A DNA stretch of 64,000 bases from Zancudomyces culisetae HAW-14-8 (Eukaryota > Fungi > Kickxellomycota): the NCBI GenBank assembly GCA_052426225.1, contig JBNJNM010000021.1, forward strand, positions 1,116,001 to 1,180,000, in the 5' to 3' direction. The position numbers were made by a program, and so were the translations under genes. Position 1 is the first letter of the stretch, and each line of letters begins with the position of its first letter. Below, one piece after another: positions 1 through 64,000 of the stretch. A model generated the notes under the pieces. It had not been told where the DNA came from and ran no database searches. It saw nothing but the letters and a program-made list of their open reading frames with translations.

Positions 1-2472
1 AGTTAGTGGGTTAGCTATTATAGCATATTTTTCAATAAACTTACGATAATAACCTGTCATCCCCAAAAATGACTGAACTTCTTTTATGCATGTCGGTGAC
101 TTTAACTTTGAAATGGCTTCAATTTTTGTTGAACTAGTTGCAATACCTTCACCCGAAATAACATGACCCAAATAATCAATTTCTGTTAACCCTATATTGC
201 ATTTATCTTTATGCAACTGTATCTGGCCTTGTTTCAATAATTCTAAAACTTCCTTAAGATCTTCTACATGACTGCTTGCACTTTTTGAAAAGACGATTAT
301 GTCGTCAACAAAAACAACTGCCTTCTTCCATAGAACTTTTTTCAACACAGTTTCCATTGTTCTTTGGAAAGTGGAAGGGCTATTTGTCAAACCGAAAGGC
401 ATGACGTTATAGTGGTAACTCCCCCCTCCCGGCAACGCGAATGACGTCTTTTCTCGGTCTTCTTCTGACATTTTTATTTGCCAAAAGCCGCTGAGTGCAT
501 CTAAAGTAGTAAAGATGCACGCACCAGCCAAGGCCATAAACAAATCCTGAATAATCGGTAGTGGGTATGAATCTTTGACTGTAACTGCGTTTAACTTCCT
601 ATAATCTGCGCAGATGCGCAGTTTACCGTTTTTCTTCTGGACAACCACCACCGGCGAGCACCACTCGGAGTTACTAGGTGCAATTACATTTTGCTCTAAC
701 ATCCTATCTATTTCTTTTCCTACTTCTTCTTGTAGACGAAACGGTATCCTGTACGGTCTTTGCTTAATTGGCCTGTTATCCGTGAGTACTATCCTGTGCT
801 CGGCTACATTTGTTTGCTTTAACTTGTCGATATCATCTACAAATAATTCGTTATAGTCCTGGATCAAGGCCTCTAAACCTGCTACACCATCACCTTGGAT
901 TCCTGTTGGTGATTCCGTGAAAAAATATAAATCCCAGGTTTCCTCTACAGTATGTGCTTCTTTGGTAGTAACTAGTGGTGTTACCACTTCTGCTCTATCC
1001 ACAGGTAATCTTAGTTCTGGCACTGCTAGATTTAGACTGGCTTTATGTTTTAAAAGCCAATCCATACCTAATATTATTGTTGGTGACATATTTCCCAACA
1101 CCACCAATGATGCTACGAACTCAATTTTACTAATCATAATTGGTACACCTGACACCACACCTAGAGTTTCATGACGTTTCCCGTCCGCTGTTATAATAAC
1201 GTGCGAACTCTTCATGTTAGGCTCCAAACCAATCTTGTTCAAAGCACCTGTAGTAATCACAGAGCATGCCGCCCCTGTGTCTACCACCGCTTTCCACTGT
1301 AACTGGTAAATCTCAACCGTCATACTACAGTTTGTAGTAGCTTTTTCCTGGATTCTTATCTCGTTTAGGGCGGTCTGCGGTGAAACTTCAACTATGTTTT
1401 TCCAATCCTGTGCAATTTTTTCCGAATTTTGAAGTAATTGAATCATGCTAATTTTTGGATAGACTTTCTCCAACTCTTCCCTCAAATTGAACTTTTTCAC
1501 TCTATCAATCGTTCCTGACTCCGGTTGGGTGACTCTCTCCGCCCGAAGCTCCTGTGCGTCCATGTCTCCCGTATTTCTAATCTTAGCTGGTCTTCCAACT
1601 CGACCAGCCGCATCCGTTGCTTTTCTTTTTTCTACCATAAGTACTTCGTCTACTTCAGTAGGTTCAGTACCTATGGATAAAAAATTGACTTTCTTTTCCT
1701 CGTGCTCCTTTTGAAACCGTGGACATTCAAACTTCCGGTGACCTTTCTCATGACAATAATAACACTCCCATGTGCTTGCACGTTCCACCTTTGCTTGACT
1801 TCCCCACTTTTTAGTTGAAGCAACCGTTTGATCTAACTTTTCCAAGAGGCTGACACTAAGCTCTTGAAAGGTTTTGAGAAACTCTCCAAACTGCCCAGCT
1901 TCCGTAGTCAATTCTTTTACCGACTTGCCTGACCGGGTAGCAGCGTTCTTAGTAGTTGGCTTACTACTCTTAATTGCTGCCTGTATATCCCTCCTACAAT
2001 TTGTACTTTGTTCCAACTTAGCCACTAACTTAAGTACCGCTTCTCTATCTAAACCTTCCTTATCTGAAAGTCTTTCCCTAATATCATCTGAGAACGTACT
2101 AACCAGTGAACCAAGTTTAGTCACCTCTTCCTTGATTCCTACTTGTTTCCATAACTTTTCCAATTCCATTTCTAGCTCCTCCAGACTTTCAAACTCTGCT
2201 CGTTTGATTGTTCCAAGTCTGGTCCATGCTCCACTAGTAGAAAACACTGTACTATATTTCTTTTTGAACTCCTTAGTATATATTTCCCACGACGTGAAAC
2301 TATTCTTGTTCCTCTTATACCAGATTGTTTCAGACTTGCCTAGCCACAACTTAACTAACCCGACCCAATCCTCAGGGTCCCACTTGTTAATCTTCGCAAT
2401 TAGTTGAAAGTCCTCAAGCCAGTCCTCGGCGTTTATTCCTTTCCCACTTTCGAATGTAGTGACTTTGTCCAT
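1..2472 (-). CDS. Gag-Pol polyprotein of element A, 3'-truncated by the window edge
   Basis: Manual reading from ATG 2472 (MDKVTTFESGKGINAEDWLEDF) shows a CCHC knuckle (CYYCHEKGHRKFEC), protease VVDTGAACS and RT motifs LDALSGFWQ and FVDD. It is absent from the ORF track, consistent with no stop inside the window. Confidence 0.88.
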   Translation of the reverse strand, partial: MDKVTTFESGKGINAEDWLEDFQLIAKINKWDPEDWVGLVKLWLGKSETIWYKRNKNSFTSWEIYTKEFKKKYSTVFSTSGAWTRLGTIKRAEFESLEELEMELEKLWKQVGIKEEVTKLGSLVSTFSDDIRERLSDKEGLDREAVLKLVAKLEQSTNCRRDIQAAIKSSKPTTKNAATRSGKSVKELTTEAGQFGEFLKTFQELSVSLLEKLDQTVASTKKWGSQAKVERASTWECYYCHEKGHRKFECPRFQKEHEEKKVNFLSIGTEPTEVDEVLMVEKRKATDAAGRVGRPAKIRNTGDMDAQELRAERVTQPESGTIDRVKKFNLREELEKVYPKISMIQLLQNSEKIAQDWKNIVEVSPQTALNEIRIQEKATTNCSMTVEIYQLQWKAVVDTGAACSVITTGALNKIGLEPNMKSSHVIITADGKRHETLGVVSGVPIMISKIEFVASLVVLGNMSPTIILGMDWLLKHKASLNLAVPELRLPVDRAEVVTPLVTTKEAHTVEETWDLYFFTESPTGIQGDGVAGLEALIQDYNELFVDDIDKLKQTNVAEHRIVLTDNRPIKQRPYRIPFRLQEEVGKEIDRMLEQNVIAPSNSEWCSPVVVVQKKNGKLRICADYRKLNAVTVKDSYPLPIIQDLFMALAGACIFTTLDALSGFWQIKMSEEDREKTSFALPGGGSYHYNVMPFGLTNSPSTFQRTMETVLKKVLWKKAVVFVDDIIVFSKSASSHVEDLKEVLELLKQGQIQLHKDKCNIGLTEIDYLGHVISGEGIATSSTKIEAISKLKSPTCIKEVQSFLGMTGYYRKFIEKYAIIANPLT

Positions 2473-2493
2473 GATTCAATTAGTATCGATGTA

Positions 2494-2513
2494 GATTCCG
2501 ACAGAAGGCACCA
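2494..2513 (-). promoter_or_regulatory. Primer-binding site of A (probably tRNA-Thr type)
   Basis: + strand GATTCCGACAGAAGGCACCA resembles a tRNA 3' end with CCA, 1 nt from the LTR; isotype is inferred from resemblance to fungal tRNA-Thr acceptor stems. Confidence 0.7.
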
Positions 2514-2884
2514 CTGTCGTATAATAAAGAAATTTTATTTATACCTAATGTAAAAACAATATAATTTGTAACTCTAAGTAAGTATTATCCTTGATAACTA
2601 ATACCACTTAAAGATTAACTTGTACTGATATATTGAGTGATTAGAATCTAATATTTATTAATGTGAACCAAAAAATCTGATAGATAAAACTCTCACAAAA
2701 ACTCTACCAAACCTTAAATAAAAACTAATTACGATTAAAGGGATTCAATTTTCATTGTTTTTCCTTTACGTAATTTTAGCCAATAAAACCTATCTAAAAT
2801 AACTTTATAAAATTGAACTAAAAAATATACTAAAATAAACAAAACTAAACTAAAACATAGTACTATTGTACTATACGACAGTTT

Positions 2885-5800
2885 TGTTAGCGAGTTGGTT
2901 CTTTAACCTCGCTTAATTAAAAACTGTTATTTACTTTGATAACTAAATATGTATTTAACTATATTTATTCAAGTTTAAAATATATATAAGTTATAGACTT
3001 CTAGTAAATAGATCAAAACTGAATTTATTGATATCTTTCGACTTACTGAAAAACTTCAAGTATTTATAACTTAAAAACTAACTAATACTTAATAAACTAA
3101 TATAAAACTATATAATAATTTAAACCTATTTTTTTGTTATTAATTCTAATCTAGAAAAAACCCGAAGATCAAAAAAACTAAACTAGAACCTTGTAATGTT
3201 AAATAAACTAATTATAAACCTTAGCAGATCATATATTTTGACCTACAATATTAATAATATAAATAATATAGATAAACAAACCTAATTGGAGTGCCGATTA
3301 TATCGTGGTTAGAGGTGATCTACGCCACTATATAACAGTACCCCCCCTTTTAAGCGTGGATTCCCACATCACGCTCTCGATGTTTAAACCTTTTAAGAGT
3401 GGTTTTAAGTCTTGTCGTTACCTCGGGGATCATGTTGTTACTTGCATTATACATTTTTAGAAGATCGCCATTTACCAAATCTCGACTCCCATGATTATCG
3501 TTAATGATATATGCGCCTTTAGCGAGCACTCTTTCGACTTGGTAGGGCCCTTCCCAATAACTTTCTAGTTTTGACTTTTCGATTTCGACTCGTTTCAAAA
3601 CGTAATCACCGATTTTGAATTTGTAAATTTTGACATCTCGATTATACCTAATTTCCATTGCCTTTTTGGCAATTACTGAATTTCTATAAGCTAGTGTTCT
3701 TAGTTCCGGTAAATCTACTTTAAAACTTTTTATCCTACTAAGTATGTTATCTTGTATATTTTCTATATCTCCATTATACACCCAAGTACTAGGCAAACTT
3801 ACATTTACACCATATAATAGCTCTGATGGTGTAAATTTTGTAGACTTATTTTTCATTGTTCTTACCACCAGTAAACTTCTCCAAATAAACGAATCCCAAT
3901 TATCTTTATCATTTTTGCATTGTTTAACTAAAATTTCCATTAGCGTCCTATTAAATCGTTCTACTTGACCATTGCTTTGAGGTCGATAAGCGGTAGTTGG
4001 TCTATGGTCCAATCCTAACCACTCAAAAACTTTTGTGGTACTTTCTGAAATGAAACTCGAACCTCTATCACTTATTATTTGTTGAGGTACCCCATATGGT
4101 GCAATAATATCGTTAATTATAAAATTTATTATTGTTTCGCTTAATAAATTTGGTACTGGCACCGCGATTGGCCATTTTGTAAAATAATCAATTGCAGATA
4201 AAATATAACGATTTCCACTTTTAGAAATTGGTGCAATTGGCCCAATAGCATCAATTCCAATAATTTGAAATGGCTTTGAAGTTATTATTGGAACTAAATT
4301 GTTTCGTTTAGATTTTCCTCCATTGTATAATTGACAAATATGGCAGGATTTTACAATTTCTACTACTTCTTTATATAAATTTTTTCCTGTATATTTATTT
4401 GAAACTCGAGTCCAGGTATTTTCGATTCCCTCATGGCCCTCGTTATGTATTCGTAAAATAACATCCTTAAAATTTTTTTCATTTAGTACTTCTTTTAATT
4501 CATTTTTTACTTTTTTATATAATTTATCACCTAAAAGACGGAACTGTCTCGACCTGTTTTGTATTTTTTCTCTTTCTTTATCTGTTGCTCCATCTGGGTA
4601 TTCCATCTTTGAGAGGTAAGTTACGACGTCCGAATAATCGAGTAGATCCATAGCGTATATGTCTAACTGTTTATCACTTTGCGAAATATTAGGGTTTCTT
4701 GAAAGTCCATCTGCAGGATTATTTTTACCCGGTAGGTGTTCAATTATATAATCATAACTTCTCAGTATCATTGCCCATCTAGCAATCCTACCTGAGATTT
4801 CAGAACCATTAAATATATTAAGTAAAGACTTGTGATCGGTGCGGATTATAAACTTCCGTCCCCATACATAGTATTTATATTTCCTTACAGCCCATACCAC
4901 GGCTAACGCTTCTAAATGGCTAATCGAATAGTTCTTCTCAGCTTTGTTCGTAGTACGACTAGCGTACTCAATTACTCTTTCAGCTCCATTAATTGTCTGT
5001 GAAAGTACTGCTCCGATGCCAGCAACAGATGCATCAGTTGTAATTATAAATATTTCTTCCCAGACAGGAAATCCAAGAACAGGTGCTGTGACTAGTTTCG
5101 ACTTTAGTTCTTCCAAAGCTTGATTTTGTTCTTCTCCCCAACTCCAGGTGCTATCCTTTTTCAATAACTTAGTAAGTGGTCCTGCTATGTTGGAATATCC
5201 GTTTATATACTTTCTATAATAACCCGTCAAGCCTAAAATGGATTGAAGTTCTTTAACATTGTTAGGTGGTATAATTTTCTTAATAGATTCGATCTTAGAC
5301 GGACTGGTACCGATACCGTTTTTCGAAATCGTATGACCGAGATACTCGAGTTCTAATTGACCTACCACACATTTTTCTTTATGCAATTGGATCCCATTTT
5401 TCCTGAGTAGTGTAAATACTTCCTTTAGATCATTTTTGTGCTGTTCTACACTTTTTGAATAAATAATGATGTCGTCAACAAAAACAACTGTATTTTTCCA
5501 CAACACGTCTTTCAGTACCACTTCCATAGCCCTTTGAAAAGTAGCAGGACTGTTTGTCAGTCCGAATGGCATTACGTTGTACTGGAAACTACCACCACCA
5601 GGTATAGCGAATGCTGTCTTACATTTATCACTTTCTCTCATCTTAATTTGCCAAAAGCCGCTTAACGCGTCTAATGACGTAAATATAGTTGCTCCGGCTA
5701 ATGCCATAAACAGGTCATCGATGACAGGTAAAGGATAGGCGTCTTTACGAGTTACCGAATTCAATTTTCGATAATCCGCGCATACACGAAGCTTACCATT

Positions 5801-8232
5801 TTTTTTTAAGACAACGACTACTGGAGAACACCATTCGGAGATACATGGTTCAATCACACCTCTTTTTTCCATTTCTTCGAGTTCTTTTCTCACTTTTTCT
5901 TGAGTTTTTTGAGGCATCCTATACGGTCTTAGTTTAATTGGGGTTTCATCAATTAAATCTATCCTATGTTCCATAACATCTGTTTGTTGGAGTTCAGAAA
6001 TATCATCAACAAATATATCTTTAAACTCGTTTAACACTTCTTTAAATTCTTCAGGATTAGCTTCTATCTTAGATACCGTTTCCTCTTTGCATAGCAAATA
6101 AAGTTCTTGTTCTTCCTTATGTGCTGTATTATAAGTAAACATCGCTAGTTTGGTGGTTATCTCAGCGTTTTCAATAGGTAGTCTTAACTCTGGGATACGT
6201 AGATTTAATGATACGCGATGTTCTAACAACCAGTCAGTTCCAAGGATTAAAATATCTTCGTTCCGGTCCATTACCCACAAGTTAACCGGGAACATAAAAG
6301 AAGATACTTTTAGTGGTACATCACTGACTTTTCCTAGAGTAGTATGACGTTTTCCGTCTGCGGTTACGATTACTTGTTTTGAATAGCTATCTGGGCTTAA
6401 CCCCCATTCTTCAACTAAATTTGAAGTCACTACTGAGCACGCCGCTCCAGTGTCTACGACCGCCCAAATACTCTGACCAAATACTTTCACTAAAGCTTTA
6501 CAGTTAGATAGCTTTTTTGCCTCTACTTCAAATTCATTAACTTCAGAAATTCTTTTATTATTAATGTACTCAACCATCTCTTCTTTCATAGAAGCAGAAT
6601 TATTCAAAAGTTGCAATACATTTACTTTTAATGAGACTTTTTCAAGTTCTTTTATAATAGAAAAGGTATCATTATTATCTGACTTTGACATAATATTTTC
6701 CGAATTTTCTACAACTGATGGTGACGAAGTAGATTTATCAGTATTTTGGTTTTGCTGGGGATGCGTTTCCTGAATTCGAGGTCTTCCAGGTTTTCTTACC
6801 CTCTCATAATTTTCTGGACTATTTTTTCTTTTTTCAACCGAAAAGATATCCTGCTCAATAAGGTCGGATTCATCCGCAATTTGAATATAATTAACAGATT
6901 TTTCCGATTCAACCTTAATTGGTTCTTCCTTAGTAAACTTAATCAACTCAGGGCACTCATTCCTAGTATGTCCATCCTTTTGGCAATTGTAACAAACTAC
7001 TTTTCTTGGTCCCATAAATCGTGGTCTGTTTCTCTCAGCTTCTTTAATTTTTTTATCAACCACTTCGTCAACTTTATTAAGTAAGTTGACACTTAACTCA
7101 TTAAACATTTTCATAAATTGACCTAAAGGTTTCTGGTCTTTCACTAATTCCTTTACATTTTTACCAGATTTACTGGCCGCGTTGCGGTTATATTCTTTAG
7201 GTTTTGCTTGAGACTCTTTATATTCTCCCTTGTTAAAACTAGTGCTACGAACTTCCTCTTTTATCAGTCTTGTTATAATTTCTGACCAACTAGAGATGTT
7301 TTCATTTTCAACTACTTTTAGACTTTCAGGGCGAAGTGTACTCAGTAACCAATCAGTTCTTACAGCCACTTCTGTAACTTTGGCACTATCTAGTAAACTT
7401 GTCAATTCAAGTTCAAGCTCTTCCACTGTATCAAACTCAGCTTGCTTTATTGTACGTAATCTTCCCCAGATCTGTGATTTAGACTTTACTACTGCAAACT
7501 TCTTAACAAATTCTTCCACAAAGTTCTCCCAACTGGTGAATGTAGACTTATTCTTCTTGTACCATACTTTTTCATTGTTACCTAAATAAAGTTTTACAAA
7601 ATCCACCCAGTCATCTTGACCCCATTTGTTAAGCTTTGCAACCAAACGAAATTCTTCAATCCAATCTTCAGGGTCTGAGTAACAACCTGCATGAAAAGTT
7701 TTAGGTGCATTCATTATTACTTAATTTTGATATAGAATTTAATAAATATTTAAATTAGATATCCTGTCGCTGACGCCACTGTTAGCGAGTTGGTTCTTTA
7801 ACCTCGCTTAATTAAAAACTGTTATTTACTTTGATAACTAAATATGTATTTAACTATATTTATTCAAGTTTAAAATATATATAAGTTATAGACTTCTAGT
7901 AAATAGATCAAAACTGAATTTATTGATATCTTTCGACTTACTGAAAAACTTCAAGTATTTATAACTTAAAAACTAACTAATACTTAATAAACTAATATAA
8001 AACTATATAATAATTTAAACCTATTTTTTTGTTATTAATTCTAATCTAGAAAAAACCCGAAGATCAAAAAAACTAAACTAGAACCTTGTAATGTTAAATA
8101 AACTAATTATAAACCTTAGCAGATCATATATTTTGACCTACAATATTAATAATATAAATAATATAAATAAACAAACCTAATTGGAGTGCCGATTATATCG
8201 TGGTTAGAGGTGATCTACGCCACTATATAACA
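2885..8232 (-). mobile_element. Full-length Ty3/gypsy element B
   Basis: 453-bp LTRs 2885-3337 and 7780-8232 (one difference seen), PPT at ~3341-3351, PBS 7761-7778, TSD GTTT. Confidence 0.97.
3350..7714 (-). CDS. Single-ORF Gag-Pol (CCHC, PR, RT, RNase H, integrase; no chromodomain), element B
   Basis: 1454 aa; CYNCQKDGHTRNEC, VDTGAACS, VFVDD, TDAS, HHCC zinc finger, D..SDRG..E, WEGPY. Confidence 0.96.
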   Translation of the reverse strand: MNAPKTFHAGCYSDPEDWIEEFRLVAKLNKWGQDDWVDFVKLYLGNNEKVWYKKNKSTFTSWENFVEEFVKKFAVVKSKSQIWGRLRTIKQAEFDTVEELELELTSLLDSAKVTEVAVRTDWLLSTLRPESLKVVENENISSWSEIITRLIKEEVRSTSFNKGEYKESQAKPKEYNRNAASKSGKNVKELVKDQKPLGQFMKMFNELSVNLLNKVDEVVDKKIKEAERNRPRFMGPRKVVCYNCQKDGHTRNECPELIKFTKEEPIKVESEKSVNYIQIADESDLIEQDIFSVEKRKNSPENYERVRKPGRPRIQETHPQQNQNTDKSTSSPSVVENSENIMSKSDNNDTFSIIKELEKVSLKVNVLQLLNNSASMKEEMVEYINNKRISEVNEFEVEAKKLSNCKALVKVFGQSIWAVVDTGAACSVVTSNLVEEWGLSPDSYSKQVIVTADGKRHTTLGKVSDVPLKVSSFMFPVNLWVMDRNEDILILGTDWLLEHRVSLNLRIPELRLPIENAEITTKLAMFTYNTAHKEEQELYLLCKEETVSKIEANPEEFKEVLNEFKDIFVDDISELQQTDVMEHRIDLIDETPIKLRPYRMPQKTQEKVRKELEEMEKRGVIEPCISEWCSPVVVVLKKNGKLRVCADYRKLNSVTRKDAYPLPVIDDLFMALAGATIFTSLDALSGFWQIKMRESDKCKTAFAIPGGGSFQYNVMPFGLTNSPATFQRAMEVVLKDVLWKNTVVFVDDIIIYSKSVEQHKNDLKEVFTLLRKNGIQLHKEKCVVGQLELEYLGHTISKNGIGTSPSKIESIKKIIPPNNVKELQSILGLTGYYRKYINGYSNIAGPLTKLLKKDSTWSWGEEQNQALEELKSKLVTAPVLGFPVWEEIFIITTDASVAGIGAVLSQTINGAERVIEYASRTTNKAEKNYSISHLEALAVVWAVRKYKYYVWGRKFIIRTDHKSLLNIFNGSEISGRIARWAMILRSYDYIIEHLPGKNNPADGLSRNPNISQSDKQLDIYAMDLLDYSDVVTYLSKMEYPDGATDKEREKIQNRSRQFRLLGDKLYKKVKNELKEVLNEKNFKDVILRIHNEGHEGIENTWTRVSNKYTGKNLYKEVVEIVKSCHICQLYNGGKSKRNNLVPIITSKPFQIIGIDAIGPIAPISKSGNRYILSAIDYFTKWPIAVPVPNLLSETIINFIINDIIAPYGVPQQIISDRGSSFISESTTKVFEWLGLDHRPTTAYRPQSNGQVERFNRTLMEILVKQCKNDKDNWDSFIWRSLLVVRTMKNKSTKFTPSELLYGVNVSLPSTWVYNGDIENIQDNILSRIKSFKVDLPELRTLAYRNSVIAKKAMEIRYNRDVKIYKFKIGDYVLKRVEIEKSKLESYWEGPYQVERVLAKGAYIINDNHGSRDLVNGDLLKMYNASNNMIPEVTTRLKTTLKRFKHRERDVGIHA

Positions 8233-8237
8233 GTTTT

Positions 8238-11200
8238 TGTCAGATACTAACGTTTTTATGCTAGTATCTCTTATATTTAATACTACTATGCTAAATATAA
8301 AACTATGTTATTCTATTTTTAAATAATACTATGTTCTATTTCAGACCTAAGTTGTATATCTTTTTATTCCTAAATTAACTATTTATTGTGTAACATTTAT
8401 AAAAAACTAACTAAAAAACTCTTATATAAGATACTACTAAAAAATTATATTTAAAAACGAAATGTTATTAGAAAAAATCACTAGGATAAAAAAAACTAAT
8501 GCATTTCGGATTCGTAACCAGTTACGAATCAATTGTCAATTTGCTATATGACAGCTCCCCCCTTTTAAGCGCGGATGCCCTCATTCCGCCGGGACTGCTT
8601 AAATCGCTTCAACTTAGTCTTCAGTGTCGTTGTTACATCCGGAATCATATAGTTGCTGGTGTGGTACTTCTTAAGCATATCTCCATGAGCTAATTCTCTG
8701 TTACCTTCTTGATCACTTATAACATACGCACCCTTGCTTAAAGCTCTTTCAACCGTGTAGGGGCCTTCCCAATAATGTTCGAGTTTTGACCTCTCCATGT
8801 CTACCAACTTAAGAACCTTCTCACCTACCTCAAACCTATGGTACGTGACACCCTTGTTATACCTTGTTGCCTGTGAACTTTTGGCTTCGATAGAACTCTT
8901 ATGAGCCAGATTTCTCAACACAGGTAAGTCGTCATTTATCTGTTTCACCCTGCTTAAAATCAATTCCTCTACGTTTTCAATTTCTCCATTGTACTTCCAT
9001 GTAGTGGGTAGTGAAAGCTCAACGCCATACAGCATCTCCGCCGGACTGTATCCAATCGATTTATTTCTCAAAGTTCGTATTACCAGTAGAGTTTTCCATA
9101 GGTAGGCATCCCACTTCTGTTTATCATTCCGACATTGCTTAATCAATACATTCATGAGAGTTTGGTTCAGTCGTTCCGTCTGACCATTACTCTGAGGCCT
9201 GTACGAGGTCGTGGGAGTGTGGTGTATACCCAACCACTCGTACACTTGAGTCGCACATTCAGATAGGAAGCTGGACCCACGGTCACTAATCAGTTGTTGA
9301 GGTACTCCAAATGGTGCTATGACCTCATTTATAAGGAAATTTATTACGGTGTTACTTTGTATATTGGGTACAGCTAATGCAATAGGCCATTTCGTGAACA
9401 GGTCTATAGCCGTCAAGATGAACCTGTTTCCACTAGCGGAAATCGGTGCTATTGGCCCGATTGCGTCAATTCCGACTATCTGGAAAGGTTTCGTTGTAAC
9501 TATTGGAACCAGTGGATGCCTTTTACTTTTACTACCCTTGTATAATTGGCATACCGGGCAACACTTTACGATTTCCTTGACCTCTCTATATATATTCCTA
9601 CTGGTATACCTCTGTGATACACGCAACCAGGTGTTTTCTATGCCTTCGTGCCCTTCGTTGTGTATTGACTCAACTACTTGGCGGATATTTCCTCGATGCA
9701 AAACCTCTTTCAAACATCCTTTTACTTCTTTCATTAGTTTACCCTTATCGATTTTATATAGTTTAGATCTTCTCTTTAGCCTTTCTTTGTACTCCACATC
9801 TATATTGTCTGGTAACTTCTTTTCCGTAAGGTACTGTTTTATATCTTCGTATTCTAAAATTTCCATGGCAAACACGTCGAGCTCTACATCATCCTGTTCA
9901 TTCTCATTCTCAGTAACTAGTCGAGACAGAGCATCGGCTGGGTTGATAATTCCGGGTAAATGCTCTATGGTACAATCAAAACTACGTAGGACCATAGCCC
10001 AGCGTGCAACACGACCTGTTATATCTGGGCTATTGAACAATTGGATTAACGACTTGTGGTCGGTTCTGATTCTGAACTTTCTACCCCATACGTAGAATTT
10101 GAACTTTTTAACTGACCAAACCACGGCCAAGCCTTCCAAATGGCTTATGGAGTAGTTTTTTTCTGCTGGAGTGGTGGTTCGGCTTGCATACTCTATTATT
10201 TTCTCACCTTCGCTGGTAATCTGAGATAACACACCTCCTATTCCTATTGCTGATGCGTCCGTGGTGATCACAAACTCGACGGTCCAGTCTGGATGACCTA
10301 ATACCGGTGCAGAAGACATCAATACCTTCAATTGTCTAAGCGCCTCTTCCTGCTCGTCACCCCAGTCCCATTTTACAGACTTCTTCAGTAGTTGCGTTAA
10401 GGGACTGGTGACCCGAGAATAGTTAGGAATATATTTCCTGTAATATCCAGTCATCCCTAATGCCGATTGCAATTCCTTAACGCACGTCGGAGCCTTTATA
10501 TTGTTTATAGCTTCCACTTTCTTTGGGCTGGTTCCTATCCCCTTGGCGGATATTGTGTGCCCTAGATATTCGAGTTCTGTAAATCCTATAACGCATTTAT
10601 CCCGGTGGAGCTGTATTTGATTCTTTTCTAATAATGCTAAAACCTTATCCAAATCTTCCGCATGCTTATTGATTTCTTTCGAGAAGACGATAATATCGTC
10701 CACAAAAACTACGGCACACTTCCATAACAGAGGTTGTAGTACTTTTTCCATTGCGCGTTGGAACGTCGCCGGACTATTCGTTAGTCCAAACGGCATGACG
10801 TTATATTCAAAAGCGCCACTCCCTGGGATGGCAAAGGCTGTTTTTGCTTTGTCGGCGCTATGCATACGGATCTGCCAAAATCCGCTCATGGCGTCAAGGC
10901 AGCTAAACACAACCGCGCCAGACAAAGCCATGAACAGATCTGCGATAACAGGGAGCGGATAACTATCCTTTCTTGTCACCTCATTGAGCCTCCGGTAGTC
11001 GGCGCAGACGCGTATCTTTCCGTTTTTCTTATGGACTATCACCACTGGAGCGCACCATTCAGAAGTTGTCGGTGAAATAATTCCCTGTTTTTCCATTTCC
11101 TTTAATTCATGCAATACCTGCTCTTGCTGCCTATGCGGTATCCGGTAAGGCCTGAGCTTGATAGGTGTCTCATCTTTTACCTGGATACGATGTTCTATCA

Positions 11201-13412
11201 CGCTAGTTTGAGTGAGCTCGGAAAGGTCGCTAACAAAGATGTTGTTATACTTATGGATTACACTTTCAAGCTCCACCTCCAGGCACGATCCTCTTCCTAC
11301 TGGTCCTTGCTTTAAGATAGCGTACAGTTCAGCTTTTTCATCTTCCATGTTCAAATCTGCGGATGTTTCTAGCCTTGTAACTACTTCCACGTTTTCGATT
11401 GGTATCCTTAGTTCAGGTACTTTAAGATTCAACGAAGCCTTATGTTGTAGTAACCAATCGGTTCCTAGGATAAGAGTATCGTCATTTCTGGACATAACGA
11501 TCAGATTTACTGGTAATATGAAGCTTGCAATCATTAACGGCACCTGCGACAACCTTCCTAGGGTGTTATGCCTCTTCCCATCCGCCGTCACTAATGTTAG
11601 CCCACTTTTACTATCCATGTCCAATCCCCAACCCTCCATTAGGTTGTAAGTAACAACGGAGCAAGCCGCCCCTGTATCCACCACTGCCCACAATTTTTGT
11701 CCGAATACTTGCACCATTATTCTGCAATTAGATGTTTTTCTTTCTTGAACTTGTATTTCGTTTAGTTCCATAACCTTGTCCTTTTTGAGGAAGCTCTTCA
11801 ACTCTTCTGAGTATATTGGGGCATTCTCAATTAACTGTAAAGCATCAATTTTTGGGTAGACCTTGCGCAACTCTTCGATAATGGAGAAGGTCTTGTTGGT
11901 GCCTTTCAACAGCTGGTAGTTTTTACCTCTTGAAATGTTTGATTCTAGCCTATTCTCATCTCCCAGCGATTCATCCCCAACTTCCGCTGTCGGATGGGCC
12001 ACACCACTGGTCTCTTCCGGTGTAGAGTGGACTCCCCTAGTGCGTGCGGTCCTGTACTTAGTAGGGCGTTGTTCTGTTGCTCCACTGGCTATGTCACTGT
12101 GCTTTCTTTTATCAATTGCATACACCTGTGCATCGTCTTCCACTGCACTATGGTTCTCAATTACCTCAATATAATTTATGTTCTTTTGAATGTCTACCTT
12201 GCTACCATCGCTTGAACCGCTTTCTTTTATCTTCGGACACTCATACTTACGATGGCCTATTTCATTACACGAATAACATTTTACCACAAAGGGCTGTACT
12301 CTTCTATTACTTGTAGCCGCTTCCTTAAGTTTTTGATCAACTACTTGCTCTACTTTTGTGATCAGACTCACACTCATTTCCTCGAATCTTTTCATCATGT
12401 CACTGTACGCTACTGAGTTTTTTGCAATTTCCTTAACACTTTTCCCTTTTGATGCAGCGTTCGTGGTATAATCCTTCGCTTGAACTTTAGAATCCTTGTG
12501 ATCCCCTTTCTTTGGACTTACCACTGAGCCATCCTCAACCTTTGTGATTAATTCAATTACCTTATCCCACTCAGTTATGCTGTTTTCTTCAACTTTCTCT
12601 TTAAATTCTACTCTAAGTGTACTAACTAAAAAATCGAATCTGTTCCCAATATCTTTGATGTTAGCTTTATTTAGTAAATGATTCAACTCCACTTCAAGTT
12701 CTTCTATACTATCAAATTCAGACTGTTTAATCGATCGCAACCGATTCCAAATTTTCTCCTTTGAATCTGTAGTACCATATTTTTCTTTGAATCTTTTGCT
12801 TAATTCCTCCCAGCTGGTAAATTTTACTTTGTTCTTCTTGAACCATATCTTTTCCTTGTTCCCTAAAAATAACTTCACAAGGTCAATAAGGTCATCTTCC
12901 GGCCAACTATTCAACTTTGCGACCAGTTTGAAGTCCTCAATCCACTCTGCTGGATCTATCCCTTTTCCAGATTCAAATTGCTTTGGTGATGTTATAACCA
13001 TTTTCTTTATCTCTCTATAATAGAATTATTATTTTCTAGTCGAATCCTTAAATGAAAATAATCTGAAGGACTTATAGGTCCCACAGTGATCGCCACTGTC
13101 AGATACTAACGTTTTTATGCTAGTATCTCTTATATTTAATACTACTATGCTAAATATAAAACTATGTTATTCTATTTTTAAATAATACTATGTTCTATTT
13201 CAGACCTAAGTTGTATATCTTTTTATTCCTAAATTAACTATTTATTGTGTAACATTTATAAAAAACTAACTAAAAAACTCTTATATAAGATACTACTAAA
13301 AAATTATATTTAAAAACGAAATGTTATTAGAAAAAATCACTAGGATAAAAAAAACTAATGCATTTCGGATTCGTAACCAGTTACGAATCAATTGTCAATT
13401 TGCTATATGACA
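8238..13412 (-). mobile_element. Full-length Ty3/gypsy element C
   Basis: 316-bp LTRs 8238-8553 and 13097-13412, identical by eye; PBS 13078-13095 (GTCCCACAGTGATCGCCA); PPT ~8556-8566; TSD TTTT. Confidence 0.97.
8565..13001 (-). CDS. Single-ORF Gag-Pol, element C
   Basis: 1478 aa intact, with CCHC, PR, RT (FVDD), RNase H and IN motifs. Confidence 0.96.
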   Translation of the reverse strand: MVITSPKQFESGKGIDPAEWIEDFKLVAKLNSWPEDDLIDLVKLFLGNKEKIWFKKNKVKFTSWEELSKRFKEKYGTTDSKEKIWNRLRSIKQSEFDSIEELEVELNHLLNKANIKDIGNRFDFLVSTLRVEFKEKVEENSITEWDKVIELITKVEDGSVVSPKKGDHKDSKVQAKDYTTNAASKGKSVKEIAKNSVAYSDMMKRFEEMSVSLITKVEQVVDQKLKEAATSNRRVQPFVVKCYSCNEIGHRKYECPKIKESGSSDGSKVDIQKNINYIEVIENHSAVEDDAQVYAIDKRKHSDIASGATEQRPTKYRTARTRGVHSTPEETSGVAHPTAEVGDESLGDENRLESNISRGKNYQLLKGTNKTFSIIEELRKVYPKIDALQLIENAPIYSEELKSFLKKDKVMELNEIQVQERKTSNCRIMVQVFGQKLWAVVDTGAACSVVTYNLMEGWGLDMDSKSGLTLVTADGKRHNTLGRLSQVPLMIASFILPVNLIVMSRNDDTLILGTDWLLQHKASLNLKVPELRIPIENVEVVTRLETSADLNMEDEKAELYAILKQGPVGRGSCLEVELESVIHKYNNIFVSDLSELTQTSVIEHRIQVKDETPIKLRPYRIPHRQQEQVLHELKEMEKQGIISPTTSEWCAPVVIVHKKNGKIRVCADYRRLNEVTRKDSYPLPVIADLFMALSGAVVFSCLDAMSGFWQIRMHSADKAKTAFAIPGSGAFEYNVMPFGLTNSPATFQRAMEKVLQPLLWKCAVVFVDDIIVFSKEINKHAEDLDKVLALLEKNQIQLHRDKCVIGFTELEYLGHTISAKGIGTSPKKVEAINNIKAPTCVKELQSALGMTGYYRKYIPNYSRVTSPLTQLLKKSVKWDWGDEQEEALRQLKVLMSSAPVLGHPDWTVEFVITTDASAIGIGGVLSQITSEGEKIIEYASRTTTPAEKNYSISHLEGLAVVWSVKKFKFYVWGRKFRIRTDHKSLIQLFNSPDITGRVARWAMVLRSFDCTIEHLPGIINPADALSRLVTENENEQDDVELDVFAMEILEYEDIKQYLTEKKLPDNIDVEYKERLKRRSKLYKIDKGKLMKEVKGCLKEVLHRGNIRQVVESIHNEGHEGIENTWLRVSQRYTSRNIYREVKEIVKCCPVCQLYKGSKSKRHPLVPIVTTKPFQIVGIDAIGPIAPISASGNRFILTAIDLFTKWPIALAVPNIQSNTVINFLINEVIAPFGVPQQLISDRGSSFLSECATQVYEWLGIHHTPTTSYRPQSNGQTERLNQTLMNVLIKQCRNDKQKWDAYLWKTLLVIRTLRNKSIGYSPAEMLYGVELSLPTTWKYNGEIENVEELILSRVKQINDDLPVLRNLAHKSSIEAKSSQATRYNKGVTYHRFEVGEKVLKLVDMERSKLEHYWEGPYTVERALSKGAYVISDQEGNRELAHGDMLKKYHTSNYMIPDVTTTLKTKLKRFKQSRRNEGIRA

Positions 13413-13415
13413 TTT

Positions 13416-13747
13416 TGTTATAGAATTTCACAATTCTATGATTATTTAATATTCTTATTGTATTATATGTTTATTACTATGTATATTATTTTTGTATTAT
13501 TGTTCTTTTTAATACTATATATGTTTAACTTAATATTTTGTTAAGATGTGTTTTTATTTAATTCAAAGTGGGCGGTTGCTTTAACCCCCAGATAATAATA
13601 TAATTAATGAGGAAATATAATGTAAATAACTAACTAAACTATTGGACAAAAACCACAGGGGGAAAAAAGGTCCAATCTCAAAACTATTAACTAAAAACCT
13701 AATGAATAAATAAAGCTAATTATATAAAATCGTATCTTCATACGACA
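13416..13747. repeat. Solo LTR (related to the ~21813-22087 LTR)
   Basis: TGTTAT...TACGACA; shares the ACTATTGGACAAAA(A)CCACA-GGGG-AAAAGGTCCAAT block with the 21.9-kb copy; followed by GTTT. Confidence 0.75.
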
Positions 13748-13751
13748 GTTT

Positions 13752-14177
13752 TGTCGTATGAATAAATAGATGATAATGTATAGTAGGTTAATCTACTGTA
13801 AATCTCTATTATTCATACTGATTGTCTGATTGTTGCAGATGCTTGCTCATCTGTTTTCACCATTGTGGTTTTCCTTTGTGCAGCAACAATCAGACAAAGG
13901 TTTACTTTATTACTATTAGGATTTTATAGCACTTTATATAACAAACTACTTAAATAGCGACGACAAGGTCTAAGGATACCTTGTTCGGGATTTTATACTC
14001 TTTCTTCTAGCGTTTATTATACCAACGATAACTAAATAAAAGATTCTTAACTACAGTTAACTAGTTATTTTAGGAAGGTCCTGGACCAATTTTAAACATT
14101 AAGTAATAGTGATTACAGCTTCGTCGTACTGTAATACACTCAATATTTTTATACAATATACAATTTTTCATACGACA
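13752..14177 (+). repeat. Solo LTR related to the element G LTR
   Basis: TIR TGTCGTATGAA...TTCATACGACA; GTTT on both sides; shares TTTTCACCATTGTGGTTTT and CGTCGTACTGT with 31049-31432. Confidence 0.88.
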
Positions 14178-14181
14178 GTTT

Positions 14182-14644
14182 TGTCGTATTAGTATTTATA
14201 GTATATGTATGGGCACTTTATCCCACTGGGTTTTTCCCCATACATTTGTTTAATTATTAGTTTTAATATCATTTAATTTTATTAACGCATTTATATGTTT
14301 CAAAATAAATCAGTGTAATTTATCATGCGGATAAATTACACCAAACCACGTGTGTTAACACGGGGTAACGATGCTGTTTTGAGTGAACTGTTAACATGAT
14401 AAGAAATGTAGGGGTAGAAAAGATAAACAACGCATCAATAAATAAAACATGTTTGAACAACAGAAGAACATGTTAGTGATTTCAAAACAATGTTGACATA
14501 CAGAAAAACTATATAAACCCCAACTTTTCTTCACTTTTTGAAAGAAGAAATGAAACTATTATTTTAAATATCTTATTACTTTATATATATAATAAAACTT
14601 AATTAATAAATATTCACTAGTATACAAATAATAAAAATACTACA
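14182..14644. repeat. Solo LTR
   Basis: TGTCGTATT...AATACTACA flanked by GTTT/GTTT; its left part resembles the reverse complement of the right end of 59329-59703. Confidence 0.82.
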
Positions 14645-14648
14645 GTTT

Positions 14649-17600
14649 TATTAGCGAATTCCAGGTTCCAGTTCGCTATTGTGTAAAAAATATATTTATT
14701 TGATAGAAAAACTATACTATGTACTAATGTTGTTAAGTTTTCACTATAGTAACTATAACTTTAATAAATAGACCAAACTTGTATTTTACGTGTTTATTTG
14801 ATGATGTTTAAACTATCTGAATAACTATCATATTTATACTTTTTTAAAACAACTATTAAACTTAAAACCTAAATATATTTTAAACTTAAAACTATACTAA
14901 TTATTAATAATAATCTAGAATGTTGCTGTAGATTAAATCCAGAAGGATAAAAAAAACTAGGCAACACATAATATACTAAATAACCTGTAATAAATATTAA
15001 CTTATATTAAGAGATAAACCTAAATATTAATAAATAGAAATAAATATGTAATTGGTAAGTTAATATTATATAATGTCTAGAGGTAGCTCTAGCCACTATA
15101 TAACAGAACCTCCTCCCTTAAGCGTGGATGCCCTCATCTCGCTCTCTATTTTTAAACCTTTTTAGTTTTGATTTAAGCGTAGTTGTTACTTCGGGTATCA
15201 TGATCTTATTTGTGAAGTACATTTTTAACATGTCACCGTTTACTAATTCTCGGTTACCTTGATGATCGTTAATAATATAAGCTCCTTTTGAGAATACTCT
15301 TTGAACCGTATAGGGGCCTTCCCAATAACTTTCGAATTTGCTTCTGTCCATTTCGACTCGCTTCAATACTGTATCTCCAATTCGAAATTTATAATGTCTA
15401 ACATCTTCGTTGTATCGTTTTTCCATAAAATTCTTCGCTTTTATCGAATTTCGTAATGCAAGATTTCTTAACTCAGGCAAATCTATTTTAAAGCTATTAA
15501 TTCTACTACTAATATTTTCTTCTACATCTTCAATCTCACCATTATAAGTCCAAGTAGAAGGTAAACAAATATTTACTCCATATAACAACTCAGAAGGCGT
15601 ATAACCTGTCGATTTATTTTTTAATGACCTTACCACTAACAATGTTTTCCAAATATAAGAATCCCAATTTTCTTTATCGTATTTGCATTGTTTAATAAGT
15701 ATATTAATTAAAGTTCTGTTAAATCGTTCTACCTGGCCGTTACTTTGTGGCCTATAAGAAGTTGTAGGTCTATGGTTTAATCCCAACCACTCGAAAACAT
15801 TTGTTGTACTATCTGAAACAAAACTTGAACCGCGGTCGCTTATTATTTGTTGTGGAACGCCATGATTTGCAACAATTTCGTTAACTATATAATATATTAT
15901 TGTTTCACTCAATAAATTTGTAACAGGCACGGCGATTGGCCATTTTGTAAAATAGTCAACGGCTGTTAAAATGTAGCGATTTCCATTTCCCGATATTGGT
16001 GAAATCGGTCCAATTGCATCAATACCAAAAATTTCAAATGGTTTTGAAGTAATAATAGGCACCAGATAATTTTTCTTTGTTTTGCCGTCTTTATGCATTT
16101 GACAAATGTGACATGATTTGACAATCCCTAAAACATCCTTATACAAATTTTTTCCTGTATATTTACTGGTTACCCTACGCCACGTATTTTCAATACCTTC
16201 ATGTCCCTCGTTGTGTATATTAGTTATAATTTCTTTAAAATTCCTTTCGTGCAAAACCTCTTTAAATATCTTATTTACCTTTTTAAATAACTTCCCATCT
16301 TTTAAATAATATTGACGTGCTCTATTGCGAATTTTTTCTCTCATTTTGTCATTAGCACCAGTAGGATATTGCATAGAGGTAAGATATTGTACTGTATCCA
16401 CATATTCTAATATATCCATAGAATAAATATCCAATTCAATATTTGCTTTAGGATGATCTTCATTTAATATATTTCGAGACAAGGCATCAGCAGGATTGTG
16501 TTTACCGGGTAAGTGTTCAATATAGTAGTCATAGCTTCTAAGTATCATTGCCCAACGGCAATTCTACCTGTAAGCTCGGATCCATTGAATATTTGTAACA
16601 AAGATTTATGATCAGTGCGTATTTTAAATCTTTGTCCCCATAGATAATATTTAAACTTTTTAACACTCCAAATAACTGCTAACGCTTCTAGATGACATAT
16701 AGAATAGTTTTGTTCTGCTTTGTTGGTAGTACGACTAGCAAATTCAATAACTCTCTCTTCACCGTTAACAACTTGTGAAAGTACAGCGCCTACTCCAGTC
16801 ACTGAGGCGTCTGTTGTTAGCACAAATTTTTCAGTTCAAATAGGGAATCCTAGTATCGGAGCAGTTATCAATTTTTCCTTTAATATATTTATTGCATCGT
16901 CATGAATCGATTCCCAACACCATTTGGTCTCCTTGCGTAAGAGTATTTTTAAAGGTGATGTAATTTTTGAATATCATTCAATGTACCTTCTATAATATCC
17001 TGTTAATCCTAATATAGATTGTAATTCTTTGACACAAGTTGGCGGCTTTATCTTTTTTAATGTCTCAATCTTTGAAGGGCTAGTACCGACTCCTTTTTCA
17101 GAAATAGTGTGTCCAAGATACTCTAACTCTCTTTGACCTATTACGCATTTTTGTTTATGTAACTGTATCCCATTTGTTCTTAACAATAAAAATACTTCTC
17201 TTAAATCAGTTATGTGCTGTTTGATATCTTTTGAATAAATTATAATGTCGTCCACGAACACCACTGCCTTTTTCCATAAAACATCCTTTAAAACAATCTC
17301 CGTTGCTCGTTGAAATGTAGCAGGACTATTTGTAAGCCCAAAAGGCATTACATTATATTGATAGCTACCTCCGCCTGGAATTGAAAAGGCAGTTTTGCAT
17401 TTGTCGTTTTCATACATTTTAATTTGCCAGAAGCCACTGAGGGCATCAAGCGAAGTAAACACAGTTGATCCGGATAAAGACATAAACAGATCGTCAATTA
17501 AGGGTAAGGGATAGGAATCTTTTTTGGTTACAGCGTTCAGTTTACGATAGTCGGCACAGATCCTTAACTGGCCGTTTTTCTTGTGCACGACGACTACCGG

Positions 17601-20016
17601 AGCACACCACTCTGAAATGCAAGGTGAAATAACTCCCCTCTTCTCCATCTCTTTTAACTCTTGCCTAACGGCTTCTTGAGTTTTCTGCGGCATTCGATAT
17701 GGTCGTAACTTTATTGGTTTTTCTTCAATTAAATCAATCTTGTGTTCCATAACATTTGTTTGAGTTAATTGAGAAATATCATCCACAAAAATGTCAGCGA
17801 ATTCTTCCATAACTTTTTTGAACACCATAGTTTCATTATAATTTTACCAACTGTTTCTTCTTTACACAATAAATATATCTCTTGTTCTTCTCTTAACACA
17901 CTTTTATTTGTGAACATTGCTAACTTAGTTGTAATTTCCGCATTTTCAATAGGTAAACGAAGTTCTGGGATACGCAGGTTAAGCGAAACTCTATGTTCCA
18001 GCAACCAGTCTGTGCCTAGAATCAAGATATCTTCCTTACGCTCCATAACCCACAGGTTTACTGGAAATACAAAAGATGATATTTTTAATGGTATGTCAGT
18101 CACCTTACCCAACGTGGTATGACGTTTTCCGTCTGCAGTAACTATAGTTTGTTTATTATATGTATCTAGTTCTAGATCCCATTCCTCTATTAAACTTGAG
18201 GAAACCACAGAACATGCTGCGCCAGTATCCACAACTGCCCAGAGGTTCTGCCCAAACACCTTAACTAGTGCTTTACAGTTTGATAACCTTTTTTCTTCAA
18301 CATCTAGTTCGTTAACCTCAGGTAATTTTTGTTTATTAATATACTCGATTAATTCTTTAGACATTGTAGTCGAACAGTCCAAAAGCTGCAATACATTCAC
18401 CTTAAGAGACATCTTCTCTAGCTCCTCGATCAGCGAAAATGGTTTAGCGTACTCTTTTACCGTTCTACCAACCGTTGTCTGAATATTTTCTGCCCCTAAA
18501 CTACCTTGTTGATTTTCAACCCTGGTATTGCGAACTTGTGCTTGTTCTTGTAATCGAGGTCTTCCAACTCTTCTAGGTGCATCGTTATCCTGTTCAGTGG
18601 TGGATTTACGCTTTTCGACGGAAAATATATCTTGTTGAATTGGTTCTACATCATCTGAAATTTGAATATAGTTAATTGTCTTAGCCACATCTTCAGGTTG
18701 AACGTATGGTTTAGGTTTTTTGACTAACTGGGGACAATCATTTCTTGTATGCCCCTCCTGTTGACAGTTATAACATATCAATTTTCTTGGTCCGAAACTA
18801 CGTTGTTTGATTATTTCTGCTTCTTTTAACTTTTTGTCTACAACCTCCTCGACTTTATTTAACAAATTCACACTCATCTCATCAAACATCTTCAAAAATT
18901 GACCATAAGGTTTCTGGTCCTTTACTAAGTCTTTAACGTTTTTTCCAGACTTGCTCGCTGCATTGCGATTGTATTCCTTTAGCTTTGGGTCCACCTCTGA
19001 TAGCTTGCTTCTCCTTTGGTTTGTGCGCAACGATTGTTCCTCTGTTATCACCCTTGTTATTACTTTATCCCACTCACTCAGTTGCTCTTCCTCTACAATC
19101 TTCTTGTGCTCTGGTTTAAGTGTACTAATAAGCCAGTCAGTACGGATCTTCTCATCCGATATCTCGGCACTTTGAAACAAAGCTACTAATTCAAGCTCGA
19201 ATTCTTCAATAGTATCGAAATCAATTTGTTTAATTGAACGGAGGCGTTCCCAGATTTGCGATTTTGGTTTTACTTGTTTAAATTTCTTCTTAAATAATGT
19301 AGCAAAACTTTCCCAACTTGTAAAAGATGATTTATTCTTTTTATACCAAATCTTTTCGTTGTTGCCCAAGTATAGCTTGACCAGATCGGTATAGTCCTCT
19401 GAATCCCATTTATTTAACTTAGCCATAAGGCAGAACTCTTCTAACCACTCATCTGGCTCTAAACCATTACTTGCAACAAATACAGTAGGAGTATTCATTT
19501 TGTACATTAATCCAGTTACTAAAATATCAGGATACTTCCGATATCCTGTCGCTGACGCCACTGTTAGCGAATTCCAGGTTCCAGTTCGCTATTGTGTAAA
19601 AAATATATTTATTTGATAGAAAAACTATACTATGTACTAGTGTTGTTAAGTTTTCATTATAGTAACTATAACTTTAATAAATAGACCAAACTTGTATTTT
19701 ACGTGTTTATTTGATGATGTTTAAACTATCTGAATAACTATCATATTTATACTTTTTTAAAACAACTATTAAACTTAAAACCTAAATATATTTTAAACTT
19801 AAAACTATACTAATTAAAATAATAATCTAGAATGTTGCTGTAGATTAAATCCAGAAGGATAAAAAAAACTAGGCAACACATAATATACTAAATAACCTGT
19901 AATAAATATTAACTTATATTAAGAGATAAACCTAAATATTAATAATAGAAATAAATATGTAATTGGTAAGTTAATATTATATAATGTCTAGAGGTAGCTC
20001 TAGCCACTATATAACA
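14649..20016 (-). mobile_element. Full-length but frameshifted Ty3/gypsy element D (B-related)
   Basis: LTRs 14649-15105 and 19562-20016 (about 5 differences, one terminal TG changed to TA), PBS 19543-19560, PPT ~15109-15119, TSD GTTT. Confidence 0.95.
15118..19498 (-). pseudogene. Disrupted gag-pol of element D
   Basis: Split into ORFs 17765-19561, 16974-17828, 16545-16823 and 15118-16548, collinear with B; likely true start MNTPTVF at 19498. Confidence 0.92.
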
Positions 20017-20021
20017 GTTTA

Positions 20022-20276
20022 TGTTGTGTGTTGCCACGTTTAAGCTCCCATTTAGTGTTTTTTACACCAAATAACACACGGGACGGGTCATTTTACTTAC
20101 ATTTTACTTATATTCTGCGAATTATTATATAGTTATTTTGATTTAGCAAAATTGGACATTTATTTAGTTAAACAAAAATTTCAATTATATACAATATAAT
20201 CTACAAAAAATTTAACTAAAAATTACTAAACACAATTAACCATTGGAATTGTTTAACCTATTGTAGGCATACAACA
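20022..20276. repeat. Short solo LTR (255 bp), TSD TTTA
   Basis: TGTTGTGTG...CATACAACA with TTTA on both sides; GGACGGGT motif shared with copies at 21.3-21.8 kb. Confidence 0.8.
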
Positions 20277-20700
20277 TTTAGTATTATTTTTATAGAAAAT
20301 AAACTATACTAACCTATCTTTCCAGTAATTATTATTGGTATTAAACTATAAAAAATATACTTTATATGTTCTAATTTCATAGGCATAAATAGTAACTTTA
20401 TTTGCTAACATTTGATACTATCTAAAACTAATTGATTAATCAAGAGAGTAAAATTAAAACTACTAAATATACCTATTCCTATATATTTTTTTTGTTATTA
20501 TCTATTTTATGATTTTTTTGTTAGTTTTCCTTATCTTTTTTTTATTCTAAAGTTTTAGATGAAAAGAATACTGATAAACATAAATAATTATTGAAATGTT
20601 ATGTAATATAACTATGTCTATATTACATGTGTAGTAATTTTAGATTACTGAAAATTACTCAGAAATTTCCGCAACTAAACCTACAAAAAGTTCTGCTAAT

Positions 20701-21312
20701 AGAGGGGGATTGTTACTGGAGCATGTTATACTTTATTTAACCAGTCAACCCTACCTTTTAGCTTTTATTTAATTTAGTTTTATGTATTTATTACTTCAAT
20801 AAATGCGATAAAACTGGGTAAAATTACGCCCAACTCCTAAAATTTGGTGTGCAAAACAATTAATTTTGGTCCAAAAATTAGACTCTGATACCTTTCTGAT
20901 ACCCTTTGAAAATTGTGTTACGCTTCACTACCTATGTTTTTTTTTGGTTTTAGGTAGGTTTTTGCTCAAATCACAAATTTCAATTTTATAGAGTAAAATC
21001 AAGTATTTTAGAGCTAATTTGTATTTTATTTAATGAATAACTTTTAAAAATAAAAAGGAAAACCACCAAACTTGTGGTGGATTTACTAGTAATATACTAT
21101 ACCTGACTAGCTATTATATTAGAACTTTATATAGTAAAAACTTATAATAACAAAATAAACTAACGATTTCGCCTAAATTATGGGTGATAATTTCACCCTA
21201 GTAATCCCAGATTACTAGCTCGAACACCCAAGATAACGGTGGTTATTCGGTGTTTGAGAAGCTGTATGCTGTTCACCCAATGTTTAGCTTGAGTAGAACT
21301 TAGCATACAACA
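20701..21312 (+). repeat. Probable PPT plus 3' LTR of a decayed + strand element
   Basis: AGAGGGGGAT followed by TGTTAC at 20711; ends CATACAACA at 21312 with a hairpin-rich right end; no second copy to confirm limits. Confidence 0.5.
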
Positions 21313-21315
21313 TCT

Positions 21316-21765
21316 TATCGTGTAGAAAAAATGCTTAACGTCCTACATGGTAATATTCGCTAATATGTATTACATGGGACGGGTCAATTCCTATAATATA
21401 TAAGTTTTATACTCTTTTTAATCTGTGGAAAAGGACAATATATTAATTAAATCACAATAAACATATTTATACTATTTCTATAAATACATCTATTAAACTA
21501 ACCATTAAAATTGGGACAACTCTTCAATATAGTTTACTATACAACAACTAGTATAATAACATGTTTTACGTCTTACTGAGTATTATAATTACTCAGATTA
21601 TACAGGACGGGTATATTTTTAAATATATTTTAACTTTAATTATTATGGGAGAAAAAGACATATATTAAATGATACAAAACTAGACTATTTAATGCATAAA
21701 ATAATATTATTTAAATTAATATTAAAATATAAAGCAATACAGTAATATATTTCTAATATATAACA
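21316..21765. repeat. Two degenerate short solo LTRs (~21316-21546 and ~21562-21765)
   Basis: TATCGTG...TACAACA and TGTTTT...TATAACA; each carries the GGACGGGT motif of the 20022 LTR. Confidence 0.55.
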
Positions 21766-21812
21766 GACATGATCAATAAAAAGTATTGATATATCTTTAA
21801 TTAGATATACTA

Positions 21813-22087
21813 TATCGTATATAATTTTAATACTAATAATAAACTTTTACTAGTATAGACTGTTTTTCTAAATGTGAATTGAAGTTTTTTTTATCTTCCA
21901 AGTGGGAGCTTCATTATCCTCCAAGATATTAGACTAATTAATCTATAATAACTAACTAAAAAAAACTATTGGACAAAACCACAAGGGGTAAAAGGTCCAA
22001 TTTAAACATATAAATATAACTAAAAATAAACTTACATAAAACCGGGGACTAATTCCCTTATCCTTCTAATTGTATTTCTATACGACA
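21813..22087. repeat. Degenerate solo LTR (13416 family); left end uncertain
   Basis: Shared internal block with 13416-13747; ends TACGACA followed by GACT. Confidence 0.6.
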
Positions 22088-22091
22088 GACT

Positions 22092-22549
22092 TGTTGACGA
22101 AAATACAGGTTCACTATTTTCGTATTGCTTTTGTAAATTATTCTATTTATAACTAACTAATCTTTGTACTTATTTTTGTAGTTTTCAAAATATAAGTTAT
22201 ACACTATTAAATATAGATCAATCCTATTGTTATATTATTATTTGATGATCTATTAATAACTAGAATTTACAGTCATATTTAAACTAATTTTTAAATGACT
22301 ATATATACTTGAAAACTAAATAATACTTTAACTTAAAGCATGAACTATAAATTAATAATTTACCAAAATTATGCTGTAGCAATATTACAGAAAGATAAAA
22401 AAAATTAGGCAACACATATTATACTAAATATTCTATAATATTTCAATATATATTAATTGATAAACCTAAATATTAATATATAAATATAATAGTTATTGGT
22501 GAGATGTTAATATATAATCTCTAGATGTAGTACTAGCCACAATATAACA
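22092..22549 (-). repeat. Solo LTR of the B/D/I lineage
   Basis: 458 bp; CAGAAAGATAAAAAAAATTAGGCAAC box and TAGCCACAATATAACA terminus as in D and I; flanks GACT/GTCT. Confidence 0.85.
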
Positions 22550-22630
22550 GTCTGATATATAGTGGAATTATATAACTGGATTTTCTTGTATTATATTGAT
22601 TAATTTAAATAGTATTATATTATGCACTAA

Positions 22631-22779
22631 TGTTAGACAACAATTTATACACAATAATATTGATATTAACTAATTAACACACAGTTAATTTATAAAAGTT
22701 ATTATTAATTATACTAGTTTAAAACACACAGAAATAATATAATATTATTTAATAATATCTAGATAGATTGTTAAACGAG
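22631..22779. repeat. Truncated LTR fragment (49556 family) cut off by element E
   Basis: Matches the first ~150 bp of 49556-50032 and stops at AACGAG, where E begins. Confidence 0.8.
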
Positions 22780-23251
22780 TGTCATGAACTGATTCTAGAA
22801 TGTTCAAAAACGTTCTAGAATCATCTGATTTTATTCCGCAGTAATGTTTAGAATGTTCCCCAACATTCTAGAACATTACCGAAAATTCACATTATTTATT
22901 AATTTTTCTTACGTAATAATTTTCACATGTTTAATTTTATTAGCATTCGAGTTTGATTTTTGTTTGATTACTAATCCAATTTGATTAGTAATCAAACACG
23001 TTTTACTTTAACTTGCATTTTTAGCTATTCCGCAGTTTTCATAGTGATTTTGTTCAAAAACCAAGGCTGGAAAAAAGTATAAAAAGGGTACAATTTTCCT
23101 GTCTTGGATTCAGTATCTAGTATCTTGTATACATTCATACAATAAACTTTAATAATAATAAATATAACTCTCCTGACTCCAGATCTTGACACTATACTAG
23201 ATCAAAATATTATATTTATTATTTTCTGACACCAGCCTAAGTATTTTAACT

Positions 23252-24471
23252 ATGGAACCGTTTAGCCCAGAACAAGTTGAATTCCTCAACAAAGCCGCCG
23301 TGACCCTGCCAGCAGTTGAAGACGCCCTCCAGCAACTACTAATAAGAGTAGAAAAAGCCGAGTCTGCCATCAAGGAACACCCTGCCACAGTATCCAAGAA
23401 AATTTATGACAAGGTCAAAGCAGACACCACCAAGTCCATCCAGACCATTCTTGACTCCATGAAAAACCTCCAGTCCGATATCCAGAATTCAGACCAGCTA
23501 ACCCAAAGCGCCATACAGGCCAACCAGTTGGAAATCCAATCCCTTCAGGACCAGCTCAGTACCCTCAGGAACGAAGTCATACTTTATATAACTGAAAACC
23601 GTGCCACCAAAGTTGCTAGTACTTCTGAACCTAGTATCAAAGTAAGACACCCAGACACATTTTCAGGAAAACCCTCCGCCTGTTCCAACTTCTTTTCACA
23701 GCTTGCTCTCGTCTTTGCCGCTTCACCCGATAAATTCAACACAGACTCTTGTAAAGTCTTGATGCCATCTCCTACCTCTCAGGCACACCATTCAGTTACA
23801 TGGAACCTTACCTCATGAAAGCAAACCTTCCAGAGTCTGACCGTCCTGCCATCCTCTCCAACTACAATCTGTTTAAAGAAACTATCACTCGTGCCTTTGG
23901 TGATCCCAACCCTATTGAGAATGCTGATAGGGCAATCCGCCAACTCCGCCAAACCACTTCCGTTGCCGCATATGCCACCGAGTTTAGACGCCTACAGATG
24001 TTAATTGACTGGAACCAACCACCACTTATCTCACAGTTTCTATCCGGTCTCAAGTACAACGTATCCCAAGAACTCAACCGTAGAGAACCAATAGAAGACA
24101 TCGATACCCTGATCTCTACAGCCATCCAGATCGACAACCGCCTCTTCAGCCATCCACAACGTCGTCAACCTCCAGTTAACCCCACTGCAACTATGCCACC
24201 CAAACCCACTGCTTACAACCCGTTTGCTTCACCTGTTTCTGCACCATCTACCACTCCACCAGCTAATAGTGATGGACCTCAACCAATGGATCTCAGTACC
24301 GCTTCATCGACTAGAAGACCACCACTTACTCCTGCTCAAAGAGCATACCGTATCGAAAACAACCTCTGTCTCTATTGTGGCGGTAATGACCATTTCAACA
24401 TCAACTGTCCAAAGAAACGCCACAACATCTCCAGCATTACACCAACACAGGAAAACGACACCGCCCAGTAG
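23252..24471 (+). pseudogene. Gag of E with a 1-bp frameshift near 23761
   Basis: ORFs 23252-23818 and 23800-24471 together match the intact 406-aa Gag of copy F (PMDL motif, CLYCGGNDHFNINC knuckle). Confidence 0.9.
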
Positions 24472-24509
24472 ACAGTAAGGGACACCTATTGGGCAACTTA
24501 GCCAGTCCC
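24450..24509 (+). promoter_or_regulatory. Predicted -1 ribosomal frameshift signal (slippery heptamer plus pseudoknot)
   Basis: G GAA AAC at 24450-24456 in the gag frame; 6-nt spacer; stem GCCCAGTAG/CTATTGGGC; loop GGGAC can pair with GTCCC at 24505-24509; pol lies in the -1 frame. Confidence 0.8.
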
Positions 24510-27500
24510 CACGCCACTGTAACCACTCCTGTTTCTGACACCCAATCTCCTGATAAACCAAACATCTTGACCATTCCTGTAACCATCTTGTCCAAGCACC
24601 ACCACATCAAAACCTACGCTATGGTTGATTCTGGTGCTTCGTCCTCGTTCATTGACGCCACCTTTGCTCTAAAAAACAATCTCCCATCTATATCTAGAAA
24701 AATGACAATCACTCTCGCTGACGGATCAAAGCTTAGATCCAACTCTGCCTCCCAAGTAACACTAAAAATCAATGATAACCATCTCGAAAGTATCTATCTG
24801 CAACAACTAGATCTTGGATCTTCACCAATCATCCTTGGTCTTTCCTGGCTTCAACAACACAATCCTGACATCAACTGGACTGAGAACATAGTCCATCTGC
24901 CTTGTACCTTGACTTCTTGTGGGCCCAACCATGTCAACCTAGACATATCTCTTGTGGGCTCAAACCAGTTTAAAGAACATCTGAAGGCACCAGACACTGT
25001 CTATGCTGGTGCAATTACCGTGAACAATCTTGAATCCCTTGTAGCTCCTGAATCCTGTGAAAATCTCTGTCTTGTCTCTGAATCTAATCCTGAAACCCCT
25101 GTTACTCCTGTAATCCCTGAAAAGTATAAAATGTTTGAATCTGTCTTCTCTGAATCCCAATCTGCCAAACTGCCTGAACATCGTCCATATGATCATACCA
25201 TTCCTTTGCTTCCTGACTCAAAGATACCATATGGCCCATTGTACAACCTCTCCCAATTGGAACTAAAGACCCTGTACGACTACATTCAGGAAAACCTAGC
25301 CAATGGTTTTATCCAACGCTCTGAATCCCCGGCTGGGGCTCCCGTCCTATTTGTAAAAAAGAAAGATGGTAGTCTCCGGTTGTGCGTCGACTATAGAGCC
25401 CTGAATAAGATCACTGTCCCCAACCGTGCAGCCTTGCCACTCATCTCTGAAACCTTGGATCGGCTTGGCAAAGCCAAGATATTCACCAAGCTGGATATGA
25501 AATCCGCATACCACATGATCAGGATCTCGCCTGGTGAAGAATGGAAGACCGCGTTTCGTACACGCTACGGCCACTTCGAGTATAAGGTCATGCCGTTTGG
25601 CCTTATGAATGCTCCAGCCACGTTCCAGTCCTTTGTTAACGATCTCTTCCGTGAATACATTGATCAATTCCTTGTTGTGTACATCGATGATCTGTTAATC
25701 TACTCAGATGATATCGATAAGCACTATGACCACGTCTGCCTTGTCTTGAAGAAGCTTCAGGAACACAATCTCACCCTCAAGCTAGAGAAATGTGAGTTTG
25801 ATGTACAATCAGTACAGTTCCTCGGTTTTGTAATTGGCCCCAACGGAATCTCTATGGATCCATCAAAAGTATCCAGCGTCACCGAATGGAAGACACCAAC
25901 TTGTGTCCGTGACGTTCAGGTATTCCTTGGCCTTACAAACTTCTACCGCCGTTTTATTCTAAACTACTCCAAGATATCTCTGCCGCTCACCGCCTTGTTG
26001 AAAAAAGGTGTCCAATTCCAGTGGACACCCAAAGCTGAAGAAGCTTTCGCCTTGCTAAAAGAAACCATGATCAGTAACCCAGTCTTAGCTCACTACAATC
26101 CTGACCAGCCTTGTATCATCGAAACCGATGCATCAGATTTTGCATTAGGTGCCATTTGCAGCCAGTATGACAACGAGGGACAACTCCACCCTGTTGCATA
26201 CTACTCCCGGAAACTCCTGCCTGCTGAAGTGAATTATCAAATCTATGATAAGGAACTGTTAGCAATTATCGACGCTTTTGCTCACTGGCGTCACTACCTT
26301 GAATTTTCTGTACACCCAACCGTTGTTATGACCGACCATAAAAACTTGGAATACTTCTCCACTACCAGAAATCTTAGTCGCCGCCAAGTCAGATGGTCAG
26401 AATACCTCAGTAACTTCAACTTTGTCATCAAGTACCGCCCTGGAAAACAGAACACTGCCGCCGATGCTCTTTCTCGGAAAGACCAACCTTGGAAGGGGGG
26501 TGACTCCCGTACTGACCAAAACAAAATAACTTTGCTGCCTCCTGAAATCTTCTTGAAGTCCATGACTAGTACACCTGTTGAACCTTTGTCCTCCACGCTC
26601 ATGAACAACATCAAGTCACTACAACCCAAAGACACGTACTTTGGACCCATTTACACTGACTTATCCAAGAAACCTGATTCCCATGAAAAGTTCGCTCTTG
26701 TTGACAATCTTCTGCACTATGATGGACTAATCTGTATCCCCTCAGACGACAACATCAAAAGAACAATTCTGATTGAATGCCATGATTCCCCTGCTGCCGG
26801 CCACTTTGGAAATGCAAAGACATACGAACTTGTATCTCGCAACTTTTACTGGCCAACCATGAGAAAATATATCAAAGACTACATCTCTGGTTGCGATACC
26901 TGTCAACGCAACAAATCCTCTCGCCATAAACCATATGGCTACCTCGCTCCACTTCCCGTTCCTGATTCACCTTGGTCATCTGTTTCTGTCGACTTCATCA
27001 CTCAGCTACCTCCATCCAATAACTTTACTGCAATCTGTGTATTTGTGGATCGCCTTACCAAGATGGCGCATTTTGTTCCCACAACCAATGAAATTGATGC
27101 TGAAGGTACTGCAGATCTATTTATCCAACATGTCTTCTGCAAACATGGGCTCCCTAAAGACATCGTATCTGATAGAGGTGTGACCTTCAATTCATCATTC
27201 ATGCGTACTCTAATGAAATCACTGAATATTGAACAGAAAATGTCCACCGCATTCCATCCTCAGACAGATGGACAAACTGAACGCGTAAACTCTGTATTGG
27301 AACAGTATCTCAGGTGCTACATTGATTACCAACAAACTGATTGGTCAAAGTGGTTACCAATTGCCGAATTCGCCTACAACAACACATCTCATGCTTCTAC
27401 TAAGACCACACCTTTCTACGCAAACTATGGCTTCCATCCACGCTTCTCAGTCATAATCCCTCGTACTCAAGTTTTAAATCCTGCTTCCTCTGATAGATCC

Positions 27501-28067
27501 AAACGACTATCTGATATCCATCAAGAACTGAAGTTTAACATCTCCCTTGCCCTTGAAGACCATGAGAAATACTACAACCGAAAAGTATCATCACAACCTG
27601 ACTTCAACATTGGTGATATTGTCTATCTCTCAACTAAAAACATCAGGACTCAAAGACCAAGCAAGAAGCTTGACTATCGGAAACTTGGTCCATTCAAAGT
27701 ATTGGAAAAGATTGGACAAAGATCATACAAACTTCAGCTACCACACACAATGAAGATTCACCCAGTATTCCACGTCAATCTCCTTGAACCTTGTAAACCA
27801 GATCTGATCCCAGACAGACTATCAAAACCGCTTCCACCTGTGATCATTGATGGTCAAGAAGAATATGAAGTTGAGAAAATCCTAGATAGTAAAATATTTG
27901 GTAGAACTGTCAAATACCTGGTACACTGGAAAGGATACCCAGACACTGAACGTACCTGGCAAACATATTCTGACTTAGCAAATGCAAAATATCTTGTCAC
28001 TGAATTCCATCGTCACCATCCTGAAAAACCAAAGCCAACACAAATGCTTCACGGAGCTCAGCCTTAA
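24489..28067 (+). CDS. Pol (PR-RT-RH-IN-chromodomain) of E, probably expressed by frameshift rather than from this TTG
   Basis: VDSGAS, YIDD, ETDASD, HHCC, GPF motif, C-terminal EYEVEKILD...YLVHWKGY chromodomain. Confidence 0.95.
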   Translation: MGNLASPHATVTTPVSDTQSPDKPNILTIPVTILSKHHHIKTYAMVDSGASSSFIDATFALKNNLPSISRKMTITLADGSKLRSNSASQVTLKINDNHLESIYLQQLDLGSSPIILGLSWLQQHNPDINWTENIVHLPCTLTSCGPNHVNLDISLVGSNQFKEHLKAPDTVYAGAITVNNLESLVAPESCENLCLVSESNPETPVTPVIPEKYKMFESVFSESQSAKLPEHRPYDHTIPLLPDSKIPYGPLYNLSQLELKTLYDYIQENLANGFIQRSESPAGAPVLFVKKKDGSLRLCVDYRALNKITVPNRAALPLISETLDRLGKAKIFTKLDMKSAYHMIRISPGEEWKTAFRTRYGHFEYKVMPFGLMNAPATFQSFVNDLFREYIDQFLVVYIDDLLIYSDDIDKHYDHVCLVLKKLQEHNLTLKLEKCEFDVQSVQFLGFVIGPNGISMDPSKVSSVTEWKTPTCVRDVQVFLGLTNFYRRFILNYSKISLPLTALLKKGVQFQWTPKAEEAFALLKETMISNPVLAHYNPDQPCIIETDASDFALGAICSQYDNEGQLHPVAYYSRKLLPAEVNYQIYDKELLAIIDAFAHWRHYLEFSVHPTVVMTDHKNLEYFSTTRNLSRRQVRWSEYLSNFNFVIKYRPGKQNTAADALSRKDQPWKGGDSRTDQNKITLLPPEIFLKSMTSTPVEPLSSTLMNNIKSLQPKDTYFGPIYTDLSKKPDSHEKFALVDNLLHYDGLICIPSDDNIKRTILIECHDSPAAGHFGNAKTYELVSRNFYWPTMRKYIKDYISGCDTCQRNKSSRHKPYGYLAPLPVPDSPWSSVSVDFITQLPPSNNFTAICVFVDRLTKMAHFVPTTNEIDAEGTADLFIQHVFCKHGLPKDIVSDRGVTFNSSFMRTLMKSLNIEQKMSTAFHPQTDGQTERVNSVLEQYLRCYIDYQQTDWSKWLPIAEFAYNNTSHASTKTTPFYANYGFHPRFSVIIPRTQVLNPASSDRSKRLSDIHQELKFNISLALEDHEKYYNRKVSSQPDFNIGDIVYLSTKNIRTQRPSKKLDYRKLGPFKVLEKIGQRSYKLQLPHTMKIHPVFHVNLLEPCKPDLIPDRLSKPLPPVIIDGQEEYEVEKILDSKIFGRTVKYLVHWKGYPDTERTWQTYSDLANAKYLVTEFHRHHPEKPKPTQMLHGAQP

Positions 28068-28491
28068 GAGGGGAGGTCGTGTCATGAACTGATTCTAGAA
28101 TGTTCAAAAACGTTCTAGAATCATCTGATTTTATTCCGCAGTAATGTTTAGAATGTTCCCCAACATTCTAGAACATTACCGAAAATTCACATTATTTATT
28201 AATTTTTCTTACGTAATAATTTTCACATGTTTAATTTTATTAGCATTCGAGTTTGATTTTTGTTTGATTACTAATCCAATTTGATTAGTAATCAAACACG
28301 TTTTACTTTAACTTGCATTTTTAGCTATTCCGCAGTTTTCATAGTGATTTTGTTCAAAAACCAAGGCTGGAAAAAAGTATAAAAAGGGTACAATTTTCCT
28401 GTCTTGGATTCAGTATCTAGTATCTTGTATACATTCATACAATAAACTTTAATAATAATAAATATAACTCTCCTGACTCCAGATCTTGACA

Positions 28492-31432
28492 ACCAGATAT
28501 AAACGATATATTTGAAGCACTCACAGGTTCAAAAATTTTCAGTACACTGGACGCACTTTCAGGATTCTGGCAAGTCAAATTAAAGGAGGGGGATAAGCAT
28601 AAAACCGCGTTCAGCATTCCAGGCGAAGGTTTATACTGTTACAATGTAATGCCCTTCGGTCTTTGCAACAGCCCTCCAACCTTTCAACGGCAGATGGAAC
28701 GAGTCTTAGGTCCAGTTCTATGGAAGTGTGCAGTAGTATATGTTGATGACATTATTATATACTCCAAAGATATATACTCACATGCCAATGATCTTGCCAG
28801 AGTATTTGTACTTCTTAAAGTTAATAGAATTAAATTAAACAAGAATAAGTGCACAAGCGGACAAAGAGGATTAGAATATTTAGGTCATGTCATAACTAAG
28901 GAAGGATTCTTTACAAACCCAGAAAAAGTTATCGCTATGACTAATCTTCCTAATCCTAACAATGTTAAACAACTACAATGTTTCTTAGGGACGTTTAATT
29001 ATTACAGAAAATTTATTGAGAATTACACCAAAATAACTAAACCTCTAACATACTTACTAAGAAAAGACGTAGAATGGGCATGGACGGTTGAATGTGAACA
29101 AGCAGTAAACCTCATAAAACAAAAACTTACCACTGCACCAATATTAGTTCACCCGAATTGGGACTTACCTTTTATTATTACTACGGATGCATCTATTACC
29201 GGGATAGGAGCTATTTTAAGTCAAGAACAAAATGGTAACGAACACCCAATAGAGTTCAGAAGTAGAGGACTATCTAAAAGCGAAAGAAATTATTCGATTA
29301 CTCACCTTGAAGGACTGGCAGTGATCTATGCAGTCAAACAGTTTAGGAATTATGTCTGGGGACATAAGTTTAAAATCGTTACAGACCACTCTGCTTTTAT
29401 CCGTTTATTTGATTCAAAAGAAGCTACTGGGCGTCTAGCCAGATGGGCAGTTATTTTAAAGGAATATGATTACACCCTTGAACACCGCAAAGGCAAAGAC
29501 AACCCAGCTGACCTTCTATCAAGATGTCTTCCAACAGCCGGAGTAAGCAATAGTACAATTTTATTATATAAGGAATAAGATAATAATTTAAAAATAAATA
29601 ATGCAGATATTGAAGTAAAAGAACTAGATGTAGTCAAAAGCGAAAACAAAAACGAAATCGAAAATAATGACAAGGTTAAAAAGAACAACAAAATACTAAT
29701 GAATAACTACAAAGAGAATGCTCTCTTCACAATGGATATTCTAAAATATACGGCAATCAAAAATTTACTAACAAATAATACTTATCCCAATAATGCCGAC
29801 GAGTTGTTTAGAAAAAAACTATAAATGCAAGCGAATAGATACAAGTTGATAAAAAACGAATTGTTTAAGTTTTCAAGTAAATTTGGAATTAGACAAGTTT
29901 TGAACGAGTTAAATTCTAAAGAAACAATCAAAAAATACCATGAAGAAGACCATCTAGGAATTAATAACACTTGGGAAAAAATAAAACAGAAATTTACTGG
30001 TCCTAATTTATTTGAAATCACGAAATTGGTCGTGAATTATTGCGATTTATGTCAAAGATAGTAAGGATCATCTTCAAATAACAACTTTTTCACACCCATT
30101 ATTGCAAAAAATCCATTCGAAATTTTTGGACTTGATGTTATAGGACCAATCAACCCAATTTCAAAACAAGGAAATCGATATATAATAACTGCTGTGGATT
30201 ATTTGACCAAATGGCCAATTGCGAAAGCTGTGGATAATATAAAATCAAATACTATTGTAGATTTCTTAGTATCAGAAATTGTATCACATTACGGAGTACC
30301 CAAACAACTAATTACCGACAGAGGCTCTAATTTCTTGAGTGATGTGTCTACCGAATTTTATAAGTTTTTAGGAATAAATCATACTCCAACAACTTCGTAT
30401 AGACCGAAATCAAATGGACAAGTTGAACGATACAACCAGTCGATAAAAAATGTTTTGTCTAAAATATGTAAAAATGATAAAAGGAATTGGGACAAATATT
30501 TGTGGAAGACTTTACTAATTTTGCGAACTACCAAAAATAGATCAACTAACAAATCCCCTTCTGAACTATTATATGGAACATCTTTAACTACATCCATTAC
30601 TTTTAACACTATAGATACGAATGTAGATTTAGAAGAATCTATTATAGCACGAACAAAAATTACCGAAAACGAACTTCCTTACCTAAGAGATATAGCAGTC
30701 GATAAAGTTACTAAAAACAAAGAGTATGAAAAGCGTAATTACGACAAGAAGGTTGTTGAAAAGATATTCGAATCGGGGAATTTAGTTTTAAAATTTAACG
30801 AAGTAGTAAATTCGAAATTTGACGAAAGATGGAGTGGACCATATCTTATAGTACGACCAAATGGAAAGGGGACATACATAATAAAGGACACTGATGATAA
30901 CTACGACATTGTCAACGGTGATCGACTAAAAATTTATAACAACGAAAACGGAATTCCTATAGTTAGTTCTAGCAATTTACAATCTTCCATAGGCGACCAA
31001 CGAGGTATGAAAAATTTGACCGGTACGATCATTCCTTGAGGAGGGGGTTGTCGTGTGTGTTTATAATACTTACACACACGCTAAGAAAGGACCAACGTTG
31101 AACCATTGTCCTAAAGTGGCCTTTTCACCATTGTGGTTTTTGCTACAATTAGTGGTTCAACGTTGTCTATATTTTTATTTTATTACTATGTTTATATATT
31201 AATACTTTCATAATATTATAAACTATTTTAGGAATATCCTTTAAATACGACGAAACAAGATTCCTTAGAATCTTGTTCGAAATTCACTCAAAATCATAGC
31301 GTTGATATATTATTAAATAAATCAATTTATACTAAAAGACTATAAAAGAGTACCGAGCCAAAATTAATATATACTCAGTCTCGTCGTACTGTGGTATATT
31401 AATTATAATAAAAGTTTTAAAAACATACGACA
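28492..31432 (+). mobile_element. 5'-deleted Ty3/gypsy element G (RT-RH-IN remnant plus 3' LTR)
   Basis: Begins mid-RT (PDINDIFEAL..LDALSGFWQ); ORF pieces 28649-29578, 29825-30061 and 30194-31039; PPT 31038-31047; LTR 31049-31432 followed by GTCT. Confidence 0.92.
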
Positions 31433-33643
31433 GTCTTGTTATAGCAAAACTTAGTTTTTCTATATAATTGGTGTATACAATTCTAATGATACCAAGTATA
31501 TTGTATAATTAACTTTAATTTAAATACTAAATATATGTTATTGCACGATAGAATTGTATCTTTGACCAAAATTTTATTGATATTGTATAGCATAGGATTT
31601 CAAATATTTTTATACTATTTTATAATATATAATGTTCTAAATAATGATAATCTTATAAACTGTTTGCTGTAGAAAAAATCCAGAAGGATAAAAAAAACTA
31701 GGCAAACTTGAAAATAACTTTTAACCTATAATATATATTAAACTAGTATTAATTGATAGACATAAAAATTAATAAAATAAAAGTTACTTAAGTTGTTAGA
31801 GGATATTATTATATAATGGCTAGAGGTAGATCTGGCCACTATATAACAGTATCCCCCCATTTATGGGAAGATGCCCTCATCTTGACCCACTTGTTTAAAT
31901 CGTTTCAACTTTGATTTTAGTGTCGTTGTTACTTCAGGTATCATTCCGTTTCGCGCATTGTAAATTTTCAATAAATTCCCGTTTATTAATTCGCGATTTC
32001 CGTGATTATCATGTATAATATATGTCCCTTTTGATAAGATTCGTTCTATTATATAAGGGCCTTCCCACAGTTTTTCGAACTTCGATCAATCTATTTCCAC
32101 ACGTTTTAAAACTATATCGTTAACTTTAAATTTAAAATTCTTCACACTTTTGTTATATAACTTTCCATTTTCTGTTTTGCAACTACTGATTTTTGATAAG
32201 CCAGCTTACGTAATTCCTGTAAATTTACTTGAAAATTTTTTATTCTACTGTTAATATTTTCTTCTTCATTCTCAATATCACCGTTGTATTTCCAAGTGCT
32301 AGGCAAGAATATATTAACACCATATAATAATTCAGCGGGACTATAACCAGTCGATTTATTTTTTAAAGAACGAATCACCAACAATGTTTTCCAAAGGTAG
32401 GTATCCCAATTATTTTGATCTTCACTACATTGTTTCTTAAGAATATTTGTTAAAGTACGTTTAAAGCGCTCAACTTGACCGTTGCTTTGTGGTCTATACG
32501 ATGTAGTCGGGGTATGGTTTACTCCCAACCATTCAAAAACCTTGGTCGTTGCATTTGAAACAAAACTTGATCCTCGATCAGAAATTATCTGTTGGGGTAC
32601 ACCATAATGTGCAATTACCTCATTTATAATAAAATTTATTACTGTTTCACTAAGTAGGTTAGCAACAGGGACAGCAATGGGCCATTTAGAAAAGTAGTCA
32701 ATAGCAGTTAGAATAAATCTGTTACCATTTTCAGAGATTGGTGTAATCGGGCCTACTGTATCAATCCCTATGATCTGAAATGGCGTTGAGGTAAATATTG
32801 GATTTAGCTCATTTATTTTTGAACTACCACCTTGGTATAGTTGACATGTGTGACAGCATTTTACTATATCCACAACATCCTTAAATAACCCTCTTCCAGT
32901 ATATAAATTAGAAACCCTTTTCCAAGTATTCTCGACTCCCTCGTGCCCCTCTTGGTGAATGTTATTAATAATTTCCTTTGCATTATGTTCATGTAAGACT
33001 TCCTTTATTTTGTTTTTTACTATTCTGTGAAGCTTACCATTAATGACTCGATATTGTTTTGATTTGTTTCTTAATCTTTCGCGAACTTTTTCAGTAGCTC
33101 CAACAGGATAGTTCATATTGTAATATAATTTAAAATGTCAGAATATTCTATAATATTCATAGCATACACATCCAAATCAACGCTATCGGTACTATTAGGT
33201 TTAGCTTTATCTATCCTAGTGTCAAGATCTGGAGTCAGGAGAGTTATATTTATTATTATTAAAGTTTATTGTATGAATGTATACAAGATACTAGATACTG
33301 AATCCAAGACAGGAAAATTGTACCCTTTTTATACTTTTTTCCAGCCTTGGTTTTTGAACAAAATCACTATGAAAACTGCGGAATAGCTAAAAATGCAAGT
33401 TAAAGTAAAACGTGTTTGATTACTAATCAAATTGGATTAGTAATCAAACAAAAATCAAACTCGAATGCTAATAAAATTAAACATGTGAAAATTATTACGT
33501 AAGAAAAATTAATAAATAATGTGAATTTTCGGTAATGTTCTAGAATGTTGGGGAACATTCTAAACATTACTGCGGAATAAAATCAGATGATTCTAGAACG
33601 TTTTTGAACATTCTAGAATCAGTTCATGACACGACCTCCCCTC

Positions 33644-36600
33644 TTAAGGCTGAGCTCCGTGAAGCATTTGTGTTGGCTTTGGTTTTTCAGGATGGTGACG
33701 ATGGAATTCAGTGACAAGATATTTTGCATTTGCTAAGTCAGAATATGTTTGCCAGGTACGTTCAGTGTCTGGGTATCCTTTCCAGTGTACCAGGTATTTG
33801 ACAGTTCTACCAAATATTTTACTATCTAGGATTTTCTCAACTTCATATTCTTCTTGACCATCAATGATCACAGGTGGAAGCGGTTTTGATAGTCTGTCTG
33901 GGATCAGATCTGGTTTACAAGGTTCAAGGAGATTGACGTGGAATACTGGGTGAATCTTCATTGTGTGTGGTAGCTGAAGTTTGTATGATCTTTGTCCAAT
34001 CTTTTCCAATACTTTGAATGGACCAAGTTTCCGATAGTCAAGCTTCTTGCTTGGTCTTTGAGTCCTGATGTTTTTAGTTGAGAGATAGACAATATCACCA
34101 ATGTTGAAGTCAGGTTGTGATGATACTTTTCGGTTGTAGTATTTCTCATGGTCTTCAAGGGCAAGGGAGATGTTAAACTTCAGTTCTTGATGGATATCAG
34201 ATAGTCGTTTGGATCTATCAGAGGAAGCAGGATTTAAAACTTGAGTACGAGGGATTATGACTGAGAAGCGTGGATGGAAGCCATAGTTTGCGTAGAAAGG
34301 TGTGGTCTTAGTAGAAGCATGAGATGTGTTGTTGTAGGCGAATTCGGCAATTGGTAACCACTTTGACCAATCAGTTTGTTGGTAATCAATGTAGCACCTG
34401 AGATACTGTTCCAATACAGAGTTTACGCGTTCAGTTTGTCCATCTGTCTGAGGATGGAATGCGGTGGACATTTTCTGTTCAATATTCAGTGATTTCATTA
34501 GAGTACGCATGAATGATGAATTGAAGGTCACACCTCTATCAGATACGATGTCTTTAGGGAGCCCATGTTTGCAGAAGACATGTTGGATAAATAGATCTGC
34601 AGTACCTTCAGCATCAATTTCATTGGTTGTGGGAACAAAATGCGCCATCTTGGTAAGGCGATCCACAAATACACAGATTGCAGTAAAGTTATTGGATGGA
34701 GGTAGCTGAGTGATGAAGTCGACAGAAACAGATGACCAAGGTGAATCAGGAACGGGAAGTGGAGCGAGGTAGCCATATGGTTTATGGCGAGAGGATTTGT
34801 TGCGTTGACAGGTATCGCAACCAGAGATGTAGTCTTTGATATATTTTCTCATGGTTGGCCAGTAAAAGTTGCGAGATACAAGTTCGTATGTCTTTGCATT
34901 TCCAAAGTGGCCGGCAGCAGGGGAATCATGGCATTCAATCAGAATTGTTCTTTTGATGTTGTCGTCTGAGGGGATACAGATTAGTCCATCATAGTGCAGA
35001 AGATTGTCAACAAGAGCGAACTTTTCATGGGAATCAGGTTTCTTGGATAAGTCAGTGTAAATGGGTCCAAAGTACGTGTCTTTGGGTTGTAGTGACTTGA
35101 TGTTGTTCATGAGCGTGGAGGACAAAGGTTCAACAGGTGTACTAGTCATGGACTTCAAGAAGATTTCAGGAGGCAGCAAAGTTATTTTGTTTTGGTCAGT
35201 ACGGGAGTCACCCCCCTTCCAAGGTTGGTCTTTCCGAGAAAGAGCATCGGCGGCAGTGTTCTGTTTTCCAGGGCGGTACTTGATGACAAAGTTGAAGTTA
35301 CTGAGGTATTCTGACCATCTGACTTGGCGGCGACTAAGATTTCTGGTAGTGGAGAAGTATTCCAAGTTTTTATGGTCGGTCATAACAACGGTTGGGTGTA
35401 CAGAAAATTCAAGGTAGTGACGCCAGTGAGCAAAAGCGTCGATAATTGCTAACAGTTCCTTATCATAGATTTGATAATTCACTTCAGCAGGCAGGAGTTT
35501 CCGGGAGTAGTATGCAACAGGGTGGAGTTGTCCCTCGTTGTCATACTGGCTGCAAATGGCACCTAATGCAAAATCTGATGCATCGGTTTCGATGATACAA
35601 GGCTGGTCAGGATTGTAGTGAGCTAAGACTGGGTTACTGATCATGGTTTCTTTTAGCAAGGCGAAAGCTTCTTCAGCTTTGGGTGTCCACTGGAATTGGA
35701 CACCTTTTTTCAACAAGGCGGTGAGCGGCAGAGATATCTTGGAGTAGTTTAGAATAAAACGGCGGTAGAAGTTTGTAAGGCCAAGGAATACCTGAACGTC
35801 ACGGACACAAGTTGGTGTCTTCCATTCGGTGACGCTGGATACTTTTGATGGATCCATAGAGATTCCGTTGGGGCCAATTACAAAACCGAGGAACTGTACT
35901 GATTGTACATCAAACTCACATTTCTCTAGCTTGAGGGTGAGATTGTGTTCCTGAAGCTTCTTCAAGACAAGGCAGACGTGGTCATAGTGCTTATCGATAT
36001 CATCTGAGTAGATTAACAGATCATCGATGTACACAACAAGGAATTGATCAATGTATTCACGGAAGAGATCGTTAACAAAGGACTGGAACGTGGCTGGAGC
36101 ATTCATAAGGCCAAACGGCATGACCTTATACTCGAAGTGGCCGTAGCGTGTACGAAACGCGGTCTTCCATTCTTCACCAGGCGAGATCCTGATCATGTGG
36201 TATGCGGATTTCATATCCAGCTTGGTGAATATCTTGGCTTTGCCAAGCCGATCCAAGGTTTCAGAGATGAGTGGCAAGGCTGCACGGTTGGGGACAGTGA
36301 TCTTATTCAGGGCTCTATAGTCGACGCACAACCGGAGACTACCATCTTTCTTTTTTACAAATAGGACGGGAGCCCCAGCCGGGGATTCAGAGCGTTGGAT
36401 AAAACCATTGGCTAGGTTTTCCTGAATGTAGTCGTACAGGGTCTTTAGTTCCAATTGGGAGAGGTTGTACAATGGGCCATATGGTATCTTTGAGTCAGGA
36501 AGCAAAGGAATGGTATGATCATATGGACGATGTTCAGGCAGTTTGGCAGATTGGGATTCAGAGAAGACAGATTCAAACATTTTATACTTTTCAGGGATTA

Positions 36601-37222
36601 CAGGAGTTACAGGGTTTTCAGGATTAGATTCAGAGACAAGACAGAGATTTTCACAGGATTCAGGAGCTACAAGGGATTCAAGATTGTTCACGGTAATTGC
36701 ACCAGCATAGACAGTGTCTGGTGCCTTCAGATGTTCTTTAAACTGGTTTGAGCCCACAAGAGATATGTCTAGGTTGACATGGTTGGGCCCACAAGAAGTC
36801 AAGGTACAAGGCAGATGGACTATGTTCTCAGTCCAGTTGATGTCAGGATTGTGTTGTTGAAGCCAGGAAAGACCAAGGATGATTGGTGAAGATCCAAGAT
36901 CTAGTTGTTGCAGATAGATACTTTCGAGATGGTTATCATTGATTTTTAGTGTTACTTGGGAGGCAGAGTTGGATCTAAGCTTTGATCCGTCAGCGAGAGT
37001 GATTGTCATTTTTCTAGATATAGATGGGAGATTGTTTTTTAGAGCAAAGGTGGCGTCAATGAACGAGGACGAAGCACCAGAATCAACCATAGCGTAGGTT
37101 TTGATGTGGTGGTGCTTGGACAAGATGGTTACAGGAATGGTCAAGGTGTTTGGTTTATCAGGAGATTGGGTGTCAGAAACAGGAGTGGTTACAGTGGCGT
37201 GGGGACTGGCTAAGTTGCCCAA
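33644..37222 (-). CDS. Pol with chromodomain, chromovirus F
   Basis: 1192 aa, two residues different from E by eye; slippery site at 37255-37261. Confidence 0.95.
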   Translation of the reverse strand: MGNLASPHATVTTPVSDTQSPDKPNTLTIPVTILSKHHHIKTYAMVDSGASSSFIDATFALKNNLPSISRKMTITLADGSKLRSNSASQVTLKINDNHLESIYLQQLDLGSSPIILGLSWLQQHNPDINWTENIVHLPCTLTSCGPNHVNLDISLVGSNQFKEHLKAPDTVYAGAITVNNLESLVAPESCENLCLVSESNPENPVTPVIPEKYKMFESVFSESQSAKLPEHRPYDHTIPLLPDSKIPYGPLYNLSQLELKTLYDYIQENLANGFIQRSESPAGAPVLFVKKKDGSLRLCVDYRALNKITVPNRAALPLISETLDRLGKAKIFTKLDMKSAYHMIRISPGEEWKTAFRTRYGHFEYKVMPFGLMNAPATFQSFVNDLFREYIDQFLVVYIDDLLIYSDDIDKHYDHVCLVLKKLQEHNLTLKLEKCEFDVQSVQFLGFVIGPNGISMDPSKVSSVTEWKTPTCVRDVQVFLGLTNFYRRFILNYSKISLPLTALLKKGVQFQWTPKAEEAFALLKETMISNPVLAHYNPDQPCIIETDASDFALGAICSQYDNEGQLHPVAYYSRKLLPAEVNYQIYDKELLAIIDAFAHWRHYLEFSVHPTVVMTDHKNLEYFSTTRNLSRRQVRWSEYLSNFNFVIKYRPGKQNTAADALSRKDQPWKGGDSRTDQNKITLLPPEIFLKSMTSTPVEPLSSTLMNNIKSLQPKDTYFGPIYTDLSKKPDSHEKFALVDNLLHYDGLICIPSDDNIKRTILIECHDSPAAGHFGNAKTYELVSRNFYWPTMRKYIKDYISGCDTCQRNKSSRHKPYGYLAPLPVPDSPWSSVSVDFITQLPPSNNFTAICVFVDRLTKMAHFVPTTNEIDAEGTADLFIQHVFCKHGLPKDIVSDRGVTFNSSFMRTLMKSLNIEQKMSTAFHPQTDGQTERVNSVLEQYLRCYIDYQQTDWSKWLPIAEFAYNNTSHASTKTTPFYANYGFHPRFSVIIPRTQVLNPASSDRSKRLSDIHQELKFNISLALEDHEKYYNRKVSSQPDFNIGDIVYLSTKNIRTQRPSKKLDYRKLGPFKVLEKIGQRSYKLQLPHTMKIHPVFHVNLLEPCKPDLIPDRLSKPLPPVIIDGQEEYEVEKILDSKIFGRTVKYLVHWKGYPDTERTWQTYSDLANAKYLVTEFHRHHPEKPKPTQMLHGAQP

Positions 37223-37239
37223 TAGGTGTCCCTTACTGT

Positions 37240-38460
37240 CTACTGGGCGGTGTCGTTTTCCTGTGTTGGTGTAATGCTGGAGATGTTGTGGCGTTTCTTT
37301 GGACAGTTGATGTTGAAATGGTCATTACCGCCACAATAGAGACAGAGGTTGTTTTCGATACGGTATGCTCTTTGAGCAGGAGTAAGTGGTGGTCTTCTAG
37401 TCGATGAAGCGGTACTGAGATCCATTGGTTGAGGTCCATCACTATTAGCTGGTGGAGTGGTAGATGGTGCAGAAACAGGTGAAGCAAACGGGTTGTAAGC
37501 AGTGGGTTTGGGTGGCATAGTTGCAGTGGGGTTAACTGGAGGTTGACGACGTTGTGGATGGCTGAAGAGGCGGTTGTCGATCTGGATGGCTGTAGAGATC
37601 AGGGTATCGATGTCTTCTATTGGTTCTCTACGGTTGAGTTCTTGGGATACGTTGTACTTGAGACCGGATAGAAACTGTGAGATAAGTGGTGGTTGGTTCC
37701 AGTCAATTAACATCTGTAGGCGTCTAAACTCGGTGGCATATGCGGCAACGGAAGTGGTTTGGCGGAGTTGGCGGATTGCCCTATCAGCATTCTCAATAGG
37801 GTTGGGATCACCAAAGGCACGAGTGATAGTTTCTTTAAACAGATTGTAGTTGGAGAGGATGGCAGGACGGTCAGACTCTGGAAGGTTTGCTTTCATGAGG
37901 TAAGGTTCCATGTAACTGAATGGTGTGCCTGAGAGGTAGGAGATGGCATACAAGACTTTACTTGAGTCAGTGTTGAATTTGTCGGGTGAAGCGGCAAAGA
38001 CGAGAGCAAGCTGTGAAAAGAAGTTGGAACAGGCGGAGGGTTTTCCTGAAAATGTGTCTGGGTGTCTTACTTTGATACTAGGTTCAGAAGTACTAGCAAC
38101 TTTGGTGGCACGGTTTTCAGTTATATAAAGTATGACTTCGTTCCTGAGGGTACTGAGCTGGTCCTGAAGGGATTGGATTTCCAACTGGTTGGCCTGTATG
38201 GCGCTTTGGGTTAGCTGGTCTGAATTCTGGATATCGGACTGGAGGTTTTTCATGGAGTCAAGAATGGTCTGGATGGACTTGGTGGTGTCTGCTTTGACCT
38301 TGTCATAAATTTTCTTGGATACTGTGGCAGGGTGTTCCTTGATGGCAGACTCGGCTTTTTCTACTCTTATTAGTAGTTGCTGGAGGGCGTCTTCAACTGC
38401 TGGCAGGGTCACGGCGGCTTTGTTGAGGAATTCAACTTGTTCTGGGCTAAACGGTTCCAT
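37240..38460 (-). CDS. Gag of chromovirus F
   Basis: 406 aa; retrotransposon gag core, PMDL motif, CCHC knuckle. Confidence 0.95.
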   Translation of the reverse strand: MEPFSPEQVEFLNKAAVTLPAVEDALQQLLIRVEKAESAIKEHPATVSKKIYDKVKADTTKSIQTILDSMKNLQSDIQNSDQLTQSAIQANQLEIQSLQDQLSTLRNEVILYITENRATKVASTSEPSIKVRHPDTFSGKPSACSNFFSQLALVFAASPDKFNTDSSKVLYAISYLSGTPFSYMEPYLMKANLPESDRPAILSNYNLFKETITRAFGDPNPIENADRAIRQLRQTTSVAAYATEFRRLQMLIDWNQPPLISQFLSGLKYNVSQELNRREPIEDIDTLISTAIQIDNRLFSHPQRRQPPVNPTATMPPKPTAYNPFASPVSAPSTTPPANSDGPQPMDLSTASSTRRPPLTPAQRAYRIENNLCLYCGGNDHFNINCPKKRHNISSITPTQENDTAQ

Positions 38461-41400
38461 AGTTAAAATACTTAGGCTGGTGTCAGAAAATAATAAATAT
38501 AATATTTTGATCTAGTATAGTGTCAAGATCTGGAGTCAGGAGAGTTATATTTATTATTATTAATGTTTATTGTATGAATGTATACAAGATACTAGATACT
38601 GAATCCAAGACAGGAAAATTGTACCCTTTTTATACTTTTTTCCAGCCTTGGTTTTTGAACAAAATCACTATGAAAACTGCGGAATAGCTAAAAATGCAAG
38701 TTAAAGTAAAACGTGTTTGATTACTAATCAAATTGGATTAGTAATCAAACAAAAATCAAACTCGAATGCTAATAAAATTAAACATGTGAAAATTATTACG
38801 TAAGAAAAATTAATAAATAATGTGAATTTTCGGTAATGTTCTAGAATGTTGGGGAACATTCTAAACATTACTGCGGAATAAAATCAGATGATTCTAGAAC
38901 GTTTTTGAACATTCTAGAATCAGTTCATGACACCTAGACAATCCGTCAGCTGGGTTGTTCCTTCCAGGTAAGTGTTCAATATCATAATCGTAGTTGCGCA
39001 AGATCATGGCCCACCTTGCAATTCTACCAGTCAATTCTGTTCCATTAAATATTTGAATTAAAGACTTATGATCAGTCCTGATGATAAATTTCCGACCCCA
39101 AACATAAAATTTAAATTTTTTTACAGCCCAAATAACGGCTAAAGCTTCTAAGTGACTAATAGCATAATTCTTTTCTGCCTTATTTGTAGATCGACTTGCG
39201 AACTCTATAAAACTTCTGTACCATTTTTAAATTGAGACAATACTGCTCCTATACCGATTATTGAAGCATCAGTGGTAATTACGAACTGCTGAGACCAATT
39301 CGGAAATCCTAAAATAGGTGCCGTAATAAGCTTTTATTTCAATTTATCAAGAGCGGCTTGCTGTTCATTCTTCCACTCCCATATACTTTCCTTTCTTAAC
39401 AATAAATTTAAAGGTGCTGTGATAAACGTATATCCTTGAATATACTTGCGGTAATAGCCGGTTAAACCCAAAATTGACTGCAGTTCTTTGACACATTTGG
39501 GTGGTTGTATTTGCTTTATGGACTCAATCTTAGATGGACTAGTTCCAATTCCTTTATCTGAAACTACATGTCCTAAATATTCAAGCTTTCGTTGTCCAAT
39601 AACACATTTATCTTTATGTAGCTGAATATTGTTCTTACGCAATAACATAAATACTTCCTTTAAATCTTCATGTGTTGAGTTATATTTTTTGAATAAATAA
39701 TAATATCATCGACGAATATAACGGCTTTTTTCCACAACACATCTTTTAAAACTACTTCCATTGCCCGTTGAAAAGTTGCAGGACTATTAGTGAGTCCAAA
39801 GGGCATCACATTATATTGATAACTGCCACCGCCTGGAATTGAAAATGCAGTTTTACATTTATCAGCTTCTCTCATCCTTATCTGCCAGAATCCACTAAGC
39901 GCATCAAGAGAAGTGAATATAGTGGATCCAGATAAGGCCATAAACAAATCATCTATGATTGGTAATGGATATGAGTCCTTTCGAGTTACCGCATTCAGTT
40001 TTCGATAATCTGCACAAACTCGTAGTTTGCCATTTTTCTTGTGTACAACAACCACCGGTGCACACCATTCAGATATACACGACGATATTACACCGCGCTT
40101 CTCCATTTCGTCTAACTCCTTTCTTACTTGCTCTTGCATCTGCTGAGGCATACGATTAGGTCTAAGTTTAATAGGAGTCGAGTCAATAAGTTCAATTTTA
40201 TGTTCAGTAACATTTGTTTGAGTTAATTGTGATATATCATTCACAAAAATGTCTGAAAATTCATCAAGTACATCCTCATATATTTTATCATCGTTGTTAC
40301 TTATGCCTATAGTTTTTTCTTAACACAATAAAAATATTTCTTGTTCTTCTAGTAATGTTTGTCTATTTGAATAGGTAATTAATTTAGTTGAAATTTCCGC
40401 ATAATCAATGGGAAGTCTAATCTCAGGTATCTGTAAATTAAGAGATACACGATGCTCTAGTAGCCAGTCAGATCCTAAAATAAGTACATTTTCATTTCTT
40501 TCCATAATACATAAACTCACTGGGAATGTGAATGAAGAAATCTTTAATGGTACTTGACTGATTTTTCTAAGTGTAGGATGTCGTTTACCATCAGCTGTTA
40601 CAATGACTTGTTTTTCATAGTTATCTGGGCTTAAGCCCCATTCTTCGACTAATCCCGGAGACACTACTGAACAAGACGCACCAGTATCGATAATAGCCCA
40701 TATACTTAATCCAAATATTTTAACCAACGCCTTACAATTTGAAAGTCTTTTTTCTTCCACTTCAAGTTCGTTTAATTCAGCAGTTTTATTTTTATTTATG
40801 TAATCCAGTAATTCCTTTGATAATGTGGTAGAACTATCTAAAAGTTGAAGTACGTTTACTTTGACTGTTAGTTTCTCCAATTCACTAACTAAAGAAAATG
40901 GTTTTACTAAATCGGTTGATATTGTTCCTGACACAGTTTTCAAATTTGATGTTGTTGTTTCAGAGTTAGCGTTAGTCGTTCTAACCCTAACATTTTGTGC
41001 AGTATCATCCAATCTTGGTCTTCCAACCTTGCGCGGTACTTCAATCTCCACTTCTGGTATACCCTTTCGTTTCTCAACAGCACATATTTCTCCAATGTCA
41101 TTATCCATTTCCTCTGCTAACTGTATAAAATTGATAACTTTTTCTGCTTCAACTGGTTTCTTAGTTTCCGCTTCATTTTTCTTTAACAACGGATATTCGT
41201 AACGTGCATGACCCTCTTTTTGACAGTTATAACAAATAATTTTTCTAGGTCCAAGATATCTCTGTCGACTTGATTCTACTTCTTTTAAACGTATCTCAAC
41301 TACTTCATCAACTTTATTTATTAAATTCACACTTAGATCTCCAAACATTTTTAAGAATTGGTTATATGGTTTTTGGTCTTTAACCAATTCTTTAACGTTC

Positions 41401-42432
41401 TTCCCAGATTTACTAGCCGCATTCCGGACATACTCTTTATGTGAATTATCTGAATCAGTATTTTTTTTCTTAATCTTAACTTTTGCACTGTTTTCTTCAA
41501 TGACTAACCTCGAAACAATCTCACTCCATTCCTTTAAGCTTTCCTCCTCGACAATCTTCTTGCTTTCAATACTTAAGGTACTAAGTAGCCAATCAGTTCT
41601 CAGACTACTTTCCTTAATGGTTGCACCATCCAATAACTCTTGTAACTCTAATTCCAATTCTTCAATGGTGCTAAAGTCTGCTTGATTAATTGTTCTGAGC
41701 TTTTCCCAAATCTGTGATTTAGTCTTAACATTTGCAAACTTTTGTACAAATAAGTTCACAAAAACTTCCCAACTTGTAAATAATGATTTATTCTTTTTAT
41801 ACCATATTTTCTCATTGCTGCCTAAATATAGTTTGATAAAATCAATCCAATCGTCATTAGCCCATTTAATTAACTTTGCCATAAGTCGAAATTCTTCGAT
41901 CCATTCCGCCGGATCTAACTGACTTGATGAGGAAAATACTTTAGGGACATTCATGATGATAGTTAAATTCAAATTTCTAAACTAAAAAATACTTTGAATC
42001 CTGTCGCTGACGCCACTGTTATAGCAAAACTTAGTTTTTCTATATAATTGGTGTATACAATTCTAATGATACCAAGTATATTGTATAATTAACTTTAATT
42101 TAAATACTAAATATATGTTATTGCACGATAGAATTGTATCTTTGACCAAAATTTTATTGATATTGTATAGCATAGGATTTCAAATATTTTTATACTATTT
42201 TATAATATATAATGTTCTAAATAATGATAATCTTAAAAACTGTTTGCTGTAGAAAAAATCCAGAAGGATAAAAAAAACTAGGCAAACTTGAAAATAACTT
42301 TTAACCTATAATATATATTAAACTAGTATTAATTGATAGACATAAAAATTAATAAAATTAAAGTTACTTAAGTTGTAAGAGGATATTATTATATAATGGC
42401 TAGAGGTATATCTGGCCACTATATAACAGTCT

Positions 42433-42807
42433 TGTCGTGAATTTTAAACACTGCAATTTATAATTTTTTCCCACTGGGTTTTTATTATATTGCTAAGATG
42501 GTTAGATTAAATTCACGTTACATTCCCGTAAATCCGCATGACAAAGCATTTAAGATGGATCGACAATTGAGAAAATCATCTTCAACTCGTTTATAAATTT
42601 TAATGACAGGATTTACAATTTTAGCTTATGTTTCATTTACTTGTTTCAGTTTATTATTTTTTCACATGTTATCATAAAATTTATTTGATTAAAGTATTTT
42701 AATAGGATTAAAATTTTTACTGAATTTATATATAAGGTTTAGTATTTCTTAAATATATCATCATCAGTTCTCAAATACAGTTTTACTTATACTATATTTA
42801 TACGACA
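42433..42807 (+). repeat. Solo LTR of the K family (inverted relative to K)
   Basis: Reverse-complement match to 59708-60081; TSD GTCT. Confidence 0.9.
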
Positions 42808-42810
42808 GTC

Positions 42811-43182
42811 TGTCATATAAATAGCTTTATATATATATATTAATGATATAGCAATATAAACTATCTACTATTACTTAGTATTATCTTAAACTAAATACTC
42901 TTTAAGCCTAGATGCCATATTAGATATATTGTGTGTTAGAATCCTTTATAACTAATAATTAAACTGAAAAAATCTGATAGTAAAACTCTCACAAATACCT
43001 ACCAAACCTATATAAACATACTATGATATAATTCTAAGTGGATTCAATTTTGACTGTTTAAAACTTACGTAATTTTATCCAATGTAAACTATATATATTT
43101 TAAACCCAAAATTAACTAATAAAATTTCACTAAACAACTAAATAAAAATATACATATTAGAAAATAAGGGTACTATAAGACA
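42811..43182 (-). repeat. Solo LTR related to the element A LTR
   Basis: TGTCATATA...TATAAGACA; shares AAAAATCTGATAG, AAACTCTCACAAA, GGATTCAATTTT and TTACGTAATTTTA with 2515-2880. Confidence 0.85.
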
Positions 43183-43187
43183 TGTCG

Positions 43188-43575
43188 TGTCGGAATTAAT
43201 TTTCGATTTGTCGGTCTTATCCGACTTTACTGCTTTCACTAGTATTTTGTTTATTTACTACCAGTAAACGGTAGGATCTTAGTTCTTATGTTAATATTGT
43301 TATAATATAATAAGTATATACTAAATACAAATCCGAAAATAAGATTGCTAAAAACATAGAAGAGAAAAAGCAGTGCTTAAATGCATTTTCCTCGTATATA
43401 CTAAAAATTAAAATACTATGAATAATATAATAACCATCCGAAATTAATTAATATTTGGGAAATGATGATGTACACATAGTGAAAAACCTCATAGGTGAAA
43501 AGCACTAATTAAATCATCACATCTCACTCGCTATAACCCGAGTGAGACGCCCATCTGTCGATCTTTGATGCGACA
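43188..43575. repeat. Solo LTR inserted 5 bp inside the terminus of the H 3' LTR
   Basis: TGTCGGAAT...ATGCGACA with TSD GTCG (43184-43187 and 43576-43579); removing it restores TGTCGCAATAT as at 49529. Confidence 0.85.
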
Positions 43576-43851
43576 GTCGCAATATGGGTACTGGGGGTTA
43601 CACAATTGCTCTGTAACCTTATCCCCATTTGCGCAGAATGGGGTGACACACACCCCTTTGGAGGTGTAGGAGAAAGTCTGATCCCCGACGGACTCCCTAG
43701 GCTGCTACGGATCTGTATCTGACGCACGCTAGTGGTCAGATCTTTCAAGGTCTGGGGGCTTAATACCCCAGCATCCTGATCCATGCTGCTGCCAGTACTT
43801 CTTCCGGAAGATGATGAAGTGGTACTTATTACCATCTTCTCATCTTCATAC

Positions 43852-44653
43852 TGTTATAAACAATGAGCTGCTTATAACTATGCTGTGATTAATATTCAGT
43901 ATTATTATTTATTAGGAAGAAGTAGTTATTTAGAAAAATATATTATTAGATGAGTTAATGATATATTTTTCTCTGATGTATCCCAACGGAATTTCGAAGG
44001 GTTTATATATTTTTTCATCAGAGAAATTTGCTATGAAAAAACTTAGTGATAATAATTTTTTAGTTTTAAAATTTTACTATGTAAAAATGAACTAATTTAA
44101 AGTAACTATCAAAATTGAGTTTATCAAACTTCTTGTTTGATTTATTCATGAGATTTCTTTATCGATTTTAACATGTATTTTGTTTATCGATTTTAACATG
44201 TATTTTGATTATCGAATTTTATCATGGTTTTTGGTTATCCAATTTTAACATGTATTATGTTTATCGAATTTTATCATGGTTTTTGGTTATCCAATTTTAT
44301 CATGGTTTTTGGTTATCTATTTTGCCTACGATATTGTATATCGATTTTGCCTATGATTTTGTATATCGATTTTAACATGAATTTTATAAATTTAATTATT
44401 GAAAATTTTCTTTAATTTTCTTTGTCAATTTTCCCAATAATAAATACTGTGATTTCATGGTGAATTTTGCATACATGATTCCAATGTCGGAATGGCTTAT
44501 TTGAATGTCGTAAATGAAATAATAAAATAGTTTAATTTTTTATAGAACAAAAATGTAAACTAAAATTTATGTTCCGGGAATTTGCCATTCCTAACATTTT
44601 AGGATCGATTCCAACAAAGATCCATTTTTTGGAATATATTGCCATTCCTAACA
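43852..44653. repeat. Solo LTR (802 bp) with internal ~24-bp tandem repeats, TSD CATAC
   Basis: Absent from the other H LTR; TGTTATAAAC...CCTAACA; 5-bp TSD. Confidence 0.9.
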
Positions 44654-45314
44654 CATACCCATTTGAGTAATTCATTTTTGTAGTTTCTTTGTAATTTTTT
44701 ATTATTATTACTTAGATTTTTATTTAATACGTCCGTATATTAAGACATGGATGACGCTTTCAAATTCATCCTATGTCTTTTATTTATATAAACTAACACT
44801 TTATAAATAATCACTAAGCTAACATCCATAAAAAATAATATTACTATATTAATGTTTGCGTTGAAACGTTGGTGTATGAATGTGTTGTTAACAATCATTC
44901 ATACATATCCCAACGTTTCTTGAATGAACAATGTAATTGTTCAGCAACGTGTAATTTGATCCAATACACGTTGCTATGCCGTGATACCCGGATCTCGTAT
45001 CTCGACATTCCTCCTCTTTTAATTTTAATTGTCCTCGATTAAACTACTATTTGTTGGTTGTTTGTGCAATGTTGACCCTGTAGTTCTTGCGCTTCCCGTG
45101 TATAAATTTGGTATTAGTTGGTATTCTGGATAATATTTTCAAAGTCTGTCCACATGCACTTTGTCTATGTGTCCTTCTCGATCTTCGATCTCGTATACTC
45201 CGTTTCCTAGTTTATTAGTTACTTTAAACGGTCCCACATTCCTGTGCATTGTGTACGGGTTTCTTGTCGTTGTAGCTTTTAGTACTTCATCTCCTATTTC
45301 AATAACTCGCGGTC

Positions 45315-48300
45315 TTACTCCCTTATTATATCATCTTCTTCATATATTTTCTGTCTTTTAGCTAAGTCAACTGTTAATCTTCTATAAGTTGGTATTTCTT
45401 CTAAATATTTTATTCTTGTCTTCATTGCCAGTTCCTTATCGATGTCTAGCGGTATGTAACTATTCCATACTTCTGGCGTTAAGAGTTTTAATCCATATAC
45501 TATCTCTGCAGGTGATCTTCCTAAACTCTTATGTTGTGTAGTCCTCATTGTTAGTAGAGCTCGCCAGATGTGAGCATCCCAGTTTCCTGGTCTACTGATT
45601 GTTTGTTTTATCAATAACTGTTTTAGAGTCTGGTTCGATCTTTCAATCTGGTCATTTGTTGATGGTCTATATGCTGTTACCGGTCGTTGTTCTATACCTA
45701 AAAATTCATTATATCTCGCGCACGCTTCGTTACTTAGGTGGGTACCCCGATCTGTTATAATTATTTTTGGTACTCCGAAATTTGCAACTATTAATTCTGT
45801 TATAAATGTACAAATAGTTTCGGCATTTACAGATTTTACCGGTAGTGCCACCGGCCATTTGGTAAAATAGTCAACGGCCATAATTATGTATTTGTTTCCT
45901 TCCGGCTCCGTAACAGGTGAGATAGGGCCAGCCACGTCGAGGCCCCAAACTTTGAATGGTTCACTAGGTATAATTGGATGCAAATTCTCTGCTTTTTTCT
46001 GAATGTAGTTGGTTCGCTGGCATACTTTGCATCTTTCGACTATTAGCATTACTACTGGAAAGCTTCCTGGTGCATAATAATGATCGTTCAAGTACTTGTA
46101 CGTTGCTGTTGTATCCCTATGCTGTTCATAATGAATATTATATATGGTTTCGTAAAGTTCTTTAGGATGTAAATATTTTCTTTGTGATTTGTCATTGTGA
46201 ATTATTTTGTTGTCTTGTACCGAAAACTTTGATAGTATTTTATCGTTTGGTATATTAGTCTTGTCCTTTATTCGTTCCTTAAGTTCCTCGTATCCTTTTG
46301 TTGAAATATAAAGTACCTCTTCCACTTGTTCGGGAATATCTTCCCAAGGGAACCTGCTTAAATAATCAGCTGGATTATTTTTCCCTTCTCTGTGAATTAC
46401 CTTGAACTCATAATGTCTAAGCTTTAATATCCACCTGCCTATTCTTCCTTTAGCTGGTTCTTTTTTAAATAATTCCACTAAAGCGCTATGATCAGTTATT
46501 ACAGTAAACGCTCGACCGTATAAATAATAATGAAAATGGGTGATTGCCCAAATTACCGCTAAGCCTTCAAGATGTGTGATACTGTAGTTGCTTTCTGCTT
46601 GCGATAAAGTTCTGCTTGCGTAACATACGATTCGATTTTTCCCTTCGGTGCCTTGAGCCAGTATTGCTCCTAAGCCTGCGGTTGATGCGTCTGTTATTAA
46701 GGTAAGTTCTTGGTCCCAATCTGGATGATTTAAAATTGGCTTGTTTGTGAGCTGTTGTTGTAAATAGTTAAATGCTTCTTGCTGCGGTACTCCCCATTTG
46801 AATGCAGTATCTTTCTTAGTTAAGCTCGTTAAGGGCTTCGCTATACTGGAGAACCCTTTTATAAATTTTCTATAATATCCGACTAGTCCCAAGTAACTTC
46901 TAAGACTATTAATATCCGTAGGTGGTTTCATTTGTTTTACCTTGTCAACATTTTCGGTGTCCGGTTGTATTCCATTCTTGTTTATGATATGTCCTAAATA
47001 CCGTACTTCAGTATATCCTATTCGGCATTTATCCGCATGTAATTTTATGTTTTTTATTTTTAATAGTTCAATTACTCTATACACATCTTGTATATGTTTA
47101 TCAAAAGTTTTTGAATACACTATTATGTCATCTATGTATACTAAAACACATCGATGAAGTTCTGTTTTTAACACATCTTCCATAACTCTCTGGAAAATCG
47201 ACGGGGCATTTGTTAGCCCAAACGGTAACACAGTAAACTGGAATAGCCCTAAACCCGGTCCAGGCGAAAATGCAGTCATCTCTTGTGTTGCTGGATCTAA
47301 CGGAATCTGCCAGTAACCACTCAGAGCGTCCAAAGTGGTAAAGTATCTGGCTCCTTGCAAATTACTTAAGATTTCGTCGATGTTTGGGATCGGGTAAGCG
47401 TCTTTTTTCGATACATCGTTCAATTTTCTGTAGTCGACGCAAAGTCGTTTTTTGCCATCTTTTTTCCTGACGACTACCATGGGAAAACAGTACGGGCTGT
47501 TTGACTTTACAATTATCCCTTGGTTCTTCATTTCGTCCAGCTGTTCTAGTACCTCGTCTTGTAACCGCTTTGCTACCCGATATGGTTTACAGTGAATTGG
47601 GTTTTGATCAATTAGTATAACTCGAATTGGTTTTACGTAGGCTCCTTTAAATTCTTCTAGATTGTGTGCGAATTGATCGCTATTATGAGTTATGAGTGAG
47701 ATTAATCTTTCTTTGAGCGGTCTTTCCAACATTTGGTTAAGCACTTTACTTTCCGTATCAACAAGGTGTACATTTTTACTTGTTATTTCGTTTATATTAC
47801 TATTTTCCTGACGTAATATTAACGGTATTTGATGTTGTACTCCGTTTATATGACATTTTATTACGTTATCTTTTAGATTTATTTGGGCATTTAAACACGC
47901 TAACAAATCTACGCCCAGAAGTAAAAGGTCTGATTTTCCTTGTTCAATAGAATGGATTGGTATATGAACATTAAAAGTATCAAAGGTTAATCGGACAGAT
48001 GGATAATATCGTGAAGATGTCGGTCTCCCTTCTACTCCGATGATGGTAACATTTGATGTTTGACCATTCCCTAATTTTAGCTTTTTGGCCATCTTTGCAC
48101 TCATTAGATTTGTCGCCGCTCCACTGTCATACTGAAACCATGTGTTTATTCCGTTGATTGTTACCTTCCCCATGATTGCATTTATCTTTCGGCTTATATC
48201 CGATTGAAATATTGTCGGCTGACTGCTGTATTGTTCCTTCAAATCTACTAGGTTGATTTCTTGTGTTTGATGCTCATTCACCGGTCTCCGTGGAGTAGCA

Positions 48301-49379
48301 GTCCTCATTTCTACATCTTCTATTGATGTGGGACAGTTATTTGCGAAATGGCCCATTTGTCTGCATTTATAACATTTAATGTTACGAGCGTTCGTTGTCG
48401 GTTGTTTAAACTGTTTTGTCGGAGTTATGTATTCGTTTTTTGGCACTTCTCTGTATTTAGTATTTTTATATTGAGATATTTTACTATAATTTTTCTCTCT
48501 TATTTTATTGTTAAATGAATAATTAATGTTTTTGTTGTTATCTGTTTAATAATTTTTGTTAGTATTATTATTATTTTTTTTGTAATAAGTATAGAAGTTT
48601 ACTTTTGAATAATTTATGTTTCGCACACCCTGAGATTGTTTGGAAGTAATAAAATCTTCCTCCCTTTGTAACATGTATTCCAACATGGTTTTCAATGTTA
48701 TCCCCTTTGGATTATTTCTCATGTGTTGTTTATCAGTCGGGTTAAGTTTTTTAAACGTTTCTTCAGCCATAGTTGCTTCATCTTCAACCTTCATATTTTT
48801 AAATATCGTTTAATATCTGCAAAGGTTGTTATTGGATTATTGTTATAGAGATTATATATTTCAAACTGTTTCTTAGCTTCTGAAGTGTCGCGATATCTCT
48901 GACAGGTACTAATAAAGAGTGTGCAATACTCTTCCCAATTATCTTGTATGGTCATAAGATCAACCAATGTCTTTTTTATACCTCCTTCGAGAAAAGTTTC
49001 TAAGTAAGTATACGTTTCTTCCAATGTTAAGATCTGCTCCAATGCGTTAACATGCTTACAGAATCTGTTTATAAACTCCTCCGGGTCTTGATCCCACGTA
49101 TTTCTAAATATTGGCGGTGGTACTGGTAACCAGCCAGGTGCGGAAGTATCTTGTCCCCGCTTAATTCTTTCCTGTGTAGCTTTGATATTAGTTTCAAATA
49201 TCTCTTTCACTGTCTTCTTTCCTACTACCTGTGGCAGTTTTGTTTTTTTCTTTGAACTAGATTCAGCCTTCTCAGCCTTCTTTTCTGATTCAGTATCGAA
49301 ATTAAAAATTTCGATACTTCTAGGGGCATATTCTTTGATTTTTTTGACACCATCAAAAAATAATCTTTTAGCTACCTGA
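45315..49379 (-). pseudogene. Frameshifted gag-pol of H
   Basis: Gag fragments 48791-49210 and 48546-48794; 1043-aa CCHC-PR(YDSGA)-RT(YIDD)-RH-IN ORF 45315-48446 frameshifted before the GPF motif. Confidence 0.9.
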
Positions 49380-49555
49380 GCTGTGGTTGATTCTGGTGCT
49401 GATAGACTTCCGTCTGCACTTCTTGGTGAGAAATAAAGTGCAGGAGAATCATATAATTCTGGACTTGCACTCTTCGGTTTTGTATCCTTGTGATCATCCG
49501 TAAAAGAATGATCCTGTCGCTGACGCCATGTCGCAATATTGGATCTGGGCGTTAC

Positions 49556-50032
49556 TGTTAGATACCAATATTATACACAATAATATTGATATTAACTAAT
49601 TGACACACAGTTAATTTTAAAAGTTATTATTAATTATACTAGTTTAAAACACACAGTAATAATATAATATTAGTTAATAATATCTTTATTATTTTTTAAC
49701 GAGATTGACAAACTTAATTGTTCATGAAAGGGATTAGTATCACCTTTTATACATATAAGTTTGTTCTAAAACTTTAATATAAACTAATACTATTAATATA
49801 ACTATTATTAATAAACAAATAAACTAATAACATTAATATCACAATATTAATGTGGATACATTATATATTGATCATGTGTATCAATATTAATGTTTTAAAC
49901 TAATAATTATATAATAATTAATTAATATAACTAAATTAAATAATATTAATGATACAGATGTATAGACATTAATATTAATTAATACATATTGTATTAAATA
50001 TACAATATTATGATACATGTGTATTCATAACA
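49556..50032. repeat. Solo LTR nested in the H 5' LTR, TSD GTTAC
   Basis: TGTTAGA...CATAACA, 5-bp TSD, absent from the other H LTR. Confidence 0.9.
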
Positions 50033-50637
50033 GTTACACAATTGCTCTGTAACCTTATCCCCATTTGCGCAGAATGGGGTGACACACACCCCTTTGGAGG
50101 TGTAGGAGAAAGTCTGATCCCCGACGGACTCCCTAGGCTGCTACGGATCTGTATCTGACGCACGCTAGTGGTCAGATCTTTCAAGGTCTGGGGGCTTAAT
50201 ACCCCAGCATCCTGATCCATGCTGCTGCTAGTACTTCTTCCGGAAGATGATGAAGTGGTACTTATTGCCATCTCCTCATCTTCATACCCATTTGAGTAGT
50301 ACATTTTCGTAGTTTTGTTATATTTTTTTATTATTAACTAGATTTTTTTTATTTATACGTCCGTATATTAAGACATGGATGACGCTTTCAAATTCATCCT
50401 ATGTCTTTTATTTATATAAACTAACTCTTTATAAATAATCACTAAACTATCATCCATAAAAAATAATATTACTATATTAATGGTTGCGTTGAAACGTTGG
50501 TGTATGAATGTGTTGTTAACAATCATTCATACATATTTCAACGTTTCTTGAATGAACAATGTAATTGTTCAGCAACGTGTAATCTGATCCAATACACGTT
50601 GCTATGCCGTGATACCCGGATCTAGTTAATCGACAGT

Positions 50638-51000
50638 TGTCGCATTATTAGCAATTTGTACAAGAGTACGCGTATGTGCCTGAAAATGGTACACTCAGTA
50701 CGAAAATGCATATACATTTTGATTATTTTTTTTAAATATATTCAAATAATTTTGAGCTCAGGATGCAATCAATTTTTCAACTGAGCTTGTTCAATAATGA
50801 TGAAGGTAAAATGTAAAATGATCCTATTTATTATCATTTATCATTAATAACAAACAAACATATTATAGCCGTTAATATTACTTCTTAATACCCATAATTA
50901 ATCTTCATATTTTATCTTATATTTAATCATTTCGTTTATGCTTCGTTGAAATTATCTAAGAATTACAACTTGTTTATTCAATAAATCTCGTTCTGTGACA
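50638..51000. repeat. Probable solo LTR
   Basis: TGTCGCA...TGTGACA, AATAAA near the right end, 2 bp from the end of H. Confidence 0.65.
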
Positions 51001-51776
51001 CAGAAAATAGAGCCAAGATAAAAAACCTTCCAGTACCACAATTAAACCCTCGACAAGCACAATAACAACAACAGCAAGCACAACAACACAGCCAGATCAA
51101 AATGCGGTTACCAAAAACCAAGATAAACAAAAGAACAAAGACGATGACGTGAATAGTGAAGCTATAAATACTGCTCAGGGAGAATCAGTCATTATCACGT
51201 TAAACAATATAGGTGTAAACGATAAACAGAGTCACACTTATACCTACGAAGATAAAGAAATGAAAGACGAAATAACCGAAACAAGTAACAATACAGAAAA
51301 CCAAACCACACACGAAGAAAACCAAACACCACAAAATATTGAAACTGGGATGGCCGTTGACGAAGAAAACTTGGACAACACCCCACAACCAAACACACCA
51401 CTCATAAACACCAATGCTATCCAGCTACGGCGCTCACTCAGAAACGCCAATAAACCCCCAAAATCTTTATTAATTATTAATGTTTTATAACAAAAAAATA
51501 TTGAAAAACCAAAAAAAATTATAAAGAGAAAACAAAAAAAAACAAAAAATATAAAACTATAAATACTATATATTTTACCTTGAATCGTAACATTAGATTT
51601 AGTCGTTTAGTCGTTTCCATTTTATTTTATATAATAGGTACAATGAAAATATTTCAATATGTTATGACTAAAAAAAATAGAAAAAGAAAAGAAACTGAAA
51701 TTAGTAAAAAAATTACTATAAAAAAATAATATCAGTATGCAAAAAAATTTGGAAAAAATAATGGAGAAAAATTTCT

Positions 51777-51808
<32 letters not shown>

Positions 51809-53115
51809 GATAACAAAAAATATGTCATAAGAAATTAATATATCATTGATTTTAAATAGATTTCATGTTAATTTAATGCAGCTGGAACGTCCGTGGATTG
51901 TCAACCACACAAAAAAGGACAAAAATTTTTGCACACTTGAAACAAATAACAAATGGAAAAATTATTTGTTTACAAGAGGTGCACATAAAAGATGAAAAAA
52001 TTAATTTTTGGACCGAACAATGGGGCGGCCAGTCAGTGTGGAGTAAACATTGTGCATTACTAATTAAAAATACAAGGTTGAAAATTACTGACAGCAATAT
52101 ATTAGCAGTGGGGAGAGTAATAAAGGCTACTGTTGAAGGACAGGAGCTAAAAACCATTGAATATATTGTGTGTATATTTCCCAGCTACCCACCGGGAAAG
52201 ATACGAATTCATGGCTAAATACCTCCACCTTCTGGAGAAAAATGAAAATATGATTATAATGGGGGATTTCAACATGGCAGAAAACAATAATAAGGATAGA
52301 TGGCATTCAAAAAATAACATTAGTGACTGGAGGCATCTAAAATTCAACATCCACAGGCTGGAATTGGTTAATATATACTCTAAATTATACCCTGATGAGT
52401 TTCATGTCTTGAACTGATTCTAGAATGTTCGAAAACGTTCTAGAATCATCTGATTTTATTCCGCAGTAATGTTTAGAATGTTGGGGAACATTCTAGAACA
52501 TTACCGAAAATTCACATTATTTATTAATTTTTCTTACGTAATAATTTTCACATGTTTAATTTTATTAGCATTCGTGTTTGATTTTTGTTTGATTACTAAT
52601 CCAATTTGATTAGTAATCAAACACGTTTTACTTTAACTTGCATTTTTACTATTCCGCAGTTTTCATAGTGATTTTGTTCAAAAACCAAGGCTGGAAAAAA
52701 GTATAAAAAGGGTACAATTTTCCTGTCTTGGATTCAGTATCTAGTATCTTGTATACATACATACAATAAACTTTAATAATAATAAATATAACTTTCCTGA
52801 CTCCAGATCTTGACATTTCAATACACTTGGAAGGGCTAAGGAAGGGAATCTAGGCCGAGACTTGACCATATACTTGTCTCTAAAAACACATCCAATTTCT
52901 TTAAGACATGACTATAGAGAGCGGACCGTATTCTGATTACAAGATTATATGTGTTGAAAGTGAGATTTTAGAGCCAAAAAAAAATTAAACCCTTATGGAA
53001 GCTAAATTGCAGTCATCTAACCGATCCTGAGTTTATTGATGAGGTTACTGATCTTTTGGAGAAAATGAATTGTAATAATGATATCGAAATTCTTACCAGA
53101 TGGAGCATCATTAAG
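51001..53115 (+). mobile_element. Decayed non-LTR retrotransposon (L1/Tx1-like) relic: possible ORF1 tail plus APE endonuclease
   Basis: SWNVRGL, ICLQEVH and IIMGDFN motifs, then after the nested LTR YTW..RLDHILVS and WKLN motifs; frameshifted. Confidence 0.8.
52405..52815 (+). repeat. Solo LTR of the E/F chromovirus family, TSD TTTCA
   Basis: Near-identical to the E LTR; 5-bp TSD on both sides. Confidence 0.95.
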
Positions 53116-53916
53116 TGTTATAAACAATGAGCTGCTTATAACTTGGCTTAGAGATTTGTTATGCTTGATTAATATTTATTTAGGAAGAAGTAAGTATTTA
53201 GAAAAATATTATATTTGATGTGTTGATAAATATATATTTTTTTCTGATGTATCCCAACGGAATTTCGAAGGGTTTATATAATTTTTCATCAGAGAATTTT
53301 ACTGTGAAGAAAAACTTAAAGTCAATAAATATTAGCTATAAAATTTGTCTATGTAAAAGTGAACTAGTTTAAGGTATCTACTTATCGTGAAATTTGTAAT
53401 TTTCATTTGTTGATTTTAACATAGATATGGTTTATCAATTTTAACATTGATTTAGTATATCAATTTTAACAATGATTTTGTTTATTGATTTTATCATAGT
53501 TTTTGATTATCGATTTTAGCATAAATTTGTTTATCGATTTTATCATGGTTTTTGTTTATTGATTTTATCATAGTTTTTGTTTATCGATTTTAGCATTGAT
53601 TTTGTTTATCGATTTTAGCATTGATTTTGTTTATCGATTTTATCATGGATTTGGTTTATCCAATTTTTTCATGGATTTGATTTATCCAATTTTTTCAATG
53701 ATTTTTGTTAAATTTAATTATTGGAAAATTTCTTGATTTTACTTAGTAAATTTTCCCAATAATAATATCAGAAAATTCATGGTGAATTATGCAAACATGA
53801 TTCCAATGTCGGTATGGCATATTAGAAAACCGGAAATGAAATAATAAAATAGGTTAGATTTTTAGTAGGCCAAAATGTAACTAAAAATTATGTTCCAGGA
53901 ATTGGCCATTCCTAAC
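53116..53916. repeat. LTR of the 43852 family with tandem repeats; no TSD
   Basis: Same TGTTATAAACAATGAGCTGC start; ends at GCCATTCCTAAC; its flanks belong to different elements. Confidence 0.85.
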
Positions 53917-56236
53917 TCCTTGAGTCGGCGAATAGTAGTCAAGATTTGAAAAAATCATTGGCAGAACGCCATGTTGTCCGCGATGAGATTTCTAATGTAG
54001 AAGATAAAAATTCAAGAAAACCCTTTGAATCAGATTTAATATCTGATAACAAATTCTTACAAGTTATCTCAAATACATTAACTTCCCACCAAATTCTTCA
54101 TGACGTAACTGATGAACACTTTATAACTCTTCCAACAAAGTATCAAAATATAAAGACGATATTCAAAATCCAAATCCGAGTTACTTCCTGAAGATCGTCC
54201 TTACGACTGCAAAATTCCACTTAAAGATACCAATTCTATTCCACCATTTAAACCACTTTATAATTTATCTGGACCCGAACAAAAATGTTTAGAAGAATAC
54301 ATTCGCGAAAATCCACAACTAGGTTATATCCGCCCCAGCAAATCACTTGCTGGCGCGCCAATATTCTTTGTCAAAAAGAAAGATGGTACTCTACGACCAT
54401 GTATCGATTTCCGAGAATTAAACGAACTTACAGTGAAGAATAGATACCCTCTACCTTTTATAACAGAACTACTAGACCGATTAGCTGGTGCTAAGATATT
54501 CACAAAAATTGATCTACGAGGAGCTTACAATCTCGTACGAATGAAGCCCGGTGAAGAATGGAAGACTGCTTTCCGTTCAAGATATGGCCACTTCGAATAT
54601 CTGGTTATGCCGTTTGGCTTAACCAACGCTCCCGCTGTTTTTCAGCATATGATGAACGATATCTTTCGTGATTTACTTGACATTTCCGTCATTGTGAACT
54701 TGGACGACATATTAATTTTTTCAGAAAACCCAACAAAACATATTGACCATGTCAAAGAAGTTTTTGATAGACTAAGAAGAAACAATCTTTATGCCAAGCT
54801 TGAAAAATGTATATTCGACCTGAATTCTGTAGAATTCTTAGGATTCATTGTATCAGATACTGGTGTTTACATGAGTCAAGAGAAAATTAAAACTATAATC
54901 GACTGGCAAGAACCAAAAAATGTTAAAGATATCATGAGCTTTCTGGGATTCGCCAACTTTTATCGACGATTCATAAAAAACTACTCAGAAATTATCAAAC
55001 CCTTAACTGACCAAACTAGAAAAAATGTTGGATTTGAATGGAACGAAGAAAGTAACGATGCCTTCTTAAAACTAAAAAGATTGATTACTTCAGCTCCAAT
55101 ATTAATCCATGCTAATTCTAAACAACAATTCATACTTGAAACTGACGCCTCGGATTTTGCTATAGGCGCAGTACTTTCTCAACAAATTTCACCCGAAGAT
55201 CCGAAACTCACCCAATTGCGTTTTATTCAGAAAAGTTAATCGATGCAGAAATTAACTACGATGTACATGATAAAGAGCTATTGGCCATAGTAGATTCATT
55301 AAAACACTGGAGACATTACCTAAGTGGGTCTACACATCCGATCCTAGTTTATTCGGACCATCGAAACCTTACTTTTTTTAGGACAAGACGAATTTTAAAC
55401 CAAAGACACGCTCGTTGGGCTGGTATTCTATCGGAATACGATTTTAAGTTAAGCTATTGCCCTGGTGCTTTAAATCCTGTTGCAGATGCGCTAAGTCGTA
55501 GAACCGACTTTCCTCCTAAAGTAGGGGATGGTTTCATAAATCCTCAAAAGTTTGAGACAGTTCTATTACCAAAACAAACATGACTAAACACTATCAAAAC
55601 TGTAGAAACAAACTAACGTATCATAACTAGCAACTCTGAAAAACTTGAAATTGTAAAAACGAGACATGACGCCTTACAAGCAGGACATAAAGGTCAAGCA
55701 AAAACATTTGAATTAGTAGCCAAAGACTTGTATTGGGATGGTATGCGAAATTACATAAAATAATATGTAAAAGGATGCGACACGTGTCAAAGAAATAAGA
55801 ACAATAGACACAAACCATTCGGACTATTACAACCACTACCGATTGCCAAGAAACCATGGAGTAGCGTAACTCTTGACTTTATTGTTAAGCTCCCAAAGTC
55901 AAATGGTTTTGACTCAATACTAGTTATTGCTTGTAGACTGACAAAACTAGCTCACTTTATCCCATGCAACGAAAATATTGACGCTAAAGGAACTTCGAAA
56001 TTATTTTTTGACAACATCTATAAACTTCATGGCTTACCAGCAGAAATTATATCCGATCGTGGACCACAATTTCGTTCAGCATTCTGGAATGCTATAATGA
56101 CAAGTTTAAATATTGAAGTGAAATTATCCACGGCCTATCACCCCGAGACTGATAGCCAAACAGAAAGAATAAATCAAACCTTAGAACAATATTTGAGATG
56201 CTAAGTAACCTACAATTAGGACAACTGGTCCGAACT
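53917..56236 (+). pseudogene. Decayed pol fragment (RT-RH-partial IN) of a second chromovirus-like family
   Basis: ORFs 54433-55239 and 55281-55583 with KIDLRGAY, EEWKTAF, LDD and ETDASD motifs; stops and frameshifts. Confidence 0.9.
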
Positions 56237-56698
56237 TGTTAGAACTAGATATATTTTATTTAATGAACTTGATTTAAGAAAAATATTAACTTTATTAAAC
56301 TAAAGAGAATATTTTTCACTGACGATTTCCACAACGAAATTAGTTGGGTTTATATACTTTTTCGTCAGCGAAAATTTCATGAAAAAAACCAAGGTCGCAA
56401 GACCTTGTTTATCGAAGAAAAAATATTTTCTTACTTCGATAAACATTCAAGGAGTTTGACCCTTGACTAGTTTCATGATTTTCAATGTTGGGGTTTAGTT
56501 CAACATTGTGTTGTTTTGGTTTATGTAAAATAAAAACAGTTACTAAAAATCGAATTGGTAATAAATTAATTTCATGATTACCTAAATCAATTTATGTAAC
56601 TTTACTAAAATGGAAATTCAACTTACTAATTTAATTAAACTAAAATAGAAATAAAATTAATTAAAAATAAATTATAGAACTACGTTCTATTCATAACA
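56237..56698. repeat. LTR without TSD (distantly related to the 43852/53116 family)
   Basis: TGTTAGAA...TTCATAACA; shared GGGTTTATATA..TCAG.GAAA block; flanks GAACT/TACGT. Confidence 0.75.
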
Positions 56699-59600
56699 TA
56701 CGTGGTGGAGACATGTTTTTTACTTTTTCTACGTTTTCCGTGTCAGGTTTGATTCCCTCTGTACTAATAGTATGTCCCAGATATTTTACTTCAGTGTAGC
56801 CAATGCGACACTTTTCGGAGTGTAATTTTATGTTTTTTGTACGTATAAGTTCTATTACTCGGTATACATCCTGAATATGTTCGTCGAAAGTTTTGGAATA
56901 TATAATAATATCGTCAATATATACCAGCACACAGCGGTGAAGTTCACTTTTCAAGACCTCTTCCATAACCCTCTGAAATATCGCGGGGGCATTGGTTAAC
57001 CCGAACGGGAGCACGGTAAATTGGTAGAGACCCAGTCCCGGGCCTGGAGTAAAGGCTGTCATTTCCTGGGTTTTTAAATCCAATGGTATTTGCCAGTAGC
57101 CACTAAGAGCATCCAGCGTTGTAAAATATTTTGATCCTTGTAAGTTAAGTAAAATTTCATCTATATTAGGGATCGGGTACGCGTCTTTTTTTGAAATTTC
57201 GTTGAGCTTGCGGTAGTCAACGCAAATACGTTTTTTGCCGTCCTTTTTATTGACTACCACCATAGGGAAACAGTACGGGCTTTTGGATTTTACTATCACA
57301 CCTTGTGTCTCCATCTCTACTATTTGATCCATAACCTCCTCCCGTAATCGTTTTGCCAGACGGTATGGTTTACATTGTATTGGCCCTTTTTCCAATAATT
57401 CTACCTTCACCGGTTCGACTCGTGCACCCTGAAACTCCTCTAAGTTGTTTGCAAACTCATCTTCGTTTTCCTTCAGCATGTTTTCTAATCTTTGCTTGTA
57501 TAGTTCAGTTAAGTCTTGATTTATTACTTTCCCTGTTACGTCTATTAGGTTTATTTCTTTTGGGTCGTCGATAATTTCCTTTCCCTCTTCATGTCTTAAC
57601 ATTAGTGGTATTTGATGTGTTTGTCCTTTAATATTGCACGAGATTAATTGCTTGTCCATATTAATTTGAGCCTTCAAACATGCCAGTAAGTCCACACCTA
57701 ATAGTAAAAGATCTGGCTTGCCCTGCTCTATGGAATACATTGGTACTTGGATGTTGAACGTGTCGAACGTCAATTTTACTGAAGGGTAATATCTTGACTC
57801 GGTTTTTCTTCCTTCTACTCCTACTATAGTTACGCTTGATTCATGTCCTCTTCCTAATTTTAACTTTTGAGCCATCTTATAACTCATTAAATTGGTAGCC
57901 GCTCCGCTATCGTATTGGAACCATGTTTCGATACCGTTAATTCTGACTTTACCTAGGATAGCATTTATTTTCTTGCTCATGTCCCTTTGTGATATTGTTG
58001 GATGTGCCATCGCCTGCTCTTGTAAGTCTACCAGATTTATCTCGCGTTGGTATCCCTCTTGGCTTCTGTTTATCGGTGTTGCTGTTTTCATTTCCACGTC
58101 CTGAATATCACTTGGACAGTCGTTTGCATAATGTCCATTTTGTCGACACTTGTAGCATCTAACATTGTTAATATTTCTGTTTATATTTCTACTATTTTTA
58201 GTAGGCGTTTCATATCTGTGAGTTTTTCCTTGTCTTCTGCCTTTCTGAGTTTAAATTGATTACTATTAAAATCGTTATTATTCTTAATACTAGTATTATA
58301 TTGTGCCTTTGACGAATTATGTATATTTTTATTATTATTGTTATAATTCCTATTTTTGTTGTTATTAATTATATTATTTTTATTGTAGTTATTTGTTTTT
58401 GTATAGTCATTCTTATTTATTCGTATGCCTTGTGATTTTTTTGTTTCGATATAGTCTTCTTCTCGCTGTATCATATAGGATAACATTGTTTTCATGGTTA
58501 TCCCATCCTTGTTGTTACGCATGTGTTGTTTATCGGTAGGATTTAATTTTTTGAATACTTCTTCTGACATTTTCTCTTCATCTGTTACATTCATACTTCT
58601 AAATAACATTTTCAGATCCGCGAACGTCGTAATAGGATTGTTATTATATAGGTTGTATTTTTCGAATTGTTTCCTAGCTTCCGAAGTGTCCCTGTATTTG
58701 TTACAGGTTGTAACAAATAATTTGCAGTATTCTTCCAAGTCCTCTTCAATTACCATTAAGTCAGTAAGGGTTTTCTTTATTCTACCTTCCAGGAAAGTTT
58801 CGAGGTAAGTGTACGTTTCCTCCAGAGTTAATATTTGTTCAAGTGCATTTACATGCTTACAAAACTTGTTTAAAAATTCTGTAGGATCTTGGTCCCACGA
58901 GTTACAGAAAGTTGGTGGAGGTACAGGTAACCACCCTGGTGCAGTATCATCTTGACCTTTTCTCATTCGTTTTTGTGTGGCTTTGACGTTAGATTCTAGA
59001 ACCTCCTTTGCTGACTTATTTCCAATAACTTGGGGCCTGATATTTCTCTTACTGCTTTCAGCTCTAGGACTTTCCTTTTGTTTTCCGTTATTTGTTTCAA
59101 AATTAAATATCTCTATGCTCTTAGGAGCATATACCTTAATTTTGTTTACTCCGTCAATAAACAATCTCTTAGCTACTTGAACTGTGGTTACTTTCGGTGA
59201 TGAATTTCTATAGTTCATACTTTGTGGTGAAAAGTACAGTGCCGGGGATGCAGATAATTCTGGGTTGGCACCACTCTGGTTTCCATCCATGGGATCATTG
59301 TTAGAAAATGATCCTGTCGCTGACGCCATGTCGTAGTATTCAGAACTCTGACAGTTTTGAATACTCGACACGATACTGTAGTGAATTTTTATTAAACTAC
59401 TTGATGATTTTTTATTTAGATTCTCTGACATGATATTTTTATACTCATATGTAGAAAAATGTACTAAGATTAACTTTCCACGTTGGTTGTTTACAACGTG
59501 GTGTAGCTATTAGCTGCTATGAAGACAATTGCAACCATGTCCTTATGATATTGTTGCAATTCTTAACTAAATAATCAGTAGGTGTATGCCTCTGATTGTT

Positions 59601-59703
59601 TAAATACTATAAATAGACTAATAATAAACTAATAAACGTTGTATGAGGAAAAACCCATTGGGAAAAAGTGCTCATACAATAAGGTGCTACTAATTATACG
59701 ACA
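56699..59703 (-). mobile_element. 3'-truncated Ty3/gypsy element J (H lineage)
   Basis: 5' LTR 59329-59703, PBS 59311-59328, gag 58181-~59290 and PR-RT 56691-58097 homologous to H; cut within RT. Confidence 0.9.
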
Positions 59704-59707
59704 ACAC

Positions 59708-62700
59708 TGTCGTATAAATATAGTATAAGTAAAACTGTATTTGAGAACTGATGTTGTTTTATTTTAGAAATACTAAACCTTATATATAAATTCTGTAAAA
59801 ATTATAATCCTAATAAAATACTTTAATCATATAAATTTTATGATAACATGTGAAATAATAATAATCTGAAACAAGTAAATGAAACATAAGCTAAAATTGT
59901 AAATCCAGTCATTAAAATTTATAAACGTGTTGGGGATGATTTTCTCAACTGTCGATCCATCTGAAATGCTTTGTCATGCGGATTTACGGGAATGTAACGT
60001 GAATTTAATCTAACCATCTTAGCAATTTATTAAAAACCCAGTGGAAAAAATTATAAATTGCGGTGATTAAAATTCACGACAGACCCCCTCTTGATGTCAG
60101 ACGTCTCGGTCTGACTGACTACTTTGCTTGTAGTACTGCAACGTAGTTCTGATTCTACTTGGCACGACTTCCGGAATCATATAGCCTCGTTCATGGTACG
60201 GTTTCAACCGATCGCCATTAACTTGATCTTTGTTCATATTAGCGTCCATTATGATATAAGTACCCTTGTCTAGTACTCTTACAATGGTATATGGACCTTC
60301 CCAACGATCAGAAAACTTAGATTGGGGTGCGGCTACTATGCGAAGAACTTTGTCACCTACTTTATATTGATACGCTTTAACTGCTTTATCATACTTTTGT
60401 TTTTCATACTTTTTGTTGATAACTATATTGTTGTACGCTTGAGCCCTAATAATTGGTAACTCTTCTCGTATAAACTTGAGTCGCTCTAATGTGGCCTCTT
60501 CTTCATTTTCAATAGTCACATTTGGGTTCCAATATACAGGTGTGTTTAATTTTACACCATATAAACTTTCAGCAGGACTCACACCAATATTTCGATTTTT
60601 AGTAGAGCGTATTGTTAATAGGACTTTCCATAAATACTTATCCCAATTATGTCTGTCTTTGTAACAATATTTAGACAAAACATTTTTAAGGTATTGGTTA
60701 AACCTTTCCAATTGGCCATTGGCCTGTGGTCGGTATGCAGTGGTGGGTCGATGATCTATACCTAAAAACTTATAGAACTCTGTTGCTATTTCACTTATAA
60801 AGTTAGCTCCTCTATCTGAAATCAGCTGTTTAGGAACTCCATAAAGTGCAACTACATCATAAATTAGGAAATTTACAACTATTTCTGTGCTTATGTTAGG
60901 TACGGCTCGCGATATTGGCCATTTGGTATTGTAATCCATAGCTGTCAGTAAATACCTATTACCACTTGCAGATACCGGATTGATCGGCCCCATGGCGTCG
61001 ATTCCCAGTATCTCAAAAGGTTTTGCTGAAGCTATGGGATGCAGCGGGTTCACTTTACTAATATGCCCTTTGAATCTTTGGCAAAGGACACAAAACTTAA
61101 CAACTCTTTTAACAATATCAAATATTCTAGAACCTGTGTATAAAAGTTTGACCCTTTCCCATGTGTTTCCTATTCCACTATGCTCTTGGTCGTGAATAGC
61201 CTGAATTTTTTCTTCTGCATTGGATTCATTGAGTACTTCTCTTTGTCCAAACCGTTTGCTTACTGATACTAATCTATTGTCGCTGACTTTGTATGAATTA
61301 GCCTTCTTTCTGAACTCTAATTTTTCTTCCTCATTTAACCCAGATGGATAAGCTCTGTTAGTTAAATACTTCATTATAGTTTCATATCTGACAATACTCA
61401 TCGCAAATAAAGCTTTCGTTTCAATGTCTTGGTGCATTTTATCCATTGAACTGGAGGTAAATCTTGATAGGTGGTCAGCGGGATTGTTAGCACCTTTTCG
61501 GTGTTCTATGGTGTAATCATACTCTTTCAGAGTAATTTCCCAGCGGGCTAGCCGACCTGTAGGCTCTTTTGATTTAAAAATGTTAATTAGAGCGGAGTGG
61601 TCAGTAATGATCTTAAATGGGCGTCCTAAAACATAGTGTCTGAAATGTGTCACTCCCCAAACTACACCTAGCCCCTCTAAGTGAGTGATGGAATAATTTT
61701 CTTCGGCTTTAGATAAAGTACGACTGGCATATGCAACTGGCCAGTCTCTTCCATCGTAACACTGGCTTAATATGGCACCTAATCCTTGTTTTGATGCGTC
61801 TGTGGATATGGTAAACTCTCTATCCCAGTCTGGGTGTTTGAGCACTGGTGGTTTACTGAGCATTTCTTTTAACTTGTCCACAGCCTCTGAACAACTTTCA
61901 TTCCAACACCATGGATGGTCTTTGCGCAACATCAATGTTAATGGTTTACTTATTCTTGCGTAATCTCTTATAAACCTGCGATAATAACCGGTTAAGCCTA
62001 AAAAGCTTTGAATTTCTTTAATGTTGTTTGGGTATGGTAGCTTAGAAATTGCTGCCGACTTTGATGGATCTGTCTCAATCCCCTTTTTAGAAATCGCGTG
62101 GCCCAGATATGATATGCGCTGTTGGGCAAACACGCATTTCTCTTCGTTCAATTTTATTTTTGCCTCCTTAATTAAATCAAAAACTACTTTTATGTCTAAT
62201 AAGTGTTGACTGAATGATGTGGAAAATACTACAATGTCGTCTATAAAGACGACCACTGATTTCCATAAAACAGGTTGTAAAATAGACTCCATTAGTCTTT
62301 GAAAGGTCGCGGGACTATTGCTAAGTCCAAAGGGCATGACCTTATAACAATATAAACCTTCTCCAGGAAATGAAAAGGCTGTTTTTGTTTTATCAGCTTC
62401 ACGAATTTTTACCTGCCAGAACCCACTAAGGGCGTCTAGCGTCGTAAAGAATTCTGCTCCAGCTAGAGCGTTAAAGATATCTGAAATGTTAGGTAAAGGA
62501 TAGTTGTCTCTTCTGGTGATGGCGTTTAACTGGCGGTAATCTGAGCATACCCTTAATTTACCATTCTTTTTGACAATGGTTACCACTGGTGAGCACCAGT
62601 CCGAGTGGCATCTTTCTATAACACCATTTTTTAGCATGGTAGCTAGTTCTTCTCTAACCTTAACCTGCATAGATTGAGGTACTCTATAAGGTCTCTGACG

Positions 62701-64000
62701 AATGGGTTTGTGGTCCCCAGTGTCGATTGAGTGCTCGACTAAGTCTGTGCTTGTCAACTCTTCTAGTGATGAAGCAAATATGTCATTATAATGCACCAAT
62801 AACTGTGCAATATCGTTTTCAACTTTGGGCTTATTTTCAACTAATGCTACTTCCTTGGCCCACCCGACTACCTCTTCGGGTTCTTCAACTATCGTTGAAA
62901 TCTCTAATGAAACTGTGGAGTTATTATGTGGTATCATCACCTTATTATTGGTGATGTCTATAACTACGTTGTGCGTTTTGAGCCAGTCAACTTCAAGCAC
63001 GAATGTTTCCTTGTTGCTAGACATAATTAACAGGTCTGCAGGGAAGGTAATATTTTTAATATTTATGGGTACGTTCCATGCCTTCCCTATTGTGCGATGA
63101 ACGCTCCCATCAGCTGTCATGATAATTTCCTGGGATTTCTTATCCACTGAAAGTTTGAGGTCTGTGGCTAAAGCGTTGGTGACAACGCTGCAAGCTGCTC
63201 CTGTATCAATCACGACTTTACATTCTTGGTTAAATAGCCATATCTTTGCCCTACAATTTGTACTGGGCGCTTGAAATAGAGTTCCCAACTCTCTTGGCTC
63301 TTCATTATGGTTGTTCTCCCATACTTCTTTTAATTCTGCTCTTACAGTAGGCGATACCCTGATTAATTGATCTAAGGTGATGTTTGCTTTTACTGTTTTT
63401 ATATCTTTCCTAACAGAGTATTCTTGTCTCTCTGATTTTGCCTCGTATACTTTATTAATGTTTATGTTATTATCTTTTTGCATCCCTTCCTGGTCTGCCT
63501 TATTATTTAAAACTATACCTTTACTAATAATATTAAACTTATCCTGGCCTATTGCTTCGGGAATACTGACACTATGTTTAACTTTCTTGTAGTCTTCTCC
63601 TTTATCGCCGTCTAAGAGCTTGCGCTTCTCAATTATGCTCAGGTCACTCCAACGCTGCTCTAGGTCTGCTATAACGTCATTCTGAGTTCCTTGATATAAC
63701 TCAACTACGTTAACGTCCTTAAGTTTATCGGTGTAATTCGGGTTTCCACTTGCATTGTTTCTGATAGGGCACTGTGGGCTGATATGTCCTACTTCATTAC
63801 ACGTATAGCAGGTGACTCTTGGATATTTGGGATAGTAACTTGCCTCTACACTGTTTTCTTTAGCTTCTACTGGTGTCTTGAATTCTGGTTTTACTTTTTG
63901 TTTTACAACGTGTAAACCCCCTCTGTTATCATTGCGTACCGAACCTCTTGTGTCTTGTCGTACTTCTTGCTGCCTTCTGCTTCTTTGCTGACCGGCTGAG
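59708..64000 (-). mobile_element. Ty3/gypsy element K (3' part; continues right of the window)
   Basis: 3' LTR 59708-60081, PPT ~60084-60092, 4-bp spacer ACAC to the J LTR. Confidence 0.93.
60097..64000 (-). CDS. Gag-Pol of K (open to the window edge)
   Basis: Track ORF 60097-63483; manual reading finds no stop upstream to 64000 and an in-frame CYTCNEVGHISPQC knuckle. Confidence 0.9.
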   Translation of the reverse strand, partial: SAGQQRSRRQQEVRQDTRGSVRNDNRGGLHVVKQKVKPEFKTPVEAKENSVEASYYPKYPRVTCYTCNEVGHISPQCPIRNNASGNPNYTDKLKDVNVVELYQGTQNDVIADLEQRWSDLSIIEKRKLLDGDKGEDYKKVKHSVSIPEAIGQDKFNIISKGIVLNNKADQEGMQKDNNININKVYEAKSERQEYSVRKDIKTVKANITLDQLIRVSPTVRAELKEVWENNHNEEPRELGTLFQAPSTNCRAKIWLFNQECKVVIDTGAACSVVTNALATDLKLSVDKKSQEIIMTADGSVHRTIGKAWNVPINIKNITFPADLLIMSSNKETFVLEVDWLKTHNVVIDITNNKVMIPHNNSTVSLEISTIVEEPEEVVGWAKEVALVENKPKVENDIAQLLVHYNDIFASSLEELTSTDLVEHSIDTGDHKPIRQRPYRVPQSMQVKVREELATMLKNGVIERCHSDWCSPVVTIVKKNGKLRVCSDYRQLNAITRRDNYPLPNISDIFNALAGAEFFTTLDALSGFWQVKIREADKTKTAFSFPGEGLYCYKVMPFGLSNSPATFQRLMESILQPVLWKSVVVFIDDIVVFSTSFSQHLLDIKVVFDLIKEAKIKLNEEKCVFAQQRISYLGHAISKKGIETDPSKSAAISKLPYPNNIKEIQSFLGLTGYYRRFIRDYARISKPLTLMLRKDHPWCWNESCSEAVDKLKEMLSKPPVLKHPDWDREFTISTDASKQGLGAILSQCYDGRDWPVAYASRTLSKAEENYSITHLEGLGVVWGVTHFRHYVLGRPFKIITDHSALINIFKSKEPTGRLARWEITLKEYDYTIEHRKGANNPADHLSRFTSSSMDKMHQDIETKALFAMSIVRYETIMKYLTNRAYPSGLNEEEKLEFRKKANSYKVSDNRLVSVSKRFGQREVLNESNAEEKIQAIHDQEHSGIGNTWERVKLLYTGSRIFDIVKRVVKFCVLCQRFKGHISKVNPLHPIASAKPFEILGIDAMGPINPVSASGNRYLLTAMDYNTKWPISRAVPNISTEIVVNFLIYDVVALYGVPKQLISDRGANFISEIATEFYKFLGIDHRPTTAYRPQANGQLERFNQYLKNVLSKYCYKDRHNWDKYLWKVLLTIRSTKNRNIGVSPAESLYGVKLNTPVYWNPNVTIENEEEATLERLKFIREELPIIRAQAYNNIVINKKYEKQKYDKAVKAYQYKVGDKVLRIVAAPQSKFSDRWEGPYTIVRVLDKGTYIIMDANMNKDQVNGDRLKPYHERGYMIPEVVPSRIRTTLQYYKQSSQSDRDV

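Follow-up and report, generated by a model that had tools for sequence, protein, structure and literature searches.

The window analyzed here is a 64,000-nucleotide (64-kb) stretch of Zancudomyces culisetae DNA, at the left end of which, and on into the left flank, retrotransposons of the Ty3/gypsy type and solo LTRs, at least ten in all and different from one another, abut end to end. Element A is complete, its second LTR lying beyond the left edge of the window: the internal gag-pol region (1–2514, − strand), a full-length tblastn match with the pol of element B, runs on past the edge to a 3′ LTR at window positions −2200 to −1835 (−) that abuts a tRNA-Pro(TGG) gene, and the 5′ LTR occupies positions 2515–2880 (−; termini TGTCGTAT...ATACGACA). 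The two LTRs (366 nt) are 100% identical. A GTTT linker (2881–2884) leads to element B (2885–8232, −), whose 453-nt LTRs (2885–3337 and 7780–8232; 99.8% identity) enclose an intact ORF (3350–7714) of 1454 amino acids with the order Gag-PR-RT-RNaseH-IN. Beyond a GTTTT linker (8233–8237) lies element C (8238–13412, −), with 316-nt LTRs (8238–8553 and 13097–13412; 100% identity) and an intact ORF of 1478 amino acids (8565–13001). The linker TTT (13413–13415) is followed by three solo LTRs, S1 (13416–13747, unstranded), S2 (13752–14177, unstranded) and S3 (14182–14644, +; 97% identity to the LTR of the L020 element), and each of these is followed by GTTT (at 13748, 14178 and 14645, respectively). 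Element D (14649–20016, −) carries 455-nt LTRs of 98.9% identity (14649–15105 and 19562–20016), the first of which has its terminal TGT mutated to TAT, and its pol is split over three ORFs. The linker GTTTA (20017–20021) separates it from the solo LTR S4 (20022–20276, −), which shares 92% identity with R1, a family that occurs beside a tRNA-Thr gene, and is flanked by target site duplications (TSDs) of sequence TTTA at 20018–20021 and 20277–20280.

The preliminary description of this region placed the end of the stack at 20280, against a unique flank. Instead, positions 20281–20629 are a further solo LTR, S5 (unstranded), with five more copies at 89–92% identity on contigs C9, C13 and C21, and an eleventh unit, an L28-family solo LTR (20630–21312, −; 94% identity across 690 nt), follows directly and is oriented like the tRNA. 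As the stack runs past 20280, the empty allele predicted on the earlier boundary is wrong on its right side.

All eight junctions, with their linkers of 3–5 nt, lie where the preliminary description had put them, and its reading of the linkers as 4-bp TSDs with a jitter of 0 or +1 nt holds at every unit. Each of the eight carries a perfect 4-bp TSD, which is GTTT in six cases, TTTT for C and TTTA for S4, the last solo LTR. The TSD of C is shifted 1 nt away from the tRNA and shares the first T of the next LTR, S1. The elements were likewise said to differ in LTR sequence and primer tRNA, which is correct for the LTRs (no significant similarity among the eight at E < 1e-5) and largely so for the primer-binding sites (PBS), of which there are at least three kinds, one of them common to B and D. 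The PBS of A–D are of the ordinary tRNA type; that of A (TGGTGCC...) matches the 3′ end of tRNA-Thr(AGT). The Gag-Pol proteins are 50–73% identical to one another, and the Pfam order in B and C is Retrotrans_gag, zf-CCHC, Asp protease, RVT_1, RT_RNaseH, Integrase_H2C2 and rve. Together with the LTR ends (TG...CA), PBS and PPT, which were read directly from the sequence, this domain order identifies the stack elements as Ty3/gypsy (Metaviridae) LTR retrotransposons. These properties support repeated, nearly nucleotide-exact integration of different families at one site, as had been proposed, and not tandem duplication of one element. A database lookup of the exact element B protein found no record, and a protein atlas search returned generic gypsy clusters only, without taxa.

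To the right of the stack, a second block of abutting LTR units (22088–43187, unstranded) is joined by GTCT-type linkers: GACT at 22088, GTCT at 22550, 31433 and 42429, GTC at 42808 and TGTCG at 43183. It is broken up by two copies of an unrelated chromovirus, element E (22780–28491 and 33220–38932). The interval from 20.3 to 59.7 kb was annotated in part, via boundary pile-ups against a small local sequence set. No tRNA or Rfam match was found anywhere within the 64-kb window, and hence none for the GTCT block, which may represent older layers of the tRNA-Pro stack or an orphaned stack.

The tRNA-Pro(TGG) gene that adjoins element A was located by ARAGORN at L005:7720–7791(−), with its 5′ end at window position −2209, 2.2 kb beyond the left edge. 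The LTR of element A ends 8 nt from its +1 position (junction AAAC|ACAC). In the surrounding 204 kb, all five tRNA units have an LTR end 6–8 nt upstream. A tRNA-His gene bears a stack of three full elements with the linkers AACA, AACAACA and ACA, and the TSD of a tRNA-Leu stack is CGAC. Genome-wide, forty tRNA sites were sampled, 300 nt each; a repeat ends 2–15 nt upstream of 39 of the 59 nuclear tRNA units sampled, and 32 of the 59 fall within 6–9 nt, with a mode of 8. With LTR ends within about 10 bp of the 5′ ends of many independent tRNA genes, the stack families show the placement expected of tRNA-upstream position-specific integrators.

The GTTTA site had been taken for the target itself. 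GTTT is indeed common to the eight linkers of this stack, as would be expected if a short motif, GTTT(A), were targeted regardless of any gene. The linkers of each other stack, however, equal the local 4 nt of its own tRNA leader (AACA, CGAC, AAAA, AGAC and others, in stacks of the same families), and flanks within one family vary with the tRNA: GCGA or TTTA for A, AAAA for C, and ACAA or AACA for S1, a family with at least 19 near-full genomic copies, among them copies with different flanks beside tRNA-Asn and beside the tRNA at C6:366441. GTTT thus belongs to no LTR and is not a sequence motif. Genome-wide, the junction word ACAGTTTTGT shows hardly any enrichment (152 matches compared to 110 for the control) because every stack has its own linker. 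The differing linkers at other tRNA genes refute motif targeting, to which we give practically no credence; the actual determinant is the tRNA-Pro gene outside the window.

Orientation relative to the tRNA is a property of the family. Among 24 tRNA-proximal LTRs to which an orientation could be assigned, 22 lie along the tRNA and two against it, and no family is mixed. Most families are oriented along the tRNA and two against. S3 belongs to the family of the L020 element, which inserts against its tRNA; the units of the stack do not all share one orientation.

The order of insertion can be read in part. Since the TSD of element C takes in the terminal base of S1, C was inserted later than S1, in agreement with a model in which the tRNA-proximal unit is the younger. 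The LTR identities outward from the tRNA are 100% (A), 99.8% (B), 100% (C) and 98.9% (D), and the distal D is the only full element with a broken ORF. Under this model, insertion would always take place at the tRNA-proximal end.

A concentration of elements near tRNA genes could also arise if insertion were random and selection kept only those copies that land just 5′ of tRNA genes, in a strip where they do no harm; the genome is compact (27 Mb), and such DNA is known as a classic safe haven (PMC5006619). Selection, however, is unable to yield a 4-nt-wide window, family-specific orientation and reuse of the identical 4 bp, and elements with 100% identical LTRs already occupy the exact position, which makes this origin highly improbable.

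In unique DNA, contig L072 of a public Z. culisetae isolate shares 99.2% identity with our sequence. In L072, the 5′ LTR of an I-family element begins 5 nt upstream of a tRNA gene, its right junction falling within a scaffold gap, and the counterpart site of this tRNA in our assembly is empty and repeat-free, so the site is filled in one isolate and empty in the other. An independent public assembly shows junctions of this type, both LTR-to-tRNA and LTR-to-LTR. A contig of Smittium culicis has a tRNA cluster and a related element placed as expected, with a run of Ns over the junction. The only public read run found matched 6% of words, in short scraps of the region only. As the region is highly repetitive, false concatenation of repeats during assembly deserves consideration, but the units belong to different families, each has a matching 4-bp TSD (the overlap cases included), the same architecture is seen at dozens of loci, and junctions of this type are also present in the independent assembly; we attach hardly any weight to an artefact of this kind.

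One further explanation is that the integrases recognize existing LTR ends or LTR-flank junctions, such that elements pile up wherever a first copy lands and the tRNA is incidental. The ...ACA and TGT... termini bordering every linker fit this explanation, as does the GTCT block with no adjoining tRNA in the window. It does not account for the constant distance of 6–9 nt to the tRNA in 32 independent units or for the L072 insertion at a tRNA that in our isolate is preceded by unique DNA free of LTRs (the right junction of that insertion being in a gap). Moreover, element ages and the TSD of C agree with proximal insertion and not with arbitrary junctions. We consider recognition of LTR ends very unlikely.

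Combining these findings, we propose that the layers of the stack very probably record recurrent Pol III-gene-directed integration at tRNA-Pro(TGG), with the units packed end to end because each of them integrated at one identical spot, about 5–9 nt 5′ of the tRNA. An element of this chromodomain-less Ty3/gypsy lineage would insert by a 4-bp staggered cut about 5–9 nt upstream of the mature tRNA 5′ end, and every insertion would duplicate 4 bp (AAAC in the direction of the tRNA), one copy of which stays beside the tRNA. Since the promoter of the tRNA gene is internal, Pol III factors would re-assemble on the gene after insertion and the identical position would be used again. Older elements would be shifted outwards, the youngest would adjoin the tRNA, and some full elements would later be reduced to solo LTRs via LTR-LTR recombination. 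As with Ty3, a factor of the Pol III machinery (TFIIIB, TFIIIC or the polymerase) would tether the integrase, and, judged from the distance to the mature tRNA 5′ end alone, insertion would occur at the TSS.

The integrases themselves have an unusual C-terminus. No Chromo match was found in B, C, H1 or J; a chromodomain (PF00385) is present only in element E, which has a 5-bp TSD and lands within other elements, not at tRNAs. The stack families, with no integrase chromodomain, are not chromoviruses. The best PDB match of Gag-Pol is Ty3 (7q5b, E = 3e-104), with Ty3 residues 1446–1547 unmatched in the alignment, and a PDB search with the last 200 integrase residues as the query matched nothing. 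In the AF2 model of the integrase, a helix (residues 266–306, moderate pLDDT) links the catalytic core and the SH3 domain, so that an extended helical CCD-CTD linker like that of Ty3 is predicted. The SH3 domain extends to residue 367 of 400, and the remainder is a tail, modeled at low confidence, that includes a single short helix. This tail is conserved and found only in this Harpellales lineage; its motif, M-I-P-E-V, 4–5 variable residues and L-K-x-x-L-x-R-F-K, lies 41 residues past the GPY/F motif. We infer that the tail is a docking element.

The TSD of Ty3 is 5 bp long, compared with 4 bp here, its LTR ends about 15 nt from the mature tRNA as opposed to 6–9 nt, and its orientation is not fixed, whereas here it is fixed per family. 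The analogy to Ty3 drawn in the preliminary description is nevertheless apt: in Saccharomyces cerevisiae, Ty3 integrates position-specifically directly upstream of Pol III genes, leaving the internal promoter unharmed (PMC8632968, PMC5911963), and the long helical CCD-CTD linker of our AF2 model is a shared feature. Ty3 docks on Brf1/TBP via a vestigial chromodomain, IN residues 446–511 (PMC8632968, PMC5911963). The proteins described here stop about 30 residues past the SH3 domain, without a chromodomain of the kind that Ty3 needs for Brf1, and their tether may therefore differ or be absent.

A stack of this depth had been thought possibly unprecedented. The class of mechanism, however, is known from Ty3, Tj1 (PMC4600332) and DGLT-A (PMC5006619). 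Tj1 of Schizosaccharomyces japonicus integrates 5–11 bp 5′ of mature tRNAs with its orientation fixed (PMC4600332), a behavior that the families described here display as well. Like them, it is a tRNA-upstream Ty3/gypsy LTR element in a multi-family population clustered with tRNA genes (PMC4600332). Compared by description, Tj1 is Tf1-like and self-primed, unlike A–D with their tRNA primer-binding sites; in addition, two of our families are fixed in the opposite orientation, and the host is a zoopagomycete instead of an ascomycete. DGLT-A of Dictyostelium inserts 13–33 bp upstream of tRNA genes (mean 15; PMC5006619) and shares with the stack families a single gag-pol ORF, the lack of a chromodomain, a tRNA-type PBS right after the LTR and the tRNA-upstream location, but it is an amoebozoan element of low copy number for which deep multi-family stacks are not described.

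The stack thus presents an already-known tRNA-targeting behavior, that of yeast Ty3 and fission-yeast Tj1, in a mosquito-gut fungus, and documents Pol III-directed integration in a natural and well-preserved form. No report of tRNA-gene targeting in Harpellales or Zoopagomycota was found in the searchable literature, and nucleotide-precise tRNA-gene targeting by LTR retrotransposons now extends to a third fungal lineage (Zoopagomycota, Harpellales). It is conceivable, although we rather doubt it, that the Harpellales elements evolved Pol III targeting independently of Ty3, a reading that takes the tail, the orientation and the 78-kb stacks jointly and in which the short conserved C-terminal tail may be used instead of a chromodomain. 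Were this so, small changes in the system would decide between entry along or against the tRNA, and the entire 78 kb that separate the divergent genes for tRNA-Pro and tRNA-His would consist of two opposing stacks, each built at a single site, an ordered record of about 20 insertions in which even a change in the target 4-mer, from AGAC to AAAC, is readable.

Whatever the origin of the targeting, many diverged, apparently active families with one common target provide a natural comparative system, which could show which integrase feature sets Pol III targeting and insertion orientation and is of all the more interest because these integrases are without the domain that Ty3 uses. The arrival order, set by geometry, offers a rare internal clock of transposon family history, and such stacks account for islands rich in retrotransposons, with tRNA genes as their seeds. 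At least 15 LTR families of the chromodomain-less lineage are present in this genome, whose 5S genes sit within the rDNA repeats.

Between positions 2515 and 20280, junction reading and repeat mapping identified LTR units only, each starting with TGT, ending in ACA and separated from the next, in order, by GTTT, GTTTT, TTT, GTTT, GTTT, GTTT, GTTTA and TTTA, which bears out the preliminary description of this stretch as LTR units joined by short linkers. A perfect 4-bp target-site duplication (TSD) flanks every unit. The duplication of element C, TTTT, takes in the first T of the adjacent LTR, placing C later than that neighbor and exactly matching the one-nucleotide jitter previously proposed for these TSDs. 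In elements B (2885-8232) and C (8238-13412) the Gag-protease-RT-RNaseH-integrase ORF is intact, at 1454 and 1478 amino acids, and the LTR pairs are 99.8% and 100% identical, respectively; element D (14649-20016; LTR pair 98.9% identical) has a broken pol. The absence of significant similarity in pairwise comparison of the eight LTR sequences and the mutual identity of the polyproteins (50-73%) show, as had been claimed, that these are distinct families and not a tandem duplication. Two other claims required correction: the supposedly unique flank 20281-20629 is a repeat with five further genomic copies at 89-92% identity, and the stack is not eight but at least 11 units deep, counting element A, 20281-20629 and 20630-21312, the last matching the L28 LTR family at 94%.

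The window corresponds to G000:C21:1116001-1180000 in an assembly of 27.1 Mb and 25 contigs, and its flanking sequence was also read. Element A is complete, with its second LTR at window positions −2200 to −1835. Beyond it lie 8 nt (AAAC ACAC when read on the minus strand) and then a tRNA-Pro(TGG) gene (L005:7720-7791, minus strand). As A's LTR and these 8 nt run straight into the tRNA gene, the stack directly abuts the 5′ side of a Pol III gene. Positions −8 to −5 of the tRNA leader supply the repeated 4-mer; C and the last solo LTR took −9 to −6. Across the surrounding 204 kb, all tRNA units show the same LTR-upstream arrangement. The TSD at tRNA-Leu/Ala is CGAC, tRNA-His has a stack of three full elements with the linkers AACA, AACAACA and ACA, and tRNA-Asn and tRNA-Thr are both occupied by LTR ends.

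Whole-genome Rfam tRNA matches yielded 54 further nuclear transcription units whose upstream sequence was read, giving 59 units in all. In 39 of these a repeat end lies 2-15 nt before the first tRNA, and in 32 it lies at 6-9 nt (mode 8); stack depth was determined for about 20 sites. A search of the genome with B pol returned hundreds of candidate copies, many of them same-strand neighbors about 5 kb apart beside the listed tRNAs. The junction word is weakly enriched genome-wide. The linkers inside other stacks are the local 4 nt (e.g. AAAA in the stack at the C21:2317387 tRNA), and the same LTR families carry other flanks at other tRNAs, which excludes GTTT as a part of the LTRs or as a sequence motif. 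This answers the concern raised in the preliminary description that GTTT might flank dispersed copies genome-wide or belong to the LTRs.

tRNA genes often form di-, tri- and tetracistronic units with 0-3 nt spacers (L005:6921-7078, L070:6383-6673 and several other loci), the Leu(AAG)-Ala(CGC) pair having no spacer at all, and retrotransposons are placed upstream of the first gene in multi-tRNA units.

An unlikely alternative is that the integrases self-target existing LTRs. Z. culisetae, of the Harpellales, lives as a symbiont in the gut of mosquito larvae. A public contig of this species is 99.2% identical to the present genome in unique DNA, which assigns the window to Z. culisetae or a very close relative. 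On public contig L072 (LSSK01000099.1; 9131-9132), the 5′ LTR of an I-family element is directly preceded by ...TTTACTGC and starts 5 nt upstream of a tRNA, at a site that is empty and repeat-free in this genome (L015:9796-9800), an insertion polymorphism between the two. The right junction falls within a scaffold gap, across which the far side of the element joins a different tRNA, Val-AAC; the scaffold is probably chimeric there. A second I LTR on this contig ends 7 nt before tRNA-Val. The insertion would be the first at a previously unoccupied tRNA site, and insertion at an LTR-free site argues against LTR-directed self-targeting. A Smittium culicis contig carries a related element pointing at a tRNA cluster (Pro-Val-Glu-Met) and possessing the integrase tail motif described below; Ns cover the junction.

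Orientation was read from pol in full elements and from LTR polarity in solo LTRs. Of the 24 tRNA-proximal LTRs with assignable orientation, 22 point along the tRNA direction and two oppositely, and no family among them showed mixed orientation. The opposite-pointing families are H, which includes the element beside tRNA-His, and L020, to which the solo LTR 14182-14644 belongs. Only Tj1 has been credited with a fixed orientation (PMC4600332). In the present genome such fixation appears general, and it occurs in both senses.

A further run of abutting LTR units, with the linkers GACT, GTCT, GTCT, GTCT, GTC and TGTCG, occupies 22088-43187. Most of its units are oriented as expected for the tRNA-Pro stack; a B/D-like LTR fragment at 22554 is not. 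No tRNA or other Rfam family was found within the 64-kb window. The run may be an earlier part of the tRNA-Pro stack, laid down before the target 4-mer changed, or else a stack that was rearranged or has lost its tRNA. It is broken up by two copies of chromovirus E (22780-28491, plus strand; 33220-38932, minus strand), which are 99.8% identical and mutually inverted; a solo LTR of E lies at 52405-52815. This family, with 412-nt LTRs and an integrase containing SH3_Tf2-1 and Chromo domains, is not located at tRNA genes. One copy is nested in element F with a 5-bp TSD, CCTAG, and the mismatched flanks of the other (ACGAG/ACCAG) suggest deletion by recombination. Arrays of a ~75-nt tandem repeat (~80% identity) have expanded inside one LTR of element J (43597-50641), at 43852-44636, and are present again 9 kb away at 53395-53916.

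Among solved structures, the polyprotein is closest to Ty3 (7q5b, E 3e-104); the integrase alone is as similar to PFV integrase as to that of Ty3. Integrases from different families, 14 in all, were aligned (A1); this alignment and its AlphaFold model give the order N-terminal extension, HHCC domain, catalytic core, long helix (266-306), SH3-like GPY/F domain and tail. In the model, the GPY/F domain ends at residue 367, leaving 33 residues with low model confidence and a single short helix. Ty3 targeting runs through TFIIIB, with the integrase stapled to Brf1 by a vestigial chromodomain (IN 446-511) (PMC8632968). Pfam detected no chromodomain in the stack-family proteins, and the modelled tail is too short for a Ty3-like vestigial one. 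The tail is conserved across all families as M-I-P-E-V, four or five variable residues and L-K-x-x-L-x-R-F-K, with an amino-acid identity of 0.48 versus 0.36 in the linker. Identical tail residues use different codons in 58% of cases, the same as in the rest of the protein, so the constraint acts on the protein. The motif lies 41 residues past GPY/F in 12 of the 16 best database matches, the motif-bearing ones coming from Zancudomyces culisetae, Smittium culicis and one further assembly, and is absent from the next 44 (0/44). We infer that the tail may be the targeting element.

Three systems are established examples of position-specific insertion in front of tRNA genes: Ty3, Tj1 (PMC4600332) and DGLT-A, which inserts ~15 bp upstream and has a single ORF and no chromodomain (PMC5006619). 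Tj1 is nearest to the present elements in behavior and DGLT-A in build. Our searches of the retrotransposon and tRNA literature found no description of such behavior in Zancudomyces or Harpellales. Precise integration of this kind is thus already known, and the present elements are an addition to it, of real but moderate interest for three features: how many families reside together, their division by orientation, and the absent chromodomain.

Upstream of tRNA-Thr (L007/L001; Thr-oriented −994 to −7), the R1 family has the structure LTR-PBS-(~480 nt)-PPT-LTR with 254-nt, 100% identical LTRs and no coding capacity; it is a very small, non-autonomous element using the same target site. The element beside tRNA-Leu (L002/L005; window −13853 to −3087) has 100% identical LTRs, yet N1, an element nested inside it, has LTRs that are only 94.8% identical, so that the insert looks older than its host element. 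Retrotransposition of the composite as a whole, or gene conversion, may account for this paradox. A related copy in a public assembly (L073) is without N1. Identical same-strand pol copies are spaced by 4866 and 4934 nt at G000:C11:284260-296088 and C12:934945-941978, the latter just upstream of the tRNA at C12:934000-934072; this spacing, shorter than a full element, suggests tandem arrays sharing LTRs, unlike the TSD-separated stacks. On small contigs (G000:C1, C4) the 5S rRNA genes are spaced 13.2 kb apart and thus belong to the rDNA repeat in this fungus; one more copy is on C22. The two copies of an inverted segmental duplication (G000:C21:2939740-2949739 and 2979718-2989717) share a tRNA pair and a full-length element, and over the proximal 5.3 kb they are identical.
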